Assembly: GCF_030013595.1 (NCBI RefSeq)
Contig: NZ_CP122768.1
Length of the DNA stretch: 64,000 bases
Strand: one strand, 5' to 3'
Origin: Escherichia coli
GTDB taxonomy: Bacteria > Pseudomonadota > Gammaproteobacteria > Enterobacterales > Enterobacteriaceae
In this document: piece by piece, positions 1 to 64,000 of the stretch
Position numbering within the stretch: position 1 is the first letter of the stretch
Layout of the letters: every line of letters begins with the position of its first letter
The notes under the pieces: generated by a model
The model's database searches: none
What the model was told of the DNA's origin: nothing
The model's input: the letters and a program-made list of their open reading frames with translations, nothing else
Program-made: the position numbers and the translations under genes

Positions 1-186
1 GAAGGGAGCCCGTCTTCAGGAATGGATGCCTGTCTTTTTCACTGTAAATATCCTGGCATTATTAATGTCAGGATATTTACAGAAGAGCAGCATAACCATG
101 ACGGAACGGGGTTAAGTCAGGTTGTCCTTAGCGCTATTCGCAACCTCGTGCCGCCTTCAGGTTTATGTCCAGACTTCATATCTCTC

Positions 187-882
187 TCAGCAATCCTCAA
201 TAATCAGATACACCGCTTTCACCGGACCATGAACCCCGACGACTTTGATAAGCTCAATATCCGCCGTTGAACTAGGGCCGCTAATGATGTTAATGCAGGA
301 CGGCATTCGTTCACCGGCCTGCGCTTTCTGATGCAATTTTTCTGCGAGTTGCGCTACACGCGGCAGGATTGTGCTTTTACGCAGGATAAAAAGAGAAGAT
401 TCCGGGAGCAGGCTCAATGAACGCCCGCGCTCGGCGGCGGAAAAAAGAACCACGCCTCCCGATTCGGTTAAACCATATTCAGCATACACGACACCCACTT
501 TAGCCTGCTCTGCCTGCGAGATATTCTCGGCACCTTTCGCCAGATCCCAAACAACGGCATTGCATTCCTGCTGCAAACGTTCGCTAATCCCCAATTCCTC
601 CAGCCTCGTGTCACCGCTAATCACGACCGACTGATCTCCCAGCTCTTTACACAGACGTATTGCAGCTTCTGCCGCCTTCGCCTCGCTGGTCAGCTCACAG
701 CGCGTCAACATAACATCGCTGGCAAACTGAATAAACGCGTCACAGCGCTGCTGTTGGTTAAGTGCGGTAAGCCGCTCGTTAGCATAGTTGTTAAGCGGCG
801 CATCTTCTGCTTGCGGTTCAAGTCGCAACGGGCGACCCAGTGCCTGAGCAACGTTATTCAAAAATTCGCTCCGATTATCCAT
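187..882 (-). CDS. ykgG: LutC-like protein YkgG (231 aa; ORF track extends to 1029 but conserved start is MDNRSEF)
   Basis: Translation matches remembered YkgG; 8-bp overlap with upstream ykgF suggests operon. Confidence 0.8.
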   Translation of the reverse strand: MDNRSEFLNNVAQALGRPLRLEPQAEDAPLNNYANERLTALNQQQRCDAFIQFASDVMLTRCELTSEAKAAEAAIRLCKELGDQSVVISGDTRLEELGISERLQQECNAVVWDLAKGAENISQAEQAKVGVVYAEYGLTESGGVVLFSAAERGRSLSLLPESSLFILRKSTILPRVAQLAEKLHQKAQAGERMPSCINIISGPSSTADIELIKVVGVHGPVKAVYLIIEDC

Positions 883-2302
883 TCTTTTTCTCCTGCGCCT
901 GATGTTTCTTAAACCAACTACGGAAACTCTCTCCGTCAGCTTCAGGAAGATCGCGTGCTTCCATCCAGTCGCTAATCGCGCCAAATTTGAGTGGTGTTTT
1001 GCCGCCATTGATAAACCAGCTTGCCGCATGAGCGCCGGCCATCATCCCGACTTTCCACAATCCTGGATGACTATTGGCATAAGCGAACATTTTTATCGCC
1101 CGTTGCTCTGCTTTTGCGGTGATCCCTTTTTCAGCCATCACCCGACGATGACGCAAAATCAGTTTTGACAGCGGAATACGCACCGGACACACGTTGTCAC
1201 AAGCAGTGCATAAAGAGCAGGCGTAGGGTAAATCTTTAAAATCTTTATAGCCGCCAAGTAGCGGAGAAATCACCGCACCAATTGGCCCTGGATAAATAGA
1301 GCCATATCCATGACCGCCAATATGGCGATATGCCGGACAAGTATTCATACAAGCCCCGCAGCGAATACAGCGCAGCACATCCCGAAATTCAGAGGCCAGC
1401 ACCTCAGAACGCCCGTTATCGACAATAACCAGATGAAACTCTTCAGGACCATCAACGTGCCCAGCTTCGCGCGGTCCTGTCAGCCAGGTGTTGTATCCCG
1501 TCAAACGTGCACCAACGGCACTGCGCGCCAGCATGGTGATCAATACATCTACCTCGGCAAACGTGGGAGCAATACGCTCCATTCCCATCACTGCAATATG
1601 CGTTTTAGGCAGCGTGGTACACATTCGCGCATTACCTTCATTGGTCACCAGGCATACCGAACCGGTCTCTGCCACCGCGAAATTACAGCCGGTAATACCT
1701 ATTTCAGCACTGAGGAAATCTTCGCGGATTTTTTGCCGAATGAATAAGGTCATTGCTTCAGGCGTTTCCGGCCCCTCATAGCCCAGACGTTCATGTAGCA
1801 CTCGACGGATCTGATGGCGATCTTTATGAATTGCCGGGACCACAACATGAGAGGGCGGATCTTGATCCAGCTGGAGAATGTATTCACCCAGATCGGTTTC
1901 AATCACCTGAATCCCAGCATCCTGCAACACATGATTGACACCAATCTCTTCGGTCACCATCGATTTAGATTTCACCACCTTCCGGGCATTTTTGCGTTGG
2001 GCAACCTGTAAAATATAGCGGGTGGCGTCTTCTTTGGTTTTTGCAAAATAGACGTGACCGCCGTTTTGCGTCACTTTTTCTGAGAGCTGGTACAGATAAG
2101 CGTCGAGATTACTCAGAACATGATCACGTATCTGGGCGGCCCGATCGCGCCACTCCTCCCAGTGCCCCAATTCATCGACCATTTTTTGCCGATTTGCCCC
2201 AATACGCTGCTGCGCGTTTGCCACCGCTTTGCGCATGATCGGATCTTCAATTTGCTGACGGATGCGTGTCTTAAAATCTGTATTACTGGTTTTGATCGAC
2301 AT
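875..2302 (-). CDS. ykgF: LutB-like iron-sulfur oxidoreductase YkgF (475 aa)
   Basis: Cys-rich 4Fe-4S ferredoxin-like motifs (CIRCGACMNTCP, CSLCTACDNVCP); operon context ykgEFG. Confidence 0.85.
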   Translation of the reverse strand: MSIKTSNTDFKTRIRQQIEDPIMRKAVANAQQRIGANRQKMVDELGHWEEWRDRAAQIRDHVLSNLDAYLYQLSEKVTQNGGHVYFAKTKEDATRYILQVAQRKNARKVVKSKSMVTEEIGVNHVLQDAGIQVIETDLGEYILQLDQDPPSHVVVPAIHKDRHQIRRVLHERLGYEGPETPEAMTLFIRQKIREDFLSAEIGITGCNFAVAETGSVCLVTNEGNARMCTTLPKTHIAVMGMERIAPTFAEVDVLITMLARSAVGARLTGYNTWLTGPREAGHVDGPEEFHLVIVDNGRSEVLASEFRDVLRCIRCGACMNTCPAYRHIGGHGYGSIYPGPIGAVISPLLGGYKDFKDLPYACSLCTACDNVCPVRIPLSKLILRHRRVMAEKGITAKAEQRAIKMFAYANSHPGLWKVGMMAGAHAASWFINGGKTPLKFGAISDWMEARDLPEADGESFRSWFKKHQAQEKKNG

Positions 2303-2312
2303 CTTTATATCC

Positions 2313-3032
2313 TCAGCGGCTCATCAACACTTCAGCAATATGCATCACTTTGACTTTCTGCCCTTCCCGTTGTAATCGCCCACTGATGTTCAGCAGGCAA
2401 CTCACGTCAGCACCAATTAAATACTCAGGGCGGACTTCCATCAGGTGCGCAACCTTTTCTTTCACCATCTCGCCGGATATTTCGGCCATTTTGACCGAGA
2501 ACGTGCCGCCAAATCCGCAGCAGGTATCCTGTTCAGCAAAGGTCAACAGCTCCAGTCCACGCACATTTTTCAGTAACGTAAGTGGCTCGTCCTTCACCCC
2601 CAGCTTACGGGCCAGGCTACAAGATGGGTGATACACCGCTCTCCCTTGCAAACTGGCACCTACATCGACTACCCCTAATGTATTAACAATAAAAGAGGTG
2701 AGATCCTGCATACGCGCGGCAACCTTTTCGGCACGTGATACCCATTCAGGTTCATCCGCCAGATACGTCGGGTAACTTTTTACGGCATAGGTGCAAGAGC
2801 CAGCCGGTGAAATAATGGGATCGTCGTTATCCTCCAGTGCGGCGATCAGATTTTTCATCCCTGGAATCGCTTCTTTGATATAACCACTATTGATCGCAGG
2901 CTGACCGCAGCATCCCTGTTTCTCCGGGAAATTTACGCGACAGCCGAGTTTTTCCAGTAGCAGCACGGAGTCTCGTGCCATTCTTGATTTCAGGGCGTCA
3001 CCAATACAGGTGACAAAGAAATTGACATTCAC
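2313..3032 (-). CDS. ykgE: LutA-like Fe-S oxidoreductase subunit YkgE (239 aa)
   Basis: CCG-domain cysteine pairs (GCCGQP, CCGFGG); first gene of ykgEFG operon. Confidence 0.85.
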   Translation of the reverse strand: MNVNFFVTCIGDALKSRMARDSVLLLEKLGCRVNFPEKQGCCGQPAINSGYIKEAIPGMKNLIAALEDNDDPIISPAGSCTYAVKSYPTYLADEPEWVSRAEKVAARMQDLTSFIVNTLGVVDVGASLQGRAVYHPSCSLARKLGVKDEPLTLLKNVRGLELLTFAEQDTCCGFGGTFSVKMAEISGEMVKEKVAHLMEVRPEYLIGADVSCLLNISGRLQREGQKVKVMHIAEVLMSR

Positions 3033-3560
3033 AACTAATACTCCATTACTTCATGCCCATTTATGCCCGATGGTTCCCCCCTTCCGGGGGATCAATCATC
3101 AATAAATATGGCGTTCTTTTTTAATTGGCTAGCAACATACCACCCCTCATTTGTATGACAAATGATAATCTTTCATCCAAACTTCAAATGCAATAACTAA
3201 TTTTATTTCTTTCGGCATCGCTCACATTTTATAGGGAAATCGACGATCATTTTTGGCATAAGAAATCCATTTAAAAAGGCTACATCCCTTATACCTATTC
3301 AGTGCTACTTATTCAGGGGTTATTGAGATATACACTGATGGTGTACAAACAAAATCACCAACAATAATTACGTATCAAGTAATAATCGGCATTTTATTTA
3401 ATTGAAGCAATTTAGTTTGCATTTTTATTTAAAAACTGAGCTAGAGTCCATCAGAAAAAAAATATATAAAGCCCAAACCACCGTTGGAAATAGAAATAGT
3501 TGAAAGGCTCACAACTCCCGGAATGCGGATTATCTTTGCCCTGATTTCTGGCGGTTTTAT

Positions 3561-4415
3561 TCAGGGTGCAAGCTGTCTGACCCTTTCCCGATATTCTCCC
3601 GGAGTACAACCAAACTCGCGGACAAACGCCTTGTGAAAAGATGATTCACTGGCATAGCCTACTGACTCAGCGATCACCACAACAGGGAGCGTTTCCCGGG
3701 AAAACATCTGGGCCGCTATTTGTAGACGCAACTTTGTTAATACAGCTAGCGGCGTGGTTCCGGAAACATCACGGAAAAGCTGGGCAAAACTTGCCCGGGA
3801 CATGTGGGCGATGCTGGCCAGCGATTCGACGGTCCAGGCATGTCCTGGCATTTCCAGCATTTGCTGTATTACCGCACCAAGACGTGGATGCAGAAGCAAA
3901 CTGAGAATGTTTTTCTCTGTATTAACCTGTGCAATCCACTCACGCACCGCGAGGGTAAAGAATGTAGCGCAGATCTGGCTACACAGAGCATCCACTCCCG
4001 GCATTGCCGATCTGGATTCCTGTTGTAAAAACGGGATCGCCTCCCTCAGCCAGTTATATTCCACGCTATGGTTCACTGGTGCTACAAACAGCGTTTCCGG
4101 CAAAGACGTTAAAAAATAACGCGCCGAATGTTGCAGCCGAAGAGTGCCACAGACAATACAGGTCGATTCATTATCGACATGACTCAGGCGATGAGCTGAA
4201 TTTTGTGGTAGCAGGACCACATTTCCCGGGCGTAATGTAAAAATCTCTCCCGTCGGCATTTCCAGCTTCGCCGCTCCTTGCGTTAACGCATGCCAACGAA
4301 TAACCGACAATTCCCCGGCACCATGTGGAAGTTGCCAGTCACTTCCTAACACGCAATTCTTATCGATCGTTCCTTGTGGAGCGTTAAGCATCAACAAACG
4401 GCTAAGAGCATCCAT
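3561..4415 (-). CDS. rclR: AraC-family reactive-chlorine regulator RclR (284 aa)
   Basis: C-terminal AraC HTH; divergent from rclA; length matches RclR. Confidence 0.8.
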   Translation of the reverse strand: MDALSRLLMLNAPQGTIDKNCVLGSDWQLPHGAGELSVIRWHALTQGAAKLEMPTGEIFTLRPGNVVLLPQNSAHRLSHVDNESTCIVCGTLRLQHSARYFLTSLPETLFVAPVNHSVEYNWLREAIPFLQQESRSAMPGVDALCSQICATFFTLAVREWIAQVNTEKNILSLLLHPRLGAVIQQMLEMPGHAWTVESLASIAHMSRASFAQLFRDVSGTTPLAVLTKLRLQIAAQMFSRETLPVVVIAESVGYASESSFHKAFVREFGCTPGEYRERVRQLAP

Positions 4416-4641
4416 ATCAGACTCCTGAGTAGTTTTTTAATTACAAACACCAACAATCTTAGTCAATAATTAATCTAATACCATCAAATAGTTAATCATG
4501 ATTTTTGTTTTGTGATTCTGATTAAGAAAAAGAAAATACCAGACGATAAGACAAAATATCAAGCGTTGTGAAGAAATGTTATGTGCTCTTTTGCGTCTAT
4601 AGTCATGATGTCAAATGAACGCGTTTCGACAGGAAATCATC

Positions 4642-5862
4642 ATGAATAAATATCAGGCAGTGATTATTGGTTTTGGCAAGGCTGGAAAAACATTAGCCGT
4701 CACGCTGGCAAAAGCAGGTTGGCGTGTGGCTCTCATCGAACAATCAAATGCAATGTATGGCGGGACCTGTATTAATATCGGCTGTATCCCAACCAAAACA
4801 TTGGTTCATGACGCACAGCAGCACACAGATTTTGTCCGTGCCATACAGCGTAAAAATGAAGTGGTTAATTTTTTACGTAATAAGAATTTTCATAATCTTG
4901 CGGATATGCCCAATATCGACGTGATCGACGGCCAGGCGGAGTTTATCAATAATCATAGCCTGCGTGTTCATCGGCCTGAGGGAAATCTGGAGATTCATGG
5001 CGAGAAAATTTTTATTAATACCGGTGCACAAACCGTGGTTCCGCCAATTCCTGGAATTACCACCACGCCTGGTGTATATGACAGCACCGGATTACTTAAT
5101 CTAAAAGAATTGCCTGGGCATTTAGGTATTTTGGGCGGCGGATATATTGGCGTTGAGTTCGCCTCTATGTTCGCTAATTTTGGCAGCAAGGTAACCATTT
5201 TAGAAGCAGCTTCGCTGTTTTTGCCTCGGGAAGATCGGGATATTGCTGATAATATCGCGACGATTTTACGCGATCAGGGCGTCGATATTATCCTCAATGC
5301 CCATGTGGAGCGAATCAGTCACCATGAAAATCAAGTGCAAGTGCATAGCGAGCACGCCCAACTGGCGGTGGATGCACTGTTAATAGCTTCCGGTCGTCAA
5401 CCAGCTACCGCTTCGTTACATCCAGAAAATGCCGGTATCGCAGTAAACGAGCGCGGGGCAATTGTCGTTGACAAGCGATTACATACCACCGCAGACAATA
5501 TTTGGGCGATGGGAGATGTTACCGGCGGGCTGCAATTTACTTACATATCACTAGATGATTACCGCATTGTACGTGATGAGTTACTGGGTGAAGGCAAACG
5601 TAGTACTGATGATCGGAAAAATGTGCCTTATTCCGTATTTATGACACCGCCCCTGTCCAGGGTTGGTATGACAGAAGAACAAGCCAGAGAGAGTGGTGCT
5701 GATATTCAGGTGGTGACATTGCCTGTAGCTGCAATTCCGCGCGCCAGAGTGATGAACGATACCCGTGGGGTATTAAAAGCGATTGTTGATAATAAAACCC
5801 AACGTATATTAGGGGCATCACTGCTGTGTGTTGACACGAGAGTATTCAAAACACGCCAATAA
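4642..5862 (+). pseudogene. rclA: rclA (pyridine nucleotide-disulfide oxidoreductase), 5' portion; reading frame leaves native sequence after ...LLCVD (about 5835) and ends in element-derived codons TRVFKTRQ*
   Basis: GFGKAG Rossmann motif, CINIGCIPTK redox-active disulfide; K-12 RclA is 441 aa, here first 398 aa then insertion. Confidence 0.8.
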
Positions 5863-5903
5863 CCTCTTGATTCAATTGAAGTCGAAAATTTTAAGTCAAA
5901 AAT

Positions 5904-5929
5904 CGTATAGCTTAACGTGTAGCTAAAAA
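5904..5929. repeat. Sub-terminal repeat cgtatagctTaacgtgtagctaaaaa (left copy), probable integrase-binding/att-associated site
   Basis: Near-identical copy at 16432-16457 (1 mismatch). Confidence 0.55.
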
Positions 5930-6479
5930 TGTTTGCTGCAAAAGTATACAATTTTAACCGTTATGACTCCCTGTTATCCGTTATCAAGCTGGTGGATGAT
6001 CATGGATAACCCGTTATGGGAATCCCCATATCGGCATCAGGCCCATGCCATAACAAAAACCCCATATTCGTGGGTTTTCTGTGTTGTGGCTATTCTGCCG
6101 TTGCCGTGCTGGTGGATATTTCCGGTATGTGGCTCACCATATCGGCATCACGCCCACCAGCGCGACGCATTTTTTTAATTTCGCGGGTGTAAAAATTTGA
6201 CGGGGCGGGCGGTCCTATAAGCAATGGGGGGTAGGGATTTCGATCCCCCCTCCTGAATGCAATTTTCCGTATGTGGCTGTGCGGCAATCATACTCGTCAC
6301 ATGTTTTTGACAATAAAAGGCCCGACCGTGAGACTCACAAACAAAAAAGTTACGGAGAAACAGGGGATCGGGCTCGGTTGCCGCTAAATCTATTCAATTA
6401 AAAGAAGATGTCAATAGGGAAAACGAAAAAAAACAATGCTGATATTGTCATAATTTGAACAAAACCACTATATGTAGTT

Positions 6480-6710
6480 TTAGTTCATGAGGTTAGTCGC
6501 TACCAGATGCGTCAATAGTTTTTTGCTATTAATAATCCCTCTTTTTCCATCGGGAGCTTTGCACTTGTCACTACCTGGTAACTCCTGGTGGCGTTCCTGT
6601 TGCAGCACAACGGAAACAGGCGCTGAACACCTGTTAATTTTGCTTGCAGGTTGTTTGATTTCGGCAATGCTGCGGATCATCTCCAGCATATCGGCTTCGG
6701 TGATGGTCAT
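6480..6710 (-). CDS. Hypothetical small protein (76 aa) in satellite
   Basis: ORF only; lies just beyond the cos-like repeat block. Confidence 0.25.
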   Translation of the reverse strand: MTITEADMLEMIRSIAEIKQPASKINRCSAPVSVVLQQERHQELPGSDKCKAPDGKRGIINSKKLLTHLVATNLMN

Positions 6711-6718
6711 GATTTACA

Positions 6719-6995
6719 CCTTAGGAAATCTTAGGGGCTGGTTGACACTTTCCGGCTTAAGACCTTAACAAATCTTAACATCGCAGGTTGACACACTTGA
6801 CACTTTTTCGCGAAAAACCTTATCAAACCTTAGCATTTCTAAGCATGGCAACTTGACACTTTTCGCGATTTTTTCGGCTTTTTGACGTGGTAAATCTGGC
6901 GCAAAGCCAGTAACGGCGGGGTTTACAGCGAGGTTGACACTTTTTCGCGTTCAGAGTGTAAAGTGTCAACCTGGCAAGCTGCTCAACTTGACACT
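6719..6995. repeat. Cos/pac-like repeat block: at least 6 direct copies of TTGACAC(TTTT) (6742, 6788, 6797, 6853, 6934, 6988) plus one inverted copy (6963) interleaved with CTTAnnAAAnCTTA repeats
   Basis: Repeats counted directly; adjacent to TerS-like gene. Confidence 0.5.
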
Positions 6996-7003
6996 TTTTG
7001 AGG

Positions 7004-7531
7004 TCATTGATGGCCTGATTTTTCCCACTCAGCCAGGGCGTTTAGTCCGGCTTCACTCCAGTTATCCAGCTCATCGGGACAATCACCTGCAACATAGCAG
7101 AGCTCACAACGCAGCATACGAATTGCCAGCCTGGCATTTTCCCGAAAATCATACTGCTCAAAGTAATATTGCCCAGCATAATCCTCAAGGCAGATAGCAC
7201 CATCATCAAGAAATTGCACTTCACAGCATAGTTCCCCGGCTGCATCCTGTACACGCTGCTGTATGTCATTGTCCGTTACTGGTGCAGGGATTTTACCGTC
7301 TCTGGCCTTAACTGCTTTCCAGAACTCGCCCCACGTCATTTCCAGCGTTCTCTCTGGCCACATTTCAGAAACGGTATCTTTTCCCTGTGCTGGTGGGCTG
7401 TTCCGCTGCTCTGTCGCTTCCACATCGATTTTTTTACCGGACATGACCACTTCGCCTTTCTCGATCCAGTCGTAAACTGTCTGGCGGCTTACGCCTTTGT
7501 GTTTGGCATATTCTGCCTTGCTCATAAACAT
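7004..7531 (-). CDS. Terminase small subunit-like protein (Nu1-type N-terminal HTH); candidate packaging-redirection protein (Rpp-like)
   Basis: N-terminus KAEYAKHKGVSRQTVYDWIEKG resembles lambda Nu1 HTH; no large terminase or capsid gene in element. Confidence 0.55.
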   Translation of the reverse strand: MFMSKAEYAKHKGVSRQTVYDWIEKGEVVMSGKKIDVEATEQRNSPPAQGKDTVSEMWPERTLEMTWGEFWKAVKARDGKIPAPVTDNDIQQRVQDAAGELCCEVQFLDDGAICLEDYAGQYYFEQYDFRENARLAIRMLRCELCYVAGDCPDELDNWSEAGLNALAEWEKSGHQ

Positions 7532-7701
7532 GACACTTCCCCTCAGACTGTATTAATGCGCCGGAAAGCGCGTGTATTTAAATCATCCCAGGAACCGTTG
7601 AGCACCAATTAGTTGCGCGAAGTAATCGGCACCAGCGTTCCGAACAATTTCCAACTTAACGTTCTGATCATTGTTTCCTGCTGCAGGGACAATCCCACGA
7701 T

Positions 7702-8355
7702 TCATAGCCAGCGCCCGGATATTTCTTCCAGTTTTTCCAGAGCTGGCTTGCAGGCCGCATCAATAACTTCACGGACCATTCCGGCGAGCTGTTCTTCTTC
7801 TGTCGGCGTTGTTACTTCCACACCTGATGGTTTCCCGCCCTTATCCCATACGCCCAACGGTACGAGCGCAACGTGATCGATAAGAAATGGCGTACCCTCA
7901 ATGAAAAAATTGTCCTCGCCCATTACATCAGGAACTTCTGCCCCACCGGACGCACCACAAAACACAACCGACGGGCTGGTGGATACCTCCCCCCGTGCTT
8001 TCTGGATGTAATCGATGATTTCCTGCCCGTAAATCCGGCATACGCCCCACACCTCGTCACCGCGAATATACGGCAACATGACGGTGCCAATAATGCGCGA
8101 CCGTTCGCCCACGTCTTCAAGGGTTTTGCTTTCGGGATGGTCGATAATGACGGGTACTCCGGCGCAACGTTCCAGGAACTGCGGATTGAGATAAGTTTGC
8201 GGTGAACGCCAGACAAATTCTTTTTCTTCGGCGCGATAGGCCATTCCGGTTCCTGTGATACGCAGGTTAATCAGCCACATGTTGGAAAACTGATAAGGCG
8301 ACGGTAGCTGACCGTCCCGAATCTGCTTTGCCGCCTCAATTTCTGTTAAAAGCAT
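7702..8355 (-). CDS. Hypothetical protein (217 aa), satellite morphogenesis/packaging region
   Basis: ORF with coding-like composition; no motif recognised. Confidence 0.45.
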   Translation of the reverse strand: MLLTEIEAAKQIRDGQLPSPYQFSNMWLINLRITGTGMAYRAEEKEFVWRSPQTYLNPQFLERCAGVPVIIDHPESKTLEDVGERSRIIGTVMLPYIRGDEVWGVCRIYGQEIIDYIQKARGEVSTSPSVVFCGASGGAEVPDVMGEDNFFIEGTPFLIDHVALVPLGVWDKGGKPSGVEVTTPTEEEQLAGMVREVIDAACKPALEKLEEISGRWL

Positions 8356-8419
8356 AATGTCCCCCGGTTATAAGCAATAAGCCCCACCAAATCCGGCAGG
8401 GCTGAAATCAGCACGTTTT

Positions 8420-9013
8420 TCATGCCCCCGCGAGGCTTGCAACGTTAATTTTAACCAGGCGACGGGGAGGGATTTTGAAAGCACTAAGCCAGTTATTCGG
8501 ATCCCCCTGATATTCAGTAATCCGCCGTCCGGCTTCATCCATTCTTACGGTTTTACGCAAATAGCCCGGCGTATTTTCCACAGCCCACTGAACACTGTCT
8601 TTTGCAGCCTGGTAAATCTGATCTTCCAGCACCGCCAGCGTTGCAGAATCTGAAACGGAACGAATATCCACATCACTGAATTTTTTAGCCAGCTTCTGTG
8701 CACCAATTAATGCACGCTTGCGGTAATCCATCGACTTTTCACCAGCAAACGGGGCTGGAGCGCGACGGCCCATATTGCTGTATGCGGAATCCGCTTTAGC
8801 CTGGGCTTCTGCCAGTGAGGATTCATCTTCGACTGACGCGACGATGTTTTTATTCGCGTCATCCTCGTCCGCTTTTGTGAAATCCTGTGCGGGGATCGCA
8901 TTCAGAATTTCGATAATCTCCTGCGGAGTGCTGCCCTGCGACTCTGACAGAGCGTTAACCACCTCCATCAGTTTTAATCGCAAATCTTCTTTGCTTGCTG
9001 GCATTTTTACCAC
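8420..9013 (-). CDS. Hypothetical protein (197 aa), acidic and Ala/Glu-rich, scaffold-like
   Basis: ORF; composition resembles phage scaffolding proteins (inference only). Confidence 0.4.
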   Translation of the reverse strand: MVKMPASKEDLRLKLMEVVNALSESQGSTPQEIIEILNAIPAQDFTKADEDDANKNIVASVEDESSLAEAQAKADSAYSNMGRRAPAPFAGEKSMDYRKRALIGAQKLAKKFSDVDIRSVSDSATLAVLEDQIYQAAKDSVQWAVENTPGYLRKTVRMDEAGRRITEYQGDPNNWLSAFKIPPRRLVKINVASLAGA

Positions 9014-9043
9014 CTCTCTTTTTTCACCAAAAAATCACGACCA

Positions 9044-9241
9044 TCAGGCCGGACGTTCTACGGGATAAAGCGCCCGCTGCATTAAACGCCGGGCGACCTC
9101 ATGAATGCTCGGAGCAATCCCCAGCGGAGAATTGCGGCGTTCCTCGTCCTGGATGCGCTGTAATGCTTCAATCTGATCACGAGCGAGTAAAACGGGTTTC
9201 ACGCTGGCTTTTCTCATAGTCATATCTCCTGAACAAAACAA
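9044..9241 (-). CDS. Hypothetical small protein (59-65 aa)
   Basis: ORF between PerC-like gene and the 197-aa gene. Confidence 0.3.
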   Translation of the reverse strand: MFCSGDMTMRKASVKPVLLARDQIEALQRIQDEERRNSPLGIAPSIHEVARRLMQRALYPVERPA

Positions 9242-9418
9242 TGATTATGATTGCACAAACTGAAATAACGATCTACATCATTGCAATTTATGAAACAATA
9301 ACGCATGATGATCGCGTTCTTCCCATTGACTTCAATCACCTGAAAAACAAAGCCCGCAACACTTCTGGCTGCGGGTTTTTTACTGGCACAAAAAAGCCGG
9401 GAAAAATCCCGGCCTCCG

Positions 9419-9706
9419 TCACTGACTGCAATTTTTCGATCCAGGGTATTTCCTGAATGCCTTACCATTGGGCTGATGTAATCCCATCCCGGCATGTGCC
9501 CGGCTGATGGTTTCGCGCATTTCCCCGAAATTATCCTGCCTTGCTGGTGGGCGTGCTGCCTTGCGGATACATTCCGCGCGACGTTTTGCCGCCTGTTCCC
9601 GTGCCTTGTCATCATTCGCCAGCATGATGACCTCAGCCCACCGCGCCGCCGCTCTCCGGTACAGACCACGCGCTTCCAGTGCTTCCGCTTTGCTGTCGTG
9701 AATCAT
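9419..9706 (-). CDS. PerC-family-like transcriptional activator (95 aa)
   Basis: Small basic protein with N-terminus MIHDSKAEALEARGLYRRAAARWAEV typical of prophage PerC homologs (from memory). Confidence 0.45.
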   Translation of the reverse strand: MIHDSKAEALEARGLYRRAAARWAEVIMLANDDKAREQAAKRRAECIRKAARPPARQDNFGEMRETISRAHAGMGLHQPNGKAFRKYPGSKNCSQ

Positions 9707-10245
9707 GCGCCTGTTTTCTCCTTTGCTGCCCGGCGCTGACGTTTGCGCTTCTCATTCAGCGCCACCAGCCGCGTTTCTGCGTCCTGTTGTTCCTGTGGTG
9801 TCACCTCGCCGCACGGCTGGCCTTTCAGGTCGTAGCGTACCCCACCAGCCATTAAGGCGCGGTAATAGCGCGGACACTGCGCATAAGATGCCAGCGTCGC
9901 ACGCAATGCCCCTGGACCGAATGCCAGCCCCCTGACGGCGAGATCCTGCATCAGGTCGTCGAATATCCCCACCTTAAGCGGCTTCGGTGCTTCCCGGCTG
10001 AATAATTCAGGCCACAACTCAGTGAGGCGGTTAACGCGCCTGCGGTTTTTGCGCTGGCGTTTGGTCATATGCCGCCACGGTGTCGCCCCTGTGGGCTTCT
10101 GCTGCGCTTTCTGGTTACCGGGCATCACTTTATGCGCCGATGTGGTTTTATCCTGCTCCTGCGCCGCCTGCGTCGTTTTCTGCGGCGTGCCGTAAATGCC
10201 TTTCGGTTTTCTGTTAATGGTCAGCTTAGTCATGCTTTGCCCCAT
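9703..10245 (-). CDS. ProQ/FinO-domain RNA-binding protein (180 aa)
   Basis: PKPLKVGIFDDL ... YAQCPRYYRAL ... RYDLKGQPCGEVT matches ProQ/FinO N-terminal domain pattern; K/R-rich tail. Confidence 0.6.
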   Translation of the reverse strand: MGQSMTKLTINRKPKGIYGTPQKTTQAAQEQDKTTSAHKVMPGNQKAQQKPTGATPWRHMTKRQRKNRRRVNRLTELWPELFSREAPKPLKVGIFDDLMQDLAVRGLAFGPGALRATLASYAQCPRYYRALMAGGVRYDLKGQPCGEVTPQEQQDAETRLVALNEKRKRQRRAAKEKTGA

Positions 10246-10392
10246 CGTTTTTACTGGTTGCTACGTTGCCCAACGGCACTGACACAACATTCTGTTTTCA
10301 TTTTTAACATTCCTGATTTTTTAATTCCTCACCTGCTGCACAGTGAAAATTTATGAAGTTAATAACAATATGATTTTAAATGTATTTTTAAG

Positions 10393-10713
10393 TACTCACT
10401 TTTTAATCCTTATATATACGCAAAAGTGAGGTAAATAGTTAAGTTTTAGTTAATATCTTGCATGGTGTGTTTTTTAACCTACCTGTTATTTTTATTACCT
10501 CATTTCTATTAACTCACCATTCCTCACTTTTGTTCCTCACTTTTTATTATTCTTGTTCTGCTCCTCAGTCGTTTTCTTTATTGTTGTAATCTGTTGTTTT
10601 GCAATGTGTTTTTAACTCCTCACTTTTTGACCTATATACAGGTGAGAAAGTGAGGAGTGGCGTTGATTTTTTGTTAAATTACCCGCCATCCTCACTTTTG
10701 CTCCTCACTTTTT
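10393..10713. repeat. Iteron-type replication origin: at least 7 copies of CCTCACTTTT (direct and inverted) in AT-rich DNA immediately 3' of rep
   Basis: Copies at about 10395, 10421 (inv), 10522, 10534, 10617, 10645 (inv), 10691, 10703. Confidence 0.6.
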
Positions 10714-12127
10714 ACAGTGGGCGCACATAATCACCGTCAATAGCGATTACGCCGTCGCTTTCCAGCTTGTACAGCCAGCGCCGGAAGTTTTTCATTTCAT
10801 ACCCCAGCTTTTTCATATCATCGCGGAGAAGGGCGATAGTGCACGCCTCCCCGTGTGCTGTTCGCGTTCTGATGCACTGCCATAGCGCAGCGTGATTTTC
10901 CGTCTTGTTCCCGGCCTCCTCGATGCGTTCCAGTTCAACAGGTGGGCGCGGCTTATCCACAACCACCAGCGACGTGATTAACTCCCCGTCAGTGTCGGTA
11001 AAAAGCTCCACCACGCGTAAATCATATGCAGCCTCTTTCAGTTCCTCCGCGTCCTTCATTTTGGTGCAGGAGATAACCAGGGCTTCACTGTCCGCACCTT
11101 CACGGCGAATACGGTATTCAGCGTCCAGAGATGCACGAAATGCACTGGAACCACGCGCCCCTTTTGTTTCATCCTTGCCGGAATGGTGAACCACCAGTAC
11201 CGTGGCCCCTGTGCGTCGTTTCAGTTCGTCACATCCACGGATAAACGCCCCCATATCCCGCGCGTCATTTTCATCATTACCGCCAAAGCAACGCGCCAGC
11301 GTATCCAGAATAATCATGCGTACCGGTTTACCCGTTTCCCGTTCAACCTGACGGGAAGCGATGACCATTTCATCAACATCAAGCGGGACCGCCGGAAAAA
11401 TCGGGCGGTTTACCAGGTACAGATTTTTCACCCGTTCATCATTAACGATTTCCCATGCTTTGATACGACGAGGAACACCGATCCCGCCCTCACCAACGAC
11501 ATACATAACCGCACCATGTACAACCCTGCGACCTCCCCAGTGGCGACCAGTGGCAACATGACACGCCCAGGAACACGCGAGGAACGATTTATAGGAACCG
11601 CTCGCGCCGTATGTGCTGCACAACGAATTAGCCGGAATCACGCCCTTAACGACATAATCAAGCTGTGTGTCGTATCCTGCAGATCCAATACTCATTGGTA
11701 GCGTGGTTTTTCGCTGGCTGTATTGCTCGTCAGTAAGTATTTCCCCGCGCTCTGCCTGTTCGCGGATCCGTTGCAGGTAGTCGTGCCAGTTCTCCAGCTT
11801 CTGGCTGTGCATTCCCTCAGGGTAATAATTCGCATCCCGTACACCTGCCGCCGCCAGTTTTTGCCCGATGGCATTAATATTTGACGGCTTGATGTGGCCT
11901 GCCTTGTACAGCCGGACACAATAGCGACCATCGTCGATAATTTTCAGGTCTGCCAGTTCGTCAAGCTGGCTGTCTCCCAGCCATACAGGCGGAACATTGT
12001 CGCCAGCAAGTCGCCCGTCCTGTTCCTGCCATTGTTTCGCGTGCGCCCAGGCATCACTACCCGCAAAAATAATGACTTCGGTCATTTTGTCGTGTGGCTG
12101 TTTTTTTAAGTTCGGTGCCAGTTTCAT
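10712..12127 (-). CDS. RepA-like replicative helicase / AAA_25-type ATPase (471 aa)
   Basis: Walker A GASGSYKS, Walker B MIILDTL, VVHHSGK; adjacent iterons. Confidence 0.7.
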   Translation of the reverse strand: MKLAPNLKKQPHDKMTEVIIFAGSDAWAHAKQWQEQDGRLAGDNVPPVWLGDSQLDELADLKIIDDGRYCVRLYKAGHIKPSNINAIGQKLAAAGVRDANYYPEGMHSQKLENWHDYLQRIREQAERGEILTDEQYSQRKTTLPMSIGSAGYDTQLDYVVKGVIPANSLCSTYGASGSYKSFLACSWACHVATGRHWGGRRVVHGAVMYVVGEGGIGVPRRIKAWEIVNDERVKNLYLVNRPIFPAVPLDVDEMVIASRQVERETGKPVRMIILDTLARCFGGNDENDARDMGAFIRGCDELKRRTGATVLVVHHSGKDETKGARGSSAFRASLDAEYRIRREGADSEALVISCTKMKDAEELKEAAYDLRVVELFTDTDGELITSLVVVDKPRPPVELERIEEAGNKTENHAALWQCIRTRTAHGEACTIALLRDDMKKLGYEMKNFRRWLYKLESDGVIAIDGDYVRPL

Positions 12128-12423
12128 TTTGTGCCCCTGAATGCGTTAATCATGTTTTTCATTTTCTGAATATTTGCCCGTGCCTTTGCGTTGCTGGTGG
12201 GCTGTTTGCGTGGTGTGGCCTGTATCAGTGAAAAATCACGCCGGAACTGATAAACAGGCATCACGCAGTCGTAGCTGTACCCATCACGGCGGTAAGTAAC
12301 GCACCGTCCGGCAATACTTTTAATCGTTACCGTGCCGCCGTAGTTATCCCGGAAAATATCGCCGGGGCGGATTTCAGGCCGAGGGAGACCACTGGCAGTA
12401 AAGCCAGAATTTTTCTTTTTCAT
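12124..12423 (-). CDS. Hypothetical protein (99 aa), translationally coupled to rep (4-bp overlap)
   Basis: ORF; operon packing. Confidence 0.45.
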   Translation of the reverse strand: MKKKNSGFTASGLPRPEIRPGDIFRDNYGGTVTIKSIAGRCVTYRRDGYSYDCVMPVYQFRRDFSLIQATPRKQPTSNAKARANIQKMKNMINAFRGTK

Positions 12424-12427
12424 GGTT

Positions 12428-12628
12428 TTATTTTCCTGTCAGCAGTTCCGGTTTTATTTCCGCACGAATACAGAGTTCAGAAAAAAATTCAGGAGAACCA
12501 ACAATCTCATTACTTTTCAGTCGGCATTGTGATTTCACTTTCCCTTTATCCAGGTAAACCAGTATGCGTCCGGTGAAATCATCTGGCACACTCAGGGTAA
12601 TTGTCATTGTTGCTTGCTGATTATCCAT
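12428..12628 (-). CDS. Hypothetical protein (66 aa) with one FTG-x-LV repeat unit
   Basis: Shares about 50-aa repeat with upstream 121-aa protein. Confidence 0.4.
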   Translation of the reverse strand: MDNQQATMTITLSVPDDFTGRILVYLDKGKVKSQCRLKSNEIVGSPEFFSELCIRAEIKPELLTGK

Positions 12629-12986
12629 GATTCACCCCCTGAATAACCTGATAACCGCAACTGGTCAGCAATTCGATAAATTCCGGCAGTGTTCCGAAAC
12701 AGCAATCATCTCGCAGCCGTTCTCGGGATACTTCAACGCCGTTTTCGTAGTGACTCACCATGCGTCCGGTAAAATGCAGATCATCATCGTGATGGCTCGT
12801 TAACGGCTTAATCAGTCGCGCACGTTCTGCCAGCTCCAGCAATGCTTCAACGCTTCCGGCAATTGCACCATCCGGCAGGTGATAATTACTTGCCACGCGT
12901 CCATTCTCCACGTTAACCAGTAGCTGCCCGGTGAATTTCTCATCAAACTGAATGCTGTTAAGGTCAGAAATTGACAGGTTAATCAT
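12621..12986 (-). CDS. Hypothetical protein (121 aa) with two internal FTG-x-LV repeat units
   Basis: Internal duplication visible in translation; 8-bp overlaps with neighbours. Confidence 0.45.
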   Translation of the reverse strand: MINLSISDLNSIQFDEKFTGQLLVNVENGRVASNYHLPDGAIAGSVEALLELAERARLIKPLTSHHDDDLHFTGRMVSHYENGVEVSRERLRDDCCFGTLPEFIELLTSCGYQVIQGVNHG

Positions 12987-13344
12987 GGCGTACCTCCTGG
13001 CGAATACGGGCAGCGAATACCATCACGCAGCCATCAGGAGATTGCTGGCGTGCTTCCTGTTCGCTGGTGGCCACGATGTGAATCACGCGCGGTTGTGCGG
13101 TGCTCAGGGCGATAAAACGCCAGATAAAATTGTTTTCGCATTTCTGAATAAACAGCGTGTTTTCTTCGCGCCCTTTCCATGTTGCCGAGATATAGCCCAT
13201 GCCATTGAGCATCTCGCAGGCATCAACCAGCGTATCAGCGGCTACGTGTACAGTGTTTTTACCGTCAGCTATGCAATCACGGTGCACCGCCAGGAAGGTG
13301 TATATAAATTTAGGGTGAGTTTGGGTATGCTGTGTTCCAGCCAT
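12979..13344 (-). CDS. Hypothetical protein (121 aa); first gene of alpA-distal operon
   Basis: ATG at 13344 with AGGT RBS; the 478-aa ORF-track extension to 14415 is judged spurious. Confidence 0.45.
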   Translation of the reverse strand: MAGTQHTQTHPKFIYTFLAVHRDCIADGKNTVHVAADTLVDACEMLNGMGYISATWKGREENTLFIQKCENNFIWRFIALSTAQPRVIHIVATSEQEARQQSPDGCVMVFAARIRQEVRHD

Positions 13345-13545
13345 AATCGTTACCTCATTTAACGGTTTGGTTAGAAGCCCCGTTACTGCTCCAACAGTGC
13401 GGGGCTTCGTCGTTTCAATTGCTGAATTGCATGTATCAGCCCTTGTGGTATTCAGATTACATTTTGGTGAATACCATTTCAAGTCTTTTTTGGTATTCAC
13501 TTTTGTATTACACTGCATCCCGTTATTAATCGGAGGTGCAAACAT

Positions 13546-13849
13546 GTCCACGAGTTCTGTTAACAATAAGTCACAGCAACTGAATGCCAGATTTCCACAT
13601 GAAGTAGTGAGTGGCATTGAGGCATCCCTACAGCCAGGGGAAACTAAAGCGAATTTTATAGTTACGGCTGTACGCGGTGAGATCGCCCGCCGCCAGGCAG
13701 AAGGAAGCGGAGAAAACCCCCTGGTTTCTTCGCTCGATGCGCTGGCGCAGGTGGAAAAAATCGGAGTCAAAGCTGCCGAGGAGATCGGGCAGCTCGTCAC
13801 CGTCGCACGTGAAGAACTCCAGCGCCGCAAGGCCAAAGAATCAGAATAA
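13546..13849 (+). CDS. Putative ribbon-helix-helix-like DNA-binding protein (101 aa), divergent from the rep operon
   Basis: GGAGG RBS; inverted repeats TGGTATTCA / TGAATACCA at about 13445-13500 upstream. Confidence 0.4.
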
Positions 13850-13906
13850 TAACTATCATCGCCGTGGTGTGAGGAACTCCGGCGCATTGCTTTACAGGTA
13901 CACAGA

Positions 13907-14107
13907 ATGACCAACAAAGAATCAACCAAAACACCATCACCAACCCGGAAGAGACGTCGCAAAAATATGACGCACGAGCATGAATCAGACAGATTCGCGC
14001 CGTGTGCGTTTGTCCTTGAGACGTTCCTTAAAGAGTACAGGCGCACAAAATTAGGGCCACATACCTGGAAAACATCGCGACATAGCGATATTAAAGAGCA
14101 GGAATAG
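13907..14107 (+). CDS. Hypothetical small basic protein (66 aa)
   Basis: ORF downstream of RHH-like gene; R/K-rich N-terminus. Confidence 0.3.
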   Translation: MTNKESTKTPSPTRKRRRKNMTHEHESDRFAPCAFVLETFLKEYRRTKLGPHTWKTSRHSDIKEQE

Positions 14108-14240
14108 CCCACCAGCAAGTCAGCATATTCACCATAATGACCCTCGGTTAAACCTAGAGTCATTGGTGCAAACCTGACACATTGCCCACCAGCCAGCAAA
14201 TCGCTATGATATTTGGGCTTATGTTTAGTGTTTTCCCATT

Positions 14241-14268
14241 GGCGACCGCCCCCGGTCGCCTTTGTTTT
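14241..14268 (+). terminator. Rho-independent terminator (GGCGACCG-cccc-CGGTCGCC + T-run)
   Basis: Perfect 8-bp stem followed by TTTGTTTTG. Confidence 0.55.
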
Positions 14269-14321
14269 GCCCGTTATCCGGCAATTGTGGCGCTTCGCCA
14301 CACGGTTGATATAATTCCCCT

Positions 14322-14392
14322 GCACTGATCCATTTTTTTCGCAGCAGGTTAATTGTTCGCAAGGGCGCTCCGGCAACGGGGCGCTTTTTGTT
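14322..14392 (+). ncRNA. Candidate ~70-nt small RNA: extended -10 (TGaTATAAT, 14307-14315) to terminator hairpin 14361-14389 with GNRA-like loop and T-run
   Basis: Promoter-like element and terminator ~70 nt apart in a 310-bp non-coding gap, convergent with alpA 3' end. Confidence 0.3.
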
Positions 14393-14419
14393 ATGTTCAT
14401 CGCGTTACGCCTCACACCA

Positions 14420-14626
14420 TTACGCAGCCGTTCCGCGCGCTTCTTCCTCGCGCTCTTTCAGCCAGGCCAGCACTTCATCTTCATACCAGCCAACACGACG
14501 CAGACCGATTTTGAAGCCTTTCGGGAATTTTCCGGCGTTGATCATGTCCTGTAGCGAACTGTCTGCCTTGATGCGCAGAATATTTTTTACTTCCTGACGG
14601 GTAAGTATTTTTCTGATTGTTTCCAC
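14420..14626 (-). CDS. alpA: AlpA-family transcriptional regulator (68 aa)
   Basis: Typical AlpA/Vis-like size and HTH (LRIKADSSLQDMINAGKFPKGFKIG) next to integrase. Confidence 0.75.
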   Translation of the reverse strand: METIRKILTRQEVKNILRIKADSSLQDMINAGKFPKGFKIGLRRVGWYEDEVLAWLKEREEEARGTAA

Positions 14627-14690
14627 TATGTTTTACCTCGTTAATCCGGCGTATTCCGGTGATAAATACGGTAAAACAGGGCAGGGCGGG

Positions 14691-14732
14691 AAAAACAGTA
14701 CCCACCGTTTTAAAACGGTACCCACTGTTTTT
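14691..14732. promoter_or_regulatory. Tandem operator-like sites AAAAC(A/G)GTACCCAC(C/T)GTTTT x2 upstream of alpA
   Basis: Two 20-bp near-identical units in the alpA promoter region. Confidence 0.4.
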
Positions 14733-14795
14733 ATCTCATTGATTACGCTTTTCTTTCTGCAAAAAAATAGCGACCGCAAAGGGCCGCTATTGTGA

Positions 14796-15026
14796 TTACC
14801 GTTTCCACTTCTTAGGTCGCCCACCGCATTTAAGGCTGGTGGGCCTCAGCACCTTGTCGATGCTTTCAGCCAGATTTTTCGATGCACCACGCGAGCGCAA
14901 AAAACTGACTACCTCGTGTTTTGTGGGGGCTGTTGATTTGTCTTCCGGATCGTATGTTGACCAGAATTCACGATTTGCCATTAACGCCAGTTGCAGCCCT
15001 TCGCCGTAGGCGGTGGTATTTTGCAT
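14796..15026 (-). CDS. Hypothetical small protein (76 aa) between int and alpA
   Basis: ORF only. Confidence 0.25.
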   Translation of the reverse strand: MQNTTAYGEGLQLALMANREFWSTYDPEDKSTAPTKHEVVSFLRSRGASKNLAESIDKVLRPTSLKCGGRPKKWKR

Positions 15027-15124
15027 AATAGAATTTTCATATACTCCGGCCTTGTCGTTAAATTTGTGGCAATTATACGATGGTTTGGCATGGTTTGCAT
15101 CGCTTTTACTGGCTTTTTGTACAG

Positions 15125-16366
15125 CTACACGGCACGGATACCCCTTTTACCGCTGGCTATGGTCACTCCGGTAGCTGCAGCCTCCACAAATTCACCCCAC
15201 CAGCGCATAAGCACCACGCGCTTTTCCAGGTAGTTACTTCGGTTATATGCCCGCCTTACCTCGTTCGTGTCCACGTGTGCGAGTGCGGCCTCGATTACGT
15301 CCGGTTCGAATCCTTCCTCGTTCGCTGCTGTGCTGAATATGGCGCGTAATCCGTGAGACACCAGCACACCAGCGTAACCCATCCGGCGTAATGCAGCGTT
15401 AGCGGTCTGGCTGCTCATTGGCAGCATCGGATTTTTAAGGCTGGGAAAAACGTGTTCCCTGTGTGCGCTGATTGGCTTCATGGTTTCCAGTACAGCCATA
15501 GCCTGACCGCAAAGGGGGATCACATGGTCACGGCGCATCTTCATGCGTCCGGCTGGAATCGTCCAGGTTTCGGCATCGAGATCTATTTCTTCCCAGCGTG
15601 CGGCGGCTGCTTCGGCTGGGCGTGCTACGGTCAGCAGTTGCCACTCAATCAGCAATCTGGTTTGCCGTTCTATGCTGGCGACCGATAAATCGTGCATTAG
15701 CTGCGGTAGCTGTTCCGGTCGGATGGTTGGCATGTGCTTTTTGGTGGGTGAGGGGAATGCCTTGCGGACGTTCGCGGCGGTGTTGATGTCAATCAGCCCA
15801 CTGTTGGCGGCAAAATCCATCACTTCATTGATGCGCTGCAAAACGCGTTTCAGAGTTTCCAGGTTGCCGCGTGCTTTAATGGGGGTGAGTATCTCAACAA
15901 AGCGGCGAGCGGTGAGGGTATCTATTGGCGTGTTTCCGATGTACGGGAATACGTATTTTTCCAGGGATCGCCAGATATCCTTAATCGTGTTGTAAGCCAG
16001 ATTCTGGCCTTTTTTCATCTCGTACCAGTCCGAGGCAACTTTTTCGAACGTGTTGCCCTTTTTCCGGCTCTCTGCTTCACGTTTCCGGCGTTCATGGTCC
16101 TGTGGGTCAGTTCCCTTTGCTATTAGTGACCTGTATTCATTCCGTCGCTCTCTGGCATCAGACAGGGAAACATCATTCAGCGATCCAAGGCTGATAATAG
16201 TCCGTTTTTTATCTGCCGGGCGGTAGTACGTAAAACGCCATATTTTTGATCCGGAGGGCTTCACCAGAAGAAATAATCCTCCGCCATCCTGCAGGGTGTA
16301 TTCCTTTTCCCCTGGTCGTGCGTTTTTGATCTCCGTAATGGTTAGTGGGGTGGTTTTTCGTGCCAT
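15125..16366 (-). CDS. Tyrosine site-specific integrase (P4-type, 413 aa)
   Basis: N-terminal arm-binding-like region and C-terminal catalytic domain (HGLRAIFST ... R..Y); adjacent repeat cluster. Confidence 0.85.
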   Translation of the reverse strand: MARKTTPLTITEIKNARPGEKEYTLQDGGGLFLLVKPSGSKIWRFTYYRPADKKRTIISLGSLNDVSLSDARERRNEYRSLIAKGTDPQDHERRKREAESRKKGNTFEKVASDWYEMKKGQNLAYNTIKDIWRSLEKYVFPYIGNTPIDTLTARRFVEILTPIKARGNLETLKRVLQRINEVMDFAANSGLIDINTAANVRKAFPSPTKKHMPTIRPEQLPQLMHDLSVASIERQTRLLIEWQLLTVARPAEAAAARWEEIDLDAETWTIPAGRMKMRRDHVIPLCGQAMAVLETMKPISAHREHVFPSLKNPMLPMSSQTANAALRRMGYAGVLVSHGLRAIFSTAANEEGFEPDVIEAALAHVDTNEVRRAYNRSNYLEKRVVLMRWWGEFVEAAATGVTIASGKRGIRAV

Positions 16367-16380
16367 GTTTTTTTACCCAT

Positions 16381-16457
16381 CGGTAGCTATATGCCTGGTC
16401 GTAGCTATACGGCTTTAGCTACACGCTGGACCGTATAGCTAAACGTGTAGCTAAAAA
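16381..16457. repeat. Integrase-proximal repeat cluster (GTAGCTATAC / CGTATAGCTA / CGTGTAGCTA inverted and direct units) including right copy of sub-terminal repeat (16432-16457)
   Basis: Matches left copy at 5904-5929. Confidence 0.55.
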
Positions 16458-16509
16458 ATCCGGTTATAACCCTATCTTACCGATTCAATCCGGCGACTGA
16501 AAACAACAA

Positions 16510-16543
16510 AAAAGCCCGTTAATCAGTAAATTAACGGGCTTTC
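16510..16543 (-). terminator. Hairpin AGCCCGTTAAT-loop-ATTAACGGGCT with T-run on minus strand
   Basis: 11-bp stem; on the minus strand followed by TTTTTTGTTGTTTT. Confidence 0.4.
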
Positions 16544-16555
16544 AATAGGTTACCG

Positions 16556-16710
16556 ATGCTGTCCGATATTCAATTTGGTCGGCACGAGATGATCAATATA
16601 GTGAAAATGGTGATGGATGCCGGGCTGCCTTATAGCATATTACGCGATCAGATATTTACTCATCCGTCGATGAGCGAATCACTCAATGATCTATTTTCAT
16701 TAGTCAAATA
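16556..16710 (+). pseudogene. rclA: rclA 3' remnant encoding ...HEMINIVKMVMDAGLPYSILRDQIFTHPSMSESLNDLFSLVK*
   Basis: Matches remembered RclA C-terminal dimerisation region; in-frame ATG at 16556 is element-derived. Confidence 0.7.
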
Positions 16711-16819
16711 AACTCAAAATCAGACGCCAGAACAAATATTCTGGCGTCTCAGAGAAAAGAATCTTATTAATTCCCTGTTACTTTATAACTTCTTAATCAC
16801 TTCATTGATGGTATTTTAT

Positions 16820-17056
16820 ATGTTTAAAAAACCTGTTTTATTTGCAACACTATTATCTGGCGTTATGGCATTTTCCACCAATGCAGATGATAAAATAATT
16901 CTGAAACATATCAGCGTCTCGTCAGTATCAGCATCACCGACAGTTCTTGAGGATGCCATTGCTGATATGGCCAGAAAATATAATGCTTCATCCTGGAAAG
17001 TTACATCGATGCGAATTGATAATAATTCAACCGCAACAGCAGTATTGTATAAATAA
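16820..17056 (+). CDS. rclB: Small periplasmic DUF1471 protein RclB (78 aa)
   Basis: Signal peptide then YdgH/BhsA-like domain; position between rclA and rclC. Confidence 0.8.
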   Translation: MFKKPVLFATLLSGVMAFSTNADDKIILKHISVSSVSASPTVLEDAIADMARKYNASSWKVTSMRIDNNSTATAVLYK

Positions 17057-17058
17057 GG

Positions 17059-17661
17059 ATGTTCACAATGGAAAAATACCTGCACCTGTTAAGTCAGGGA
17101 GATAAAATTGGCCTGACATTGATTCGTCTGAGTATTGCGATTGTTTTTATGTGGATTGGGTTATTAAAGTTTGTCCCTTACGAGGCAGACAGCATTACAC
17201 CATTCGTCGCAAACAGTCCACTAATGTCGTTCTTTTATGAACACCCGGAAGACTATAAACAGTATCTGACTCACGAAGGCGAATACAAACCAGAAGCAAG
17301 GGCATGGCAAACGGCCAATAATACCTATGGTTTTTCCAACGGTCTTGGCGTCGTGGAGGTGATTATTGCTCTGCTGGTTTTGGCTAATCCTGTCAATCGC
17401 TGGTTAGGTTTATTGGGAGGGCTGATGGCATTTACCACACCGTTGGTAACACTCTCATTTTTAATCACCACCCCGGAGGCATGGGTACCCGCATTGGGTG
17501 ACGCTCATCATGGTTTCCCTTATTTATCCGGTGCTGGTCGCCTGGTATTGAAAGATACTCTGATGCTGGCAGGTGCTGTCATGATAATGGCAGATTCGGC
17601 GCGGGACATTCTTAAACAACGCAGTAATGAATCCAGTTCAACGTTAAAAACTGAATATTGA
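17059..17661 (+). CDS. rclC: DoxX-like inner membrane protein RclC (about 197-200 aa)
   Basis: Multiple hydrophobic helices; operon position. Confidence 0.8.
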   Translation: MFTMEKYLHLLSQGDKIGLTLIRLSIAIVFMWIGLLKFVPYEADSITPFVANSPLMSFFYEHPEDYKQYLTHEGEYKPEARAWQTANNTYGFSNGLGVVEVIIALLVLANPVNRWLGLLGGLMAFTTPLVTLSFLITTPEAWVPALGDAHHGFPYLSGAGRLVLKDTLMLAGAVMIMADSARDILKQRSNESSSTLKTEY

Positions 17662-17820
17662 TAATCCGAACACTGTCTGTTGTTCACTTTTTCAGGCGTC
17701 AGGCCCCCTTTCTGATGATGAAGCCTGACGCCATATTACCGGAGATATGACAGAGTGAAGATCAATATCACTCCCCTGTTAAAAGATTCTTGTCGTCTCA
17801 GGTAAAATACATGATTAATA

Positions 17821-18705
17821 TCAATCATGTATTTTTACAGCAAGACAACCACGAACAAACTCAGGATTAAAATGTTTTACCGATTCCCCAACATAACCCA
17901 AATCAAGCGAACTAATTTGCGCCATTTCTTTCTCTGTCAGTGAGAAATCCCAAATAGCAAAATTTTCTTCGATACGCTGTTGATGTGTCGATTTCGGAAT
18001 AACGACCACTCCCCGTTGAATATTCCAACGCAGAATGACTTGAGAAATCGATTTTTGATGGGCATCTGCAATACTCTGAAGCAGATTATTTTCAAAGGGT
18101 TTATGTCGTCCACCACCTAACGGAGCCCATGCTTCAGGCTGCACGATATAATACTTCATGGTTGCCAGCGCCTCTGGTTGGGCAAAATAGGGATGCAACT
18201 CGACCTGGTTGACCATCGGTTTAACTCTTACCGTTTCACAAAAGTTCGCCAGAACATGAGGATAGAAATTGGAAACCCCAATCGCTTTTAATTTGCCCTC
18301 TTCATAGGCATCTTCGAGTGCACGCCACGCACTGAAATAATCGCGCATAGCCTGGTGCAATAAATAGAGGTCGAAGTATTCTAGTCCCGATTTTTTTAAT
18401 GACGCTTCAATACCTGCTTTTGCCGTATCCTGATTCAACATATCCTGCACCCACAATTTAGACGTTATAAATAACTCTTCTCGGGTACATAAACCTTCAG
18501 ATATGGCTTCACGAACGGCTTCACCGACGGCATCTTCATTACCGTATACCGCTGCAGTGTCGATGAGTCGATAACCCGTGCGGATAGCATTCAGCACTGA
18601 CTGTTTGCACACGTCTTTATCGGTAACCTGAAAAACACCAAATCCCATCATCGGCATTTTCAGATTGTTACTTAATACGGAAAATTCCACTGTCAGTCCC
18701 TCCAT
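17821..18705 (-). CDS. Aldo-keto reductase (294 aa)
   Basis: AKR signatures ([27 protein letters not shown]). Confidence 0.8.
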   Translation of the reverse strand: MEGLTVEFSVLSNNLKMPMMGFGVFQVTDKDVCKQSVLNAIRTGYRLIDTAAVYGNEDAVGEAVREAISEGLCTREELFITSKLWVQDMLNQDTAKAGIEASLKKSGLEYFDLYLLHQAMRDYFSAWRALEDAYEEGKLKAIGVSNFYPHVLANFCETVRVKPMVNQVELHPYFAQPEALATMKYYIVQPEAWAPLGGGRHKPFENNLLQSIADAHQKSISQVILRWNIQRGVVVIPKSTHQQRIEENFAIWDFSLTEKEMAQISSLDLGYVGESVKHFNPEFVRGCLAVKIHD

Positions 18706-18904
18706 TAGGCATGAACAATGAGTCTACGTTAAAACGTAACCTCAAATTAGTATGTGGATTTTGATATCACTTATGCAAAAAATTCATTAATAATGTAGGA
18801 CTGAAACCTCTCTATTTTTGGGGCAATGAAGCAGACGCTATCAGTGCTTTTGCCTTGGGCCTTGCTGTTTTTGATACACTTAGGGCCCAGGGCATAACGA
18901 AAAT

Positions 18905-19795
18905 GTGCGATATGACAAAGAATTAATGGAGAATGTGATGATCAGGCAGAAGATTCTACAGCAGCTCCTGGAGTGGATTGAGTGCAATCTCGAGCACCCT
19001 ATTTCAATCGAAGATATCGCACAGAAATCTGGCTACAGCAGACGCAACATCCAGCTTCTTTTCCGAAATTTCATGCATGTGCCTTTGGGAGAATACATTC
19101 GCAAACGAAGGCTTTGTCGTGCCGCCATTCTTGTCCGGCTCACCGCGAAATCTATGCTTGATATTGCACTCTCTTTGCATTTTGATTCACAGCAGTCATT
19201 CAGCCGCGAATTTAAAAAGTTATTCGGCTGCTCTCCCCGTGAATACCGCCACCGTGATTATTGGGATCTCGCAAATATCTTCCCTTCTTTTTTAATACGT
19301 CAACAGCAAAAGACGGAGTGTAAATTAGTCAACTTTCCTGAGACACCTATTTTTGGCGATTCATTTAAATATGACATTGAAGTGTCGAATAAATCACCGG
19401 ATGAAGAAGTCAAACTGCGACGTCATCATTTAGCCAGATGTATGAAGAGTTTTAAGACGGATATCTATTTCGTCTCCACATTCGAACCGTCAACAAAATC
19501 GGTCGATTTGCTCACAGTTGAAACTTTTGCCGGTACGGTATGTAAACAAACCGATTCAGAGATGCCGAAAGAGTGGATAATTAACCGAGGACTGTATGCC
19601 TCTTTCCGCTATGAAGGTGAGTGGGAGCACTACTCTGAATGGGTGCGAAACCTCTATCTGATGGAATTACCTGCCAGGGGGTTAGCCAGAGTGAACGGCA
19701 GTGATATTGAGCGGTTTTATTACAATGAAAACTTCGTCGAAATCGATAGCAATAACATTGTTTGCGAAATTTTTATCCCCGTTCGTCCGGTTTAG
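18905..19795 (+). CDS. ykgA: AraC-family regulator with GyrI-like effector domain (296 aa), YkgA-like
   Basis: N-terminal AraC HTH (IEDIAQKSGYSRRNIQLLF); position next to eaeH. Confidence 0.65.
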   Translation: MRYDKELMENVMIRQKILQQLLEWIECNLEHPISIEDIAQKSGYSRRNIQLLFRNFMHVPLGEYIRKRRLCRAAILVRLTAKSMLDIALSLHFDSQQSFSREFKKLFGCSPREYRHRDYWDLANIFPSFLIRQQQKTECKLVNFPETPIFGDSFKYDIEVSNKSPDEEVKLRRHHLARCMKSFKTDIYFVSTFEPSTKSVDLLTVETFAGTVCKQTDSEMPKEWIINRGLYASFRYEGEWEHYSEWVRNLYLMELPARGLARVNGSDIERFYYNENFVEIDSNNIVCEIFIPVRPV

Positions 19796-19845
19796 CTGTA
19801 GCGATGTTTACATGAATTTATAACGAGACTACTGTCAGGCAATTC

Positions 19846-19890
19846 AATAAATAATGGCGTTGAAGATGTCAACGCCATTATTGTTTATTA
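19846..19890. terminator. Bidirectional terminator hairpin (TAATGGCGTTGA / TCAACGCCATTA) between convergent ykgA and eaeH
   Basis: 12-bp perfect stem with T-run. Confidence 0.6.
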
Positions 19891-19915
19891 GAATGTTACT
19901 TTCATATTCTCAATA

Positions 19916-22900
19916 TTATTTCATCGCCTCCTCGCCCTTTGCCGTATCGGCATCCACCGCGGTAATGGTCACCGTCACTGGCTTCATTTCGTACCCGCCA
20001 TACGTCAGGGCGTTAAATGTAAACGTATAGACACCTGGCTTGTTGGTACTAAATGTACGCGTGATTTTTCCGCTCACGAAATGGTCATTTTTCGACGGCA
20101 GGAATTGATAATCCTTCTCCGTCACTCCTTCCGGCGTCTGAATGTCGACCCACACATTCCCCCCAACAGGGTTATTTGCCGAGAACAGGGTCACCTCCAG
20201 CTTCGCAGTCGATTTCCCATCCGCCACCAGCGATTGCACATCAGATGATGCGGTGAGCTCCGCGTTTTTATCATCCGCGACGAATTTAGATTCGGCAGTT
20301 TTCGTTGATACCTGACCGTTGGTCTGACTCACTTGCGCCTTGAGTGTGTATGTCGCCGCAACAGTAGTGGTAGCGGTGAAAATAGCCTGCCCTTGCTCAT
20401 TCGTTGTCGCAGTGCCATTCGGTTCCAGGTTTAACGAAGCCGGGCTGGCAGTCAGCGTCACTTCGCTATCTTTCACCAAATTCTTATTGGCATCAGTCAC
20501 CGTAACTTTATACGTTTGTTTGGCTTTGCCGTCCGCCAGTGCATAGTTGCCAATCACCTCAATACCGGAGACGGTTGCGGTAGCCTTATCGGCTACAAAC
20601 GTTATAGTCTGCGTATTCGAAGGCTGGCTATTCCCTGCCGATGCCGTGATCTCATACGTTCCGGCAGTCACTGAAACCACCTGCAACTCTGCTTTCCCCT
20701 CATCGTTGGCTTTCACCCAGACATTATCGCCTGTAAGCGGCTTGACACCCCGAGGCAGATTAAAGGTCACCAGAGTTCCTGGAACAGGGTTACCGTTTTT
20801 ATCCTCAACGGTCGCCGTCAGCGTAAAGGCATCTTTGCCGTTTGCCACTTTTTGAACGGCGGTGTCTACCTGCAGGTTTGCCTGACCGGTGCTGGCATCC
20901 GCGTTGAATTTCACCGTGACCGTCTTCTGAGAGTTTTTCACCGCGGCCGCGATTTCAAGTTCCCCTGCAACGGTTGATATCAATTCAATATCCGCTTTAC
21001 CTGCCGCATTGGTTGTTACTGTATTCCCCGTCTTGCTAGTCACACCCTGCGGTAAAGTCAGCGTAACTTCTTGCCCCTGCAACGGGTTACCATAGCTGTC
21101 CACGACGGTCAGGGTTACCTGGTTAGCAGACTGTCCATTTGCCAGTTGGTTATTCACCTTCACCGCCATATCACTGATCACTGCCCGGGAAGCGTCGCCT
21201 GCAACATTCAGCACCAGTGGCTGAGCAACGGCATTTTGGCCGTTCACTCGCGGCATCACAGACAACTGACCCGCGGCAGATCCCAGCGTTAAGGTCGCCA
21301 CGTAGACCCCATTACCTTTCTCTGTCCAGTTTCCTGCTGAAGGACGCTCACTCCCCGTGCTGGCGGCACCGCTAAACACTGGTGCATCTGGCTTCAGCCC
21401 GGTGACCGGGTTCCCGTACGCATCCTTCACGGTGAAGGTGAGTTCCGTCGTCGTTTTAACCGTTGGAGTCTTATTGTCCGCAACAAGCGTAGAGTTCGCT
21501 GATGACATCTCCCCGGCGATGACCGTCAACTGCGCGGCTTCGGTGGCTGCTGGCTGGCCGTTGAAGAGAGGCATGACACGAAGCTCGCCCGTCTTTCCGC
21601 CTGTGGTCAACGTAGCAACATAGGAACCGTCACCTTTTTCGGTCCAACTGGAAATAGTCGCCCCTTCAGAGGCGGTCCCCGTCAAACTTGCCGACAACGA
21701 AAGACCACTGATAGCGTTGCCATGCGCATCTTTCGCCACCAGCGTCACGGTTGTGCTTTCGCCGGCTTTTACGCGATCTGCGGCTACAGACACTGTCGAC
21801 TGGCCTGAAGATAACGCATCAGCCACCACGGTTACTTTTGCCGCGTTTGCTGCCGCATCCTGTCCATTTAGCTTCGGCATAACTTCTAATTCACCCGCCG
21901 TAGAGCCGAGAGTAATCTGCGCAGTCCACGTCCCATCACCATTATTTGTCCAGCCAGATGCCGTAGAACCTACAGCAGCGGCACCCGCTAATGACGGCGC
22001 TTCCGGCGTGAGGCTGGTCACAGGGTTGTCATTGGCATCTTTTGTCGACCAGATTGCCGTAAGCGTACCGCCGACCACCGGTTTATCAGGATTCAGTGTG
22101 ATGGACGAATGTGCTGCATCAAGCGGCCCGGCAACAAACTTCAGCGTTTGTTGTAATGTGCCCAGCTGATACTGCTCGCTGAAGGCACGCACAACAACGT
22201 TTCCGGCACGGGTCGAAGAAACCGTGGCGCTGTAAACCCCTAGTTTTATTTCCGAAATGGCACCAACGGTTACACCATTAGTGTCTTGCGGAACAAGTCG
22301 CAGGCGGCTGGCTTCTCCCGTCACCGGATTACCCTCGGAGTCCACCGCTGTCAGTGTCAGCGTGTAGGCTTGCTGACCATCAGCAACCACATCACCTGAC
22401 TGCTCGTTAGCGCTCAGGGTGGAGTTTGCCACATCCATCATCGTGGCCCGCAGTTCTGCAGTGACAGTTTTGCTCATGTCATCAACGCTAACAGTAATCG
22501 TTGCCTCACCTGACTGCGTTCCGGTAGTAAAGACAGACTGATACACCCCTGCTTCAGTTTCGGTGAACTCACCCAGTGTTGGCTTTGCCTGTGATTTAGT
22601 GGCCTTCAGGGTACGAGTCACAATATTTCCAGCCGGTTTGAAGGTTAGTTCAGTCTTGATCTGATCTTTCATGCCCGTGACTGGCTGGCCCTCGGCGTCG
22701 CGCAGAGACAGCACCAGCGGCTTTTGCTCATTACCGTTAGCAAGCATTTGAATACGGCTCTGACCGTCAAGCGTTAACACCGTACGATCGGCGCTCATAC
22801 CAGCTCCGCTAATAACCACTTCTGTCTGCACACGTTTCGAGGCATTGCCTTTGTTATCGTAGGCAATCGCTGAAATCGCATAATAATTGTCTTTGCCTGC

Positions 22901-24169
22901 CTGATAAGCCGGGAGCGTCACTTGCCACTGATTGCCCTGTCCCGTAATTTTTCCGCCTGCGGCCAGCAAAGACGGCGCTTCCCATTGCACATTTTTCAGA
23001 CCGTGTGTTGCTTTGCTGACCACAAGCCCCAGGGAAACCGTCTGACCGCCCTTACCTTCAATCCGCTCAGGCAGAGCAATACGGATCACTTCAGATTTGC
23101 GGTACTCAAGAACGATGTTGTTATTACGCTCAACCAGGTCATAGCGGCTGCCTGCCAGCATTCGACGCTCGCGAATGCGGTCTGTATCGAGTTGTTTTTC
23201 CAGAGGTTCGCCAATCCGATAATTAACTTCCAGGCCAAAGCGAGTGTCATTCTCACCACTCTTGCCCTGCTTATGCCCGGCACTCAGGGTCAGAAGAGGC
23301 ACTGGCGTGTAATTCACTTCAGCGGTAATCGCATGTGGATCTTTCTGGCGTTTATCTTTACCAAACAGCCCGACTTCATCGCCATAATACTGTTCATACA
23401 TCAGGCTTGCGCCAAGCTGCGGCCAGGCAGGTAAATAGCCCTCAGCACGAATATCCCAGCCATTCGCCGGGCGTTCCTGATAATCCTCAACATCCGGCGA
23501 TTTTTTCCAGCCAGAAGCCCGGATATAACCATTGGCGCTCAATTTCAAATAATCACGCCAGTATTCCGCACCAACACCAATGCGGGTATGACTACGGGAT
23601 AAATCATGATCGATAAAAGTATTCACCCCCGCCATCCAGTCATTTCCTGAAAAATGACGCCAGCCAAAACCAATATTTGACTGAGTACGATCGTCGGTAC
23701 GATGTATTGCTCCCTGAGTGAACAACATATTTGTCGGCGTATCATAAATCGGATAAAGCATTTCCAGCGAAGAATCCTTCAGCGAGAAATCTTTATCGAC
23801 ATTCAGTTTGACGCGCGCAGTACCATATTTCCCGAGCCACTCCTGTATTTCCTGGTTAGCTTTAGCGGTGGCCATTCCGGTAATAAAGTTACGTGTCGCA
23901 TCGCTATCTGGCTGACTGCTTAAAAATGTCCCGGCATTTGCGGCAAACGACGCGACATTTTGCTCCACGTTATTATCAGCAGTTACCGTAGTATTTCCCA
24001 TGCTCAACCGTGGCTGAACCGCATGCTGCGCATGTGCCGCCATTACTGGGGTAAAGGTGACAGCGAGTGGGAAAAGAACCTGAACAGAGATATTTGCCCA
24101 CGCCACGCAGCGGGCCAGAACTGAATAACGAAATCGTGGTTGTTTATGACCTGTTTTATAACGTGACAT
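19916..24169 (-). CDS. eaeH: Intimin-like inverse autotransporter adhesin EaeH/FdeC (1417 aa)
   Basis: N-terminal beta-barrel region followed by many Big-like repeats. Confidence 0.85.
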   Translation of the reverse strand: MSRYKTGHKQPRFRYSVLARCVAWANISVQVLFPLAVTFTPVMAAHAQHAVQPRLSMGNTTVTADNNVEQNVASFAANAGTFLSSQPDSDATRNFITGMATAKANQEIQEWLGKYGTARVKLNVDKDFSLKDSSLEMLYPIYDTPTNMLFTQGAIHRTDDRTQSNIGFGWRHFSGNDWMAGVNTFIDHDLSRSHTRIGVGAEYWRDYLKLSANGYIRASGWKKSPDVEDYQERPANGWDIRAEGYLPAWPQLGASLMYEQYYGDEVGLFGKDKRQKDPHAITAEVNYTPVPLLTLSAGHKQGKSGENDTRFGLEVNYRIGEPLEKQLDTDRIRERRMLAGSRYDLVERNNNIVLEYRKSEVIRIALPERIEGKGGQTVSLGLVVSKATHGLKNVQWEAPSLLAAGGKITGQGNQWQVTLPAYQAGKDNYYAISAIAYDNKGNASKRVQTEVVISGAGMSADRTVLTLDGQSRIQMLANGNEQKPLVLSLRDAEGQPVTGMKDQIKTELTFKPAGNIVTRTLKATKSQAKPTLGEFTETEAGVYQSVFTTGTQSGEATITVSVDDMSKTVTAELRATMMDVANSTLSANEQSGDVVADGQQAYTLTLTAVDSEGNPVTGEASRLRLVPQDTNGVTVGAISEIKLGVYSATVSSTRAGNVVVRAFSEQYQLGTLQQTLKFVAGPLDAAHSSITLNPDKPVVGGTLTAIWSTKDANDNPVTSLTPEAPSLAGAAAVGSTASGWTNNGDGTWTAQITLGSTAGELEVMPKLNGQDAAANAAKVTVVADALSSGQSTVSVAADRVKAGESTTVTLVAKDAHGNAISGLSLSASLTGTASEGATISSWTEKGDGSYVATLTTGGKTGELRVMPLFNGQPAATEAAQLTVIAGEMSSANSTLVADNKTPTVKTTTELTFTVKDAYGNPVTGLKPDAPVFSGAASTGSERPSAGNWTEKGNGVYVATLTLGSAAGQLSVMPRVNGQNAVAQPLVLNVAGDASRAVISDMAVKVNNQLANGQSANQVTLTVVDSYGNPLQGQEVTLTLPQGVTSKTGNTVTTNAAGKADIELISTVAGELEIAAAVKNSQKTVTVKFNADASTGQANLQVDTAVQKVANGKDAFTLTATVEDKNGNPVPGTLVTFNLPRGVKPLTGDNVWVKANDEGKAELQVVSVTAGTYEITASAGNSQPSNTQTITFVADKATATVSGIEVIGNYALADGKAKQTYKVTVTDANKNLVKDSEVTLTASPASLNLEPNGTATTNEQGQAIFTATTTVAATYTLKAQVSQTNGQVSTKTAESKFVADDKNAELTASSDVQSLVADGKSTAKLEVTLFSANNPVGGNVWVDIQTPEGVTEKDYQFLPSKNDHFVSGKITRTFSTNKPGVYTFTFNALTYGGYEMKPVTVTITAVDADTAKGEEAMK

Positions 24170-24720
24170 TGAGATAATTTCCTGATGAACGAATTAACGA
24201 ACATAGGCAGACACAAATAGTGGCGTCTGCTTGTCAGAAAAACCGGGGATTTCCCGGTTTCCTTTTCCGCAGAAAAGGAAATACCTTTATGTAAGAAAGT
24301 ACACCGCCACCTAATATATCCAGTGTCTGTAGCCACTCATCAGGTGGTTGGGCGCGGGATTATATTTTTATTTATGGGTTAAAAATTTAGCTTTTTGTGC
24401 AAGTTATTAAATAGATACTTAAGTTATATTTCTTACTCTGCGGGCAGTGAATAATTCATTATTAAGAGTGAATAATAATGACCTGTCTTTAATTAATCGC
24501 TATTGGGAATACGTCGAAGTAGGTATATACACCAGGATAAACCAATATATTTTTTATGGATATTCATTTTCCTTCATCAGACTGTGAATTGCAGGGATAT
24601 CGAACTTGCACGACTCATCGCAACACTTAAGCAGATTTATGAATTTCGTTCATAACCCCTGACAAATCCTGCCGTCTAATCGAGCTTTTCCCTTTACGTT
24701 ATGCTTCTCATGAACGATAA

Positions 24721-27644
<2,924 letters not shown>

Positions 27645-27887
27645 CTAAACTTTCAGGAGATTTATTATGAATAAACGTATCCTCACGATTGCGCCATTCT
27701 TCTTACCGATATTCTGACACACATCATTAACTTTCTATTTTTACTCTTTTCTCCACCATAAATTCAATAAAAGCACTAACAGTAATTATAAATAAAAACA
27801 AAGCCAAAAATCCTGGTTCCAAAGCTGGTAACAACTAACCAGTTAAAATATACGCATCAAAATCAGATAAACATTTGAGGTATTGTC

Positions 27888-28135
27888 ATGACAAATAAAC
27901 ACCTATCACTGTTTTCTCCTTTTATGCTGACAGAAAAAAAATAAAGCCATGTAATCGTATCGTTATGGCTCCTATGACGACCTGGTCAGCTAATCCTGAT
28001 GGAACCATCTCTGAGCAAGAACTCGAATATTATAAACGTCGCTCACAAAATATTGGTTTAGTAATTACAGGATATACCTATGTCACGCCAAGGAAATTCA
28101 GGCATCGAAAGGAACTGGCTGGTTTCCGTTAATGG
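27888..28135 (+). pseudogene. Decayed fragment of Old Yellow Enzyme-type NADH:flavin oxidoreductase
   Basis: Frameshifted ORF with OYE N-terminal pattern (LFSPFML ... NRIVMAPMTTWSANPDGTISEQELEYYKRRSQN); stops and frameshifts. Confidence 0.4.
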
Positions 28136-28611
28136 ATTAAATATCTATTACTCTCCCGAGTGTAAAACTATCAAACCAATGAGTAACCGATACAGCCTCG
28201 CAAATTCTTTCAGATAATTAACCCGTCACTGCGGCACGTTCTCTCATAAGGCGTGCCTGCTGTGTAATCCAGTATGGATCCAGCATAGTTGACGGCTTAA
28301 TAGACTCAATTCCTTTCCCAGGTTACCAACAACGATATCTTGTATAACACCCCAGAAGATACGACATTATGATGAGATGAGGTATGCTCCTCAGCGCCAA
28401 TCAACGCCAGGGCTGGGCCAGTTTTGAGATCAGACTCATTCCCGGACTGACTTCAGGCGACATATATCAATGACGTTGGGGCAATAAAAGATAGCCGATG
28501 TAATACATCTATTCAAATTTGTGATACATGTCAAAAAATTGGTTGACCAAACTCGTTATTTATATAAGGGCACTTACGAAGTGCACTCTTTTTTAAAGCG
28601 AGGAAGTACCA

Positions 28612-28713
28612 ATGAAAGAGAATAAAGTACAACAAATCAGTCATAAACTGATTAATATCGTTGTTTTTGTCGCAATTGTAGAATACGCCTATTTATTTCT
28701 CCATTTCTATTAA
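28612..28713 (+). CDS. ykgR: Small hydrophobic protein (33 aa), YkgR-like
   Basis: ATG with RBS; position upstream of ykgM; name recalled from memory. Confidence 0.45.
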   Translation: MKENKVQQISHKLINIVVFVAIVEYAYLFLHFY

Positions 28714-29042
28714 TAACGGCAATAAACTGTTCACTTCAGTGATATTAAAAAATATGCATCCTCTCCCTTTTTTGTAAGTAATTATTATATCCGTGGGAGA
28801 GGAATACACGCTGTCCGGCAATCAATCAAACTGCGATAAATCATCGGCCAGTAAAATGGAGATAGCCTCCATTCTCGAAAAATTCATACTCTCAGCGAAA
28901 CCATCACTCATCAAGGCGTTTATGGGAGCGTCGCCAATGGCTGCTAACAATGCCAGACTTCCCCGTTGCCGAAATTCCACATACCACAAATGGTCACAGG
29001 GATTGGGTGTTGAAATGATCCGGATGAGCATGTATCTTTATG

Positions 29043-29062
29043 GTTATGTTATAACATAACAG
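29043..29062. promoter_or_regulatory. Zur box (TGTTATAACATAACA palindrome) upstream of ykgM
   Basis: Palindrome resembling the Zur consensus, about 10 bp before ykgM start. Confidence 0.55.
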
Positions 29063-29068
29063 GTAAAA

Positions 29069-29335
29069 ATGATGAAGCCCAATATCCATCCTGAGTATCG
29101 TACTGTGGTGTTCCACGACACCAGTGTTGATGAGTACTTTAAAATCGGCTCGACTATCAAAACAGACCGTGAGATTGAGCTGGATGGCGTAACGTATCCG
29201 TACGTGACAATTGATGTCTCCTCTAAATCGCACCCGTTCTATACAGGGAAGCTGAGAACAGTGGCATCAGAAGGAAATGTTGCACGATTCACCCAACGTT
29301 TTGGTCGTTTTGTTAGCACGAAAAAGGGGGCATGA
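29069..29335 (+). CDS. ykgM: Ribosomal protein L31 paralog (type B, zinc-independent)
   Basis: [17 protein letters not shown] ... L31 signature. Confidence 0.85.
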
Positions 29336-29475
29336 TGAAAGTCCTTAACTCTCTGCGTACCGCAAAAGAACGCCATCCAGACTGTCAGATTGTGAAGCGA
29401 AAAGGACGGCTATATGTGATTTGTAAATCTAATCCACGTTTTAAGGCCGTTCAGGGTCGTAAGAAAAAACGTTGA
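29335..29475 (+). CDS. ykgO: Ribosomal protein L36 paralog (46 aa), start overlaps ykgM stop
   Basis: [46 protein letters not shown]; not in ORF track because short. Confidence 0.8.
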
Positions 29476-29525
29476 TTCAAAATTCGACGAATTAACGATA
29501 TTTGTCTGATTAATAATCAGACCGG

Positions 29526-29565
29526 ATTAATGTTGGTGTATTTATTACACCAGCATTAATTTTCC
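29526..29565 (+). terminator. Rho-independent terminator after ykgMO
   Basis: Stem TTAATGTTGGTGTA / TACACCAGCATTAA followed by TTTTCC. Confidence 0.55.
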
Positions 29566-30489
29566 TGAGGATGTATCTTCCTGTTCATTTAAGGTCAACT
29601 GCCTGACGTTTCTCTCCGAATATTCCATTATATTAATGTTGACTTGTTGACCAGGTGCGCCCTGTATGCTGGCATCAACTCTCTTTTAGACTGAACACGC
29701 CACTCAGTTTCCTCCCTTTGCGACGCAGCCTGCATTTACACTCAAACGGTTAAGATGATAAATGTGGTAAATCTGTTGGTACTGACATAAAAACGTTTAC
29801 GCCACAGGAACGGCCTGATCCACCGGTAACCCCATCGCCGACGTTCGAGTGCCAGTTAGAGTAACGCGCACAGATGACTGAATGCAGTGCCCTGGCAAAG
29901 AGGCCATCGTTCCTGTGACAACTGGCAGTCTTCGTTTAACTTCACTTAATTTGGCTCTTAGGGGGCTTACCGGACAGATGACGTACTTACACCTGTTTAA
30001 TTTTTCATCACTTATTGGGATGAACACCCATAACCATTTTGTGCGGCATGTTAATCCATTAAAACACCTTACTGATTGGCAAATCATCTTTAATTATGAC
30101 TCATGATAGTTTTATATTCTATTTCTTATCATTTAAACTTGTTTTTTTACTAGTCCATTACACAACACATTAAGACTATTCCTAACACCTCAGGGCAAAG
30201 TTCCTGGCTAATATAAAATGCAAGTAAGAATTGAACGTTATATTGCCAATAACCTTATGAAACTGAATGTCTTTTTCTTCTTATCAAAAAAGCAATATTT
30301 TCATTTTTTGTAAATATTGACTTAACCATGGAATTCCTTTTCTGTTCACATATTGACACTCATCAGGAAAAAAACATAAATTTAAACCTAATCGAAATAA
30401 TTAAAACTTAATCTCGTTTAACCTATATTGATATGTGCTACGTATCTTATTTACTTCCGATTTACTAAAGAAACTGAATGTACCTGTAA

Positions 30490-31101
<612 letters not shown>

Positions 31102-31175
31102 ACTCCAGGCAAGTTAGTTTTAAAAAATGACTCACAGGGACATCACGTCCTCAATTCAACTCGGGAAGAAAAGCA

Positions 31176-31763
31176 ATGAAAAAAAAGGTTCTGGCAATAG
31201 CTCTGGTAACGGTGTTTACCGGCATGGGTGTGGCGCAGGCTGCTGACGTAACAGCTCAGGCTGTAGCGACCTGGTCAGCAACAGCCAAAAAAGACACCAC
31301 CAGTAAGCTGGTTGTGACGCCACTCGGTAGCCTGGCGTTCCAGTATGCCGAAGGCATTAAAGGTTTTAACTCACAGAAAGGTCTATTTGACGTAGCTATC
31401 GAGGGTGACTCAACGGCTACCGCCTTTAAACTGACCTCACGTCTTATCACCAACACCTTAACCCAGTTGGATACCTCAGGTTCCACACTGAATGTGGGCG
31501 TTGATTATAACGGCGCGGCAGTCGAAAAAACTGGCGATACCGTGATGATCGATACCGCCAACGGCGTACTGGGCGGCAACCTTAGCCCACTGGCTAACGG
31601 TTACAATGCCAGCAATCGTACCACCGCACAGGATGGTTTCACTTTCTCCATCATCAGCGGCACCACCAATGGTACCACCGCAGTAACCGATTACAGCACT
31701 CTACCGGAAGGCATCTGGAGCGGCGACGTTAGCGTACAGTTCGACGCTACCTGGACCAGTTAA
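31176..31763 (+). CDS. ecpA: E. coli common pilus major subunit EcpA/MatB (195 aa)
   Basis: Signal peptide; sequence matches remembered EcpA. Confidence 0.9.
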
Positions 31764-31818
31764 TCTCTCTGATGTACCAGCAGGGGTCCCCCCTGCTTTA
31801 TTCCTGGACGGAATTGTT

Positions 31819-32487
31819 ATGAAAAAGCACCTTCTGCCTCTCGCTCTGCTGTTTTCCGGAATATCTCCGGCCCAGGCGCTGGATGTCGGCGATATATCAT
31901 CGTTTATGAACAGTGACAGCAGCACGCTGAGCAAAACGATCCAAAACAGTACCGACAGTGGCCGCCTCATCAATATCCGTCTCGAACGGCTCTCTTCACC
32001 GCTTGACGACGGGCAGGTTATCGCAATGGACAAGCCGGATGAGTTGCTACTCACTCCCGCCAGCTTGCTGCTACCCGCCCAAGCCAGCGAAGTGATCCGC
32101 TTCTTCTATAAGGGACCAGCAGATGAAAAAGAGCGCTACTACCGCATTGTCTGGTTTGATCAGGCCCTCAGTGATGCGCAGCGCGATAATGCCAACCGTA
32201 GCGCTGTGGCCACTGCTTCCGCCCGCATCGGCACCATTCTGGTCGTCGCCCCCCGCCAGGCGAACTACCACTTTCAGTACGCCAACGGCTCCCTGACAAA
32301 TACAGGAAATGCGACGCTGCGGATCCTCGCCTACGGCCCCTGCCTGAAAGCCGCCAATGGTAAAGAGTGTAAAGAGAATTACTACCTGATGCCGGGCAAG
32401 TCGCGTCGTTTTACCCGCGTGGACACGGCGGATAACAAAGGACGGGTTGCACTTTGGCAGGGTGATAAGTTCATTCCCGTGAAATAG
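31819..32487 (+). CDS. ecpB: ECP chaperone EcpB (222 aa)
   Basis: Operon position, signal peptide. Confidence 0.85.
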
Positions 32488-32506
32488 ATAGCTGTGCAGA
32501 TGGATA

Positions 32507-35038
32507 ATGACAATGCCTTTACGACGGTTCTCCCCAGGACTGAAAGCCCAGTTTGCCTTCGGCATGGTCTTTTTGTTCGTTCAGCCCGATGCCAGCGCTG
32601 CTGACATAAGTGCGCAGCAAATAGGTGGGGTGATTATTCCGCAGGCCTTCAGTCAGGCGCTTCAGGACGGCATGAGCGTCCCACTTTATATTCATCTCGC
32701 CGGTAGCCAGGGGCGCCAGGACGATCAGCGAATCGGCAGCGCTTTTATCTGGCTGGATGATGGACAGCTACGCATCCGGAAAATACAGCTGGAAGAGAGT
32801 GAAGATAACGCCAGTGTCAGCGAACAAACTCGACAGCAGCTGATGGCTCTGGCGAACGCCCCGTTCAATGAGGCCCTTACCATCCCCCTGACTGACAACG
32901 CGCAGCTGGATCTCAGCTTGCGCCAACTGCTGCTGCAGCTAGTGGTCAAGCGCGAAGCGCTGGGCACCGTACTACGCTCACGTAGCGAAGACATCGGGCA
33001 GTCCAGTGTTAACACCCTCAGCAGTAATCTGAGCTATAACTTCGGCGTCTATAACAACCAGTTGCGTAACGGCGGGAGCAACACATCCAGCTATCTGTCG
33101 CTGAATAACGTTACTGCACTGCGCGAACATCACGTGGTGCTCGACGGCTCGCTGTACGGGATCGGTAGCGGTCAACAGGACAGTGAATTATATAAAGCGA
33201 TGTATGAACGCGATTTTGCCGGTCACCGATTTGCCGGTGGAATGCTCGATACCTGGAACTTGCAGTCCTTAGGGCCGATGACCGCCATTTCAGCAGGGAA
33301 GATTTACGGCCTTTCCTGGGGAAACCAGGCCAGCTCCACCATCTTCGACAGCAGCCAGTCAGCCACGCCAGTGATCGCCTTTTTACCGGCGGCGGGCGAA
33401 GTACATCTCACCCGTGATGGGCGGCTACTAAGCGTTCAGAACTTCACCATGGGCAATCATGAAGTGGATACCCGGGGTCTACCGTACGGTATTTACGATG
33501 TGGAAGTTGAGGTAATCGTTAACGGTCGCGTGATCAGCAAACGCACTCAACGGGTCAATAAGCTGTTTAGCCGGGGGCGCGGCGTCGGTGCACCACTGGC
33601 GTGGCAGATATGGGGCGGTAGCTTTCATATGGATCGCTGGTCGGAAAACGGGAAAAAGACGCGACCAGCTAAAGAGAGTTGGCTGGCAGGTGCCTCGACC
33701 TCCGGCTCACTGAGTACGCTTAGCTGGGCGGCAACGGGATATGGATACGATAATCAGGCGGTGGGCGAAACCCGTCTGACGCTGCCGCTTGGGGGGGCGA
33801 TCAACGTTAACCTGCAAAATATGCTGGCCAGTGACAGCTCATGGAGCAACATCGCCAGCATCAGCGCCACTCTACCGGGAGGCTTTAGTTCGCTGTGGGT
33901 TAATCAGGAAAAAACCCGCATTGGCAATCAATTGCGACGTAGCGATGCCGACAACCGTGCAATCGGCGGCACACTCAACCTGAACTCACTGTGGTCGAAG
34001 CTGGGCACATTCAGCATCAGCTACAATGATGACCGCCGTTACAACAGCCATTATTACACGGCAGATTACTATCAAAATGTCTACAGCGGTCCCTTTGGTT
34101 CGCTTGGCCTGCGGGCCGGTATTCAGCGCTATAACAACGGCGACAGCAACGCCAATACAGGGAAATATATCGCTCTCGATCTCTCGCTACCACTGGGCAA
34201 CTGGTTTAGCGCAGGGATGACCCATCAAAACGGCTACACCATGGCAAACCTGTCAGCACGCAAACAGTTTGATGAAGGAACCATTCGCACTGTTGGTGCC
34301 AATCTGTCACGAGCCATCTCCGGCGATACCGGTGATGACAAAACCCTCAGCGGTGGGGCGTATGCACAGTTCGACGCTCGTTACGCCAGCGGAACGCTGA
34401 ACGTTAATAGCGCGGCGGACGGCTACATCAATACCAATTTGACCGCCAACGGCAGCGTCGGCTGGCAGGGTAAAAACATCGCTGCCAGCGGGCGGACCGA
34501 TGGCAACGCTGGGGTGATATTCGACACTGGCCTGGAGAACGATGGTCAGATCAGCGCCAAAATCAACGGGCGGATTTTCCCGCTTAACGGCAAGCGTAAC
34601 TATCTCCCGCTCTCTCCCTATGGAAGATATGAGGTGGAGTTGCAGAACAGCAAAAACTCACTCGACAGTTACGATATCGTCAGCGGTCGCAAAAGTCATC
34701 TGACTCTCTATCCAGGCAATGTCGCTGTCATTGAGCCAGAGGTGAAGCAGATGGTTACCGTCTCCGGTCGTATCCGTGCGGAAGACGGCACACTGCTGGC
34801 TAACGCACGGATTAACAACCATATCGGCCGAACCCGAACCGATGAAAACGGCGAGTTTGTCATGGACGTGGATAAGAAATACCCCACTATCGATTTTCGC
34901 TACAGTGGCAATAAAACCTGCGAAGTGGCACTGGAACTCAACCAGGCGCGCGGTGCCGTCTGGGTCGGTGATGTGGTCTGCAGCGGCCTCTCATCGTGGG
35001 CGGCGGTGACGCAGACAGGAGAAGAGAATGAGAGTTAA
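32507..35038 (+). CDS. ecpC: ECP outer-membrane usher EcpC (843 aa)
   Basis: Size and position in ecp operon. Confidence 0.85.
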
Positions 35039-36671
35039 CCTACTGATAGCGATGATAATCTTTGCGCTAATCTGGCCTGCAACCGCGCTCAGAGCGGCAG
35101 TGAGCAAAACAACCTGGGCGGATGCTCCGGCACGCGAGTTTGTGTTTGTCGAAAACAACTCAGACGACAACTTTTTCGTCACGCCTGGCGGGGCGCTGGA
35201 TCCGCGCCTGACCGGTGCCAACCGCTGGACCGGTTTAAAATACACTGGCTCAGGAACCATCTATCAGCAAAGCCTCGGCTACATTGATAACGGTTACAAC
35301 ACCGGCCTTTATACCAACTGGAAGTTTGATATGTGGCTGGAAAATTCACCAGTTTCATCTCCTTTAACTGGCTTGCGCTGCATCAACTGGTACGCAGGGT
35401 GTAATATGACCACCAGTCTTATCCTGCCGCAAACCACCGACGCCAGTGGATTTTATGGCGCGACGGTGACCAGCGGCGGCGCGAAGTGGATGCACGGCAT
35501 GTTGTCAGACGCGTTTTACCAGTATCTGCAACAAATGCCCGTCGGCAGCAGCTTTACAATGACCATCAATGCCTGCCAGACCTCTGTGAACTATGACGCC
35601 AGTAGCGGCGCACGCTGTAAGGATCAGGCCTCCGGCAACTGGTATGTTCGCAACGTCACCCATACGAAAGCAGCAAATCTGCGGTTGATAAATACCCACT
35701 CGCTGGCGGAAGTATTTATCAACAGCGACGGAGTACCGACTCTGGGCGAAGGGAACGCCGACTGCCGGACGCAAACCATCGGCAGCCGTTCAGGATTAAG
35801 TTGTAAGATGGTTAACTATACCCTGCAAACAAACGGACTCAGCAACACCTCAATCCATATCTTCCCGGCGATCGCCAACTCGTCGTTAGCCTCGGCCGTC
35901 GGGGCGTACGATATGCAGTTCAGTCTGAATGGCAGTTCATGGAAACCGGTGAGCAATACTGCCTATTACTACACCTTCAACGAGATGAAGAGCGCAGACT
36001 CGATCTATGTTTTCTTCTCGAGCAACTTCTTTAAGCAGATGGTGAACCTCGGGATCAGCGATATCAACACCAAAGATCTATTCAACTTTCGCTTTCAGAA
36101 CACCACATCACCGGAGTCTGGCTGGTATGAATTTTCTACCTCCAACACGCTGATTATCAAACCCCGTGATTTCAGCATCAGTATTATCTCCGATGAATAT
36201 ACTCAGACACCGTCGCGGGAGGGATATGTTGGCAGCGGCGAGTCGGCACTCGATTTCGGCTATATCGTAACCACCAGCGGTAAAACAGCTGCCGACGAAG
36301 TGCTGATCAAGGTGACCGGACCCGCGCAGGTGATTGGCGGGCGCTCCTATTGTGTCTTCAGCTCCGATGACGGTAAGGCGAAAGTACCGTTCCCGGCGAC
36401 ACTTTCCTTTATTACCCGCAACGGAGCTACAAAAACCTACGATGCCGGGTGCGATGATAGCTGGCGGGATATGACCGATGCGCTGTGGTTGACCACACCG
36501 TGGACTGATATCTCTGGCGAAGTGGGGCAGATGGATAAGACCACAGTCAAATTTTCGATTCCAATGGATAACGCCATTTCGCTGCGTACGGTAGATGATA
36601 ACGGCTGGTTTGGCGAAGTCAGCGCTTCAGGAGAAATTCATGTTCAGGCGACGTGGCGTAACATTAACTAA
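35028..36671 (+). CDS. ecpD: ECP tip adhesin EcpD (547 aa)
   Basis: Operon position; overlaps ecpC stop. Confidence 0.85.
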
Positions 36672-37350
36672 GGCCCTGCTGACAGCGGTCTGTATGCTGG
36701 CGGCACCTTTGACACAGGCGATTTCGGTCGGCAATCTGACATTTTCGCTGCCGTCCGAGACTGACTTTGTCAGCAAACGTGTAGTGAATAACAACAAAAG
36801 CGCACGGATATACCGTATTGCCATCAGTGCTATCGATAGCCCGGGCAGCAGTGAATTGCGCACCCGACCGGTGGATGGTGAACTGCTTTTCGCCCCCCGC
36901 CAGCTGGCGTTGCAGGCTGGTGAGAGCGAGTATTTTAAATTTTACTATCATGGTCCACGGGATAACCGCGAGCGCTACTACCGGGTCTCATTTCGCGAGG
37001 TCCCCACTCGCAACCAGACAAGACGCAGCCCAACCGGCGGCGAGGTCAGCACGGAGCCGGTGGTGGTGATGGATACCATTCTGGTAGTACGACCTCGTCA
37101 GGTTCAGTTTAAATGGTCCTTCGACAAGGTGACAGGAACGGTAAGTAACACTGGCAACACGTGGTTTAAGCTACTGATTAAGCCAGGATGTGATTCGACC
37201 GAAGAGGAAGGCGATGCCTGGTATCTACGTCCGGGAGACGTAGTTCATCAGCCTGAGTTACGTCAGCCGGGGAATCATTATCTGGTCTATAACGACAAAT
37301 TCATTAAGATTAGCGATTCCTGTCCTGCTAAGCCCCCTTCGGCGGACTAA
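36640..37350 (+). CDS. ecpE: ECP chaperone EcpE (236 aa; ORF track starts at 36595)
   Basis: Homologous to EcpB (shared PLKIGIF..RYYRV-like pattern); signal peptide after [14 protein letters not shown]. Confidence 0.8.
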
Positions 37351-37663
37351 GACTTATCCATCGGACGAGGGAAGAACTCCACCTCAGAGACTCAAATAAT
37401 CGTTTAAATGATGTGGAAGCGATCGTCAATGTCACCTGTAATGATGGGCTTTCTCATATGTACACCATAGTGTTCAGGAGACACGGAAAGGTACCAGGCA
37501 GCCTGCTAACGAGTGGTTTATTCACGAATTAGTACGTAAAATCGGTAACGGCTGGAAATCATTCAATACTCACACTATCGAAAGTACACCAGCCAACCGC
37601 GGTACGTTCTTACATACGATGTACCGCTGTTCTCTTTACGATTTATAGCTGTACTGGTGAATT

Positions 37664-37993
37664 ATGAGCAATCTGAATCCATGCATGACGTGTGGTGCCT
37701 GTTGTGCATTTTTCCGCGTCTCTTTTTACTGGGCCGAAGCCGACGATGCTGGCGGTACCATTCCCGCCAGGCTCACTGAACAAATATCCCCTTTTCACCG
37801 ATGCATGAGCGGTACCAATCAGAAAAACCCCCGATGTATTGCCCTTGCAGGAACACCGGGCAAAAATGCCTGCTGCACGATATATAAAAATCGATCGTCC
37901 ACGTGCAGAGAATTCGCCATGTCTGGTGAGAACGGAGTCGTCAATGAGGCTTGCAATCGTGCAAGAGCTAAATACGGGCTGACACCGTTATAA
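37664..37993 (+). CDS. ykgJ: YkgJ-family putative zinc/iron-chelating protein (109 aa)
   Basis: Cys-rich N-terminus [11 protein letters not shown]. Confidence 0.8.
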
Positions 37994-38025
37994 ATATGCA
38001 ATAATTAATTGCACTGCCCCGCCAG

Positions 38026-38059
38026 CTATAATCGCGGGGCTTCGTTTTTCAGGGATAAC
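38026..38059 (+). terminator. Terminator after ykgJ (GCCCCGC ... GCGGGGC + T-run)
   Basis: Stem-loop with TTCGTTTTT. Confidence 0.55.
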
Positions 38060-38241
38060 AAAACCCGAAACTTCTTCCATCTGCCAGCAACAATGCCTCT
38101 TCCTCTATAGTGTTCTCCGGATCTACAGCATCCTGAAGTAGCGCGATGTACTCATTGGCTATCTGCATCAGAAAGTTAAAAACAATGTTTTTAACCTATA
38201 AAAATGGCGCTTTATTTGCGCCATTTTTATCATTCAATGCA

Positions 38242-38856
38242 TTATCTGTTTGAGCCTAAAGGGATCTCAGGGTCTGGCTCATGAGTAATTCTGTTTCGTA
38301 AATCTCTGCGAATAATTTCAATGGACCAGAACCAGACTAAATGTCCAAAAATTTCAGAAACATTCTCATACCAAGGGAGATCAAACAGAGGTGGCGTCAG
38401 TCCCATGAGAGGGAATGAAATCATATGAACAAAAAGTTGGGCTAAAGCACCTGCCAGTAAGCCCTGCCAGAGTTTAATTTTTGGAAATACTTCAGCGACC
38501 ACACAATAACCGACAGCAAACACTATCGAAAAGATAATGTGCGTAACACCAACCCAGTTAAAGACATGCCCGGCAAAGGTATAAACAGCCGCATTGGGAT
38601 CTGTCAGCCCCAACCAGTCTCGAAGAAAAATATACGGAGGATTGAGAAAATTACGGGAGCAATCAATTTGCCCAGCAGCCCTGATTAATGATTCCGGGCC
38701 ACACGCTGCATTAAACATATCCACCGGGCTACGTGGCGGCAATGGAACTTCAGCCCCCCACTTCACAAATGCGGAAACAACGCCAGCAATCAGCCCAATG
38801 AATGCAGCAAGACCATAACGTCTGCGGTTCGGTGGAGTTTGTTCAAATATATTCAT
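38242..38856 (-). CDS. yagU: DUF1440 inner membrane protein YagU (204 aa)
   Basis: Sequence and length match remembered YagU. Confidence 0.8.
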
Positions 38857-39261
38857 ATCTACCCTGCTTGTACCATTATGTTATACACCTCTTCAGGAGT
38901 ATTCATAAAACAAGACAAATGTAAAGAACCGTATTGTTTTGTATAATGCAATGGTGCCTAATCGCCAATTAATATAAGCACCATCATTTCTCCCTATTTT
39001 TATATTAGAAGTGACAACGATTTGCAGGGTAATGCAGAGCTGACAATCACAGGTTTCCTTATCGGTTTTTGCATCGCACAACTAAAGCAATAAACTAGCT
39101 CCCGTCATCGGCGAATATGAATTAATTAGCCGGGCTCATAGCTGCATTCGCGTTTTAAGAATAATCCTCCTGCTCTCACCGACTATGCTTAACGTTTAAA
39201 AAAGCATCAGCACTCTCGCAACGCACTCTTATTTTCCCCTTTAGAATACCGGAGGCCTGGT

Positions 39262-39951
39262 ATGAGCAACCAAGGCGAATACCCCGAAGATAATCGGGTT
39301 GGGAAGCACGAGCCGCACGATTTTAGTTTGACCCGTCGCGATCTGATTAAAGTCAGCGCCGCAACGGCGGCGACCGCCGTGGTTTATCCTCATTCTACGC
39401 TTGCAGCAAGCGTTCCGGCAGCTACACCCGCGCCAGAGATAATGCCCCTGACACTTAAGGTGAGCGGCAAAACCGAGCAGCTTGAGGTGGATACCCGAAC
39501 CACGCTACTGGACGCTTTGCGTGAAAATCTGCATCTGATCGGTACCAAGAAAGGTTGCGATCACGGGCAGTGCGGAGCCTGTACCGTGCTGGTCAATGGT
39601 CGCAGGCTTAATGCCTGCCTGACGCTTGCAGTCATGCATCAGGGGGCCGAGATCACCACCATTGAAGGCCTGGGTTCACCAGATAATCTTCACCCCATGC
39701 AGGCGGCCTTTATCAAGCATGATGGCTTCCAGTGCGGCTACTGCACCTCCGGGCAAATTTGCTCATCAGTAGCGGTGCTAAAAGAGATTCAGGACGGCAT
39801 TCCCAGTCACGTCACGGTCGATTTGGTTTCCGCTCCAGAAACAACTGCCGATGAGATCCGTGAACGTATGAGCGGCAACATCTGTCGCTGTGGTGCATAC
39901 GCTAACATCCTTGCCGCCATTGAAGATGCTGCGGGGGAGATAAAATCATGA
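39262..39951 (+). CDS. paoA: Aldehyde oxidoreductase 2Fe-2S subunit PaoA (Tat signal)
   Basis: Tat motif RRDLIKV; two 2Fe-2S Cys clusters ([11 protein letters not shown]; [10 protein letters not shown]). Confidence 0.85.
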
Positions 39952-40904
39952 AGGCGTTTACCTATGAACGAGTGAACACCCCGGCCGAGGCGGCACTTAG
40001 CGCTCAGCGCGTACCCGGCGCAAAATTTATCGCTGGCGGGACCAATCTGCTGGACCTGATGAAGCTGGAAATTGAAACGCCAACCCACCTTATCGATGTG
40101 AACGGGCTCGGGCTCGATAAGATTGAAGTGACCGACGCGGGTGGGCTGCGCATCGGCGCACTGGTACGGAACACCGACCTGGCAGCTCACGAGCGCGTGC
40201 GTCGTGATTATGCGGTACTCTCCCGCGCCCTGCTCGCTGGCGCGTCTGGTCAGTTACGCAATCAGGCAACCACCGCAGGTAATCTGCTCCAGCGCACGCG
40301 CTGCCCCTATTTTTACGACACCAATCAGCCCTGCAATAAGCGCCTGCCCGGAAGCGGCTGCGCGGCACTTGAAGGCTTTAGCCGTCAGCACGCGGTGGTA
40401 GGCGTAAGCGAAGCCTGCATTGCCACCCATCCGAGCGATATGGCGGTCGCAATGCGGTTGCTGGATGCGGTGGTGGAAACCATCACGCCGGAGGGAAAGA
40501 CTCGCAGTATCACACTGGCTGATTTTTATCACCCTCCGGGAAAAACGCCGCACATTGAAACCGCCCTGCTTCCCGGTGAGCTTATCGTTGCGGTGACGTT
40601 ACCTCCGCCGCTCGGCGGAAAACATATCTACCGCAAGGTGCGCGATCGCGCCTCCTACGCCTTTGCCCTTGTATCGGTCGCGGCGATTATTAAGCCTGAC
40701 GGCAGCGGGCGCGTCGCGCTGGGCGGAGTAGCACATAAGCCCTGGCGCATTGAGGCTGCGGATGCTCAGCTATCCCAGGGGGCGCAGGCCGTGTATGACG
40801 CGCTGTTCGCCAGCGCCCATCCCACCGCTGAAAATACCTTTAAACTCCTGTTGGCGAAGCGAACGCTTGCCTCCGTACTGGCTGAAGCGAGGGCACTGGC
40901 ATGA
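39948..40904 (+). CDS. paoB: Aldehyde oxidoreductase FAD-binding subunit PaoB
   Basis: FAD-binding CO-dehydrogenase-like medium subunit pattern; operon position. Confidence 0.85.
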
Positions 40905-43099
40905 AATTTGATAAACCCGCAGGGGAAAACCCGATCGATCAGCTGAAGGTTGTCGGTCGTCCCCATGACCGCATCGACGGACCGCTGAAAACTACCGGCA
41001 CGGCACGCTACGCCTACGAATGGTATGAAGAAGCTCCCAACGCCGCCTATGGTTATATCGTCGGTTCCGCCATTGCCAAAGGATGCCTCACCGCCCTCGA
41101 TACGGACGCCGCGCAAAAAGCGCCGGGCGTACTGGCTGTCATTACCGCCAGTAACGCCGGGGCACTCGGCAAAGGCGACAAAAACACCGCCAGGCTGTTA
41201 GGCGGCCCGACTATTGAGCACTATCATCAGGCCATTGCGCTGGTAGTGGCCGAGACCTTCGAACAGGCGCGAGCGGCGGCCTCGCTGGTGCAGGCGCACT
41301 ATCGCCGTAATAAAGGAGCTTACTCCCTGGCGGACGAGAAACAGGCCGTCAGTCAGCCGCCGGAAGACACGCCCGATAAAAATGTTGGTGACTTTGACGG
41401 GGCTTTCACCTCCGCTGCGGTGAAGATTGATGCTACCTACACGACCCCGGACCAGAGCCATATGGCGATGGAGCCGCATGCCTCGATGGCCGTCTGGGAT
41501 GGGAATAAGCTTACCCTCTGGACCTCAAATCAGATGATTGACTGGTGCCGCACCGATCTGGCAAAAACGCTGAAAGTGCCCGTGGAGAATGTGCGTATTA
41601 TCTCCCCGTATATCGGTGGAGGGTTTGGCGGCAAGCTGTTCCTGAGAAGCGATGCGCTGCTGGCGGCCCTCGCCGCCCGTGCGGTGAAACGTCCGGTTAA
41701 AGTGATGCTCCCCCGCCCCACTATTCCCAATAACACAACGCACCGCCCCGCCACCCTTCAGCACCTGCGTATCGGTGCCGACCAGAGCGGGAAAATCACT
41801 GCTATCTCACATGAAAGCTGGTCCGGAAACCTGCCCGGCGGCACGCCGGAAACGGCGGTACAGCAAAGCGAATTTCTTTACGCAGGGGCGAATCGTCATA
41901 CCGGCCTGCGGCTCGCCACGCTTGATTTGCCGGAAGGGAACGCCATGCGTGCGCCCGGCGAAGCCCCCGGTCTGATGGCGCTCGAAATCGCGATCGATGA
42001 ACTGGCGGAAAAAGCAGGCATCGATCCCGTCGAGTTTCGCATCCTGAATGACACTCAGGTTGACCCCGCCGACCCGACGCGCCGCTTCTCTCGCCGTCAG
42101 CTTATTGAGTGCTTGCGCACCGGAGCGGATAAATTTGGCTGGAAGCAGCGCAACGCCACACCCGGACAGGTACGCGACGGGGAGTGGCTAGTCGGCCACG
42201 GTGTTGCGGCGGGCTTTCGCAATAATCTGCTGGAAAAATCGGGTGCTCGGGTTCACCTAGAACAAAACGGCACCGTTACCGTGGAAACGGACATGACCGA
42301 TATTGGCACCGGCAGCTACACAATTCTGGCTCAGACGGCAGCGGAAATGCTTGGCGTACCGCTGGAGCAGGTTGCGGTTCACCTCGGCGATTCCAGTTTC
42401 CCGGTTTCTGCGGGTTCTGGTGGACAATGGGGCGCGAATACCTCCACCTCCGGCGTTTACGCCGCCTGTGTGAAACTTCGCGAAATGATTGCCTCGGCAG
42501 TCGGGTTTGATCCTGGGCAGTCGCAGTTTGCCGACGGCAAGATTACCAACGGTACCCGAAGCGCCACGCTACATGAGGCCACCGCAGGCGGCAGGCTGAC
42601 AGCGGAAGAGAGCATTGAATTCGGAACACTGAGCAAGGAGTACCAGCAATCGACCTTTGCCGGGCATTTTGTGGAGGTCGGCGTGCATAGCGCGACGGGA
42701 GAAGTTCGGGTCCGGCGTATGCTCGCTGTGTGTGCTGCAGGACGCATCCTGAATCCGAAAACCGCACGCAGCCAGGTCATTGGCGCAATGACTATGGGCA
42801 TGGGCGCGGCACTGATGGAGGAGCTGGCGGTGGATGACCGTTTGGGCTACTTCGTTAATCACGATATGGCGGGGTATGAGGTGCCGGTTCATGCGGATAT
42901 CCCAAAACAGGAGGTGATTTTCCTGGATGATACCGACCCCATATCCTCCCCGATGAAGGCCAAAGGTGTCGGTGAGCTGGGCCTGTGCGGCGTGAGCGCG
43001 GCTATCGCCAACGCGGTGTATAACGCCACCGGTATTCGGGTACGGGATTATCCCATCACTCTGGATAAGCTGCTCGATAAGCTGCCGGATGTGGTTTAA
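40901..43099 (+). CDS. paoC: Aldehyde oxidoreductase molybdopterin subunit PaoC (732 aa)
   Basis: Xanthine dehydrogenase-family large subunit; operon position. Confidence 0.85.
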
Positions 43100-43108
43100 G
43101 GAGGAACA

Positions 43109-44062
43109 ATGTCATACCCACTTTTTGACAAAGACGAGCACTGGCATAAGCCAGAGCAGGCGTTTCTCACCGATGACCACCGGACCATTCTGCGCTTCGC
43201 CGTAGAGGCGCTAATGTCCGGTAAAGGAGCGGTGCTGGTGACGCTGGTGGAAATACGCGGCGGCGCGGCGCGCCCGCTCGGGGCTCAGATGGTGGTGCGC
43301 GAAGATGGTCGTTACTGCGGTTTTGTCTCTGGCGGCTGCGTGGAGGCCGCTGCCGCTTTTGAAGCGCTGGAGATGATGGGCTCAGGCCGCGATCGCGAAA
43401 TTCGCTATGGCGAAGGTTCGCCGTGGTTTGACATCGTTCTGCCCTGCGGCGGTGGGATCACGCTGACGCTCCATAAACTACGCTCGGCACAGCCTCTGCT
43501 CGCCGTGCTGAACCGCCTGGAACAGAGAAAACCGGCGGGTCTGCGCTACGATCCGCAAGCACAATCGCTGGTGTGCCTGCCCACGCAAACCCGGACAGGC
43601 TGGAATCTCAATGGCTTTGAGGTGGGGTTCAGGCCATGCGTCAGGCTGATGATTTACGGACGTTCTCTTGAGGCGCAGGCAACCGCGAGTCTTGCAGCAG
43701 CCACAGGCTATGACAGCCATATCTTCGATCTTTTTCCGGCCTCAGCCAGCGCTCAGATCGATACCGATACGGCGGTCATTTTGCTGTGCCATGATCTCAA
43801 CCGGGAGCTGCCAGTGTTGCAGGCCGCGCGAGAAGCAAAACCCTTTTATCTCGGCGCATTGGGCAGCTATCGAACCCACACTTTACGTCTGCAAAAGCTC
43901 CACGAGCTGGGATGGTCCAGGGAGGAGACAGCGCAAATCCGGGCACCCGTCGGGATATTCCCCAAAGCCCGGGATGCGCATACTCTGGCACTCTCCGTGC
44001 TGGCAGAAGTCGCCGCTGTACGTCTCCGTCAGGAGGATTCATGCCTGCCCCCATCGTCCTGA
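43109..44062 (+). CDS. paoD: XdhC-like molybdenum cofactor insertion chaperone PaoD
   Basis: XdhC/CoxI family pattern; operon position. Confidence 0.8.
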   Translation: MSYPLFDKDEHWHKPEQAFLTDDHRTILRFAVEALMSGKGAVLVTLVEIRGGAARPLGAQMVVREDGRYCGFVSGGCVEAAAAFEALEMMGSGRDREIRYGEGSPWFDIVLPCGGGITLTLHKLRSAQPLLAVLNRLEQRKPAGLRYDPQAQSLVCLPTQTRTGWNLNGFEVGFRPCVRLMIYGRSLEAQATASLAAATGYDSHIFDLFPASASAQIDTDTAVILLCHDLNRELPVLQAAREAKPFYLGALGSYRTHTLRLQKLHELGWSREETAQIRAPVGIFPKARDAHTLALSVLAEVAAVRLRQEDSCLPPSS

Positions 44063-44148
44063 TCCTCGCGGCGGGGCGTGGGGAGCGCTTCCTCACCTCC
44101 GGGGGAAATACCCATAAATTAAGAGAAAAATCTGCAGTAGCCGTTTAA
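44041..44148 (+). pseudogene. Truncated MobA/MocA-like nucleotidyltransferase start (35 codons, MPAPIVLILAAGRGERF...), overlapping paoD stop
   Basis: GGAGGA RBS and classic LAAGxGxRF N-terminal motif, then premature stop. Confidence 0.4.
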
Positions 44149-44173
44149 GAAAATCACCTAAATCGTTTAAAAG

Positions 44174-44197
44174 AGCGCCCAACCCATAGTGGGCGCT
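44174..44197. terminator. Bidirectional terminator hairpin AGCGCCCA / TGGGCGCT
   Basis: 8-bp stem between convergent genes. Confidence 0.45.
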
Positions 44198-44240
44198 TAT
44201 CGCCTTGTGTAACTTATTCAGCAACGCGCGCCTCGCCGGA

Positions 44241-45434
44241 CTAAAGCGCACCGGCCTTCTGGCGTGCGGTAACAAAGGTCAGTACGCCAGCGCAAAGGAG
44301 CAGCACGCTACTCATAGCAAACGTGCTCTGCCAGCCAAGGCGGTCAAACACAATGCCTCCTGCCGTTGATCCAAGGGCGATGGCGAGCTGAATCACCGCG
44401 ACCATGAGCCCGCCTCCGGCTTCGGCGTTGTCAGGCAACGTACGCGCAATCCATGTCCACCATCCGGTTGGCGCGGCGGTGGCCAGCATGCCCCAGAGTC
44501 CTAACAGCAGCGAGACCGTCCAGACGTGATGCCCGGTAAGCATCAGACCGATGGCAATGACGGCCATCAGTCCGGGTATGGCCATCAGCGTGGGGTAGAA
44601 TTTTCTGTTGAGAAATGCCGAAACAACCAGCGTGCCAATAAAACCGGCCACGCCGATAATCAGCAAAATCGACGACAAGCCTAAGGAATTAACCCGTGTC
44701 ACCGACTCCAGAAACGGGCGCACATAGGTGAATAGCGCAAACTGCCCCATGAAAAACAGGCCACAAGCTATCATGCCGACCACAACCATGCGGCGGCTAA
44801 ATAAGCGGAATACCGCGCCACATGAAGTGTGGCTTTTATTCGCATCCATGCTTGGCAGGCTGATGCACTGCCAGATAAAGGCGACAACCGCGATGGGCAC
44901 CAGGCACAAGAAAGCGCCTCGCCATCCGACCGTAGCCCCCAGATAGCTTCCCAGCGGTGCGGCCACGACCGTCGCCAGCGCATTACCGGCGTTGAAAATT
45001 GCCAGCGCACGCGTGACCTGATGCTGCGGCACCAGACGAATCGCCGTTGCCGCTGACATCGACCAGAATCCGCCAATAGCCACACCAATCATCGCACGAC
45101 CGACCATATACATCAGATAACTGGAAGCCAGCGCAATAATAAGCCCCGATACGGCCATCAGAACCGTCATCCCCAGCAGCAGGAACTTACGATTCATCTT
45201 TCCAGCTAGCGTTGAAAGCGTCAGGCTGGTCAGAACCGCCAGCGCGCCGGAGATAGCAATCCCCTGCCCTGCCAGCCCCTCCGTCACGCCTAAATCGCGG
45301 GTAATCGGCGTGAGCAGGCTGACGGGCATAAATTCAGAAGCAATCAGCACAAACACGCACAGGGTCATGGCAAAAATACCGCCCCAGTATGCGCGCTGAT
45401 GATGAGGTGATAGTGTTTGGCTTAGTGTCGACAT
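44241..45434 (-). CDS. MFS transporter (397 aa)
   Basis: About 12 hydrophobic segments, MFS-like motifs. Confidence 0.8.
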   Translation of the reverse strand: MSTLSQTLSPHHQRAYWGGIFAMTLCVFVLIASEFMPVSLLTPITRDLGVTEGLAGQGIAISGALAVLTSLTLSTLAGKMNRKFLLLGMTVLMAVSGLIIALASSYLMYMVGRAMIGVAIGGFWSMSAATAIRLVPQHQVTRALAIFNAGNALATVVAAPLGSYLGATVGWRGAFLCLVPIAVVAFIWQCISLPSMDANKSHTSCGAVFRLFSRRMVVVGMIACGLFFMGQFALFTYVRPFLESVTRVNSLGLSSILLIIGVAGFIGTLVVSAFLNRKFYPTLMAIPGLMAVIAIGLMLTGHHVWTVSLLLGLWGMLATAAPTGWWTWIARTLPDNAEAGGGLMVAVIQLAIALGSTAGGIVFDRLGWQSTFAMSSVLLLCAGVLTFVTARQKAGAL

Positions 45435-45509
45435 AGTGAAATTTCACAAAGATCAGGATAAAAGCCACCAGCCTATGGCCGATGGCTTTGCATCAATTCA
45501 GGAGAGGTT

Positions 45510-46646
45510 TTATTTCAGTTTGGTCTGGAAAAATTGTTCGAACTTCGCGAAAGGTATTTTTCCGGCCACGTTATCGTACAGGTCCACGTGATTTGCCCCT
45601 GGTACCACCACCAACTCTTTGTCGTTACTGCCAACCGCCTTGTAAGCATCTTCAGCAAAATAACGTGAATGCGCTTTCTCACCGGTCACAATCAGCGTCG
45701 GAATGGTGATTTCACTGGCGTAGCTCAACAGCGGCATATTCATAAATGACAGCGGCATCGTTGCCGTCCACGCCCCGGTAGAGTTAACGGAACGTTCGTG
45801 GAAGCCGCGCGGCATGCGATAGTAGTCAAAGAACTCTTTCAGTACCGGATGAGGATTTGCCGGCAGCGTTTCTGGCAGAATGCGCTCGCCCGCACTGACC
45901 TTGCCGTTGCTGTCGACATTAATATCATGACCACCGTGAGCGAACGTTCCGCTCTTCGCATCCTTCCAGCGCTGTTCATTCAGATATTGCAGAACAGCAC
46001 GACGGTCGGCGGTAGAATAACGGTCTTTGCCATCCCCCACACCATGACCCATCGCCCGGCTCATGTCATACATCACGCTGGTAGCTACCGCTTTAACGCG
46101 GGTATCCATCGCTACGTCGTTCAGCGCCATGCCGCCCCAGCCACAAATACCGAGCAGCCCGATACGGTTGCGATCTACCTCTTTTTGCAGCCCTAAGAAA
46201 TCCACCGCCGCGCTGAAATCTTCAGTGTTGATATCCGGTGAGGCGACGTTTCGCGGATAGCCGCCGCTTTCCCCGGTGTAAGAAGGATCGAACGCCAAGG
46301 TAACAAACCCTCGTTCCGCCAGCGTCTGCGCATACAGGCCGCTGGATTGCTCTTTCACCGCGCCAAATGGCCCACTGACCGCAATCGCCGCCAGCTTGCG
46401 ATCGCCACGGTCTTTAGGCAGGTAAAGATCGCCCACTAAGGTGATGCCATATCGGTTCGGGAACGAGACTTTACGGTGATCGACTTTCTGGCTCTCGGCG
46501 AACGTTTTATCCCATTTATCTGTCATGGACACAGGGGCATTAGGATTGGTTGAATCAGCATAACTCATTGTCGTGACTCCACTTAATGATGCGAAAAGCA
46601 GCATGGTCGGCATCGCGGTTTTTAGCGTGCGGGTGAAGGCTTTCAT
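45510..46646 (-). CDS. Secreted alpha/beta hydrolase, dienelactone hydrolase-like with Cys nucleophile (ORF track start 46667)
   Basis: Signal peptide; GICGWGG nucleophile-elbow variant. Confidence 0.65.
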   Translation of the reverse strand: MKAFTRTLKTAMPTMLLFASLSGVTTMSYADSTNPNAPVSMTDKWDKTFAESQKVDHRKVSFPNRYGITLVGDLYLPKDRGDRKLAAIAVSGPFGAVKEQSSGLYAQTLAERGFVTLAFDPSYTGESGGYPRNVASPDINTEDFSAAVDFLGLQKEVDRNRIGLLGICGWGGMALNDVAMDTRVKAVATSVMYDMSRAMGHGVGDGKDRYSTADRRAVLQYLNEQRWKDAKSGTFAHGGHDINVDSNGKVSAGERILPETLPANPHPVLKEFFDYYRMPRGFHERSVNSTGAWTATMPLSFMNMPLLSYASEITIPTLIVTGEKAHSRYFAEDAYKAVGSNDKELVVVPGANHVDLYDNVAGKIPFAKFEQFFQTKLK

Positions 46647-46832
46647 AAAAATCCCCATAAAAAACAACAGAGAGATACAGGTTTCCGACGGACAACGCTG
46701 CGGTGCTTTGCTTTGATGGGGTCATTATAGTGAGCAGAATTAGTGCTGATTAGGGGGCGATTAATGCTAAGATTAATACCATATTGTTATAAATTAATGT
46801 GGAGATTGCCGGCATGAAGGGGGGATGTTTCA

Positions 46833-47717
46833 ATGGCGAAAAGGGAGAACTACAACGAGCTGTACCTGTTTATGCAGGTGGTGCGAGAAGGCAGCTTTAC
46901 CGCAGCGGCTCAGCGGCTGGGTCTTGCTCAGTCAGGAGTCAGCCGTTCTGTTCGCGAGCTTGAAGAAAGGCTGGGCGTCCAGCTGCTAGTGCGCACCACG
47001 CGTAAACTGTCGCTGACACAAGCAGGCGAGCAGCTCTACCAGAAGACGGCATCTGGATTTGAAATGTTAGATCTTGGGCTTGCCACGCTGGCGCACTATC
47101 GAGAGACGCCCTCCGGCACGGTGCGTATCAATGCCAGCCAGCACGCGATTGATAAATGCCTGCTGCCAAAGCTGGCGGTATTTAAACAGAGATATCCTGA
47201 TATCCGGCTTGAACTGATAAATGAGAGCCGGTTCGTCGATATCATCGAGGAAAGATTCGATGCAGGTGTCCGCCTGGGGCCTGAAGTCGGCCAGGGTATG
47301 GTCGCGGTACGCATCACGCCCGATATGGAGATGGCAATTGTGGGGACTCCGGAACATTTTCGTCGCTATGGTTTTCCGCAAACCCCGGCGGATTTAAAGG
47401 CGCATCCCTGTATCGCCTATCAGTTTGCCGACGGCAGCGTATACCAGTGGGAACTCAATCAGGATGATAAAAAAATCACTCATCGCCCTGAAGGGCAATG
47501 GGCCCTATCCGACAGCTATATGGAAGCAGAAGCCGCCCGGCTGGGCCTCGGATTGGCCTATGTTCCTGTTGAACTGGTCGCGGATGATTTAGAACACGGT
47601 AAGCTTATCAGGGTGTTGCAGCGTTACAGCCTGCGAATGGAGGGATTGTTTCTCTATTACCCTCATCGCAACGTCTCCCCCGCCCTGCGGATGGTCATTG
47701 ATACATTGAAAATCTGA
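46833..47717 (+). CDS. LysR-family transcriptional regulator (294 aa)
   Basis: N-terminal HTH LYLFMQVVREGSFTAAAQRLGLAQSGVSRSVRELEERL. Confidence 0.8.
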   Translation: MAKRENYNELYLFMQVVREGSFTAAAQRLGLAQSGVSRSVRELEERLGVQLLVRTTRKLSLTQAGEQLYQKTASGFEMLDLGLATLAHYRETPSGTVRINASQHAIDKCLLPKLAVFKQRYPDIRLELINESRFVDIIEERFDAGVRLGPEVGQGMVAVRITPDMEMAIVGTPEHFRRYGFPQTPADLKAHPCIAYQFADGSVYQWELNQDDKKITHRPEGQWALSDSYMEAEAARLGLGLAYVPVELVADDLEHGKLIRVLQRYSLRMEGLFLYYPHRNVSPALRMVIDTLKI

Positions 47718-47930
47718 ACGTTAACAACGACCGACTCTTCACTGTGCAAAATTGTGTCAGGTAGTCCCTCTGCGTTCAATTCCAGGGTCTGTACAGTCTG
47801 CTTTGAGCGAGAAAGAGGGGACTATCCAGCAATGGAGATCACCCAAAAGAAAAAACCACCTGGCTCCCTCGACAACCTTCATCCAGGCATTTAGCCTCAA
47901 TCAACATTTTTATATCTGTCAGGTTACTTC

Positions 47931-48215
47931 ATGATGAAAACTGATCATTATCGTTGTTTTTGTTGCAATAGTAGAATACGCGTATTTATTCCTCCATCTC
48001 TATTAATAACGGCAATAAACTGTTCACTTCACTGATATTTAAAATATGTATCCTTTTCAAGCTGTTCAGCGGCGTAAGAAAAAGTATTAATTATGAATTC
48101 GATGATTTAACCATATCTGTCTGATTGGTAATCATCCGTGATTAATGCTGGTCTATTGATTACGCCAGCATTAACCGCTTAGGGATGTATTCTTCCTGTT
48201 CATATAGCCCTCGAA
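47931..48215. repeat. Degenerate paralogous copy of the ykgR - ykgO-downstream flank (copy 1 at 28612-29600) with ykgM/ykgO coding part deleted
   Basis: Aligned by eye: shared ...attaataacggcaataaactgttcacttca... and terminator-like ccagcattaa segments. Confidence 0.55.
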
Positions 48216-48301
48216 AAAGAGAGAAAATAAAACTGTGTCCAATATTAATTTACCACTCCAGACCGAAGCATCGGTGGGATTAGCAGAATGATCTGCGTCT
48301 G

Positions 48302-48517
48302 ATGTTGAGGCTGGCTCTTGCCGGCGCAGGCATAACAATTGCCACTCAGGAAACTTTCAGGCCATATATTGAAAGCGGTAAGCTTGTATCGCTGCTTGAT
48401 GACTTTCTTCCACAATTTCCGGGCTTCTATCTGTATTTCCCACAGCGTCGCAATATTGCACCAAAGCTCCGCGCCCTGATTGACCACGTCAAGGAATGGC
48501 GGCAGCAATTGGCTTAA
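48302..48517 (+). pseudogene. yagP: LysR-family C-terminal fragment (yagP-like remnant)
   Basis: 71-aa ORF matching LysR substrate-binding C-terminus only. Confidence 0.5.
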
Positions 48518-48644
48518 ATGTCTGCACCTGCACTGCCTGATGTCAGAACAGTATTTTGATGAATTGCCAGGGTTACAATGGCACAAATACGGCACAGGAG
48601 GAAAATGTGGTGTAATTGAATGTGAGGTAACTACTTGATTTAAA

Positions 48645-48692
48645 TGGTGCCGATAAGAGGAGTCGAACCTCCGACCTTCGCATTACGAATTA
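48645..48692 (-). other. tRNA-Thr(CGU) 3' fragment (anticodon loop through CCA); att-site remnant at island boundary
   Basis: Reverse complement reads ...ctaattCGTaatgcgaaggtcggaggttcgactcctcttatcggcacca; 5' half lacks D-arm and acceptor pairing. Confidence 0.6.
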
Positions 48693-48855
48693 GCGAGACC
48701 AGTGATTCAAGATGTTCACATCCGTTTCAGCATACAATAAAAAATATATAAAAATCAACAAAATAGACATAAATGCAGTATCAAGATGTTTCGCCTTGTT
48801 TCTGATGATATCATGTTAAATGTGTACCCCACTGTGTACCCAAAAGGCTGAAGAT

Positions 48856-50175
48856 ATGACTTTTACTATTACACAAGACAGACAATTGGCTTCATTGACC
48901 GTTACTAAAGAAGAAAAAGAAATCTTATTTGCTGTAAAATCTAAAGCTGGGGGAGGACTCTTTATACGCGTTCGTTATGGTAGCGACAATAAAAGCTGGA
49001 TTTATCGTTATCGAATAGCTCAAAAGCCAGCTAAATTAACACTAGGTAGTTACCCTGCCATGGGATTAGCTCAAGCTCGTAAAGCTCATGCGGATGCAAT
49101 TGAATTAGTAAGAAAAGGTATAGATCCTCGTCATATTAGAAAAAATGAAAAACAAAAAAATGAACAAATGATTATTTACTCTGAATTATGGAAAGATTGG
49201 ATAGAATTCAGAAAGACAAGTAAACCAATTAGCACCAGACCCCTTGCAGATTATGAAGGGACTTATCACCGCCACCTTGAAAAAGCATTAGGAAACCTTC
49301 GCATTGACGAACTTACCAAAAGCGTTATTTTTGAACATCTCAGTAATGTAAGAAAAACCAGTTCTGAAGCAGTTCGTAAAGGATTAATTATTCTAAATAT
49401 GACTCTTGATCATGCCAACTTACAGGGTATGCTTGAGCATAACCCAGCACGACTGCTCAAACCAGCAATGTTTGGTGCATCGATGAATAAACCTCGCGAG
49501 CGATGGCTTCCTGAGAATGAACTCCGGATGCTATGGAAGGCTTTGGATGATGCTACTGTTGGAGGAGGCTCCATTGCATCTGGTGGCTATGGAATTTCCT
49601 CTAGTGTGGTATTATCTCATTCTGTCGCAAATGCACTCCGTTTGATTATTTTCACAGGAGTGCGCCGCTCTGAAGCGGCACAAATGCGCTGGGATCAAAT
49701 TAATGGAGAGCGTTGGACCATACCAGCCACTAAAAATGGGAAAAGCCATATTGTTACTTTACATCCGTATATGCTTTCTTTAATAAAAACACAACGTGAA
49801 TTCACTGAAGGTGCATATGTTTTTGGTTCTACTAGCAAACCTGGCTTTCCCATCACAAATGACGCTCTGACTCGCGCGTTAGAAAGGGTTCGCTCTAAGT
49901 ATCTAGCCGAACTTACTCCATTTTCTCCTCATGATCTGCGTAGAAGTGTTGCGACTGGATGCGCTGAATACCTTGATGCTCCAGAGCGCCTAATAGAGTT
50001 ACTGTTAAATCATGTACCCAAAGACCGTTTAATACGAACATATCAAGTCGGACAACAAGCTGAAAAATTAAAAAATTTATTTATAGAATGGGGGAATTTT
50101 ATTATGAATAACGTCATTACTGTGCAGCAGAATGCTCCGGATAATGTTATTCATATAAAATTTGGGAACAGATGA
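48856..50175 (+). CDS. Tyrosine integrase of CP4-type island (IntF-like; alternative start 48820)
   Basis: Integrase domain (R...HDLRRS...Y); adjacent to tRNA fragment. Confidence 0.8.
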   Translation: MTFTITQDRQLASLTVTKEEKEILFAVKSKAGGGLFIRVRYGSDNKSWIYRYRIAQKPAKLTLGSYPAMGLAQARKAHADAIELVRKGIDPRHIRKNEKQKNEQMIIYSELWKDWIEFRKTSKPISTRPLADYEGTYHRHLEKALGNLRIDELTKSVIFEHLSNVRKTSSEAVRKGLIILNMTLDHANLQGMLEHNPARLLKPAMFGASMNKPRERWLPENELRMLWKALDDATVGGGSIASGGYGISSSVVLSHSVANALRLIIFTGVRRSEAAQMRWDQINGERWTIPATKNGKSHIVTLHPYMLSLIKTQREFTEGAYVFGSTSKPGFPITNDALTRALERVRSKYLAELTPFSPHDLRRSVATGCAEYLDAPERLIELLLNHVPKDRLIRTYQVGQQAEKLKNLFIEWGNFIMNNVITVQQNAPDNVIHIKFGNR

Positions 50176-50267
50176 TAAAAATACATGCATGGTCTGAGAT
50201 ACCCTGTCTACTCGACCATGCAGTATGGTTCAACTAAATCAGTCACAACAAGAAATGATTAGTTTTA

Positions 50268-51116
50268 TTAGATATTGTATGGGATTATTTCTGGATAATA
50301 CTTCGCAATGATGTCATTTAGCCGATCAACCAGTTCTGGTTTTCTGAACGTGATATGCGCGGAGCCCTTCTTAAAGTATCTGATGCTGAACATCTCATCT
50401 TCATAGCAGGCTTTGCCCTGAACGGAGCGGATGTGATCATCCAGCCGAATAATGATATTTTCCCGGCTGTCGGGGATCGGTTTGCCGCTGAACAGGTGCA
50501 GCATTCTTTCCAGGTCGGCAAGTCGATCTGCCTGTTGCCCGGTGATAAGATGCAATCCCCACCGGTCCCACCTCACCAGATTGTTGACGATAATTTTACT
50601 GCCAAATTTACAGGGGCAATTGGTTTTGTAATCCCAGCTCAGTCCCCTGAAGACGTTGATGCCCCCACGCTCAAACACTTCATCCTTATTCTGGTGTAGT
50701 TGCTCAAACGTACTCAGTATATTCTCTTCACTGATTTCCGGAAAATTATCGTACTCCAGTGACCGGTACCATGTATCACGGGCCTGTGCATCCATTAAGG
50801 AAAGCATCCCTGAACGTTGCATCAGGTCACGCCAGATTTCACGGTCAAGGTTGCGGGTGATGGCTTTCATTGCCGTTTCAGGTTTCTCCATCAGCCAGCA
50901 ACCGCAGCGAAAATCCTGTTTCATGGCCCAGTCCGGAGCAGTTTTACCTCCAATACTTTCTGTCATTGCTGATATTTCAGCCAGTTGCCGGATAAGTGTG
51001 TCGATTTGCAGCAGTGTGCTCTTTCGTACAGCCAAAATGTGGCGGATACTGGTTGAGCAGATAACGTCCGTATGCCCGTTGACCACTTCCGGACGGGAGA
51101 TTGTGATGTCTGACAT
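50268..51116 (-). CDS. Hypothetical protein (282 aa), possibly DUF4942-like
   Basis: ORF downstream of yeeW-like gene; family assignment from memory only. Confidence 0.45.
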   Translation of the reverse strand: MSDITISRPEVVNGHTDVICSTSIRHILAVRKSTLLQIDTLIRQLAEISAMTESIGGKTAPDWAMKQDFRCGCWLMEKPETAMKAITRNLDREIWRDLMQRSGMLSLMDAQARDTWYRSLEYDNFPEISEENILSTFEQLHQNKDEVFERGGINVFRGLSWDYKTNCPCKFGSKIIVNNLVRWDRWGLHLITGQQADRLADLERMLHLFSGKPIPDSRENIIIRLDDHIRSVQGKACYEDEMFSIRYFKKGSAHITFRKPELVDRLNDIIAKYYPEIIPYNI

Positions 51117-51200
51117 TATCGGTTTCCCTTTTGGTTTATAAACGAAAACGCCAGCCCTGTTCAGGCTGACGTCAGTGGAATGAAGTATGGTGAGTGATAT

Positions 51201-51623
51201 TTACCGCTTCTGGTGCAGAAGCTGCAGATGACGAAGAGTACGGACATCCTCCCGGGCCTGTTCGATACAGGGCAACAGTGCTACCGAATCCGTTTTATCC
51301 TCATCGTTGTCAAAGATAATTCCCGATTCGCAGTCGATATTGTCCTGCAGCCACGCAATGAGGATATCCAGCGCTGTTTCAGTGGTTAATGGCATCACGC
51401 TCTGTATCACTGTATTGTCTTCCGGCAACTGATGAGGGCTGGCAGAAGTCGCCGGTGTTTCGGTAGCGTCACGTTCATTCACCACGCGGAGTGAATAACC
51501 GTTTTCAGCGACTTTGTTAATCAGTTCAGCGAGCTCAATACCATCGACGTCAACGACAATGCGCCCCATGTTCAGCGCCTGCGCATTAATGCTGTCGGCT
51601 TCCAGCGTCAGGGCCAGTTTCAT
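51201..51623 (-). CDS. YeeW-like protein (140 aa)
   Basis: Position immediately downstream of CbtA-like toxin; acidic. Confidence 0.5.
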   Translation of the reverse strand: MKLALTLEADSINAQALNMGRIVVDVDGIELAELINKVAENGYSLRVVNERDATETPATSASPHQLPEDNTVIQSVMPLTTETALDILIAWLQDNIDCESGIIFDNDEDKTDSVALLPCIEQAREDVRTLRHLQLLHQKR

Positions 51624-52000
51624 TGTTTCGCCCCCGGATGTTTACCCAGGGTAATGTTATTTACCGTTCTGTAGTTGTCGCGTGTCATCAGGCCGGTTGC
51701 CCGGCGTGCCCGGAGGATATCAATACTGTTTATTAACTGAGAACGGGTACAGGCGCTGAATCCCGGCTGGTCGGTACGTACCAGTGCGTATTTTTCAACG
51801 AGAAAGTTCACCGCATCGCACAGTGAAATGCCTGCCTCAATATGCTGCTCAATCACACGTTCATCAGCGAACGGTGTGTCATTCAGCGTAAGGCCGTAGT
51901 GCTGATCCAGCAGTCGGGTGAGCAGTGTCTGCCAGATTTCAACCGGAGACGGGCGTGAACTGGCCGCCTGCCCGGGTAATACAGGTAATGTTTTCATACT
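51620..52000 (-). CDS. CbtA/YkfI/YeeV-family type IV toxin (about 126 aa; ORF track extends to 52138)
   Basis: MKTLPVLPGQAASSRPSPVEIWQTLLTRLLDQHYGLTLNDTPF matches CbtA family N-terminus. Confidence 0.75.
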   Translation of the reverse strand, partial: SMKTLPVLPGQAASSRPSPVEIWQTLLTRLLDQHYGLTLNDTPFADERVIEQHIEAGISLCDAVNFLVEKYALVRTDQPGFSACTRSQLINSIDILRARRATGLMTRDNYRTVNNITLGKHPGAKQ

Positions 52001-52086
52001 GAAGATTTTCCTGAAATGCAGAGATGAAAAATGGAAAAGTGGCGTGGTGAAAGCACCAGGCCGGAGCAGAAGGTTATTCTGGAGAG

Positions 52087-52455
52087 TTACTTTTTCGTTT
52101 CGGGCGTCGGATAAACAGCCATATAAACGTAGCCACAACTGCCGAGGGTGTCGGCTTCGCAGGTCAGCCCTTTTGCATACAGCGTGACGGTATGCTGATG
52201 GCGGGGATTCAGTTCACCGCTGGTGAGCATGAGCTCCAGTTGTTTCATCAGCAGCGGAAAGGCCTGGTCTAGGTGGTACGAATCCGCGTCGCTGAACCGC
52301 CCTCTGATACCGGCGCGGTCGGCAAGGTAATGCAACCGGTTGCCTTCCTGTACCAGACGGGCACCAAAACAGGGCGTCACGGTGCAGGGCAGTCCCCACC
52401 AGGTGCGGTCGTTATTGTCGTCGGGAAGCGTTGTCCCGGGGAGTGTGTCTGACAC
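52087..52455 (-). CDS. CbeA/YafW/YeeU-family type IV antitoxin (122 aa)
   Basis: Family pattern; immediately upstream of toxin. Confidence 0.75.
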   Translation of the reverse strand: MSDTLPGTTLPDDNNDRTWWGLPCTVTPCFGARLVQEGNRLHYLADRAGIRGRFSDADSYHLDQAFPLLMKQLELMLTSGELNPRHQHTVTLYAKGLTCEADTLGSCGYVYMAVYPTPETKK

Positions 52456-52534
52456 GATAAAATCCTCACAGAAAATTGGTTAAGAATGGTCCGGTGGTGG
52501 CGATAATTCTGCTCTTCTGAATGCCCTTCCAGAC

Positions 52535-52756
52535 TCAGTTCAGGGTGACGCTCATCAGCCGGACATACGGACCAAAACTGTCCTTCCGGCGTTCTGCAAA
52601 CACAGCCAGCACACCGGGAATATCCTGTACTTCACGGCCGGTATATGTATCCGTGCTACCGTGCCAGCGGTATTTACCGGTACAGAACGGAAAAAGACGG
52701 GATGCAGGATGCTGACGGTGAATACGCATGGCTTCACCACGGGTGATGATTTTCAT
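52535..52756 (-). CDS. DUF987 protein (YkfH/YeeT-like, 73 aa)
   Basis: Position and size in CP4 module. Confidence 0.6.
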   Translation of the reverse strand: MKIITRGEAMRIHRQHPASRLFPFCTGKYRWHGSTDTYTGREVQDIPGVLAVFAERRKDSFGPYVRLMSVTLN

Positions 52757-52842
52757 GAGAATAGTCCTCCTGAATGTGAAAGTAAGAAACAGCTGAGAAA
52801 GAGAAACTGAAGTGATATGAAGGTGATTGTGACGGTGACGGG

Positions 52843-53334
52843 TTAAAGCAGACCGTGTTCCGCAAAGGAGAAAACCTGGCTGCCACCGATTATCAGATGG
52901 TCCGGTACCCGGATATCCACCAGGGCCAGTGCCTGTACCAGACGCTCAGTGATAAGGCGGTCTGCCTTGCTGGGGGTGACTTCACCGGACGGGTGATTGT
53001 GCGCCAGCACCACGGCAGCGGCATTGTGGTACAGGGCGCGTTTAATCACCTCCCGGGGATGGACTTCTGTGCGGTTGATGGTGCCAGTGAAGAGGGTTTC
53101 ACCGGCAATCAGCTGATTCTGGTTGTTCAGATACAGCACCCGGAACTCTTCCCGCTCCAGTCCCGCCATGTTCAGTATCAGCCATTCCCGTGCCGCATGC
53201 GTGGAGGTGAAGGCCACGCCGGGTTCATGAAGATGGCGGTCCAGGGTTTTCAGGGCCCGTTGAATGAGGCTGCGCTCGCCGGGCGTCATCTCTCCGGGCA
53301 GAAAGGAAAGCTGTTGCATTGTGCTTCTCTCCAT
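52843..53334 (-). CDS. RadC-like JAB-domain protein (YkfG/YeeS-like)
   Basis: JAMM motif HNHPSGEVTPSKAD. Confidence 0.8.
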   Translation of the reverse strand: MERSTMQQLSFLPGEMTPGERSLIQRALKTLDRHLHEPGVAFTSTHAAREWLILNMAGLEREEFRVLYLNNQNQLIAGETLFTGTINRTEVHPREVIKRALYHNAAAVVLAHNHPSGEVTPSKADRLITERLVQALALVDIRVPDHLIIGGSQVFSFAEHGLL

Positions 53335-53820
53335 TCAGTCGATGATGCGCATAATGGCGCTGCATTCCGGATGCTGCAGGGCGTAATCCCGCAGCCGGTA
53401 ATAATGGACCGTCATGGCATAACACTCCGTACGACAGGCATGATGACTGTACGTCATCAGACAGGCAGCAATGCCGGCGGCTTCCGGGCTCATTTCAGCG
53501 CGGTTGCCGTTCATGACATTGAACAGTACCCATATTTCGTCATCATCGTCATCCGGTTCGGGTGCCATAAATGCCCCGCCGTTGTTCAGAGTGTACAGAT
53601 TCCAGATACCACCGCAGTAGTCTTCGCTCAGACGGTCCATCCAGCCGAAAACACGGGGCTCCAGGGTCACCCACTGTGGAATGAGACCAAAGTGCTGCGG
53701 CCAGAAGCTGATGCGCTGTTCATCAGGGACTATGGTGGCAACCAGCTGAGGCTGGTCATTCCCTGATGCAGCGGTTACGGAAACAGAAGGAGTGGTGGAA
53801 TTATGCGAGACGGTTGTCAT
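53335..53820 (-). CDS. Anti-restriction protein (YafX/YfjX-like, 161 aa)
   Basis: Position in CP4 module; acidic stretch PEPDDDDDE. Confidence 0.6.
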   Translation of the reverse strand: MTTVSHNSTTPSVSVTAASGNDQPQLVATIVPDEQRISFWPQHFGLIPQWVTLEPRVFGWMDRLSEDYCGGIWNLYTLNNGGAFMAPEPDDDDDEIWVLFNVMNGNRAEMSPEAAGIAACLMTYSHHACRTECYAMTVHYYRLRDYALQHPECSAIMRIID

Positions 53821-53911
53821 GAGATTATTCCTTATAAAAAGTAAATGAATGGAAGAAACCCCGGGGGAAGGGACAAACGTGAGTCAGAACTGCGCTTTCA
53901 GGGAAAAGGCA

Positions 53912-54730
53912 TCAGCACATGCTCTCCAGCAGCGTTTCAGCCATTACCCACAATGCGCGATTGAGCTTAATGTCGGTGTCGATGCTGTGAATGGCACGGG
54001 TATGGATACGTTTCCCTCTGGCACTGCGACCGGAAATTCCGCCTTTCAGCATATTCTCCTGAATGGTCTGATAAGCACTCCACAGGTCCTTACCGTAATC
54101 CTCCCGGCGTCGTGGTGTCAGAATGTCGGCGGTGGTGACGGGCTGATGTTCGTCACCATAACGGTAAGTCAGTGCCGCCTGTGCCAGCGCCTGGCGTGCC
54201 GGTGGCGGCAGAATCAGCGACTGCATGGCATCACGCTTTTCCTCAATCCGCTCAAACACGCCCACCACCTCGTAAGCCCCTTCAATAACTTTCTCCACCA
54301 CATTTCCCCGGTGTGGAACACGCAATTCTCCCAGAGACTGACCGCAGACCAGTCCATTGGTACAAATGGCACGAAAATATCCGGGTAACATCTGGTAGCT
54401 GGATGAACCGTCATGGGAGTTGAGCAGAATAATTTCAGGGACATGCTGACCGGTTATCTGCCCGGCCCGCCGCAGACGCAGCATGTGTTTTGTGTATTCC
54501 CGGCGGCTCTGGTCGCGCACGCGGGTCTGGCAGGCAAAGAACGGCTGAAAGCCTTCCTGCTGCAGATTTTCCAGGACGGTGATAGTGGGAATGTACGCAT
54601 AGTGTTCACTTCGGGAGGTATGTCGGTTTTCCCCAAAAATACTCGGTACATGGCGCATCAGTTCTTCGTGTGTCAGCGGACGGTCACGGCGTATCTGGTT
54701 TACATGACCAAAACGACTCGCTAATCGCAT
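53912..54730 (-). CDS. YafZ/YfjQ-family protein (DUF932-like, 272 aa)
   Basis: Family pattern from memory; CP4 module position. Confidence 0.6.
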   Translation of the reverse strand: MRLASRFGHVNQIRRDRPLTHEELMRHVPSIFGENRHTSRSEHYAYIPTITVLENLQQEGFQPFFACQTRVRDQSRREYTKHMLRLRRAGQITGQHVPEIILLNSHDGSSSYQMLPGYFRAICTNGLVCGQSLGELRVPHRGNVVEKVIEGAYEVVGVFERIEEKRDAMQSLILPPPARQALAQAALTYRYGDEHQPVTTADILTPRRREDYGKDLWSAYQTIQENMLKGGISGRSARGKRIHTRAIHSIDTDIKLNRALWVMAETLLESMC

Positions 54731-54849
54731 TATTTGCTCCTTATGAATGAGTTAGCGGTATAAATGAATAAATATCCTCCGGCATAGCCGGAGGTTTTTC
54801 AAATGCGCCTGTAAGGCTCTGTTACCAGCCGCGCCCTAACAGGCGCATA

Positions 54850-55525
54850 CGATCTGACATTTGCATTCAACTTCGTTACTTACGGCCCGTAAACGGGCTG
54901 CCCGGATATGGAATCGATAACTGCTCCCCCATTTTATCCTCTTCAAGCTGGTGCTTTATGTAGTCCTGTATCTTCGCCGTGTTCTTACCCACCGTATCGA
55001 CATAGTACCCTCGGCACCAGAACTCCCTGTTTCTGTATTTGAATTTCAAATCCCCAAACTGCTCGTAAAGCATCAGACTGCTTTTCCCTTTCAGATATCC
55101 CATAAAGCCGGATACGCTCATTTTGGGTGGGATTTCCACAAGCATATGGATATGATCTGCGCAGCACTCTGCTTCCAGAATCCGTACGCTTTTCCACTCA
55201 CACAGCTTTCTCAAAATACTGCCTATCGCCCTACGCTTCTCTCCGTAAAACGCCAGTCTTCGGTATTTCGGCGCAAAAACTATGTGATATTTACAGTTCC
55301 AGCGGGTGTGCGCTAAGCTCTTTTCGTCCCCCATTGGGACCCCCTTTTGATTTCTTGTTTGACACTTGCAGTTGCCAGACCGCAAGGTGTTTTAACAAAT
55401 CAAAAGGGGTTTTAATAACTGGCTCAAAGCTGAAAGCTTTCCGGAACCCCCAGCCTAGCTGGGGGTTTTCTGTGCACAAAAAGCCGCGTCTCCCGGAGAA
55501 GACGCGGCCTGATGGGTGAAATGAA
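54850..55525. mobile_element. IS200/IS605-family insertion sequence (approximate ends)
   Basis: Y1/HUH transposase ORF flanked by structured ends; hairpins at 55340-55520. Confidence 0.65.
54876..55334 (-). CDS. tnpA: IS200-type transposase TnpA (about 152 aa)
   Basis: HUH motif HIHMLVEIPP and catalytic Tyr region YYVDTVG. Confidence 0.8.
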   Translation of the reverse strand: MGDEKSLAHTRWNCKYHIVFAPKYRRLAFYGEKRRAIGSILRKLCEWKSVRILEAECCADHIHMLVEIPPKMSVSGFMGYLKGKSSLMLYEQFGDLKFKYRNREFWCRGYYVDTVGKNTAKIQDYIKHQLEEDKMGEQLSIPYPGSPFTGRK

Positions 55526-55530
55526 GACGT

Positions 55531-55800
55531 TTATTGCCTGAGAATTCCCTCACTGGCGAGATACGGATTTAGCTGTTTTCCGGCATCAGGTTCAAAATTC
55601 CAGTACCGCCAGCGCAACTGACCTTCAGCATTACGGATAACCAGCCGGAAATGCGTTCCCTGGTCATCTTCAATAAGCACATTGCGGTAAGCTGTTGTGA
55701 CGGCAACCGCCTGTTCGCGTGAGAAAGGGCCTTCGGGTAATAAACGTGATGTACAACCCGGCATATCTGTTGCTCCCTGAAAGTAAAAGGCCCCGGTCAT
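55531..55800 (-). CDS. Hypothetical small protein (89 aa) downstream of Ag43
   Basis: ORF only. Confidence 0.4.
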
Positions 55801-55834
55801 GATGACCGGGGCCTGAAGGGGAGTGACCTGATTA

Positions 55835-58681
55835 TCAGAAAGTCACATTCAGCGTGGCCTGACCGTTATAACCTTCAGCGCTGCTGCCGCTGACGCTGTG
55901 GGCATAACCGGCCTGAACGCCCAGGGTGATATTTTCCCGGACACGGGCTTCCAGTCCGGCCTGCAGGTCCAGTGACGTGCCATTCTGGGATGGTGAGAAC
56001 GTCATGTTACTGCCGGCTGCGGCTGTACCCATGCTCATGTCACCCCGGGAGCTGAAGGTGCGGATAACAGAAGGCTGTACCCACCAGTTCACCGGCAGTT
56101 CACGCACACTGTGTTTTGCACTGTCGCGCAGGGTGTCACGGGATGAGGTGCCTTCACCAAAGGTCATATCGTTGTGGCTGCCCAGACGGAAACCGGCACG
56201 CACATGTTGTGCACTGCCATGCCCGAACTTCACATAACCGGCGTTATCCTGGCCGTCATCCAGGGAAAGTCCCTGCCAGGTATACTGCAGTTGTGGCTCC
56301 AGCATCAGGTTGTCAGTGATACTGAAGGGCAGACCGGTTTCCAGTGAGCCCAGCCAGCCCCAGCCCCGGGCGCGGAAGTCGTTATTGTCCGATGACGCTT
56401 TCATGCTGTGGCGGGTTCCCTGTGCCACAATGTCAGCCCACAGGCCGGAGGACGTGTGTGTCAGATTCAGGTATCCGCCCAGGCTGCCGGCATCATCCCG
56501 GACCGTGCCGGCACGGGAGCCGTCATCATCCTTAACATCAACGGAAGAATGGCCTGCAGCGCCATATACCCCCGTGGTCACAGACATACCGGCAACCTCT
56601 GTTCTCAGCAGGTCACCCTCCAGACGGACGAAGCCATAGCTGCCGCTGCTTTCCGGCGTGGCCCCACGGGCAATACCGCCGTTGTTATCGTGACCGAGAT
56701 GACCGCCCTGAATGCTGAGACGGACGCTGTTATTTTCACCGTTTACACCGGTCTGATGGCTGCGGGAGCCTGCCAGAATCCGGTCATAGTCCATTGCCTG
56801 TGTCAGCATGGAGGCATACAGGGGGACTTCAGCACGATAAGCATTTTCACTGCGCAGGTACCAGTCTTCATCGCTGTCACGGTTCAGGGTGTAGTTAAAG
56901 ACACCGGCCTGAAGCGGGCGACTCAGGGCAAACGCACCTTCTTCTGTGGTGGCACCATTCTGTGCATCCACAACCCGGATACCCTGTCCGGAGGTTGCCA
57001 CCCCGAGGTTACTGTTTCCGACATTTGTGAACGCAAGCCAGGTTTTGCCGGTTGCCTGACCACCATTAATCACCAGCTGGTCAGGGGCATTGCTGCCATC
57101 AAGGCGAACACGCATATTGATGGTGCCACCCTGACCGGTGAGGTTACTGGTGGTCAGTTTATGGAACGTTACCGGGGCGTCGCCTTTTGCAACAGCACGG
57201 CTCAGGACGGCATCCTGTGTCGTCTGATTATCAAAGCGAATCTCCCCTGCGTTAACAATATCGCCGGTACTGACCACATCACCATTCAGTACCATGCTGG
57301 CGCCTTTACTGAGCTGTGTTCTGCCACTCAGACTTCCCCCGGCAGCCAGCATCAGTGTCCCACGATGTCCGACAGTGGTGTTGCTGGCCTGTCCCCCGGC
57401 ATTAACCGTAAAGCTACCGCCATTTTCCAGCAGCAGGCCGCTGGCCTGACCGGATATACCATCAATACTGAACTTACCGCTGGCATTGGTCCCCTCAACA
57501 GTGGCACCACTGTCTGCAATCAGGGCACCACCGGATGTCATGGTGACACCTGTTGCCTTACCACCGGCAGACACTGCCAGGGTACCGCCGTCATCCACCC
57601 GTGTTTTCTGCGCTGAATGGCCCTCCAGTACATCCAGGCGACCGCCGGACTCCAGAACAAGGCCGTCAGCCTTACCGTTTTCCACCGTGAAATTGCCCAG
57701 ACGGTTGCTGCCGGTGACGGTTGCCGCCGTACTGGTGACCAGTGCGCCCCCCTGCTTCAGGGTGACATTCGTGGCTGTACCACCGGCGTTCACCTGCAGC
57801 TTGCCTTTCTGGTTAACGGTGGTGAAATCCGCCAGACCACCTTCCTTGATAATCTGCCAGCCGTCACTGTTTACAACAGTGCCAGACGCCGTACCGCCGT
57901 TGTGCACATACTGGTACCCCCCATTCAGCGTGGTATCCAGTGCGTGACCATGTACAGTCTGGTCGCCGCCGGCATAAACCACAGTGGTATTTACCGTTCC
58001 TTCAGCAGCCACAATCTGACGACCATTTTTATTGATGGTGGTGCGTACGGCATCTCCGTAGACGGTCTGCCCGGTATCACCATTTTCTGCATCCGGTCCC
58101 CCTTCCGCGCCGGTATTCACAACCGTGTCGGTTGCCACTGCGCCGGATTTGACGGCCTGCCAGCCCTTCTCATTAATGACAGTACCCGTTGCAATCCCGC
58201 CTTCATGTACCCACTGCTCACCGCCGTTCAGAGTGGTGTTCACTGCCTGCCCCTGAAGGCTCTGTCCGCCTCCGGCACTGATAACCGTGTCTGAAACGCT
58301 TCCTCCGGCATTCACTCTCTGAAGACCACCACCGGTGACAGTAGTGTTGTTGGCGATACCGCCATTTTGTATCCATTGTCCGCCGGTATTGGCCTCGTTA
58401 TCCGGCCCATACTCCAGACCGGTACTGATGGTCATTCCGTTGGCCGTACCGAAGACAATCTGGTTGTCATGATTTTCCAGTGTTCCGCCGCTCACGGTTT
58501 CTCCCGTCTGTACAACCGTGTCAGCAGCCAGTGCCGGGACTGATGTGACAGCAGCAAGAGACAGCGCAACCGCCACACCGGCGCGTTTTCCCCGTGAGCG
58601 GGCCAGTTCGGAGGTCACCACCAGGGTGCCCGTAATGTGATTCCATACCAGCCTGTAGCTGGTGTTCAGATGTCGTTTCAT
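55835..58681 (-). CDS. flu: Antigen 43 self-associating autotransporter adhesin (about 948 aa; ORF track start 58756)
   Basis: [35 protein letters not shown]... extended signal peptide; repetitive beta-helix passenger; C-terminal beta-barrel. Confidence 0.85.
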
Positions 58682-58898
58682 CAGCTTTTCCTTACAGAGG
58701 GTGAATAAAAAAGCCGGTACCCACAAATATGGGTACCGGCAGGTACAAAACAGCATGGTCAGATAAAGTGGTTTTTCCCGGACATAAATGCTTCTCCTCT
58801 CTCATCCGCCAGAGAAGTATCAGTCCGTTGTGTGCAATTCCGTTCTGCATGATGAAGAGATTCAGCTGCCTTTTCGCAGACCATTAACCACTATAAAC

Positions 58899-58934
58899 GA
58901 TCGATGGTAACGATCGATACATGTTTTATCGATC
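58899..58934. promoter_or_regulatory. Three GATC (Dam) sites at 58899, 58912, 58931 in Ag43 upstream region: OxyR/Dam phase-variation switch
   Basis: cGATCGATggtaacGATCGATacatgttttatcGATCGtttt, 220-250 bp upstream of flu start. Confidence 0.65.
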
Positions 58935-59052
58935 GTTTTATTCTATTAACAGCAAGGCAGTCACGCAAGAGAAAGAGGTGGGTATGAGGTGTTTGTGTCA
59001 TGTTTTCAGTTGGTTAACGCAATGTAATCAGGCATTTCCCCTGGCAGAGTGT

Positions 59053-59925
59053 TCAGAAGAAAATCCAGTTCCATACAGCGCGGGCAACAGAGACCACCGT
59101 GTCACGGACGACACGCAGAACCGTACGAGCCACAGAGGCAATACAGACGCTCTCCGCCGTGTCAAATATCCGGTCCACCGCACCGGTAAACTGTTCACGG
59201 GCCTGCCCCCGGACAGATTCCGTGCACAACTCGTCCTGCAGGCGGGTCATCAGGGGACTGGCGGCATGGTCGGGAAGTGCTGTCATGAGCGCACTGACCA
59301 GCGTATCCAGTTCCCAGCCGGTGCGGGCCGATACGGCCACAACCGGATGTACGGGCCGGAACAGCCGGAATACCGCATCTGTTTTCTCACGAATGTTCTG
59401 TTCCTGTGCGGGAGAAGGCTGAATACCTGCCATATCCCATTCATGGCAGGGCTCCGTTTTGTCGGCCTGCGTCACCACAAACAGCACCTGCTGATGTCCC
59501 CGGTGCAGGATGTGTCGCCAGAAATACTCATCCACAGACAGGGCACGGTCATCGGCTTTAATCAGCCACAGTACCAGGTCAAGTTCAGGCAGAATGTCAC
59601 GGTACAGGGCTTCATACTCTGCATCCCTGTCCCGGCTCTCGCCCACCCCGGGTAGGTCAGTGATAACCATGCTGTGACCATGGCCACTCAGACGGAAGCG
59701 CTGCGCTTCCCGGGTGCCGGCGTGAACATCACTGACCGGGGTGACCTCCCCCTGAAACAGTGCATTACAGAGTGAGGATTTACCGGCCCCGCTTTTCCCC
59801 ATAATGCCAATCACGGGTTCGTGGCTGGTGAGTTTGCGCAGATGTTCCAGGATGTGACGGGAAAGTGAGTAAGGAAGAGAAGAAAGTGGTTTTTCAATTG
59901 CCTCAATGGCATCAGACGGATTCAT
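59053..59925 (-). CDS. YeeP/YkfA-family GTPase (about 290 aa; ORF track start 59964)
   Basis: P-loop GKSGAGKSSLCNALF; DLPG G3 motif. Confidence 0.75.
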   Translation of the reverse strand: MNPSDAIEAIEKPLSSLPYSLSRHILEHLRKLTSHEPVIGIMGKSGAGKSSLCNALFQGEVTPVSDVHAGTREAQRFRLSGHGHSMVITDLPGVGESRDRDAEYEALYRDILPELDLVLWLIKADDRALSVDEYFWRHILHRGHQQVLFVVTQADKTEPCHEWDMAGIQPSPAQEQNIREKTDAVFRLFRPVHPVVAVSARTGWELDTLVSALMTALPDHAASPLMTRLQDELCTESVRGQAREQFTGAVDRIFDTAESVCIASVARTVLRVVRDTVVSVARAVWNWIFF

Positions 59926-59954
59926 ACATGTATTCCCGGTGAAAAAAGACAAAA

Positions 59955-59980
59955 CCCCGCGCACCGGAAAGGTGGCGGGG
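59955..59980. other. GC-rich hairpin CCCCGCGCACC-ggaaa-GGTGGCGGGG; on minus strand followed by T-run
   Basis: Perfect inverted repeat seen directly. Confidence 0.4.
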
Positions 59981-60255
59981 GATTCACGGAGATAATATCT
60001 GTCTGAAATTATTTAGGATGCAGGTATCTTCAGATAATCGCACCCCCAGAATTTTATTCTTAATAGTTGAATAGTGGTATTTGGTTTCCCTGAGAGAATA
60101 TAAAGATGAATCATGCTGTATTGAGTTTGATTCTATTTGTACTGAGACAGGTATCTTCATGATTATAATCAAAAGCCGGGTGGATTGGTCTGGCGCTAAT
60201 TATTTTCTCGAATAAACTCACTAATTATTGTAACCATCCCAAAGGAGATGATTTT

Positions 60256-62400
60256 ATGTATAATTGTGGTGAATCATATTCAGAATACGACATATCATTA
60301 TCTGACGATGAAAACTATAACGATGACTATTATCGTGAGCGCCCGTGCCCGGGAGAAGTTTTCGGCTATGATAATGATGTACCACGGTTTAGTAAGATTG
60401 CACGGTCTTATTTGCTCCACGTGGGTAGCCTTGACTGGACCAAGATAAATCCGGATATCTTTGGCTCCATGATTCAGGCAATTGCCGAAGATGAAGAGCG
60501 CGGAGAGCTGGGTATGCATTACACCAGCGTACCCAACATCTTAAAAGTTTTGAATCCACTATTTCTTGACGACCTGCGTGCACAGCTGGACGAGGCTGGT
60601 GACAATCCACGTATGTTGCTGAACCTGCGCAAACGCATTTCCCACATTCGTGTGTTCGACCCAGCGTGCGGTTCTGGGAACTTTTTGGTTATCGCGTATA
60701 AGGAAATGCGTGCCATTGAGGCCGAAATCAACAAGAGGCGCAGTGAGCCGGATCGTGCCTCGGATATTCCACTTACCAACTTTCGCGGGATTGAACTACG
60801 AGATTTCCCGGCAGAAATCGCCCGCCTTGCGCTTGTTATCGCTGAGTACCAATGTGATGTGCTGTACCGTGGGCTGCGGCTGGCCTTGGCTGAGCTTCTT
60901 CCTTTACGCAACGAAAATTGGATTACTTGTGGCAATGCACTGCGGCTCGACTGGTTAAGAATTTGTCCGCCAACGGGAACCAGTGTGAAATTACATGGTG
61001 ACGACTTGTTTGGATCACCGCTTGATCAGGCAGAGATTGACTTTGAAAATGAAGGAGGAGAGACATATATTTGTGGAAATCCTCCATACAAGGGTAGCCA
61101 AACCCAAACTGATGACCAAAAAAATGATCTAAAAGCCATATTCGAGAAACGCACAACTAATTGGAAGTCATTGGATTATGTTGCAGGTTGGTTTATGAAG
61201 GCTGTCGACTACGGTAGTCAAACTAACTCGTCTGCTGCGTTCGTCTCAACTAATTCCATTTGTCAAGGTAGACAGGTCGAAACCCTTTGGTCGTTGATTT
61301 TTGCAGCCAAGCATGAAATATCCTTTGCTTATACGTCCTTCAAATGGGCAAATCTTGCTAGCCACAATGCGGGAGTGAGTGTCATTGTTGTGGGAATTTC
61401 TAATCATGTTAAGGGCCCCCGGAAAATATTTTCCACAACTGAGGATTTGGGGACCATCATAAAAGAAGTAGACAACATCAATGCGTATCTTGTCGCGGGT
61501 AAAAGCACAATTGTTGCACAGCGAAGTTTTCCTTTATCCGAAGTAAGTGTAATGGATTTTGGTTCAATGGCGAACGATGGTGGTGGCCTTCTTTTTGACA
61601 GTTCAGAATCAAGTCGTGCAGTTAATGATTATGGTGCTGATATTTGTTATTTTCGAAAGGCTTGGGGAGCTAAGGAGTTTATTTCTGGAACTCCTAGAGC
61701 TTGCCTGTGGTTAAATAAAGACAGTGCTAAAAAAGCAATTCTGAACTCTTGGATTTCAGACCGAATTGAGATCACACGTAAGGCCAGAGCAAATAGTCCT
61801 CGGGCAGCGACAAAAAAACTAGCAGATATTGCTTACAGATTTGGTGAAGTGAGGCAAGACGGCAGCGAGCGAATCATTATTGTTCCCAGTGTCAGTTCTG
61901 AACGTAGGGAGTATCTTCCATGTGGTTATCTCGATGTTGGTTCAATCGTTATCGCTCCGAATCTTGCTTTCTATGATTCCCCGCTTTGGAATATGGCGCT
62001 TATTGCTTCTAGGTTGCATTTGGTATGGGTGGCGACAGTCTGCGGGCGTATCAAAACTGACTATCGCTACTCTAATACCCTTGGCTGGAATACTTTCCCT
62101 GTCCCACCACTCACTGAGAAAAACAAGGCCGACCTTACGCGTTGCGCAGAGGATATCCTACTGGCGCGGGAACACCACTTCCCTGCGACTATTGCGGATT
62201 TGTATGATCCCGCGAACATGCCCCCTGACCTGCGTGCTGCCCATGAACGAAACGACGAAGTGCTGGAACGCATCTATATAGGGCGACGATTCAAGAACGA
62301 CACTGAGCGGCTGGAAAAGTTGTTCGACCTCTACACGAAAATGATTGCTTCGACTGCACCGGTCAAAGGTAAGAAGCGCAAAGCAGGAAATAACGAATGA
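60256..62400 (+). CDS. Gamma-class N6-adenine DNA methyltransferase with large C-terminal putative target-recognition region (714 aa)
   Basis: SAM motif I VFDPACGSGNFLV (about aa 135) and catalytic motif IV ICGNPPYKG (about aa 270); GGAG RBS. Confidence 0.75.
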   Translation: MYNCGESYSEYDISLSDDENYNDDYYRERPCPGEVFGYDNDVPRFSKIARSYLLHVGSLDWTKINPDIFGSMIQAIAEDEERGELGMHYTSVPNILKVLNPLFLDDLRAQLDEAGDNPRMLLNLRKRISHIRVFDPACGSGNFLVIAYKEMRAIEAEINKRRSEPDRASDIPLTNFRGIELRDFPAEIARLALVIAEYQCDVLYRGLRLALAELLPLRNENWITCGNALRLDWLRICPPTGTSVKLHGDDLFGSPLDQAEIDFENEGGETYICGNPPYKGSQTQTDDQKNDLKAIFEKRTTNWKSLDYVAGWFMKAVDYGSQTNSSAAFVSTNSICQGRQVETLWSLIFAAKHEISFAYTSFKWANLASHNAGVSVIVVGISNHVKGPRKIFSTTEDLGTIIKEVDNINAYLVAGKSTIVAQRSFPLSEVSVMDFGSMANDGGGLLFDSSESSRAVNDYGADICYFRKAWGAKEFISGTPRACLWLNKDSAKKAILNSWISDRIEITRKARANSPRAATKKLADIAYRFGEVRQDGSERIIIVPSVSSERREYLPCGYLDVGSIVIAPNLAFYDSPLWNMALIASRLHLVWVATVCGRIKTDYRYSNTLGWNTFPVPPLTEKNKADLTRCAEDILLAREHHFPATIADLYDPANMPPDLRAAHERNDEVLERIYIGRRFKNDTERLEKLFDLYTKMIASTAPVKGKKRKAGNNE

Positions 62401-64000
62401 ACAATAAAATCAAGAATGTACCTTCCGTTTCCGTTACTTATGCACGTAATGGCGCATCAACCAAAGCTAATGTGCTTGGGATGCGTCCTATGCAGGAGAG
62501 AGCTTATGAAAAGCGCGGCGAGCAGTACTTGCTTATCAAATCACCACCGGCATCAGGTAAAAGCCGCGCACTGATGTTCATAGCACTCGACAAACTCGAA
62601 AACCAAGGGATTAAACAGGCAATCATCGTTGTGCCGGAAAAATCTATCGGCGCGAGTTTCAACGATGAACCGCTATCGCAGTTTGGATTCTGGGCTGATT
62701 GGCATGTCGAACCTAAGTGGAACCTATGCAACGCGCCCGGTAACGACAACGGGGGCAAGGTAAGATCTTTTGGCTCTTTTCTTGAAAGTAGCGACAAGGT
62801 GCTTGTTTGCACACACGCAACCTTTCGCTTCGCGGTCGATGCCTATGGCGTAGAAGCGTTTGACGATCGCCTGATCGCCGTCGATGAATTCCACCATGTG
62901 TCAGCTAACCCGGATAACAAGCTTGGTCAGCATCTGGGGCAGTTCATCGCGCGTGATAAGACACACATCGTTGCCATGACCGGCTCCTACTTCCGTGGTG
63001 ATGCGGAGGCCGTTTTGGCTCCTCAGGATGAGTCCAGGTTCGATACCGTCACCTATACCTACTACGAACAACTCAACGGTTACGAATACCTCAAGCAACT
63101 CGATATCGGCTACTTCTTTTACAGTGGCTCCTACGTCGATGACATCCTTAATGTCCTCGATCCTGACAAAAAGACCATTATCCATATACCCAACGTCAAT
63201 TCGCGCGAGAGCACGAAGGATAAAATCAAGGAAGTGGAGCATATTCTTAGCGAGCTTGGCGATTGGCAAGGTGCGGATCCTGCGACTGGTTTCCAGCTAG
63301 TCAAATGCCTCGATGGCCGAATGTTGCGTATAGCTGATCTGGTGGACCCAACTAGTCAAGGCAAGATTCAGGAAAGCCTTCGTGCTGCAGAAATGAAGAC
63401 AGACCGTGACTATGTAGACATCATTATTGCACTTGGTATGGCGAAGGAAGGTTTTGACTGGATTTGGTGCGAACATGCGCTGACCGTTGGCTACCGTGCC
63501 AGCCTGACTGAGATCGTGCAGATTATCGGTCGCGCTACTCGCGACGCGCCGGGTAAAAACCGCGCAAGGTTTACTAACCTGATCGCCGAGCCGGATGCTG
63601 TTGAGGGGGCTGTCACCGAGGCAGTCAACGATACCTTGAAAGCCATCGCGGCAAGCCTGCTGATGGAGCAAGTATTAGCTCCGCGCTTCGAGTTCAAGCC
63701 TAAGAACCCAGAAAGTGGTCCGGCCCCAGGCTTTGATTATGGTGATGGTGGATATGACCCGGATAGCTGTAATTTTGGTGTTAATGAGCAGACAGGGACG
63801 TATCAAATCGAGATTAAGGGACTTGCCGAGCCCAGGAGCAAAGAGGCGGCACGCATCTGCCAGGAAGATTTAAACGAAGTGATCGCGGCCTTTGTGCAGG
63901 ATAAGCCCGCCATCGAACGAGGCCTGTTCGATGAAGAGCTGATTCCTGAAGAGTTAACTCAGGTTCGTATGGGTAAGATCATCAAAGAAAAGTATCCTGA
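62397..64000 (+). CDS. SF2 helicase/translocase, 5' partial (first about 534 codons, continues past window end); translationally coupled to the methyltransferase (ATGA overlap)
   Basis: Motif I SPPASGKSRAL, motif II VDEFHH, motif III MTGSY, motif VI QIIGRATRD; not in ORF track because no stop in window. Confidence 0.7.
   Translation, partial: MNNKIKNVPSVSVTYARNGASTKANVLGMRPMQERAYEKRGEQYLLIKSPPASGKSRALMFIALDKLENQGIKQAIIVVPEKSIGASFNDEPLSQFGFWADWHVEPKWNLCNAPGNDNGGKVRSFGSFLESSDKVLVCTHATFRFAVDAYGVEAFDDRLIAVDEFHHVSANPDNKLGQHLGQFIARDKTHIVAMTGSYFRGDAEAVLAPQDESRFDTVTYTYYEQLNGYEYLKQLDIGYFFYSGSYVDDILNVLDPDKKTIIHIPNVNSRESTKDKIKEVEHILSELGDWQGADPATGFQLVKCLDGRMLRIADLVDPTSQGKIQESLRAAEMKTDRDYVDIIIALGMAKEGFDWIWCEHALTVGYRASLTEIVQIIGRATRDAPGKNRARFTNLIAEPDAVEGAVTEAVNDTLKAIAASLLMEQVLAPRFEFKPKNPESGPAPGFDYGDGGYDPDSCNFGVNEQTGTYQIEIKGLAEPRSKEAARICQEDLNEVIAAFVQDKPAIERGLFDEELIPEELTQVRMGKIIKEKYP

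Follow-up and report, generated by a model that had tools for sequence, protein, structure and literature searches.

A phage-inducible chromosomal island in rclA of Escherichia coli, a probable secondary site of a tRNA-Pro integrase

In the 64-kb stretch of Escherichia coli DNA analysed here (the window), the gene rclA is split at 5835/16583 by approximately 10.75 kb of foreign DNA, which raises the question of what the insert is and whether rclA is its proper attachment site. A preliminary description had proposed a satellite resembling a phage-inducible chromosomal island (PICI), of about 10.7 kb, within rclA, and both flanking gene halves and the genes that it named are indeed present (Table 1). 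The rclA 5' fragment, for which an upstream ATG at 4615 is an alternative start, is 99% identical up to ...LLCVD to the sequence of the RclA crystal structure (6KGY), and the fused reading frame then continues for eight foreign codons to a stop at 5862. Matching the joined rclA halves across the junction located an uninterrupted site in 5,092 of 5,426 complete E. coli genomes. Most of the insert is present as one stretch in only four genomes of this set and, therefore, it is not core DNA. The preliminary description had also anticipated a clean empty site. Such a site exists in the genomes just mentioned, but reconstruction from the window does not yield it: the native gene has GTTGAC TCC CACGAGA TGATC at this position, the join that had been proposed lacked the Ser codon (TCC), and four nucleotides of rclA (CTCC/TCCC) are gone directly to the left of the core at the left junction, so that no intact rclA is obtained. 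Crossover within the core would give a product that is 4 nt short and therefore frameshifted, and thus excision in the window strain would not give back a working rclA.

The insertion presumably costs RclA its last 43 residues and separates rclBC from the RclR-controlled promoter. We infer loss of rclBC expression on the sole basis that no consensus promoter for rclBC was found. With rclA truncated and rclBC apart from their promoter, the reactive-chlorine resistance conferred by the rcl operon is, judging from the sequence, probably lost.

Table 1. Features of the interrupted rclA gene and its insert (window coordinates)
Feature	Position	Strand	Remarks
rclA 5' fragment	4642..5834	+	Codons 1-398; last codon shares C with core; reads to ...LLCVD at 5835
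attL crossover core CACGAGA	5835..5841	+	4 nt of rclA missing to its left
26-bp sub-terminal repeat, left (P') arm	5904..5929	+	25/26 identical to 16432-16457; GTAGCTA motifs
Paired repeats (20 + 35 nt)	5978..6161	+	Two copies 111-120 bp apart, 80% and 83% identical
cos region	6174..6215	+	42 nt the same as in phage phiP27, with the annotated 10-nt cos of that phage (CGGGGCGGGC) at 6201-6210
Small ORF, 76 aa	6480..6710	-	Coding status uncertain; no family match
TTGACACTTTTT repeat cluster	6742..7003	+	Direct and inverted
175-aa protein	7004..7531	-	N-terminal winged helix, C-terminal alpha/beta domain
DUF2213 protein	7702..8355	-	Fold of phage/herpesvirus capsid-maturation proteases
197-aa protein	8420..9013	-	Matches C-terminal part of phrog_6216, same phage family as DUF2213 gene
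Small hypothetical ORF, 65 aa	9044..9241	-	Conserved in ETEC4077 and ETEC6335
PerC-family transcriptional activator	9419..9706	-	phrog_994, phrog_10396; RefSeq homologue name
ProQ/FinO-family RNA-binding protein	9703..10245	-	Match below curated cut-offs; RefSeq homologue name
Iteron cluster TCCTCACTTTT	10387..10714	+	Repeats in both orientations, immediately downstream of repA; putative replication origin
RepA-family replicative helicase, satellite replication initiator	10712..12127	-	phrog_2850, E 2.5e-248; RefSeq homologue name
DUF4222 protein	12124..12423	-	68% identical to EcCICFT073 homologue
Two small paralogous ORFs, 66 and 121 aa	12428..12986	-	phrog_340
Icd-like domain gene	12979..13416	-	NF033153, E 1e-22; homologue flagged partial by RefSeq
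YlcI/YnfO-family gene	13544..13849	+	Sole opposite-strand gene, as in EcCICFT073
AlpA, activator/excisionase-type HTH	14420..14626	-	Phage_AlpA, E 5.5e-8 (Pfam)
20-bp unit, repeated and palindromic	14691..14732	+	Upstream of alpA; candidate operator by inference
Conserved 76-aa hypothetical gene	14796..15026	-	Between int and alpA
P4-type tyrosine integrase	15125..16366	-	412/413 identical to WP_000101918.1
GTAGCTA(T/C)A repeat cluster, integrase-side (P) arm	16384..16457	+	Includes second 26-bp copy
Terminator, 15-bp stem	16510..16543	-	Same sequence adjoins tRNA-Pro in ETEC4077
TGGTCGGCACGAGA	16576..16589	-	Reverse complement of tRNA-Pro 3' end (TCTCGTGCCGACCA); last 7 nt are attR core 16583-16589
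attR core CACGAGA	16583..16589	+	Second copy of 7-mer
rclA 3' fragment	16583..16711	+	42 codons + stop; separated from promoter and start

Gene content of the island

We compared the insert with the features by which Gram-negative PICIs are recognised (Fillol-Salom et al. 2018, PMC6092414). It falls within the size range of about 8-15 kb, carries int at one end with alpA beside it, is transcribed in one direction apart from ylcI/ynfO, and has a replicase followed by iterons (the putative origin) and a cos of helper type. Structural, lysis and large-terminase genes are absent, and a single protease-fold gene is present; a 478-aa ORF at 12979-14415 is a mechanical read-through of the Icd-like gene and was rejected as a gene. 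The absence of capsid and large-terminase genes had been noted in the preliminary description, which overlooked this one head-morphogenesis-type gene with a prohead-protease fold. Likewise, its TerS-like protein is the 175-aa protein, whose N-terminal winged helix does match but resembles only the DNA-binding domains shared by excisionases and terminase small subunits, and the cos-like repeats placed next to it are not the real cos, which lies ~800 nt away.

The order of int, alpA, opposite-strand ylcI/ynfO, icd-like gene, small ORFs, DUF4222, replicase, perC, late module and cos is that of EcCICFT073, a Gram-negative PICI that has been studied by experiment. Identity between the two is 53-73% for the DUF4222, Icd-like and PerC proteins, the AlpA match is partial (60% over approximately a third of the protein), and both islands combine a helper-copied cosN with a diverging adjacent region. 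Unlike EcCICFT073, which is attached at ycfD-phoQ, the present element has an unrelated integrase (25% identity) and a different att site, a RepA helicase in place of a full primase, a late module of protease-fold and 197-aa genes where EcCICFT073 has capsid-like and decoration-like genes, and a cos of phiP27 type instead of lambda/phi80 type. This shared content and order, together with the domain matches and the phage-copied cos, bears out the assignment to the PICIs. A P4-like satellite or a decayed prophage remnant would also account for the P4-type integrase, AlpA and Icd-like gene, which are common to P4, and for the several unannotated genes. However, PHROG comparison gave no match to Psu, Sid, Delta or alpha primase, the cos is not of P2/P4 type, the genes are collinear with those of EcCICFT073, the core genes are all intact, and tail, portal, lysis and large-terminase genes are absent; we regard this origin as extremely unlikely.

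In the late module, H73 and S127 of the DUF2213 protein are invariant and H161 nearly so, and the 197-aa protein is a possible scaffold partner. These two proteins and the winged-helix protein, for which the adjoining TTGACACTTTTT cluster possibly provides binding sites, are candidates for factors that redirect the capsid or packaging. No PHROG or NCBIfam match to capsid, portal, tail, lysis or TerL was found in the element. A capsid-forming PICI (cf-PICI) was also considered and rejected, given a protease-fold gene only and no capsid, portal or connector match. The paired repeats, both copies of which contain a Chi site, are found on the terminase-small-subunit side of cos and form a candidate satellite-specific cosB; ETEC4077 has one unit of this repeat. 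Because the cos region matches that of the Stx2e phage phiP27 throughout its 42 nt, the sequence points to a phiP27-like helper. By analogy with EcCICFT073, a helper phage would induce AlpA, the island would then excise, RepA would drive replication from the putative iteron origin, and packaging would use the cos copied from phiP27-type phages.

Integrase specificity and use of rclA

The integrase (domains Arm-DNA-bind_3, Phage_int_M and Phage_integrase by domain search) belongs to a family with 447 copies in 434 of the 5,426 complete RefSeq E. coli genomes. WP_000101918.1 itself is present in other genomes both at tRNA-Pro (proL, yejO/yejM) and at rclA, and the integrase at three rclA insertions is, residue for residue, the proL integrase. 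In approximately 112 genomes, proL is occupied by an element of this arm type. The arm beside the integrase-side junction is the same at both loci, terminator included, and the junction sequence, TTTGGTCGGCACGAGA, is the 3' end of tRNA-Pro. At the cognate site the minus-strand terminator would end the tRNA-Pro transcript. Since the integrase has an Arm-DNA-bind_3 domain, the left-arm 26-bp repeat is likely an arm-type integrase binding site, and the same prediction is likely for the P-arm cluster; the 26-bp repeat at both ends had been reported correctly. The preliminary description was also right that a repeat spans both junctions, although as the hexamer CACGAG; it is a 7-mer, CACGAGA, whose only two plus-strand copies in the window are those at the junctions. 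Native rclA and tRNA-Pro have in common this 7-bp core and a few flanking bases, and the integrase would recombine the element's attP with CACGAGA in rclA, yielding both junctions. The weak flanking similarity does not account for rclA among the hundreds of CACGAGA sites expected in the genome.

PICIs at yejM/tRNA-Pro are known (EcCIED1a.1, EcCIATCC25922, EcCI11128 and EcCI11368.1; PMC6092414), the Williams group having reassigned their site to tRNA-Pro (PMC10111431). Compared through TW08637-type and ETEC4077-type relatives, our element shares with them the integrase family (about 78-83% identity to the ED1a/TW08637 type), the crossover block CTCTCGTG/CACGAGAG, a size of 9-12 kb, arm repeats of the GTAG(C/T)TATAC kind and variable deletions at the integrase-distal junction. 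It differs in lying within rclA and in having the GTAGCTA variant of the arm repeats. We therefore consider it highly probable that the island belongs to the E. coli group of PICIs, that its integrase is specific for the tRNA-Pro 3' end (proL, beside yejM), and that it sits at a secondary site in rclA. As at secondary sites generally, the same integrase and arms occur at the primary proL site, and the alternative site shares the core but little of the flank and is used rarely. That rclA is not a standard att site had been suspected, and Table S1 of PMC6092414, which gives eight PICI sites for E. coli, does not include rclA; its use as a secondary site by a tRNA-Pro integrase had been missed.

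Five of the 447 family copies in RefSeq (~1%) are inserted in rclA, each with different cargo, and one carrier, TW08637, has a second integrase copy. Repeated use, in five RefSeq genomes and the window, by two integrase types only 83% identical to each other, could suggest that rclA is a dedicated primary site to which an integrase sub-lineage has switched from tRNA-Pro, making the insertion on-target. This is very improbable, as rclA holds so few of the copies, three rclA insertions have an integrase identical to that at proL, the arm keeps a tRNA-Pro 3' end and terminator that are useless in rclA, and the element carries no replacement rclA 3' end. It is also unlikely, if somewhat less so, that the window copy, together with flanking rcl DNA, was inherited from an ETEC6335-like lineage or imported from one through transduction or homologous recombination. 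For most genes the nearest relative is the rclA copy of ETEC6335 (95-99.5% in blocks), and the two left junctions differ by a single C, but the flanks are 1-2% different and segments have been replaced between the elements (6283-6737, 10249-10592 and 13126-14340). Moreover, the cargo of the other four rclA insertions is unrelated, and thus the site must in either case have been entered several times.

Use of rclA as a secondary site is thus rare and recurrent, and appears to fall mostly in genomes with proL filled: an already filled proL was seen in three of the four RefSeq genomes that carry an rclA insertion with this integrase type, the exception being MFDS1022581. The window genome's own proL lies outside the 64-kb window. 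This resembles the secondary sites of temperate phages (the lambda paradigm) and off-target HE-PICIs (PMC10111431), where the same integrase uses a rare site that shares the crossover region. Those sites are taken when the normal site is unavailable, whereas here the link is correlative and the co-occurrence could reflect shared exposure instead of site competition. In contrast to those off-targets, a chromosomal stress gene is hit repeatedly here. No off-target relatives are reported in PMC10111431 for the 2,701 fis/hpt PICIs studied there, nor are any described for tRNA-Pro PICIs, and our literature search found neither rclA nor ykgC tied to PICIs, satellites or integrases.

Deletions beside the crossover core

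Counting the window, the nucleotides missing next to the core at rclA are 0, 0, -1, -3, -3 and -4 (n=6), and at proL 0, 0, -1, -2, -2, -4, -4, -4 and -4 (n=9). None of the six rclA insertions has lost sequence at the junction next to the integrase, the losses being confined to the integrase-distal side. PMC10111431 describes both junction 'damage' and, for the tRNA-Pro PICIs, the CTCTCGTG identity block, and cites Williams 2002 for 'damage' of the displaced tRNA fragment by PICI integrases. As cited there, the phenomenon matches ours in being a variable-length loss from one fixed crossover-side position at the integrase-distal junction only; unlike it, the present case concerns a protein-coding off-target with no tRNA fragment involved. 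The 4-nt loss at rclA would be the same 'damage' that these integrases make at tRNA genes. The appearance of the same variable deletions at a target that is not a tRNA gene argues for the recombination reaction, and not selection on a redundant tRNA fragment, as their source. Accordingly, we propose tentatively, and with less than even confidence, that the integration reaction itself makes small crossover-side deletions whatever the target. The window's 4-nt deletion could instead have arisen by later mutation or reflect a homopolymer error in sequencing. If the proposal is true, scarring would be intrinsic to recombination by this PICI integrase family, and reversible insertion at off-target genes would become permanent knock-out; predicted rclA excision products are frameshifted in two of the six cases and lose one codon in two more. 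It would also open a direct way to examine the idea of 'addiction by site damage' that has been proposed.

Implications for tRNA-Pro PICIs and their hosts

The element is of an ordinary kind, at a rare secondary site not previously described. Junction repeats alone would misname rclA as a new att site; the true cognate site is recognisable because the tRNA 3' end and terminator remain in the integrase-side arm. A recurrent off-target site for tRNA-Pro PICIs is thereby documented in a stress-defence operon. Off-target events are known for helper-embedded PICIs, and our literature search found none for chromosomal PICIs. With a target that is not a tRNA, rclA serves as a natural control for the junction losses. 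More speculatively, transcripts that RclR drives from the rclA promoter may read into the island and so couple chlorine stress to satellite behaviour. The phiP27-type cos ties this satellite group to Stx2e-phage-like helpers of porcine strains. Affected strains are mostly from pig, poultry and food, RclA-dependent hypochlorite resistance is probably absent from them, and the window strain is probably unable to regain it by excision.

The interrupted rclA gene and the cognate site of the integrase

The rclA gene reads normally up to ...LLCVD (5835), after which eight foreign codons lead to a stop at 5862, and the gene resumes at 16583-16711 with its last 42 codons and stop. Across 5,426 complete RefSeq E. 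coli genomes, the joined rclA halves match over the junction in 5,092, and most of the insert is found as one stretch in only four. Because the joined site is widespread and the insert so rare, the DNA between the two halves is an insertion and not core sequence, confirming the preliminary description that rclA is interrupted by foreign DNA. A repeated hexamer, CACGAG, had also been described at both junctions; the repeat is present but is the 7-mer CACGAGA, which occurs only twice on the plus strand of the 64-kb window, at 5835-5841 and 16583-16589. The 26-bp sub-terminal repeat near both ends was likewise borne out (5904-5929 and 16432-16457, 25/26 identity). The clean empty site expected at the same time does not hold. 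In the join proposed for it, the C at 5835 is included two times, which makes the reading frame look preserved with one codon lost. Native rclA reads GTTGAC TCC CACGAGA TGATC at the site, whereas the left junction of the window reads GTTGA CACGAGA GTATTC, indicating that four bases beside the core were lost. Crossover within the core is therefore predicted to leave a product 4 nt short, frameshifted, with a stop after ...VDTR, and the circular attP of the excised element would read ...TTTGGTCGG CACGAGA GTATTC....

The closest relatives (96-98% identity over 84-86% of the query) are sited between yejO and yejM beside tRNA-Pro, not in rclA. The window reads TTTGGTCGGCACGAGA at the integrase-side junction. 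This sequence is the tRNA-Pro 3' end (TCTCGTGCCGACCA) in reverse complement, identical to the arrangement at the tRNA site, and a minus-strand terminator with a 15-bp stem lies between int and this 3'-end remnant. At proL, the tRNA-Pro gene, the terminator of this arm would end transcription of the tRNA, whereas it serves no purpose in rclA. No substitute for the 3' end of rclA is present in the element. PICIs assigned to yejM have been remapped to tRNA-Pro, with the same identity block as here, CTCTCGTG (PMC10111431). Given that rclA and tRNA-Pro have in common CACGAGA and otherwise only scattered flanking bases, rclA is, judged by sequence, a secondary site that a tRNA-Pro integrase has used off-target. 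Such integration is documented for lambda and for helper-embedded PICIs; the authors who described the latter observed none among 2,701 fis/hpt PICIs (PMC10111431). The rclA gene is absent from the eight E. coli PICI att sites listed in PMC6092414, and the literature searched contained nothing connecting rclA or ykgC with PICIs, satellites or integrases.

In the window, RclA is truncated by 43 residues at the C terminus relative to the full enzyme (structure 6KGY), rclB and rclC now lie 10.7 kb away from the rclA promoter, and no consensus promoter was found between the junction and rclB, which together make loss of rcl operon function likely. The remainder of the window resembles ordinary chromosomal DNA of E. 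coli; long ORFs lie at 19916-24169 and 30559-37350, and a prophage was not noticed. Three Rfam matches at gathering score, one of them to the Hfq-binding sRNA STnc490, lie outside the element.

Location of the rcl genes, of the element genes in order from the right end, and of other features
Feature	Location	Strand	Remarks
rclR	3561-4415	-	window rcl locus
rclA start	4642		window rcl locus
rclB	from 16805		window rcl locus
rclC	from 17059		window rcl locus
P4-type integrase	first gene from right end	-	Arm-DNA-bind_3, Phage_int_M, Phage_integrase domains; NCBIfam PRK09692, 558 bits
Conserved 76-aa ORF	second from right end, after int	-	
AlpA	after 76-aa ORF	-	Pfam E 5.5e-8
YlcI/YnfO gene	after AlpA	opposite	
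Icd-like gene	after YlcI/YnfO gene	-	
Small ORFs and DUF4222 gene	after Icd-like gene	-	
RepA-family helicase	after DUF4222	-	phrog_2850, E 2.5e-248
TCCTCACTTTT iterons	directly after helicase gene		
ProQ/FinO, PerC	after iterons	-	
Late module	last in order	-	
IS009	38036-38236		Rfam
STnc490	55344-55467		Rfam
IS102 RNA	58700-58936		Rfam
ETEC6335 PICI, rclA copy	3934220-3946510		NZ_CP122588.1
ETEC6335 PICI, proL copy	1730871-1742047		NZ_CP122588.1

Gene content, packaging sequences and Chi sites

All listed genes of the element are on the minus strand except ylcI/ynfO, and their order is that of the reference Gram-negative PICI EcCICFT073. The DUF4222, Icd-like and PerC proteins of the two are 53-73% identical, whereas the match between the AlpA proteins is partial (60% over about one third of the protein) and the integrases are unrelated. 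The element has no genes for capsid, portal, tail, lysis or large terminase, and none of the P4 genes Psu, Sid and Delta. PADLOC matched no defence-system model among the 16 ORFs searched, Rfam gave no credible RNA family in the element, and ARAGORN found no tRNA gene, either in the element or anywhere else in the window.

The cos region of the Stx2e phage phiP27 recurs without mismatch over 42 nt of the element (6174-6215). This stretch takes in the 10-nt cos annotated in the phage (6201-6210), and the similarity ends on the side of the phiP27 terminase small-subunit gene. On that side (5978-6161), a pair of repeats of 20 and 35 nt occurs in two copies 111-120 bp apart (80% and 83% identical), compared with a single unit in the proL-borne relative ETEC4077 (L001 3144-3211). 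Each copy in the window bears a Chi site. A helper-like cos with a diverged adjoining side parallels EcCICFT073, in which cosQ and cosN match the helper and cosB differs (PMC6092414). The head and packaging module of phiP27 is common to SfV, SfI, ST64B and e14 (PMC3636060). From the cos match, the helper is likely a phage with a module of this type, in keeping with the many carriers that come from pigs, poultry and food.

BLASTP detected no similarity of the three late proteins, namely a DUF2213 protease-fold protein (7702-8355), its 197-aa neighbour and a 175-aa wHTH protein, to the protease, TerS or capsid of phiP27, so their genes were not copied from the helper; that they redirect packaging or the assembly of capsids is a plausible guess. 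The 197-aa protein matches the C-terminal part of phrog_6216, the PHROG family of its DUF2213 neighbour, and nothing beyond it, and PDB sequence searches returned nothing for either protein. The 175-aa protein had been labeled TerS-like, an assignment that we reject at the family level because the match to phrog_57 (E 5e-7) covers only about 42 residues at the N terminus, the Pfam matches are limited to weak HTH ones, and none of the homologues named in their source is called a terminase. Distant DUF2213 homologues of 340-370 aa (among P0036-P0053) have a fused NUDIX hydrolase domain, and the ETEC4077 homologue of the 197-aa protein is named "NUDIX hydrolase" in RefSeq, the window copy being without a NUDIX domain by Pfam. 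Dense TTGACACTTTTT repeats, direct and inverted, occupy 6742-7003 between the 175-aa wHTH gene and a small ORF (6480-6710), and may represent either binding sites or a series of -35-like boxes.

No 8-mer is more frequent in the element than Chi (GCTGGTGG), with 15 copies in 10.75 kb (5988-15204; eight plus, seven minus) and five in the remaining 53 kb. Under a fifth-order Markov model 4.6 copies are expected, and 300 simulations gave at most 12. Density is 0.8-1.7 per kb in related PICIs, including EcCICFT073, and 0.6 per kb in the phiP27 late region. Polarization relative to cos was considered and dropped, as no orientation bias was seen in the element. Chi richness may guard linear satellite DNA against RecBCD; in the literature searched, Chi sites, RecBCD and PICIs occur together only in a general review.

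Recurrent insertion into rclA and junction damage

Among the 5,426 genomes, the integrase family occupies 447 places in 434, the DNA identity of the best integrase copy to the window type reaches at least 95% in 86, and an element with this type of arm occupies proL in 112. The rclA insertions differ in cargo, some having capsid and decoration genes with TerS and others a primase or RepA, and one has an integrase only 83% identical. Furthermore, the DNA flanking the insertion differs by 1-2% between the window and ETEC6335, its closest relative. Based on these differences in cargo and flanks, the rclA site has been used several times independently. This pattern fits a secondary site that is used once the primary site, proL, is taken, although the association of a filled proL with insertion in rclA could also come from shared exposure to such satellites. 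A metagenome scan for further rclA left junctions (pattern CTGTGTGTTGAN{0,5}ACGAGAGTA) gave a single chance match, which lies in a CRISPR array (L017, RBWB01040662.1, 1150-1503; repeat CAGCCGCCTTCAGGCGGCTGTGTGTTGAAAC) and is unrelated to rclA insertion, and an IMG/VR scan for the right junction gave zero matches.

At the integrase-distal junction, the six rclA insertions have lost 0, 0, 1, 3, 3 and 4 bases beside the core, and the integrase-proximal junction is intact in 6/6. The corresponding integrase-distal losses at proL, in nine genomes sampled, are 0, 0, 1, 2, 2, 4, 4, 4 and 4, and every deletion abuts the left edge of CACGAGA. Junction damage has been reported as confined to PICIs among the islands of that study, and as possibly adaptive (PMC10111431). 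That the same pattern is found at rclA, a protein-coding off-target, suggests that the damage originates in the recombination reaction, and not in selection on a spare tRNA fragment. Predicted excision would leave rclA intact in two strains, without Ser399 but in frame in two, and frameshifted in TW08637 and the window.

The element belongs to a known kind, to which the off-target site and the damage there are modest additions. ETEC6335 (L004, NZ_CP122588.1) has two closely related PICIs with an identical integrase protein, in rclA and at tRNA-Pro, and would be a natural strain for studying competition between the proL and rclA sites.

Follow-up and report, generated by a model that had tools for sequence, protein, structure and literature searches.

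A PICI-like phage satellite inserted at a secondary attachment site within rclA of Escherichia coli, with likely loss of inducible rclBC expression

Phages lambda and P2 are able to form lysogens at secondary sites, where insertion relies on partial homology to the core of the attachment site, and reportedly do so when attB is absent or occupied, as in the work of Shimada, Weisberg and Gottesman. In such lysogens, a tyrosine integrase that strongly favors one primary attB has now and then recombined at a site having only the short crossover core in common with it, an event that is rare compared to integration at the primary site, and the host gene is inactivated with polar effects on the genes downstream. 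The insertion described here appears to resemble these cases on each of these points, and differs from them in that the element is a phage satellite and in that several unrelated strains have been hit at one and the same secondary site.

The closest known counterparts of the element itself are the Gram-negative PICIs, such as EcCICFT073 (Fillol-Salom et al. 2018, PMC6092414), in which int and alpA are followed by a replication module and then by iterons, in which tail, lysis, portal, and large-terminase genes are not detectable, and which have a cos site taken over from a helper phage and use a dedicated chromosomal site. PICIs rely on a helper phage for their induction, replication, and packaging (PMC6092414); for the present element, the 44-nt block identical to the phiP27 cos region is an indirect hint that it may do likewise. 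The window, i.e., the whole 64-kb stretch of DNA that we analyzed, contains an element with the same order of int, alpA, RepA helicase gene, and downstream iterons (Table 1), known here from its sequence alone, and based on the PICI gene layout (PMC6092414) the TCCTCACTTTTT iterons are likely to be its replication origin. Pfam and phrog searches of this element returned no matches to tail, lysis, portal, large terminase, or major capsid proteins; its relatives carry capsid, decoration, and connector genes, and its own DUF2213 protein weakly resembles a head protease. All of the sizeable satellite genes between positions 7004 and 16366 are on the minus strand, save for one plus-strand ORF. Unlike typical PICIs, which measure 12-15 kb (PMC6092414), the element spans 10.7 kb (its relatives at proL, roughly 10-13 kb), encodes a RepA-type helicase rather than pri-rep, and has a cos region resembling that of phiP27 and not those of lambda or phi80. 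Its boundaries match those of copies found at proL in other genomes (query positions 2436-13194, corresponding to 5835-16593 in the window). Satellites residing inside protein-coding genes have been described as well, in the form of helper-embedded PICIs and gene-targeting integrases (PMC10111431); in those elements, however, integration into the gene is the rule and the satellite runs in the same direction as the gene, an arrangement that serves cis-regulation, whereas here the target is accidental and the satellite anti-oriented.

The interrupted locus is rclABC/rclR, with which E. coli defends itself against reactive chlorine and hypothiocyanite (PMC9335216, PMC12096828, PMC7527725). RclA reduces hypothiocyanite at a near-diffusion-limited rate, and tolerance to HOSCN and HOCl requires both RclB and RclC (PMC9335216, PMC12096828). 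We defined the locus by a divergent rclR followed by rclA, whose product is a flavoprotein disulfide reductase carrying CxxxxC and, at its C-terminus, HPxxxE, rclB (DUF1471), and rclC (DUF417), and used the uninterrupted locus L001 (NZ_CM149870) as the reference for the flanks. The expected Pfam domains are all present, and window positions 1900-5835 and 16583-20300 are 99.92% identical to the annotated intact locus, where they are contiguous except for 3 unaligned bases. The rclR gene shows no nucleotide differences from the reference, and rclB and rclC show one each and have no internal stops. Compared to the known locus (PMC9335216, PMC12096828, PMC7527725), rclR, rclB, and rclC are unchanged, and it is rclA that is truncated and the operon that is physically split, precisely as the initial annotation of this DNA had proposed, all of whose coordinates hold.

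Table 1. Positions in the window of the satellite, its junctions, and the interrupted rcl locus.
Feature	Position	Strand	Remarks
rclR	3561..4415	-	AraC-type activator, intact; 284 aa; Pfam HTH_18 and Cupin_6; RefSeq annotation of L001
rclR-rclA intergenic region with RclR-dependent rclA promoter	4416..4641		unaltered; inside the 99.92% identical left flank
Truncated rclA	4642..5862	+	398 native codons, 8 foreign (TRVFKTRQ), stop 5860-5862
Integrated PICI-like, cos-type phage satellite	5835..16589	-	core copies 10,748 bp apart
attL core CACGAGA	5835..5841	+	preceding rclA bases CTCC missing
Arm repeat CGTATAGCTTAACGTGTAGCTAAAAA, left copy, likely integrase arm-binding site	5904..5929	+	direct repeat family D10, 96% identical to 16432-16457
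cos-like region	6172..6253	+	44-nt block identical to cos region of phage phiP27
TTGACACTTTT iterons adjoining terS-like gene	6742..7003	+	repeat families D2, D4, D8, I8, I11
HTH protein, weak small terminase subunit match	7004..7531	-	phrog_57, 5e-7; Pfam HTH_17 below its cutoff
DUF2213 protein, weak head maturation protease likeness	7702..8355	-	PF09979; phrog_6216, phrog_530
PerC-family gene	9419-9706	-	PF06069, 2e-32
ProQ/FinO-family gene	9703-10245	-	PF04352, 8e-24
TCCTCACTTTTT iterons downstream of helicase gene	10387..10714		repeat families D1, D11, I1, I2, I4
RepA-family replicative helicase	10712..12127	-	AAA_25, 2e-44; RefSeq name in L002
Plus-strand satellite ORF	13367-13849	+	ETEC6335 counterpart annotated YlcI/YnfO family
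AlpA-family regulator/excisionase	14420..14626	-	PF05930, 4.5e-8, above its cutoff; phrog_66
Tyrosine integrase, P4/CP4-57 type	15125..16366	-	Arm-DNA-bind_3, Phage_int_M, Phage_integrase; int and alpA intact
Arm repeat, right copy	16432..16457	+	family D10
Terminator hairpin of the element	16510..16543	-	15 pairs, -22.5 kcal/mol, z = -4.95; U tract on minus strand only
Element-borne tRNA-Pro 3' end copy (TGGTCGG + CACGAGA)	16576..16589	-	last 7 nt are the attR core
Orphaned rclA 3' remnant	16590..16711	+	with attR core (16583-16589), codons 400-441 and stop, HPSMSE included
Native rclA-rclB hairpin	16722..16749	+	-18.6 kcal/mol in sense direction, z = -6.0; without T tract on plus strand
rclB	16820..17056	+	intact; 78 aa; PF07338
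rclC	17068..17661	+	intact; 197 aa; DUF417, 2e-80

It is very likely, in our opinion, that this PICI-like satellite put itself into a secondary site in rclA by means of its own tyrosine integrase, killing RclA and uncoupling rclBC. An element endowed with int, alpA, a RepA helicase with origin-like iterons, and a phiP27-like cos, whose usual target is the 3' end of the tRNA-Pro gene proL, would have crossed over inside the heptamer CACGAGA and cut RclA past residue 398, thereby abolishing its HOSCN/Cu(II) reductase activity. A premature stop and 10.7 kb of mostly antisense-oriented foreign DNA now lie between the RclR-activated promoter and rclBC, which for this reason would no longer be inducible by HOCl or HOSCN, and the loss of four rclA bases at attL would leave the gene frameshifted even upon integrase-mediated excision.

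With regard to RclA, the break falls after codon 398 of 441, and the native codons are without mismatch; the foreign tail had initially been counted as nine element-derived codons ending in a stop at 5862, a position that stands, even though the count is of eight codons plus the stop. The truncated protein does keep, as had been noted, the redox-active CxxxxC (C43-C48) and the FAD/NAD regions (Pyr_redox_2, residues 4-301, and Pyr_redox, residues 160-234). The C-terminal dimerisation domain, on the other hand, is gone only in part and not wholly as previously stated, given that 70 of the 110 profile positions of Pyr_redox_dim stay in place. Among the last 43 residues, which are missing, is the HPSMSE motif (426-431), with His426 and Glu431, and this family of enzymes has the His/Glu pair, along with C43 and C48, as its key catalytic residues (PMC11107202). 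A functional HOSCN/Cu(II) reductase calls for the full set of C43, C48, and the HPxxxE His and Glu in a homodimer, and here H426 and E431 are encoded on an orphan fragment 10.7 kb away from an ORF whose native residues end at 398. Because this His/Glu pair and part of the dimer interface are removed, the reductase is predicted to be dead, and the sequence supports inactivation of rclA by truncation. An ATG at 16556 had been put forward as a possible translational restart, and it is indeed in frame with the rclA 3' remnant, opening a 51-codon ORF that ends at 16711; however, the copy at proL that was examined, in STEC313, has the same ATG without ever meeting rclA, and this ATG is thus ordinary element-arm sequence that falls in frame by chance.

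As for rclB and rclC, they are now 10.75 kb further from the RclR-controlled rclA promoter, in agreement with the earlier estimate of about 11 kb. This promoter, assigned to the rclR-rclA intergenic region, is the only one assigned to the operon in the literature (PMC12096828), and loss of inducible RclABC is therefore likely, as a result of which the strain would be expected to be sensitive to oxidants. It could be argued that rclBC have their own promoter, located in the 3' end of rclA or in the rclA-rclB spacer, which keeps them expressed either constitutively or inducibly, and that only RclA was lost. In K-12, in fact, rclB and rclC RNA is about tenfold less abundant than rclA RNA, and regulation is more complex than that of a simple operon (PMC12096828), so that part of rclBC expression could persist from an internal promoter not yet mapped; the strong hairpin between rclA and rclB would also fit a partial uncoupling of these genes, and neither rclB nor rclC shows decay. 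Such lack of decay is uninformative, however, because flanks 99.9% identical to intact loci indicate that the insertion is recent. Furthermore, the sole RclR-dependent promoter described lies upstream of rclA, and a scan of the plus strand between the integrase gene and rclB (16367-16820) gave no sigma-70-like site above its threshold, which makes independent expression of rclBC unlikely, even if still worth considering.

Far less credible is that transcription coming out of the satellite drives rclBC, as the initial annotation had contemplated. The plus-strand ORF does point toward attR, and the element's terminator hairpin lacks a T tract in the plus direction; nearly all satellite genes, however, are antisense to rcl, leaving read-through into rclBC unsupported. 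More specifically, the satellite genes closest to attR, within 2.7 kb of it (alpA, a 76-aa ORF, and int), are all encoded on the minus strand, outward promoters are not predicted, and about 3 kb of antisense DNA with several terminator-like sites would lie in the path of a plus-strand transcript. The same hairpin had also been seen as a barrier in front of rclBC, and, although real, it faces the minus strand and points away from these genes. It belongs to the attachment arm of the element and is conserved in copies at proL. In the proL copy L003 it is found at 14311-14344, directly after the tRNA-Pro 3' end, and judging from this position it most likely replaces the proL terminator.

Turning to the junctions, the sequence of the wild-type empty rclA site is GTTGACTCCCACGAGATG, and its identity to the attachment site of the element is limited to the heptamer CACGAGA. 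At proL, TGGTCGGCACGAGAG falls within the annotated tRNA-Pro, and the direct repeat there, TTTGGTCGGCACGAGAG, corresponds to the 3' end of this tRNA. Since only CACGAGA is shared, rclA is to be regarded as a secondary attachment site; beyond the heptamer there is very little likeness to proL, and the recurrent use of this site is hence unexplained. In strain U90 the left junction is clean, with GTTGACTCC preceding CACGAGA and GTATTC following it, and in the window the corresponding stretches are GTTGA, CACGAGA, and GTATTC. Unlike in lambda and P2 lysogens, 1-4 nt are deleted beside the core in 4 of 6 rclA junctions (4 nt at attL in the window, 3 in both ETEC6335 and Z1323CEC0010, 1 in TW08637, and 0 in U90 and MFDS1022581). 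The window attR is as expected of a conservative reciprocal exchange, whereas attL lacks CTCC, a loss that simple integrase recombination does not predict. A reversible switch, or active lysogeny, in which induced excision of the satellite precisely restores the reading frame of rclA, is accordingly very hard to sustain: int and alpA are intact, and the clean junctions of U90 and MFDS1022581 mean that precise excision would rebuild rclA there, but with the 4 nt absent in the window, excision through the core simulated in silico yields ...LLCVDTR-stop, a frameshifted rclA with a stop two codons past the junction; bases are missing in ETEC6335, Z1323CEC0010, and TW08637 as well, and the rclA site is rare and not the normal target of the element. 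For the same reason the element-cured derivative suggested at first as a control would not restore RclA.

The preference of the element for proL emerges from a comparison of 5,426 complete E. coli genomes. The int-proximal arm was found at 93 places in 89 of them, and among the matches listed its best place overlaps tRNA-Pro in 59 of 60. Only four genomes have the arm joined to rclA, and a fifth has a more divergent relative at the same position, so that the rclA site is used in about 5 of the 5,426; the rclA target region is present in 5,124 genomes, and nothing interrupts it in 5,092 of these. No tRNA was found in the 64-kb window, and proL lies outside it. The same integrase and attP thus have a far more common primary attB, share a short core with rclA, and travel with the sequence of the primary target. 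The initial annotation had not recognized that the integrase is specific for tRNA-Pro and that it used rclA as a secondary site. An assembly artefact, which that annotation had named as a possible objection, is refuted by the presence of the same rclA/element junctions in four independent complete genomes and by the divergent relative in the fifth. At least two of these genomes, ETEC6335, whose two copies share accessions for most annotated proteins, and Z1323CEC0010, have a copy at proL as well as one at rclA, and U90 has a second arm copy in its genome. That rclA is instead the primary target of a retargeted integrase variant, as elements with different cargo modules at exactly this position in at least five genomes and the window might suggest, is already largely refuted by an integrase identical at 411 of 413 residues to that of a proL-resident copy, an arm 95.7-99.5% identical to proL copies, and the tRNA-Pro rather than rclA 3' end borne by the element.

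The case is real, but as an instance of a mobile element disrupting a gene it is ordinary, and it leaves current views of the rcl system and of satellites unchanged. For mobile-element biology, it documents the use of a secondary site by a satellite that, in at least one genome, still has a sister copy at the primary site, and whose junctions at rclA vary unexpectedly. Strains carrying the insertion are expected to be natural rclA-nulls, in which rclBC induction has probably been lost too, and could serve as natural controls; such loss would be relevant to fitness in the inflamed gut. We tentatively speculate that the rclA heptamer might be a preferred back-up for proL-specific satellites when proL is already occupied, and that integrase action at this imperfect site might be error-prone and nibble 1-4 nt from the host side of attL, making the insertion a site-specific and non-revertible knockout of an operon that defends against the HOSCN and HOCl of innate immunity. 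If so, rcl-null lineages would arise recurrently and predictably in livestock E. coli whenever satellites superinfect or re-integrate in this way.

Several lines of comparison indicate that rclA serves as a secondary attachment site for the 10.7 kb element, the usual target of which is the tRNA-Pro gene proL. The integrase-proximal arm of the element (16380-16589 in the window) is carried by 89 of 5,426 complete E. coli genomes, in 93 places, and among the matches listed its best place overlaps a tRNA-Pro gene in 59 of 60 rows. In the three genomes that we examined for its surroundings (STEC313, ETEC6335 and Z1323CEC0003), the element lies between yejO and proL, the tRNA gene that adjoins yejM. 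The proL copy of STEC313, whose sequence was read, is flanked by a 17-nt repeat, TTTGGTCGGCACGAGAG, that corresponds to the tRNA 3' end, and the element in the window bears this same tRNA end as TGGTCGG followed by CACGAGA at 16576-16589. The likeness of rclA to the tRNA end is confined to the heptamer CACGAGA, as the intact site reads GTTGACTCC-CACGAGA-TGATC. Beyond the heptamer, about 4-5 matches per side are shared with the proL attB/attP over the roughly 13-19 nt per side compared by eye, which is near chance, and the preference for this site is therefore not accounted for by extended similarity. That the integrase was retargeted is largely ruled out by its identity to the proL-resident integrase of STEC313 at 411 of 413 positions.

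Use of rclA is rare and yet recurrent: of the 5,124 genomes with the target region, 5,092 have it uninterrupted, while fusion of the arm to rclA occurs in four genomes (ETEC6335, U90, Z1323CEC0010 and MFDS1022581) and a more divergent relative occupies the same position in TW08637. The finding of the same junctions in four other complete genomes rules out an assembly artefact, the possibility that the initial annotation had left standing. Exactly four genomes hold two copies of the arm, which accounts for there being 93 places in 89 genomes, and rclA-insertion strains make up three of the four, a co-occurrence far above chance given that the arm is present in just 1.6% or so of genomes. The second copy resides at proL in both ETEC6335 and Z1323CEC0010; the proL and rclA copies of ETEC6335 share accessions for most of their annotated proteins and are therefore sister copies. 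The ETEC6335 rclA copy (L002) also contains, at its positions 9077-10389, an insert with a primase pseudogene and a small ORF that is extra relative to the proL copy (L008). Classically, a secondary site is used when the primary one is occupied, and double occupancy fits this picture; MFDS1022581 has its sole arm copy in rclA, so that occupancy of proL is not obligatory. A tRNA search of the window found none, proL being outside it, and we predict that this strain also has a sister satellite at proL. In Z1323CEC0003 (NZ_CP148493.1), the second arm copy lies outside rclA and does not form a tandem at proL, and it may mark another secondary site.

The two junctions of the rclA insertions behave differently. 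attR has the expected sequence in both genomes in which it was read, and a query with attR finds matches of 96.7-99.6% in each of the four rclA-fusion genomes. attL is clean (GTTGACTCC|CACGAGA, 0 nt lost) in U90 and MFDS1022581, whereas 1 nt is lost in TW08637, 3 nt in both ETEC6335 and Z1323CEC0010, and 4 nt in the window (5830-5845 compared). All these losses fall within the rclA-derived CTCCC directly 5' of the core, and none was seen at attR where examined. ETEC6335 and Z1323CEC0010 have the 3-nt loss in common, although the regions around their left junctions match the window at 99% and 91%, respectively. We regard the six rclA insertions as independent, and the losses are not predicted by conservative recombination; one could speculate that abortive cleavage by the integrase, with repair, at a poor core-type site gave rise to them. 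Metagenome scans for the attL pattern, in which GTTGA and ACGAGAGTA could be 0-5 nt apart, and for the attR junction both returned 0 matches, and the junction-deletion pattern therefore rests on n=6. Recombination of the window through the core, performed in silico, yields a reading frame ending ...LLCVDTR-stop, with GTTGACACGAGATGATC as the predicted, frameshifted excision scar. A cured derivative would thus still be without RclA, which undermines its previously proposed use as a control.

Regarding the rcl locus itself, window segments 1900-5835 and 16583-20300 are together 99.92% identical to an uninterrupted locus (L001, NZ_CM149870) in which RefSeq annotates rclR, rclA, rclB and rclC, and in which the two flanks are adjacent except for 3 unaligned bases. 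This alignment and the reading frames, summarized in the table, bear out the initial annotation that rclA is split while the other three genes are intact, and profile search and translation likewise confirm that truncated RclA keeps the C43xxxxC48 motif and the FAD/NAD-binding domains. Loss of the dimerisation domain, also claimed, is only partial: the last 43 residues are gone, but the protein still covers the Pfam dimerisation-domain profile at 70 of its 110 positions. The key catalytic residues of the family are two cysteines and a C-terminal His and Glu, which superimpose in Har, RclA, MerA, glutathione reductase and thioredoxin reductase (PMC11107202); structure entries for RclA are 6KGY, 6KYY and 6KOD. 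As HPSMSE (residues 426-431) falls in the missing segment, a protein ending at residue 398 is missing part of the dimer interface as well as two of the four catalytic residues, and on family knowledge it is for this reason regarded as inactive. The 3' region of rclA also matches about 150 plasmid records (e.g. NZ_CP024144.1), and rclA is therefore plasmid-borne in some E. coli.

Features of the rcl locus and of the satellite in the window
Feature	Coordinates	Remarks
rclR		0 differences from L001
Truncated rclA	from 4642, stop at 5862	398 native codons, 0 mismatches to L001, then TRVFKTRQ
rclB	16820-17056	open; 1 base differs from L001
rclC	17068-17661	open; 1 base differs from L001
Terminator-like sites	6061-6074, 7001-7016	in satellite
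cos-like region	6172-6253	44-nt block identical to the cos region of Stx2e phage phiP27, with its annotated 10-nt cos site
TTGACACTTTT(TCGCG) iterons	6742-7003	both orientations; directly downstream of terS-like gene
terS-like gene		in satellite; small-terminase match weak
TCCTCACTTTTT iterons and inverted repeats	10387-10714	downstream of RepA helicase gene
RepA-type helicase	10712-12127	followed by TCCTCACTTTTT iterons
AlpA-family regulator	14420-14626	
P4/CP4-57-type tyrosine integrase	15125-16366	profile search
Icd-like gene		in satellite
ProQ/FinO gene and PerC gene		in satellite
DUF2213 protein		in satellite

The insertion also bears on the genes downstream. In the literature rclABC is treated as an operon that RclR controls from the promoter of rclA, with rclB and rclC RNA about tenfold below that of rclA and regulation that may be more complex (PMC12096828), and deletion of rclB or rclC causes sensitivity to HOSCN and HOCl (PMC12096828; PMC7527725). 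A transcript that starts at the rclA promoter of the window encounters first a premature stop and beyond it 10.7 kb of satellite DNA, antisense and with terminator-like sites, and a plus-strand scan from the integrase gene to rclB found no promoter-like site at threshold; because of this, induction of rclBC is most likely lost. Between rclA and rclB lies a native hairpin (16722-16749; -18.6 kcal/mol, z = -6) with no sense T tract, which might contribute to the approximately tenfold drop in rclBC RNA of K-12 (PMC12096828).

Other explanations put forward for the fate of rclBC fared less well. The hairpin at 16510-16543 does exist, but it is ruled out as the barrier to rclBC, as its U tract is on the minus strand only and it is unchanged in the proL copies, where it sits directly 3' of the tRNA end; it is most simply the element's substitute for the proL terminator. 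Similarly, an in-frame ATG is present at 16556, but the proL copies carry it in their arm too, so it is there by chance, and with no promoter predicted upstream a designed translational restart is excluded. Nothing supports transcription of rclBC by read-through from the satellite, as the genes adjoining attR are oriented away.

The element, with 10,748 bp between its CACGAGA copies (5835-5841 and 16583-16589) and nearly all of its features on the minus strand, shares the gene layout of Gram-negative PICI-type satellites (criteria in PMC6092414), even though at 10.7 kb it is on the small side and its dependence on a helper is putative. Profile searches detected no genes for tail, lysis, portal, large terminase or capsid. 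PICI replication origins lie downstream of the helicase gene, which matches the position of 10387-10714, and the iterons at 6742-7003 could be binding sites for a terminase or a regulator. Between 7702 and 9013, two neighbouring ORFs match separate parts of the 545-position phrog_6216 (positions 405-544 by the upstream ORF, 115-315 by the downstream one), which suggests a rearranged or split gene. The phiP27 counterpart of the cos block sits between HNH endonuclease and small terminase genes, pointing to phiP27-like HNH/cos phages as possible helpers of the element. In a phage collection, the phiP27 cos region was the sole match.

Neither rclA nor ykgC is named as an integration site in the literature that we found and, as the metagenome junction scans were also empty, the rclA site appears to be unreported. 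Integration at a secondary site that disrupts a gene, with polar effects on its operon, is a textbook phenomenon; the only real oddities here are that one heptamer is used repeatedly and that losses of 1-4 nt occur at attL.

Follow-up and report, generated by a model that had tools for sequence, protein, structure and literature searches.

The window, a stretch of 64,000 nucleotides from Escherichia coli (contig NZ_CP122768.1), carries at 5842-16589 an element of about 10.75 kb with the genes int and alpA, a gene for a RepA-like helicase accompanied by iterons, genes for ProQ/FinO and PerC, and a DUF2213 gene; no terminase gene is found on it. The PICI-type phage satellites are marked by an integrase, an AlpA-type regulator, a replication protein with adjoining iterons, a size of about 10-15 kb, flanking att repeats and the lack of tail and lysis genes. 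The presence of Int, AlpA, an AAA_25 helicase, PerC, the iterons at 10387-10714 and the att/arm repeats in the element has been established, and it is, as judged from the gene content and the att repeats, a PICI-type phage satellite, whose mobilisation by a helper is presumed. Neither a helper phage nor a tRNA gene is found within the window.

The left border, which an earlier note on this DNA had set at 5841, proved to be exact to the base, since in the alignment with the same element residing at tRNA-Pro/yejO in E. coli ETEC6335 the att core ends there and the satellite-specific DNA starts at 5842. The window satellite sits in rclA, which by this comparison is a secondary integration site. 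The identity to the ETEC6335 element ends at 6283, beyond which a mosaic spacer follows, and the stretch 6284-7003 is fully covered in only one complete E. coli genome. From the chromosome junction inward, the left end is composed of integrase arm-type sites, a duplicated module with three Chi sites, and a complete phiP27-type cos (Table 1).

Table 1. Features of the left end of the satellite, in window coordinates.
Feature	Position	Strand	Basis or remark
att core ACGAGA	5836-5841		aligned to E. coli ETEC6335, where the element sits at tRNA-Pro/yejO
Integrase arm-type binding repeats (TATAGCTTA / GTAGCTA), putative	5904-5929	+	26-nt direct repeat matched at 16432-16457
Module, distal copy	5958-6045		kept at about 90% across 38 loci of IMG/VR and 416 of the 5426 complete E. 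coli genomes
CCGTTAT, three copies in the distal module copy	5958, 5978, 6011
Chi GCTGGTGG in the distal module copy	5988-5995	+	between inverted repeats
Near-palindrome TATGGGAATCCCCATA in the distal module copy	6015-6030
First 20-mer, in the distal module copy	6026-6045
111-bp segment by which the module is tandemly duplicated	6046-6156		exactly missing from the colinear ETEC4090 satellite
Small terminator-like hairpin in the 111-bp segment	6061-6074		scan call
Chi in the 111-bp segment	6108-6115	+
Second 20-mer, in the 111-bp segment	6137-6156
Chi (GCTGGTGG on the minus strand), with the left cohesive end 40 bp away	6154-6161	-	in all 25 satellites with a mapped cos
terS-side cos flank (ACCCGCG, then A/T tract), predicted binding site of P27-family TerS	6172-6201	-	30/30 identical to phiP27
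cosN, 10 nt, predicted to give 3' cohesive ends (GGGGCGGGCG / CGCCCGCCCC)	6202-6211		the 'cos-site' feature in AJ298298
cosQ-side flank, satellite-specific version (GTCCyATAAGCAATGGG..GTAGGGATTTCGATCCCCCCTCCTGAATGCAATTTT)	6212-6283		kept by satellites that differ in the terS-side flank (three kinds)
Variable mosaic spacer	6284-6480		outside the conserved att/cos end; ETEC6335 identity ends at 6283
Sigma-70-like TTGACA-16-TAGATT	6414 to 6387	-	scan; in the non-conserved spacer

The 26-nt repeat next to the junction is 96% identical to its counterpart adjoining int, beside which three further TAGCTA sites are located, and the satellites with other integrases carry different tandem repeats at the same position; the repeats are putative arm-type sites for integrase binding. 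The att-proximal regulatory region suggested in the earlier note is accordingly att-proximal in part, by virtue of these repeats at both ends of the element, while the promoter assigned to it fell away (see below).

Coding and RNA potential of the left end

[quoted passage not shown] None of the ORFs in 5842-6480 has a match in Pfam or PHROG, no frame and no protein family is conserved over the region, and the counterpart stretch of the sister element in ETEC6335 is unannotated in RefSeq. Over the repeat, the open stretches of 38 related loci are anywhere between 14 and 134 codons long; hence, no ORF is conserved. The structured RNA that had been considered for the region fared worse, as the suggested Rfam/Infernal scan returned no match in the region, whether run on the whole window at the gathering threshold or on 5600-7200 at E<=10, and RNAalifold of the module gave 0 compensatory pairs with a covariation term of about 0, which is a weak test because the aligned sequences are very similar. 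ORFs of 58-81 codons are present, hairpins can be drawn (MFE of -7.2 kcal/mol at 6226-6253; -19 kcal/mol by RNAalifold for the module), and the minus-strand sigma-70-like site could transcribe into the region. However, that site lies in the non-conserved spacer, the frames are broken by 1- and 5-nt indels and vary in length without any family match, and the hairpin folds with a z of only -0.99, so that the region is extremely unlikely to encode either a small protein or a structured RNA of small size.

A phiP27-type cos site

The stretch 6172-6215 matches at 44 of 44 positions the cos region annotated in phage phiP27, in which the genes are arranged in the order HNH (PF01844), cos, Terminase_4 'P27 family' (PF05119) and TerL; the 'cos-site' of phiP27 is a GenBank annotation. 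The 10-base 3' extension GAAGCGGGCG has been determined for phi644-2/phiE125 (PMC2920897), and 6202-6211 aligns column for column with it as the homologous site of the Burkholderia phiE125-group phages, the genome record of phage SfI ending at the same cosN boundary. The conservation of the terS-side flank also reaches as far as the Burkholderia phiE125-type phages. The minimal site of HK97 TerS lies 15-29 from the cut (PMC11331095), a position spanned by the identity to phiP27, which extends 30 bp toward terS; the P27 and HK97 TerS proteins themselves share no sequence similarity, and the helper TerS binding site is placed within 6172-6201 by position, on the HK97 analogy. The cos core occurs once in the window.

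The cosQ-side flank is a satellite-specific version, with only the blocks AGGGATTT and CCCCTCC common to phages. It includes the G/C-rich hairpin with a TTCG loop reported earlier, which does exist at 6226-6253 (GGGGGG..GGGAT-TTCG-ATCCC-CCCTCC), only with no support as a structured RNA: 33 of 200 dinucleotide shuffles fold equally well, and across 15 homologous cos regions, again of closely similar sequence, the pairs form in 61% of the cells, no better than in slid controls, with one compensatory cell. The hairpin as a conserved structure was rejected on this ground. The two hexamers of a sigma-70 promoter are 16-18 nt apart. The promoter-like pair likewise exists as letters, TTGACG at 6197-6202 and TATAAG at 6216-6221, with a 13-nt spacer, straddling cosN, and is not among the calls of the sigma-70 scan; the promoter and terminator sites that were called, that at 6061-6074 included, occur no more often than in shuffled sequence. 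What had been read as promoter and hairpin is, by alignment, the cos packaging site shared with phiP27, a reading that the earlier note does not raise.

The cos variants of the related satellites match other phages of P27-type packaging on both sides of cosN, one of them being 92-95% identical to SfII/ST64B and another matching the ETEC4090 prophage type. The lineages of satellites differ in the variant that they carry, and the phages of P27-type packaging that these variants match differ with them. The ETEC4090 prophage, the only one inspected in a satellite-bearing genome, is no demonstration of a matching pair, since its TerL is truncated and its terS-side flank is of another kind. The left end is mainly a copy of the cos of helpers of the Stx2e phage P27 type, as far as the alignments tell, with cutting and packaging there being predicted.

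The duplicated module and its Chi sites

The 20-bp direct repeat noticed earlier is real and exact (CCATATCGGCATCAGGCCCA in the first copy and CCATATCGGCATCACGCCCA in the second), its positions having been given 1-5 nt off. With up to 3 mismatches, 2 copies are seen versus 0.01 expected per window. A scan of species-representative genomes for the 20-mer gave 11 matches, roughly the number due to chance and almost every one in an unrelated taxon, and is thus uninformative on any spread outside E. coli. The 20-mers terminate longer, diverged tandem units (5978-6045 and 6098-6156) and are the ends of the 111-bp tandem duplication, whose precise absence distinguishes the otherwise colinear sister satellite of ETEC4090; in most satellites the unit is single. 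The module is satellite-specific on the available sequences, being kept at about 90% in E. coli satellites that are otherwise mosaic and absent from the 50,697 phage records searched. A cos of this family was found near it in 31 of the 38 loci, at 40-48 bp from the module end to cosN in 24 of them and at 258 bp in 7.

This layout resembles that of P4, where the att core and arm repeats are followed by two direct repeats of about 120 bp, and the tandem repeats of about 111-120 bp could be taken for a cis-required replication region like the P4 crr. That is very unlikely, since P4 crr shares the iterons of ori, whereas the ori-like iterons TCCTCACTTTT at 10387-10714 are absent from the module (5958-6161); moreover, most satellites have one unit instead of two, and the module is kept across elements whose Rep matches that of the window only partly (in most loci about 28% of the protein aligns, at 53-90% identity). 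A crr-like region was rejected, the layout being alike without shared iterons.

The module might also be a part of the recombination site that binds the excisionase (AlpA), IHF or Fis in the int-distal att arm, with the CCGTTAT copies as the binding sites. In every satellite the module is found just past the arm-type repeats, at a distance of 117-320 bp to the att core; CCGTTAT is directly repeated three times within 60 bp, and Xis-type proteins are known on direct repeats in such an arm in lambda attP. A directionality factor as a rule changes together with its integrase. The module, however, is about 90% conserved despite integrases that are only 22-25% identical, while the arm-type repeats beside it do vary with the integrase, and the window AlpA has no detectable homologue in those satellites; the linkage of the module to AlpA or Int is ruled out by this mosaicism, and the recombination-site role is, on the whole, quite unlikely.

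The fixed position of the module end at 40-48 bp from cosN in 24 loci is the position of cosB in lambda, and together with the restriction of the module to satellites it is consistent with a cosB of the satellite's own, recognised through its direct repeats by a satellite-encoded specificity factor that would redirect the helper terminase in the Rpp manner, in which case the cos would be more than plain mimicry. Two candidate proteins accompany it: a small phrog_1561 protein, whose gene adjoins this end in 32 of 38 loci, and a 175-aa satellite protein, whose N-terminus matches the TerS PHROG phrog_57 (5e-7) and which folds as a Xis/BldC-type winged helix. Nevertheless, the window satellite contains neither a DUF1441/Rpp gene nor an intact phrog_1561 gene, the 175-aa protein is present only in the window and ETEC6335 elements although the module is in all, and the distance to cos of 258 bp in 7 loci departs from the fixed spacing. 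The AF2 model of the 175-aa protein (pLDDT 89.5) matches only winged helices of that type, over the first ~50 residues, the fold search returning neither Rpp nor Nu1; its sequence search against the PDB gave no match, and it has no similarity to P27 TerS. As the Rpp-type PICIs have replaced cosB whereas this satellite retains the 30-bp terS-side flank of the helper, a cosB role for the module is unlikely.

A further candidate is a Chi-related role. The three exact Chi sites in the 640 bp compare with 0.14 expected at the K-12 rate (P = 4e-4), and no octamer is commoner in the satellite than Chi, with 15 copies in 10.7 kb, or 1 per 0.72 kb, versus a mean of 0.56 for the octamers of the same composition; the remaining 53 kb of the window has 5. 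The density is 0.96 per kb over 39 satellite contigs, i.e., about 1 per kb versus 1 per 4.6 kb in the E. coli chromosome, 0.40 per kb in phiP27 and 0 in P4. Among the replicons compared (the chromosome, high-Chi phages and P4), the satellites are the most Chi-dense in E. coli. It is conceivable, and is proposed here tentatively, that the module is a satellite-specific cis element coupling the hijacked cos to the host RecBCD-RecA, with an opposed Chi pair whose distances to the left cohesive end are fixed at about 40 and 90 bp. Of the module elements, only the minus-strand Chi at 40 bp recurs in each of the 25 satellites whose cos was mapped, but its orientation is the inactive one for a RecBCD that enters from that end, and the Chi in the correct orientation, at about 86-95 bp, is found in only 18 of the 25. 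The orientations are also balanced over the satellite (8:7), and the conservation of the module extends well past the octamers, which Chi alone leaves unexplained; the role of the module is a matter of inference only.

Packaging model and related systems

We consider it probable (about 0.8) that the 640 bp form the cis-acting attachment and packaging end of the satellite, with plain mimicry of the cos of a P27-type helper. Upon induction of such a helper, encoding HNH, a P27-family TerS and TerL, the satellite would excise and replicate; the helper TerS would bind the 30-bp flank identical to its own, and TerL/HNH would cut at 6202-6211 to produce the 10-nt 3' cohesive ends. The packaging would proceed leftward on the numbering of the window, crossing first the module and then the closed att junction up to the next cos, as plain cos mimicry and not as an Rpp-type redirection. 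The satellite, having no Gam or Red, would most likely use the host RecBCD-RecA by means of its Chi sites, which could yield the multimers required for cos packaging and could spare the linear DNA, this being the least certain step of the mechanism.

The likely helpers of these widespread E. coli satellites would be the phages with a P27-family terminase and HNH packaging, including the Stx2e toxin phage P27; because of this, the satellites could hamper the toxin-converting phage or travel with it. Many of the complete genomes bearing the module are from pig ETEC/STEC. The module together with cos may serve as a simple sequence marker for the packaging end of such satellites. If the Chi-related proposal is true, this PICI family relies on Chi-stimulated recombination for packageable multimers or for the survival of linear DNA, the module being both a marker and a control point of satellite transfer. 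Phages without a Rec module have been published as rich in Chi and growing better with RecBCD, and the Chi density suggests that the rule 'no recombination genes, many Chi sites' reaches from phages to satellites.

Satellites carrying the cos of their helper have been published, namely, P4, SaPIbov5 and EcCICFT073. The window satellite is like P4 and the S. aureus PICI SaPIbov5 in being a small integrative element without its own terminase that bears a non-coding copy of the helper cos, and the helpers of SaPIbov5 use HNH-dependent cos packaging, as is presumed here for the P27-type helper. The host and the sequence family of these elements are different: P4 has the 19-nt cos of P2 instead of the phiP27-type cos of P27-family TerS with 10-nt 3' ends, it contains no Chi, and a Chi-bearing module beside cos is unreported in either. 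The E. coli PICI EcCICFT073 shares the host and the element class (int, alpA, rep, PerC) with the window satellite, and in its cos1/cos2 the helper cosN also adjoins satellite-specific DNA on the cosB side. Its cos, in contrast, is of lambda type, with the cosQ TTTACGGGTCCTTCC and a 12-nt 5' end, and its cos sites have lost the helper cosB and need Rpp (DUF1441), whereas the window element keeps the terS-side flank of the helper type, contains no lambda-type cosQ within 2 mismatches and has no DUF1441 homologue. Both a lambda-type and a P27-type cos are carried by the Rpp-type relatives (L013).

With phiP27, the window cos shares, besides the 44-bp identity, the position and the length of the cohesive ends, and with the HK97-like cos sites the ACCCG followed by the A/T tract at 14-30 bp from the cut. 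Unlike the cos of phiP27, phiE125, SfII and ST64B, it has no hnh and terS genes at its sides; where the phages have terS, the satellite has the Chi module and the att arm, and the cosQ-side flank differs from that of phiP27 and the HK97-like phages. The high-Chi phages of a 2025 study, with 1 Chi per 1.9 kb, resemble the satellite in having Chi as the top octamer and encoding no recognisable recombination or anti-RecBCD functions, although they are phages, their density is below that of the satellite, and the Chi orientations are 20:3 in phage LLS; the satellite is further distinguished by three Chi sites crowded on the terS side, none of them more than 215 bp away from the cohesive end. The att/cos end is of the known PICI kind, and the Chi module beside cos is its less expected detail.

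The cos site and the ends of the satellite

Among 50,697 phage records compared with the 640 bp of the region (5841-6480), only 6172-6253 found a match, which is the feature annotated as 'cos-site' in the Stx2e phage phiP27 (record AJ298298), with 44 of 44 positions identical over 6172-6215, including the annotated 10-nt site (cosN in the table). In phiP27 an HNH endonuclease gene precedes cos, and the genes of the small (terS; Pfam Terminase_4, 'P27 family') and then the large terminase follow it. The block AATTTCGCGGGyGTrAAAATTyGAC, followed by 10 nt and GGTCC, has been kept in the Burkholderia phiE125-type phages, and for the phiE125 group the ends have been determined as ten-base 3' extensions, the left one being 3'-GCGGGCGAAG-5' and the right one 5'-CGCCCGCTTC-3' (PMC2920897), the extension aligning column for column with cosN. 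The genome record of phage SfI terminates at that same cos boundary. Judged from these sequence correspondences, the core of the region is a cos site of the phiP27 type, and the region as a whole is the att-arm and cos end of a PICI-type satellite, which would mimic the packaging site of phiP27-type helpers.

The rclR-rclA flank of the window is 99.9% identical to E. coli pig isolates, and rclA is interrupted by an element of about 10.75 kb, the gene running up to 5835 and picking up again at 16590, with ACGAGA common to both junctions. The sister element in E. coli ETEC6335, 99.8% identical across 5841-6283, occupies the normal site at the tRNA-Pro 3' end, adjoining yejO; taken together with the junction, this shows that the satellite truly begins where the earlier note had set its left end. 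The gene rclA encodes a reactive-chlorine resistance oxidoreductase; the insertion there is at a secondary site (4615-5841 and 16590-16711), which shares only ACGAGA with the usual tRNA-Pro target, and its left junction is apparently 3 bases short of those expected from the intact gene. Every gene of the satellite is on the minus strand, the gene set includes no terminase, and the gene content is that of an E. coli PICI.

The stretch 5904-5929 repeats 16432-16457 with 96% identity and contains the motif TAGCTA, three further copies of which lie beside int; where a satellite has another integrase, different tandem repeats occupy this position. The repeats in the window are most likely arm-type sites of the integrase. 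A mosaic sequence starts at 6284: it departs there from ETEC6335, only one complete genome spans this part in full, and a sigma-70-like site lies within it on the minus strand. In 32 of 38 related loci the cos/module end is adjoined by a phrog_1561 gene (93-95 aa; e.g., L013 1339-1626 and L010 2919-3200, both satellite loci), of which the only window counterpart is the 76-codon ORF; the similarity spans the first ~14 residues, as would be seen after replacement of the gene at a recombination joint. The neighbouring 175-aa protein occurs across Enterobacterales, annotated as hypothetical; the ~50 N-terminal residues of its AF2 model (pLDDT 89.5) match winged helices of the Xis/BldC type (Pukovnik Xis, prob 0.98), and a fold search with the model found no PDB match for the C-terminal alpha/beta domain.

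Features of the satellite and of the remaining window
Feature	Position	Strand	Remark
ACGAGA at junctions	5836-5841; 16584-16589		
20-mer direct repeat	6026-6045; 6137-6156		
Diverged tandem units	5978-6045; 6098-6156		closed by the 20-mers
Chi	5988; 6108; 6154	+; +; -	
cosN, GGGGCGGGCG	6202-6211		
76-codon ORF	6480-6710	-	
TTGACACTTT(TTCGCG) x6	6742-7003		5 direct, 1 inverted, in the gap that separates the 175-aa winged-helix gene from the 76-codon ORF; each resembles a -35 box; may bind the neighbour-encoded Xis/BldC-like protein
175-aa HTH protein	7004-7531	-	
Iterons TTTnnnTCCTCACTTTTT, four to five copies	10387-10714		directly downstream of the helicase gene; probable replication origin of the satellite
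RepA-like AAA_25 helicase	10712-12127	-	then TCCTCACTTTT iterons
478-codon GTG ORF	12979-14415	-	odd composition, from mechanical ORF list; overlaps genes annotated on both strands in sister element (Icd-like, YlcI/YnfO); almost certainly not a gene
AlpA	14420-14626	-	
int	15125-16366	-	
ProQ/FinO, PerC, two phrog_6216 pieces incl. DUF2213		-	
IS009	38036-38236	-	Rfam, gathering level
STnc490	55344-55467	-	Rfam, gathering level; Hfq-binding sRNA
IS102 RNA	58700-58936	-	Rfam, gathering level

Signals around the predicted cut and variation of cos

The feature itself is real, and its reading as a promoter or RNA has not been borne out. The promoter-like hexamers TTGACG and TATAAG are 13 nt apart and absent from the promoter scan calls; the former is the final six bases before and into cosN, the latter lies five bases past it. 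The hairpin with a UUCG-type loop (6226-6253) does fold, at -7.2 kcal/mol as DNA, a value equalled by 33 of 200 dinucleotide shuffles. Since across 15 aligned cos regions 61% of cells pair, the same as with partners slid by 1-3 columns, and one compensatory cell only was found, the hairpin is best taken as a chance local product of runs of G and of C within a conserved flank and not as a conserved structure. No ORF of the region has a Pfam or PHROG match, and no frame over the repeat is conserved, because the open stretches of related loci are between 14 and 134 codons long and carry indels of 1 and 5 nt.

In the phages terS is on the side left of cos in window coordinates, so that packaging would start at 6201 towards 5842 and continue across the closed att junction round to 6212. 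The terS-side identity with phiP27 covers exactly 30 bp (6172-6201); ACCCGCG and then an A/T tract lie inside it, at 14-30 bp from the cut. HK97 serves as the model of cos packaging that depends on HNH, and there the small terminase needs at minimum positions 15-29 from the cut, with C:G as the pair at position 21 and with the A-tract next to it (PMC11331095). The small-terminase site predicted in 6172-6201 is placed by analogy with HK97 and not by demonstration, because no sequence similarity was found between the P27 and HK97 small terminases.

An IMG/VR scan with the 20-mer returned 38 related loci, mostly contigs of 10-13 kb, and in 31 of them a cos of the P27-type family lies beyond the 20-mer motif, 40-48 bp away in 24 loci and 258 bp away in 7. 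The 10 nt of cos differ between satellites (GGGGCGGGCG, GGGGCTGGCA, GAGGCGTGCG and others). One large group matches SfII, ST64B and SfI by 92-95% on both sides of cosN, and in another the terS-side flank is that of the P27-family prophage in ETEC4090. The non-terS flank has a satellite-specific version common to these groups, with only AGGGATTT and CCCCTCC common to both phages and satellites. In many E. coli prophages the match to the phiP27 query is confined to its HNH-plus-cos half (positions 518-937), and 18 of 924 genomes match over the full length. The prophage of ETEC4090 was the one inspected: identity runs from HNH to cosN, followed by a different terS-side flank (L049 2380-2600 versus L001 2940-3130); cosN resembles a mosaic joint at which packaging modules meet.

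The duplicated module and its Chi sites

The 20-bp direct repeat of the earlier note is present, with 0.01 such matches expected per window. As the ETEC4090 satellite is colinear with the window and is without exactly the 111 bp between the 20-mers, these mark the limits of a tandem duplication or, seen the other way round, of a deletion through recombination of one 20-mer with the other. Few elements have two exact copies (those of the window and of ETEC6335, and satellite loci L026 and L034). The module beside cos that includes this repeat unit, ...TATCCGyyATsAAGCTGGTGGATGATCACGGATAAnCCGTTATGGGAATCCCCATATCGGCATCAnGCCCACCAGC, is ~90% conserved and occurs in 416 of 5426 complete E. coli genomes, with no match in the phage collection (50,697 records), no conserved frame and no covariation. 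Its carriers are otherwise mosaic: the integrases are 22-25% identical, the window AlpA homologue is not detectable in most of them, and the replication and interference genes differ, which argues against a partner specific to integrase, AlpA or Rep and points to a host or helper factor.

Two E. coli Chi octamers of opposite orientation lie in the module, and the duplication brings the count in the 640 bp to three, against 0.14 expected at the K-12 rate (P = 4e-4). Chi (GCTGGTGG) is the top octamer of the satellite (5842-16589), with 15 copies (8 plus, 7 minus; 1 per 0.72 kb) versus a mean of 0.56 for same-composition octamers in these 10.7 kb; the remaining 53 kb of the window have 5, phiP27 has 17 in 42.6 kb (0.40 per kb), P4 none, and 39 related satellite contigs average 0.96 per kb. 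Lambdoid phages without recombination and anti-RecBCD genes have been described as Chi-rich and growing better with RecBCD, the rationale being that recombination provides the concatemers required for packaging; LLS has 1 Chi per 1.86 kb, P1 has 1 per 1.9 kb and K-12 has 1 per 4.6 kb, and satellites are not mentioned (PMC12315714). A literature search found no published link between Chi and PICIs, and the same logic may hold for the satellite by analogy. Two points qualify the analogy. One is that the Chi kept in 25 of 25 satellites, at 33-41 bp from the left end, has the orientation read by RecBCD on its way to that end, not away from it; another at ~86-95 bp, in 18 of 25, is oriented for entry there. 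The other is that the conservation of the module reaches well past the Chi octamers. That the Chi-dense module fixed beside cos would work in this way is a doubtful proposal, and the module is the part that deserves follow-up.

Relation to known satellites

The P4 crr (L053 4291-4590) consists of a pair of 120-bp direct repeats next to the arm repeats of attP, a layout like the 111-bp duplication, with no sequence or iteron in common. Satellites of the Rpp/DUF1441 type carry cos in two forms: cosQ/cosN of the lambda type lies upstream of the DUF1441 gene, and a cos of the P27 type lies near the element end (e.g., L013 2290-2345, minus, and 1195-1260, plus), which suggests that they may use two helper families. 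Satellites carrying the cos of a helper are already well known from P4, SaPIbov5 and EcCICFT073; the present one adds a cos of the phiP27 type, which is not described in the papers on E. coli PICIs that were consulted. The window element has neither a lambda-type cosQ nor a DUF1441/Rpp gene: whereas PICIs of the EcCICFT073 type keep the lambda cosQ/cosN, have cosB replaced and need Rpp, this satellite instead retains the flank of its helper.

Follow-up and report, generated by a model that had tools for sequence, protein, structure and literature searches.

The closest described counterparts of the locus considered here include cos- and pac-type packaging regions of phages and satellites. In phage lambda and in PICIs of the Rpp type, cosB precedes the gene (terS or rpp) and is separated from cosN by a fixed spacing of about 50 bp; it occupies the interval from cosN to the 5' end of this gene, and R3 covers about bp 48-65 counted from the nick (PMC9026076). 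For EcCICFT073, rppA and cos1 are experimentally proven determinants of packaging specificity (PMC6739421). In P4 and PICIs the packaging site is situated at the boundary between core and cargo, and lateral transduction diversifies the genes downstream of it (PMC12829572, PMC9122126). At the same time, a large share of Gram-negative PICI-like islands are scored as incomplete, having no recognisable packaging module, as discussed in PMC11773190 with reference to the de Sousa classification.

Here we describe a 293-bp repeat array and the adjacent gene of a 175-aa winged-helix protein from a 64-kb stretch of Escherichia coli DNA (the window). Several alternatives were considered: the array could be a packaging element, a target of a regulator, a replication origin, an RNA element or another nucleoprotein site. 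Packaging specificity appears to be the best-supported role of the protein-array complex, although we hold this opinion tentatively.

The host island and its phiP27-type cos

The array is located in a 10.7-kb PICI-type phage satellite inserted in rclA (ykgC). The gene is split, its 5' part ending near 5834 and its 3' part resuming near 16583, with CACGAGA at both junctions. The island spans approximately 5834-16590 on the minus strand and has the hallmarks of PICIs: int, alpA, a replicase gene with an origin, the absence of structural and lysis genes, a size of about 10-15 kb and flanking att sites. The order of its genes is P4-type integrase, AlpA-like, Icd-like, DUF4222, replicase, ProQ/FinO and PerC, then two genes for proteins related to a DUF2213/protease-like phage family, followed by the 175-aa gene, the array and a small ORF. 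The main features are as follows.

15125-16366, minus strand: P4-type tyrosine integrase
10712-12127, minus strand: primase/helicase-type replicase, 471 aa
10300-10710, no strand assigned: replication origin following the 3' end of the primase/helicase gene; AT-rich DNA (GC 25-35%) that contains about nine CCTCACTTTT iterons, some in each orientation
7004-7531, minus strand: two-domain protein of 175 aa, the presumed binder of the array
6711-7003, no strand assigned: the whole repeat array, a 293-bp gap between the winged-helix gene and the small ORF
6480-6710, minus strand: small ORF, 76 aa; its 5' end matches a 93-96-aa PICI protein (phrog_1561), while the 3' part has diverged here
6177-6215, plus strand: true cos site of the phiP27/HK97-like, HNH-dependent type, with the 10-nt cos GGGGCGGGCG at 6202-6211

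The origin sits in a 466-bp gap directly 3' of the 471-aa replicase gene, which is the canonical layout of PICI origins. Repeats of the CGTRTAGCTAAA type form clusters at 5908-5930 and 16383-16458, near both ends of the island, and resemble the arm-type sites of an integrase. Immediately 5' of the alpA-like gene there are two tandem 20-bp units (AAAACAGTACCCACCGTTTT / AAAACGGTACCCACTGTTTT; 14691-14732), which are also palindromic and probably constitute the operator of the island's master regulator. One more element, of the CCCCATATCGGCATCA type, is found at 6020-6050 and 6138-6165; it recurs near the att-distal end of unrelated PICIs, EcCICFT073 included (L021 3960-4010, L002 8735-8770, L001 8040-8115), and may be a part of the attP arm or serve in the termination of packaging.

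Comparison of 8 kb of the island with phages by blastn yielded one informative match, 6172-6253, to the annotated cos-site region of the Stx2e phage phiP27 and to the genome termini of several Burkholderia phages. Its counterpart in phiP27 is the whole intergenic region from the HNH endonuclease gene to the P27-family terS gene, and about 46 nt, the 10-nt cos among them, are identical between the island and the phiP27 cos region, with exact 17- and 25-mers. No phiP27-like terminase genes are found in the window, and the island has no terminase, HNH or capsid genes. A copy of the phiP27 cos in such a satellite implies a helper of the phiP27/HK97 type, and this cos would be a packaging route of its own, separate from the array and simpler. 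An exact phiP27-type cos in a terminase-less PICI is useful in itself, as it names the likely class of the helper phage. A diverged relative of the same cos region closes the capsid-forming PICIs (L013). The distance between this cos and the array is about 0.5 kb here, 2.3 and 3.6 kb in two relatives, and most array-bearing islands lack the phiP27-type cos altogether.

The array forms the boundary between the conserved core of these islands and variable cargo (Abi with SieB, AAA with DUF4435, an RNA-binding-domain protein). Directly downstream of it we observe an AAA ATPase and DUF4435 pair in one relative (L003 7676-8659 and 6703-7683) and Abi and SieB genes in another (L001 8161-9891); hence a hotspot of anti-phage cargo begins at the array. 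There is no cargo in the window's own island.

Layout of the array and its linkage to the 175-aa gene

The array extends from the stop codon of the 175-aa ORF (7004-7531, minus) to the start codon of the 76-aa ORF (6480-6710, minus), filling the 293-bp gap between them. Its position directly 3' of the former had been noted in the sequence-only reading of this stretch. The two repeat families described there are real: at least six direct copies of TTGACAC and one inverted copy are interleaved with CTTA-N6-CTTA. TTGACAC is found on the plus strand at 6742, 6788, 6797, 6853, 6934 and 6988, and the inverted copy is at 6963-6969, so that 7 of the 15 copies in the 64-kb window fall into approximately 250 bp within 6719-6997. 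Shuffled sequences contain 8.6 copies per 64 kb, which gives about 0.03 expected for an array-sized stretch. The longer form GTTKACACTTT (at most one mismatch) has seven matches in the window, six of them clustered in the array, and none of 100 shuffles reached seven; TTGACACTTTTTCGCG occurs exactly at 6797-6812 and 6934-6949. All three window matches of CTTA-N6-CTTA are in the array, at 6720, 6764 and 6819, alternating with the TTGACAC sites. A repeat finder applied to the array reported composite units of 40-47 nt and a 12-bp inverted pair.

We refer to the two families as A and B sites (the latter TAAG-N6-TAAGG in the sense of the gene). Listed from the stop codon onwards, the elements of the array are as follows.

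6987-6997, minus strand: A site AAAGTGTCAAG (gene-sense), 7 bp past the stop codon of the 175-aa gene
6960-6970, plus strand: the single inverted A site, paired with 6933-6943 (12-bp arms, 16-bp spacer)
6933-6949, minus strand: A site in the extended form CGCGAAAAAGTGTCAAC, from the repeat and motif search
6910-6926, no strand assigned: D element, the G+C-rich quasi-palindrome GTAACGGCGGGGTTTAC, within the 81-bp gap between the proximal and distal A groups
6896-6910: CTGGCGCAAAGCCAG hairpin beside the D element
6852-6862, minus strand: first A site of the distal group, in which A sites are 55-56 bp apart
6819-6841, minus strand: two overlapping B units, TAAG-N6-TAAGG
6787-6812, minus strand: double A site GTGTCAAGTGTGTCAACC with the A/T-tract palindrome TTTTTCGCGAAAAA
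6764-6777, minus strand: B site
6741-6751, minus strand: the most distal A site
6720-6733, minus strand: B site, its terminal TAAGG being also the ribosome-binding site of the small ORF

Thus the array consists of a proximal A+/A-/A+ group and a distal A/B group around an 81-bp spacer, directly past the stop codon, and this two-group layout is kept across genera. The inverted A pair also recurs in relatives from Serratia, Rouxiella, Enterobacter and IMG/VR. What is conserved at the minimum is an inverted pair (A-, 17-19 bp, A+) just past the stop codon and, beyond it, co-oriented A sites about 54 bp apart. The B motif and the TTTTTCGCGAAAAA tract are restricted to E. coli, Serratia and some Enterobacter lineages. 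The core of the D element, CGCCRTTACTGGCYT, is kept in L018 (protein identity 53%) and L020 (35%); the element, which might be a cleavage or architectural centre, is not recognisable in several relatives (L016, L017 and the L055 group). In the 170-bp region 5' of the 175-aa gene (7532-7701) there are no A or B motifs.

The array is present in 165 of 5,426 complete E. coli genomes (about 3%), and every copy is chromosomal. Among the E. coli relatives it is 90-99% identical despite a change of the replicase family and a complete change of cargo. This bears on the possibility that the array comprises origin iterons, as short direct repeats with A/T tracts are typical of origins. The origin reading was rejected, since the array is unchanged across three replicase families (the 471-aa helicase type, a 601-aa D5-type primase and DUF927); moreover, the GC content of the array is 41-44%, it is 3.7 kb from the replicase gene, and the canonical origin is elsewhere, directly 3' of that gene (10300-10710). 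We therefore regard an origin function as extremely improbable.

Homologues of the 175-aa protein are found in Citrobacter, Pantoea, Serratia, Rouxiella, Enterobacter and Raoultella, and remoter relatives in Klebsiella and Burkholderia-group bacteria. Just downstream of the homologous genes in E. coli, Serratia, Enterobacter, Pantoea and Rouxiella we observe AAAGTGTMAAC; in each distant locus reached through the protein it lies no more than a few hundred bp past the stop codon. For 12 homologues (33-98% identity), whose loci were found by the protein or by DNA similarity around the gene, A motifs are present within 750 bp past the stop codon in all cases. When IMG/VR was scanned for pairs of A sites separated by 35-60 bp, at least 15 further contigs with a homologous gene directly upstream were retrieved. 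In the resulting 27 loci, the 20.8 kb that follow the gene contain 110 A sites, compared with three in 340 kb elsewhere; the density is 5.3 per kb in the 750 bp downstream vs 0.009 per kb elsewhere; 15 of these loci were chosen by the A motif itself and hence are not independent support, whereas the other 12 were not so chosen.

The same scan also produced unrelated iteron-like repeats containing AAGTGTMAA (L029, L031, L052, L070, L097, L105), which we treated as chance or unrelated occurrences. One of them, the phage contig L097 from IMG/VR, has a dense field of about 20 AAAAGTGTCAA / GTGTAAAA repeats (11170-11950), 1.2 kb upstream of a terS/terL pair, with a motif that resembles the A site; the contig encodes no homologue of the 175-aa protein and matches nothing in the phage collection. 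Two natural deletion variants of the array were observed: in L004 (8960-9230) IS3 interrupts the 175-aa gene and the distal array is deleted, and in L005 (8975-9165) a part of the array is kept and the 175-aa gene is absent.

Several short ORFs cross the array (6823-6969, minus; 6487-6768, plus; 6934-7197, plus), yet only the motifs are conserved across genera, in agreement with the earlier statement that no ORF explains the repeats. That the motifs are kept while the spacers are unalignable indicates that the array is non-coding protein-binding DNA. It could also act as a structured RNA or a sponge of small RNAs in the late-operon transcript: the array is probably transcribed, its TAAGG repeats are Shine-Dalgarno-like, and the island encodes an RNA chaperone of the ProQ/FinO type. 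This reading was rejected as well, there being no Rfam match at E-values up to 1 and an unexceptional fold energy (z = -1.24). The B motif is lacking in many relatives, and the inverted pair is one motif in two orientations and thus provides no compensatory evidence for an RNA structure. An RNA element is, in our opinion, as improbable as an origin.

The 175-aa protein consists of a winged HTH domain (residues 1-44), a disordered segment (46-55) and an alpha/beta domain (about 61-170). Its first 45 residues hardly vary between homologues that are otherwise 32-87% identical, whereas identity over the rest of the protein drops to about 30%; such a pattern would be expected if the DNA target is fixed and the protein partner changes. 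The N-terminal domain is a winged helix of the MerR superfamily, and its best structural matches include P2 Cox, BldC, Xis, RdfS and AlpA. Among PHROGs, the protein matches 'Cox-like excisionase and repressor', and a TerS PHROG by the N-terminus only; its public annotations are 'hypothetical', 'DNA-binding' and 'MerR family', and one UniRef member of the family is named 'Repressor'. We found no description of the family or of its array in the searchable literature, including that on pac-type Gram-negative PICIs. The sequence-only reading had labelled the product as a TerS-like (Nu1-like) protein, but the protein is not demonstrably of this kind: there is no sequence match to Nu1 or RppC in the PDB, no relevant tblastn match in 50,697 phage records and no TerS-like fold match of the C-terminal alpha/beta domain in the PDB, BFVD or AFDB50. 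Neither a small-terminase nor an Rpp oligomerisation core is recognisable.

The A sites are exclusively linked to the gene, their motif and the recognition domain are conserved together, and the rest of the islands is free of the motif. For these reasons the A sites are very probably the cognate target of the adjacent 175-aa protein, as judged from sequence comparison.

Candidate roles of the protein-array pair

If the array were a cos region, a cohesive end would be expected in it, as in the earlier proposal to compare it with the cos regions of lambdoid and P2-like phages. That comparison did not bear the proposal out: searches for lambda, P2 and P27 cohesive ends in the array and in 14 related loci revealed none in the array. 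The lambda cosN GGGCGGCGACCT, with up to two mismatches allowed, is neither in nor near the array, its sole match in the island being at 14814 with two mismatches. No record among 50,697 phages shares 19-20 nt or more with the array in blastn, and the array has no sequence identity with the phiP27/HK97-type (HNH-dependent) cos of the helper and its flanks.

In a literal cos model, a Nu1-like small terminase would bind the A sites in the manner of cosB, and a helper terminase would cut the DNA at 6910-6926, a new cosN. The D element GTAACGGCGGGGTTTAC is indeed quasi-palindromic and G+C-rich, as are the lambda, P2 and P27 cohesive ends; it is 25-50 bp from the flanking A sites, is kept in distant relatives and is loosely similar to the lambda flank GTTACG...CGCGGGTTTTCGC, as seen in comparison with cos1 of L021. 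On the other hand, there is no lambda or P2 cos match in the array with mismatches allowed; no phage has the array sequence, whereas known cos satellites share at least 40 nt with the helper, as is the case at 6177-6215; the array is 3' rather than 5' of the gene; and the D element is not recognisable in several relatives (L016, L017 and the L055 group). We consider the literal model highly unlikely. A lambda-type cosB was also rejected, as there is no cosN, the array is on the 3' and not the 5' side of the gene, and the distance to the real cos varies; with distances of 0.5, 2.3 and 3.6 kb the array cannot be a lambda-like cosB for the phiP27-type cos.

The genomic context provides evidence of another kind. 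In E. coli CFT073, the end of EcCICFT073 is formed by the PerC gene, capsid-like genes, cos1, rppA, the inverted cos2 and a 93-aa ORF; as a positive control, this island yielded exact cos1 and cos2, cos1 being exactly GGGCGGCGACCT. The full-length small ORF of L014 is 69% identical to the 93-aa ORF past rppA and cos2 (phrog_1561). Given this shared small ORF, the 175-aa gene is in the position of rppA, and the array in that of the intergenic region between rppA and the small ORF. Thus, the array occupies the packaging slot of EcCICFT073 (from the PerC gene to the phrog_1561 small ORF, with cos1, rppA and cos2), which speaks for a packaging role. The 175-aa protein and Rpp share only 10 of 25 HTH residues, and we interpret the relation as the replacement of one protein-site cassette by another rather than as divergence of one family. 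The A motif AGGTTGACAC is similar to the R3 proposed for PICIs (AGGTGACACC), but this match is too short to serve as evidence. In EcCICFT073 itself, cos2 is flanked by three copies of ATGTCCGGTT (L021 3150-3310, rppA to the small ORF), one at bp 51-60 from the cos2 nick and two further out in the opposite orientation, an arrangement like that of R3/R2/R1 in lambda, so that cos2 may include the entire cosB of a different lambdoid phage.

By analogy with Rpp, we tentatively interpret the array and the 175-aa protein as a cognate protein-site cassette that would determine packaging specificity in a pac-like manner. Of the earlier cosB-type cos/pac interpretation, the pac-like part is retained at the same tentative level as the best reading, and a lambda-style cosB is unsupported. 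The two-part cassette would be situated at the end of the late operon in a family of Enterobacterales PICI-type satellites. Upon induction by a helper phage, the invariant N-terminal winged HTH would bind the A sites (CGCGAAAAAGTGTMAAC), namely one inverted pair beside the gene's own stop codon and then two to six co-oriented sites, here 55-56 bp apart, with the TTTTTCGCGAAAAA tracts presumably bending the DNA. In some lineages, a second surface or a partner protein may recognise the B motif (TAAG-N6-TAAGG). Contact with a component of the helper terminase would be made by the variable C-terminal domain; satellite concatemers would thereby be marked, and packaging would start at the array and run toward the cargo/att end, as from a pac site or with Rpp.

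Several observations are consistent with the packaging reading. The array is at the core/cargo boundary, as are the packaging sites of P4 and PICIs. The minimal relatives L008, L018 and L019 comprise int, alpA, primase, SSB, ProQ and/or PerC (a subset in each) and the cassette; no lambda, P2 or P27 cos is found in them. Without a recognisable cos, the cassette is the sole cis element with no assigned role in satellites that need a packaging signal. An invariant DNA-binding domain combined with a variable C-terminal domain is what would be expected of an adaptor to different helper terminases. The arrangement of two repeat groups around a G+C-rich quasi-palindrome with A-tract bends resembles pacL/pacC/pacR of SPP1 and pac of P1. 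As in headful pac sites, a repeated motif forms two groups next to the gene of a DNA-binding protein; the small-terminase oligomerisation core and TerL-binding tail of such systems were sought in the PDB, BFVD and AFDB50 and were not found. The failure of the origin and RNA-element alternatives also counts for packaging. Against it, no cohesive end of a known type lies in the array, none of the 50,697 phage records shares 19-20 nt or more with it, and the protein has neither a detectable phage homologue nor a terminase-like core. Besides, the island already has a cos identical to that of the helper and would not need a second packaging signal; pure regulators (Cox, BldC, AlpA) and excisionases are members of this fold class as well; and L005 keeps a partial array without the 175-aa gene.

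The main rival is a regulator. The winged-helix protein could polymerise on the co-oriented A sites, as Cox, Xis and BldC do, with no role in packaging, and control transcription of the late operon at the core/cargo boundary, either by acting as a roadblock or insulator or by activating the small ORF and accessory genes. Proteins of the Cox, BldC and Xis type bind direct-repeat arrays head-to-tail, and they are among the best fold matches, together with RdfS and AlpA; the PHROG match to Cox-like excisionases and repressors and the UniRef name 'Repressor' agree with this. Besides, the array is directly upstream of the conserved small ORF, the last B motif being its Shine-Dalgarno sequence, and variable cargo lies past the array. 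On the other hand, a scan of the coding strand detected neither a sigma-70-like promoter nor an intrinsic terminator in it; the array is also not in the attP arms, where sites of excisionases might be sought. The small ORF of EcCICFT073 has a quite different upstream region (cos2), in L009 the gene past the array is convergent, and in L003 and L004 the small ORF is missing. As A sites are found nowhere else in the islands, there is no regulon. A purely regulatory role therefore seems rather unlikely to us. Were it correct, the pair would define core/cargo insulation and, as a conserved regulator-site pair, would be of ordinary interest.

Another nucleoprotein function could be a centromere-like segregation site, similar to pSK1 Par or SopB-sopC, or a decoy against the helper. 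There is no partition ATPase, and satellites are not known to persist as plasmids; phiP27 is devoid of A and B motifs for a decoy to mimic. These functions are improbable.

A bolder version of the packaging reading, which we find doubtful, is that the winged-helix protein and the A array constitute a previously unrecognised satellite-encoded cassette for packaging specificity, a non-homologous counterpart of Rpp/cosB or of SaPI TerS/pac, with the G+C-rich quasi-palindrome as the region of the cut. If so, there would be an explanation for the packaging of the many Enterobacterales PICIs in which no known terminase gene, rpp or cos is present, differences in the C-terminal domain would follow those among helper terminases, and the island of the window would have two independent packaging routes, the cassette and the helper-identical phiP27 cos. 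Should the cassette, which is present in about 3% of complete E. coli genomes and in several other Enterobacterales genera, be a packaging signal, it would provide these satellites with a testable mechanism of transfer. It could then also serve as a small portable tag in engineered transduction (about 300 bp plus a protein of 175 aa) and help to find the cargo hotspots of satellites.

Comparison with known systems

The cosB of lambda (R3-I1-R2-R1, bound by gpNu1) shares with the array the class of the binding domain, a winged HTH, and the presence of several copies of one motif in both orientations. It differs in its critical spacing to cosN and its location 5' of Nu1, whereas the array follows the 3' end of the gene, lacks a cosN and consists of an unrelated motif.

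In comparison with Rpp and the cos1/cosB of EcCICFT073, the 175-aa protein has no homology beyond the 10 of 25 HTH residues (PMC6739421, PMC9026076). Rpp has a dimerisation domain, while the C-terminal domain here is alpha/beta. In the Rpp system, one R3 site has been proposed, on the 5' side of the gene and about 50 bp away from cosN; here, a 290-bp multi-copy array lies 3' of the gene. Rpp PICIs have the lambda cosN, and the array does not. The packaging region of EcCIMP1 (PMC11773190) is also different from the array.

P2 Cox, BldC, Xis and RdfS belong to the same fold class as the N-terminal domain, and the sites of the array are mostly co-oriented and accompanied by A-tracts. However, these proteins are single-domain, of 55-90 aa, whereas the 175-aa protein has an additional 110-aa domain; they act at attP or promoters, whereas the array is about 0.8-0.9 kb from the att core here and several kb in relatives.

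Similarly to P4 with P2 and SaPIbov5 with phi12, the island carries the cos of its helper, and this is 6177-6215, not the array. Unlike in such helper-cos satellites, the cos of the island is an element separate from the array, 0.5 kb away, and most array islands lack it.

With respect to headful systems, the 175-aa protein has neither a recognisable TerS oligomerisation core nor a phage homologue, in contrast to the small terminases acting at pac. As for the DNA, pacL-pacC-pacR of SPP1 with G1P and the hexamers of P1 pac share with the array two groups of short repeats around a central region, bent A-tract DNA and an adjacent gene of the small DNA-binding protein. SaPI TerS and its pac are likewise satellite-encoded and satellite-specific.

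Follow-up and report, generated by a model that had tools for sequence, protein, structure and literature searches.

Two of three adjacent genes in a phage satellite of Escherichia coli, encoding proteins of 194 and 217 amino acids, are homologous to the two parts of a single protein of Rac-SA53-like myophages, their prohead protease-scaffold. We judge the chances to be about even that together they constitute a satellite-adapted form of the helper's protease-scaffold, in which a short competing scaffold and a protease of the satellite's own hijack helper capsid assembly, probably towards small capsids. The genes were studied within a 64-kb stretch of DNA, here referred to as the window.

All three open reading frames exist as the original prediction had described them, and all lie on the minus strand, which it had not given: 217 aa (7702-8355), 197 aa (8420-9013) and 65 aa (9044-9241). 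The first of these starts at ATG 8355. The second most likely starts at ATG 9004, encoding 194 rather than 197 aa, as this codon has a AGAGAGGTGG Shine-Dalgarno sequence 7 nt upstream and is the start in nearly all database homologues, and it was favoured over GTG 9013. By the same kind of evidence, the smallest frame most likely starts at ATG 9217 (AGGAG 8 nt upstream; the start in 23 of 23 aligned family members) instead of TTG 9241, and thus encodes 57 aa, not 65. The three genes are:

7702..8355, minus strand: 217-aa DUF2213/assemblin-fold prohead serine protease homologue, with a protease domain (residues ~1-185) and a C-terminal helix (186-216)
8420..9004, minus strand: 194-aa scaffold-like protein, with an N-terminal helical module (~1-45), an acidic linker (46-60) and a C-terminal domain (~60-190)
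9044..9217, minus strand: 57-aa basic protein of pI 10.7, the first gene of the trio in every case

Across seven E. coli alleles the median pairwise dN/dS was 0.09 in the 217-aa gene and 0.17 in the 194-aa one, and the 57-aa gene was almost invariant, confirming that the trio consists of real, conserved genes under purifying selection.

The trio is part of an island whose flanking direct repeats (5904-5929 and 16432-16457) are identical at 25 of 26 nt, and which has the 3' end of an rclA-like oxidoreductase gene as its insertion site. Its other relevant features are:

5904..16457, minus strand: satellite island, 10.5 kb between 26-nt direct repeats
10387-10714: iteron-like repeats, after the RepA-type helicase gene in island order
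7004..7531, minus strand: gene for a 175-aa HTH/TerS-like protein with an N-terminal HTH, downstream of the trio
6742..6996, minus strand: six-copy AAGTGTCAA motif array, just downstream of the TerS-like gene

Along the minus strand, the island carries an integrase, AlpA, a DUF4222 protein, the RepA-type helicase, the iterons, a ProQ/FinO protein, PerC, the trio, the TerS-like gene and the motif array, in that order; Pfam matches within it were to integrase, AlpA, AAA_25 (the RepA-type helicase), DUF4222, ProQ and PerC. Gram-negative PICIs have been described with this same layout (PMC6092414, PMC10111431), and the features by which these are recognised were all found, namely an integrase, AlpA and a replication protein with an adjacent origin, unidirectional genes, a length of ~10-20 kb, att repeats and the lack of structural virion genes. 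The island is thus a Gram-negative PICI by gene content and layout, with PerC, the trio and the TerS-like gene forming its late zone. No capsid, portal, head-tail connector or tail genes, or fragments of these, were found among the open reading frames of 5904-16457; the island thereby falls outside the capsid-forming PICIs, which have their own major capsid, portal and head-tail connector genes, and therefore cannot form its own capsid. No helper prophage was found in the remainder of the 64-kb window, and promoter and terminator scans gave scores no better than those of shuffled sequence.

The 175-aa protein matched HTH_17 (E 5e-4) and, at its N-terminus only, the terminase small subunit family phrog_57 (E 5e-7). 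A phmmer search of every chain in the PDB, among which the Rpp of EcCICFT073 should be present, returned nothing relevant at E <= 1, and the protein thus showed no sequence similarity to solved Rpp at this threshold. The gene downstream of the trio is a variable module that is swapped for other genes in other islands, and Sf6-type TerS occupies this position in the Klebsiella and Pantoea relatives. The neighbouring array holds six copies of AAGTGTCAA in 255 bp, against 0.59 expected over the entire 64 kb, and is a candidate packaging-recognition or operator site.

It had been predicted that none of the three proteins carries a motif that can be named, which was wrong for two of them, given their matches to Pfam DUF2213 and to phrog_6216. 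The 217-aa protein matched Pfam PF09979 (DUF2213/Pa193_gp24) over residues 39-168 with 28.2 bits, relative to a gathering cut-off of 22 (E 2.2e-6), and its homologues are labelled DUF2213 in RefSeq. It also covered part of the phrog_6216 profile (positions 115-315, E 2e-79) and weakly matched ‘head maturation protease’ families. The original prediction had proposed structure prediction as a check, and an AlphaFold model built from 42 homologues (pLDDT 85) displayed the assemblin-type prohead serine protease fold, as found in T4 gp21 and the herpesvirus proteases; sequence searches of the PDB, with single proteins as well as profiles, returned nothing relevant. Across 20-42 homologues there was little or no variation at His73, Ser127 (within an STSP motif with Ser125) and His161, all three of which the window copy has; in the family the same lack of variation was seen at Glu153 and at Asp160, adjacent to His161. 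The His73, Ser125-Thr-Ser127-Pro, Glu153 and Asp160-His161 columns also line up with Pa193 gp24. We infer that the 217-aa protein is an assemblin-fold prohead protease homologue that retains candidate catalytic residues and is predicted to be active.

The tail of the satellite protease matched the helix that follows the protease domain in the helper protein (hhalign 95%, E 2.5e-8), and this helper-type helix has thus been retained. In the window allele, which is common to strains cq9 and U90, an insertion of ~165 bp replaces the last ~10 codons of the gene, so that the protein ends in GRWL, where its 223-aa relatives end in GRLAQLEKEG. The window copy is consequently ~6-8 residues shorter and without the end of the helix.

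The second protein, seen in the 197-aa frame, had been characterised as acidic and coiled-coil-like, a description that agrees with its pI of 5.2, its N-terminal helices and its short acidic linker DEDDANKNIVASVED, and that overlooked an alpha+beta C-terminal domain predicted by AF2 with pLDDT >90 across residues 60-190. It is this domain (residues ~60-190) that matched phrog_6216 at positions 405-544, the last 140 positions of the profile (E 8e-47); the family comprises phage proteins of NUDIX-DUF2213-linker-C-domain architecture. This part shares 64% identity with the C-terminal end of the 430-aa Rac-SA53 protein. An exhaustive HMMER scan recovered the domain in 1378 representative clusters of proteins 70-830 residues long, where it was situated at the extreme C-terminus in every match listed, with or without a protease in front, its N-terminal partners in the longer proteins being NUDIX and DUF2213. 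The domain has no Pfam family and no PDB relative by sequence, and structural comparison yielded no convincing match for it in PDB or BFVD. A NUDIX domain was confined to certain long phage homologues, where it is N-terminal, and the NCBI name of the 194-aa family, NUDIX hydrolase, was rejected for the window protein, which had no NUDIX match.

The first ~45 residues of the 194-aa protein form helices that are specific to the satellite proteins and are followed by the ~15 acidic residues of the linker; compared with the post-protease helix of the helper, this module gave an hhalign probability of 12% over 14 columns, at the start of that helix. Of the helper fusion, the 194-aa protein has kept the C-terminal domain and lost the spacer. 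A capsid-binding region at the C-terminus is general for scaffolds, as in P22 gp8, 80alpha SP and herpesvirus UL26/UL26.5. From its position, and by analogy with these, the C-terminal domain is presumed to attach the helper protein to the major capsid protein within the procapsid. In the RMDEC465 allele the 194-aa gene is split.

In 14 phages both satellite proteins map onto one single gene, the protease part first and the C-terminal domain last, with identities of 54-64% to the proteins of Rac-SA53 and Actinobacillus pPE4 (Apl-pPE4), and of 35-41% to those of the other twelve. This gene lies within the order terS-terL-portal-head morphogenesis-[fusion]-205 aa-major capsid-...-sheath. The 430-aa fusion of Rac-SA53 is composed of a protease (1-185), a helix (186-228), a 72-residue spacer rich in Lys, Glu and Ala, and the C-terminal domain (301-430); in helper fusions generally this spacer measures ~70-100 residues. 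Relative to the phages, the satellite has the gene split, the order reversed to scaffold-like then protease, and the spacer reduced to ~15 acidic residues. In the helper gene, moreover, the protease domain is immediately followed by a conserved internal Met, Met190 in the Rac-SA53 type. Upstream of this Met lies a sequence resembling a Shine-Dalgarno site, AGGTGA in Rac-SA53 and the Pantoea helper and GAAGAGG in Chronis, which suggests that a nested, scaffold-only product may be made by the helper.

The trio recurs, as genes for 57, 194 and 223 aa, in satellites of Escherichia, Klebsiella and Pantoea, its order being unchanged in the Klebsiella and Pantoea loci examined, and homologues at 56-98% identity were identified in Escherichia, Salmonella, Citrobacter, Enterobacter, Pantoea and Klebsiella aerogenes. 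The new N-terminal module, the short linker and the scaffold-like-then-protease order all recur across genera. This compact block is present in many genomes at different loci, and the PerC/57/194/223 arrangement is constant across islands, with differing genes downstream.

The satellite block was present in 38 of 5426 complete E. coli genomes, and a head module of the Rac-SA53 type in 89 (1.6%). At least 16 of the ~30 named E. coli carriers also held such a head module, against an expected overlap of 0.6, the 16 being a lower bound in that ~75 of the 89 head-module genomes were among the matches listed; for ~13 named carriers, no helper-type head module was found among these same matches. The hypergeometric probability of this co-occurrence is ~1e-19, a value computed without regard to clonal relatedness and exaggerated by related isolates of pig ETEC. 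Strains cq9 (NZ_CP031546) and U90 carry the island together with a Rac-SA53-like prophage. In Pantoea agglomerans the island is directly followed by the last 111 codons of terL, 80% identical to the Rac-SA53 TerL, and thereafter by portal, head-morphogenesis, 438-aa fusion, capsid and sheath genes; with the remainder of terL and the head genes adjoining it, this satellite is therefore embedded in the terL of a Rac-SA53-like prophage. The fusion protein of that prophage shares 55% and 58% identity with the two satellite proteins. Satellite alleles share 58-79% identity among themselves, 53-66% with the Rac-SA53 group and less with all other phage groups, a pattern that fits an old capture from this helper lineage and not repeated recent captures. 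The Rac-SA53-like myophages are thus the presumptive helpers of the island. Some of these myophages carry LT-II enterotoxin genes.

The position of the three genes had led the original prediction to suggest a role in helper exploitation, such as capsid-size redirection. For the two larger genes a role in capsid assembly is supported, with size redirection as a proposal, as they are homologous to prohead protease-scaffold halves and embedded in, or co-occurring with, prophages that encode such proteins, while the 57-aa gene has no assignable function.

Nested protease/scaffold pairs are exemplified by herpesvirus UL26/UL26.5, lambda C/Nu3 and Mu I/Z. These resemble the helper fusion in having an assemblin-fold protease, a linker and a scaffold that binds capsid protein through its C-terminus; the satellite differs from them in that its genes are separate and non-overlapping, in reversed order and with the spacer nearly gone, and in the helper internal initiation would be deduced from the start site described above. 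Among the satellite-encoded proteins that reshape capsids, P4 Sid and PLE TcaP are external scaffolds and SaPIbov5 Ccm is a homologue of the capsid protein. The trio has no homology to any of these, which act as an external cage or an altered capsid subunit and involve no protease.

A closer parallel is provided by CpmB of SaPI1 and Rcm of SaPIpT1028, internal scaffolds encoded by satellites of Staphylococcus aureus, which have their capsid-binding end in common with the helper scaffold, are proposed to compete with the latter and result in small capsids (PMC5644958, PMC12409344). Like CpmB (with CpmA) and Rcm, the 194-aa protein shares the presumed capsid-binding end of a helper scaffold, has a different and shorter remainder and is encoded in a late/packaging operon beside a TerS gene. 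There is no sequence relationship between them, and the function is proposed here by analogy. The shared part is a 130-residue alpha+beta domain with 54-64% identity in the present case, as opposed to a short helix or hairpin in CpmB and Rcm, and here the helper scaffold is fused to a protease and the satellite has a protease gene, the latter not being reported for SaPIs in PMC5644958 and PMC12409344.

The namesake of PF09979, gp24 of Pseudomonas phage Pa193, includes a segment seen on the inner capsid surface that has been interpreted as scaffold (PMC11456595). It shares with the satellite protease a DUF2213 N-terminal domain and the same His/Ser/His columns, and its gene is placed as in the Rac-SA53-type layout, with head-morphogenesis genes on one side and the genes for the decoration and major capsid proteins on the other. 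However, gp24 is a phage protein and not a satellite protein, it is very distant, with ~16% identity, and only the protease part aligns, the C-terminal part not being recognisably the same domain. Enterobacterial integrase/AlpA/primase islands with phage head genes have been described as capsid-forming PICIs or as having a Gram-negative PICI ‘Late zone’ (10.1101/2022.09.08.507074, PMC10111431, PMC10085698), and a serine protease has been noted as occasional PICI content (PMC10085698); the combination of a DUF2213 protease and a split scaffold domain is absent from the descriptions in these three sources. In the satellite literature searched there was likewise no description of such a module, nor of a satellite-encoded prohead protease used alongside a scaffold mimic.

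In the mechanism that we propose, the short satellite scaffold would compete with the helper protein for capsid protein during late growth of the helper. Assembly would be redirected to procapsids that match the 10.5-kb island and are probably smaller, leaving no room for the helper genome of about 44-52 kb; the difference between the two lengths is what size redirection would fit. If the helper fusion is displaced, the only helper protease is displaced together with it, and the satellite would therefore supply a private protease, which, targeted through the retained helix, would remove the scaffold and mature the shells. The TerS-like gene and the motif array would then direct packaging of satellite DNA. 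More specifically, and more tentatively, the satellite may have un-nested the protease-scaffold into two genes and shortened the spacer from ~100 to ~15 residues, such that scaffold length sets a smaller shell and a private protease operates beyond helper control; we regard this version as possible though somewhat doubtful. Several points count against the proposal: EcCICFT073, the best-studied E. coli PICI, uses full-size capsids with no change in size (PMC6092414), transfer does not always require the capsid genes that a PICI carries (PMC10111431), the end of the helix is clipped in the window protease allele, ~13 named carriers had no helper-type head module among the matches listed, the co-occurrence statistic is exaggerated by the pig ETEC isolates, and a free protease would have to find a way into the procapsid.

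The same homology and helper association would also apply if the two proteins served interference only, with the truncated scaffold acting as a dominant negative that caps the capsid protein and the untethered protease cleaving helper head proteins prematurely, whereby helper yield drops without size redirection, whether as host defence or as a competitive advantage. Known E. coli PICIs do interfere with capsid size unchanged, and a protease no longer tethered to a scaffold is without the signal that normally confines it. Yet the protease has kept its helper-type helix and all conserved residues, which suggests that it still works within the assembly pathway, and functional capsids are still needed for the satellite to spread; in known systems, moreover, interference goes hand in hand with size redirection as part of a single mechanism (PMC5644958). 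Interference alone is accordingly considered unlikely.

It is also quite unlikely that the genes have little or no specialised role, being a passively acquired ‘Late zone’ fragment with a redundant spare protease and scaffold, as has been proposed for capsid genes in other Gram-negative PICIs. PICIs have been reported to capture helper late genes, some of them dispensable (PMC10111431), and the split 194-aa gene of RMDEC465 and the clipped protease of the window could be understood in this manner. However, dN/dS values of 0.09-0.17 were obtained, and one and the same rearranged, linker-deleted architecture is found in Escherichia, Pantoea and Klebsiella, with 58-79% identity among the satellites, implying long retention, whereas a spare would be expected to have the fused form and spacer of the helper. 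In Pantoea, furthermore, it is terL and not the protease gene that the satellite interrupts; the trio is therefore not a backup for a disrupted gene.

The original prediction had itself raised the prospect of remnants of a degraded prophage, in which case these genes would be decaying leftovers and the island no satellite. The clear homology to phage morphogenetic genes that it had named as the sign of this was indeed found, but the open reading frames are intact and under purifying selection, a full satellite layout of integrase, AlpA, replication helicase, iterons, PerC, TerS-like gene and att repeats is contained within 10.5 kb, and portal, capsid and tail genes or their fragments are lacking from the island. 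Because the genes are intact, selected and rearranged in a satellite-specific manner, and are conserved as one compact block in many genomes and loci amid varying flanking modules, a prophage remnant is very improbable. That the database names are right, the 194-aa protein being a NUDIX hydrolase and the 217-aa protein a TolA-like envelope protein with metabolic or envelope roles, is hardly credible: NCBI and UniRef apply these labels to many family members, but domain scans placed a NUDIX domain in neither protein, the NUDIX name having been transferred from phage proteins with NUDIX in front of DUF2213, and ‘TolA’ reflecting the Lys/Glu/Ala-rich spacer of the phage fusion that the satellite proteins do not have.

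To our knowledge, capsid hijacking by satellites is understood in detail for a few systems only (P4 Sid, SaPI CpmAB/Ccm/Rcm and PLE TcaP), and packaging redirection by Rpp is the sole mechanism that has been worked out for enterobacterial PICIs. If the proposed hijacking is correct, a helper-derived, split protease-scaffold module would be a new solution to capsid hijacking and a candidate determinant of capsid size in E. coli, and a whole satellite lineage would be linked to one particular kind of helper, the Rac-SA53-like myophages. On the more tentative, un-nested version, the island would be the first known case of a satellite with a prohead protease of its own, the module would be the first for capsid remodelling to be recognised in PICIs of the E. 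coli type, and the length of the scaffold spacer would be a directly testable capsid-size ruler in a genetically tractable E. coli system. The widespread ‘NUDIX hydrolase’ and ‘TolA’ misannotation in databases would be corrected, and a very widespread phage domain without a Pfam family, with its 1378 representative clusters, would gain an assignment, as the scaffold end of protease-scaffold proteins.

The remaining member of the trio, the 57-aa protein, had no match in Pfam (even at E 10), PHROG, NCBIfam or PADLOC; phage homologues were sought and none found. The NCBIfam and plasmid searches yielded no match, nor did any of the three proteins match the PADLOC anti-phage defence HMMs. A ribbon-helix-helix regulator found no support as an identity for it in a weak test, with an hhalign probability of 0.9% against four RHH sequences and no Pfam match at E 10. 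The family is restricted to the Enterobacteriaceae and to islands of this kind, with members mostly of 57-58 aa that occur on the same contigs as the other two genes; as the conserved third member of the block, this protein may be a small regulator or adaptor.

The phage genes in which the prohead protease is followed by a C-terminal domain in a single reading frame were found to carry a conserved in-frame methionine codon immediately after the protease domain, as seen in Rac-SA53 (record L002, 7535-7575), in the helper prophage of Pantoea agglomerans (L005) and in Chronis (L003). A Shine-Dalgarno-like sequence lies 7-8 nt 5' of this internal methionine, which is AGGTGA both for Rac-SA53 and for the Pantoea helper, and GAAGAGG for Chronis. 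Because the codon is conserved and preceded by such a sequence, the fusion genes are suggested to encode a nested scaffold-only product, and with this putative internal start they would resemble lambda C/Nu3 and herpes UL26/UL26.5, in which nested scaffold-only products are made. In many phage versions, including that of Chronis (L003 3599-5212) and many metagenomic homologues, a NUDIX hydrolase domain is fused ahead of the prohead protease, and would therefore be carried into the procapsid.

Database names for the satellite and helper protein families are systematically wrong. The 194-aa family is named 'NUDIX hydrolase' and is without a NUDIX domain, the protease family is named 'TolA', and the helper portal (DUF1073) is placed in the 'anti-CBASS protein Acb1 family'.

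In the window, an insertion of approximately 165 bp (~7535-7700), also present in strains cq9 and U90, takes the place of the final ~10 protease-gene codons and pushes this gene apart from the next, the two being separated by 7 nt in other islands. In E. coli RMDEC465 (L009 2216-2799) the annotation divides the 194-aa gene into two CDS that overlap, reflecting either a frameshift, in which case the copy would be decaying, or an error in sequencing.

At L005 12045-12449, the satellite of P. agglomerans sits within terL of a Rac-SA53-like prophage and is helper-embedded in the manner of the HE-PICIs; these have been described for lambdoid helpers, and the helper here is of the myophage type. In E. 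coli cq9 (L001, record 2,326,000-2,374,000) the satellite is located close to smrA, and a mere ~8 kb separates it from the integrase of a Rac-site prophage with a Rac-SA53-type head module. The distance from satellite to head module is roughly 30-40 kb in cq9, STEC719 and ETEC1732.

Further features of the island in the window are as follows.

5904-5929 and 16432-16457: 26-nt direct repeat (25/26 identical) flanking the 10.5-kb island
6742-6996, five copies minus strand, one plus: array of six AAGTGTCAA copies in 255 bp, immediately 3' of the HTH/TerS-like gene
10387-10714: 4-5 iteron-like repeats, core TCCTCACTTTT, between the RepA-type helicase and ProQ/FinO genes
12428-12986: two small neighbouring genes, of 66 and 121 aa, each with a match to phrog_340

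The island appears to have inserted into an rclA-like gene (4615-5862), in its 3' end; the pyridine-nucleotide-disulphide oxidoreductase that this gene encodes has a dimerisation domain that is cut short. Only 0.59 copies of AAGTGTCAA are expected across the entire 64-kb window, against the six within 255 bp; candidate roles for the array are those of a pac/cosB-like recognition site or of an operator. The iteron-like repeats are likely to constitute a replication origin of the island. The phrog_340 gene pair, both members of which contain a common 37-nt repeat family, is a tandem duplication within the island's early region.
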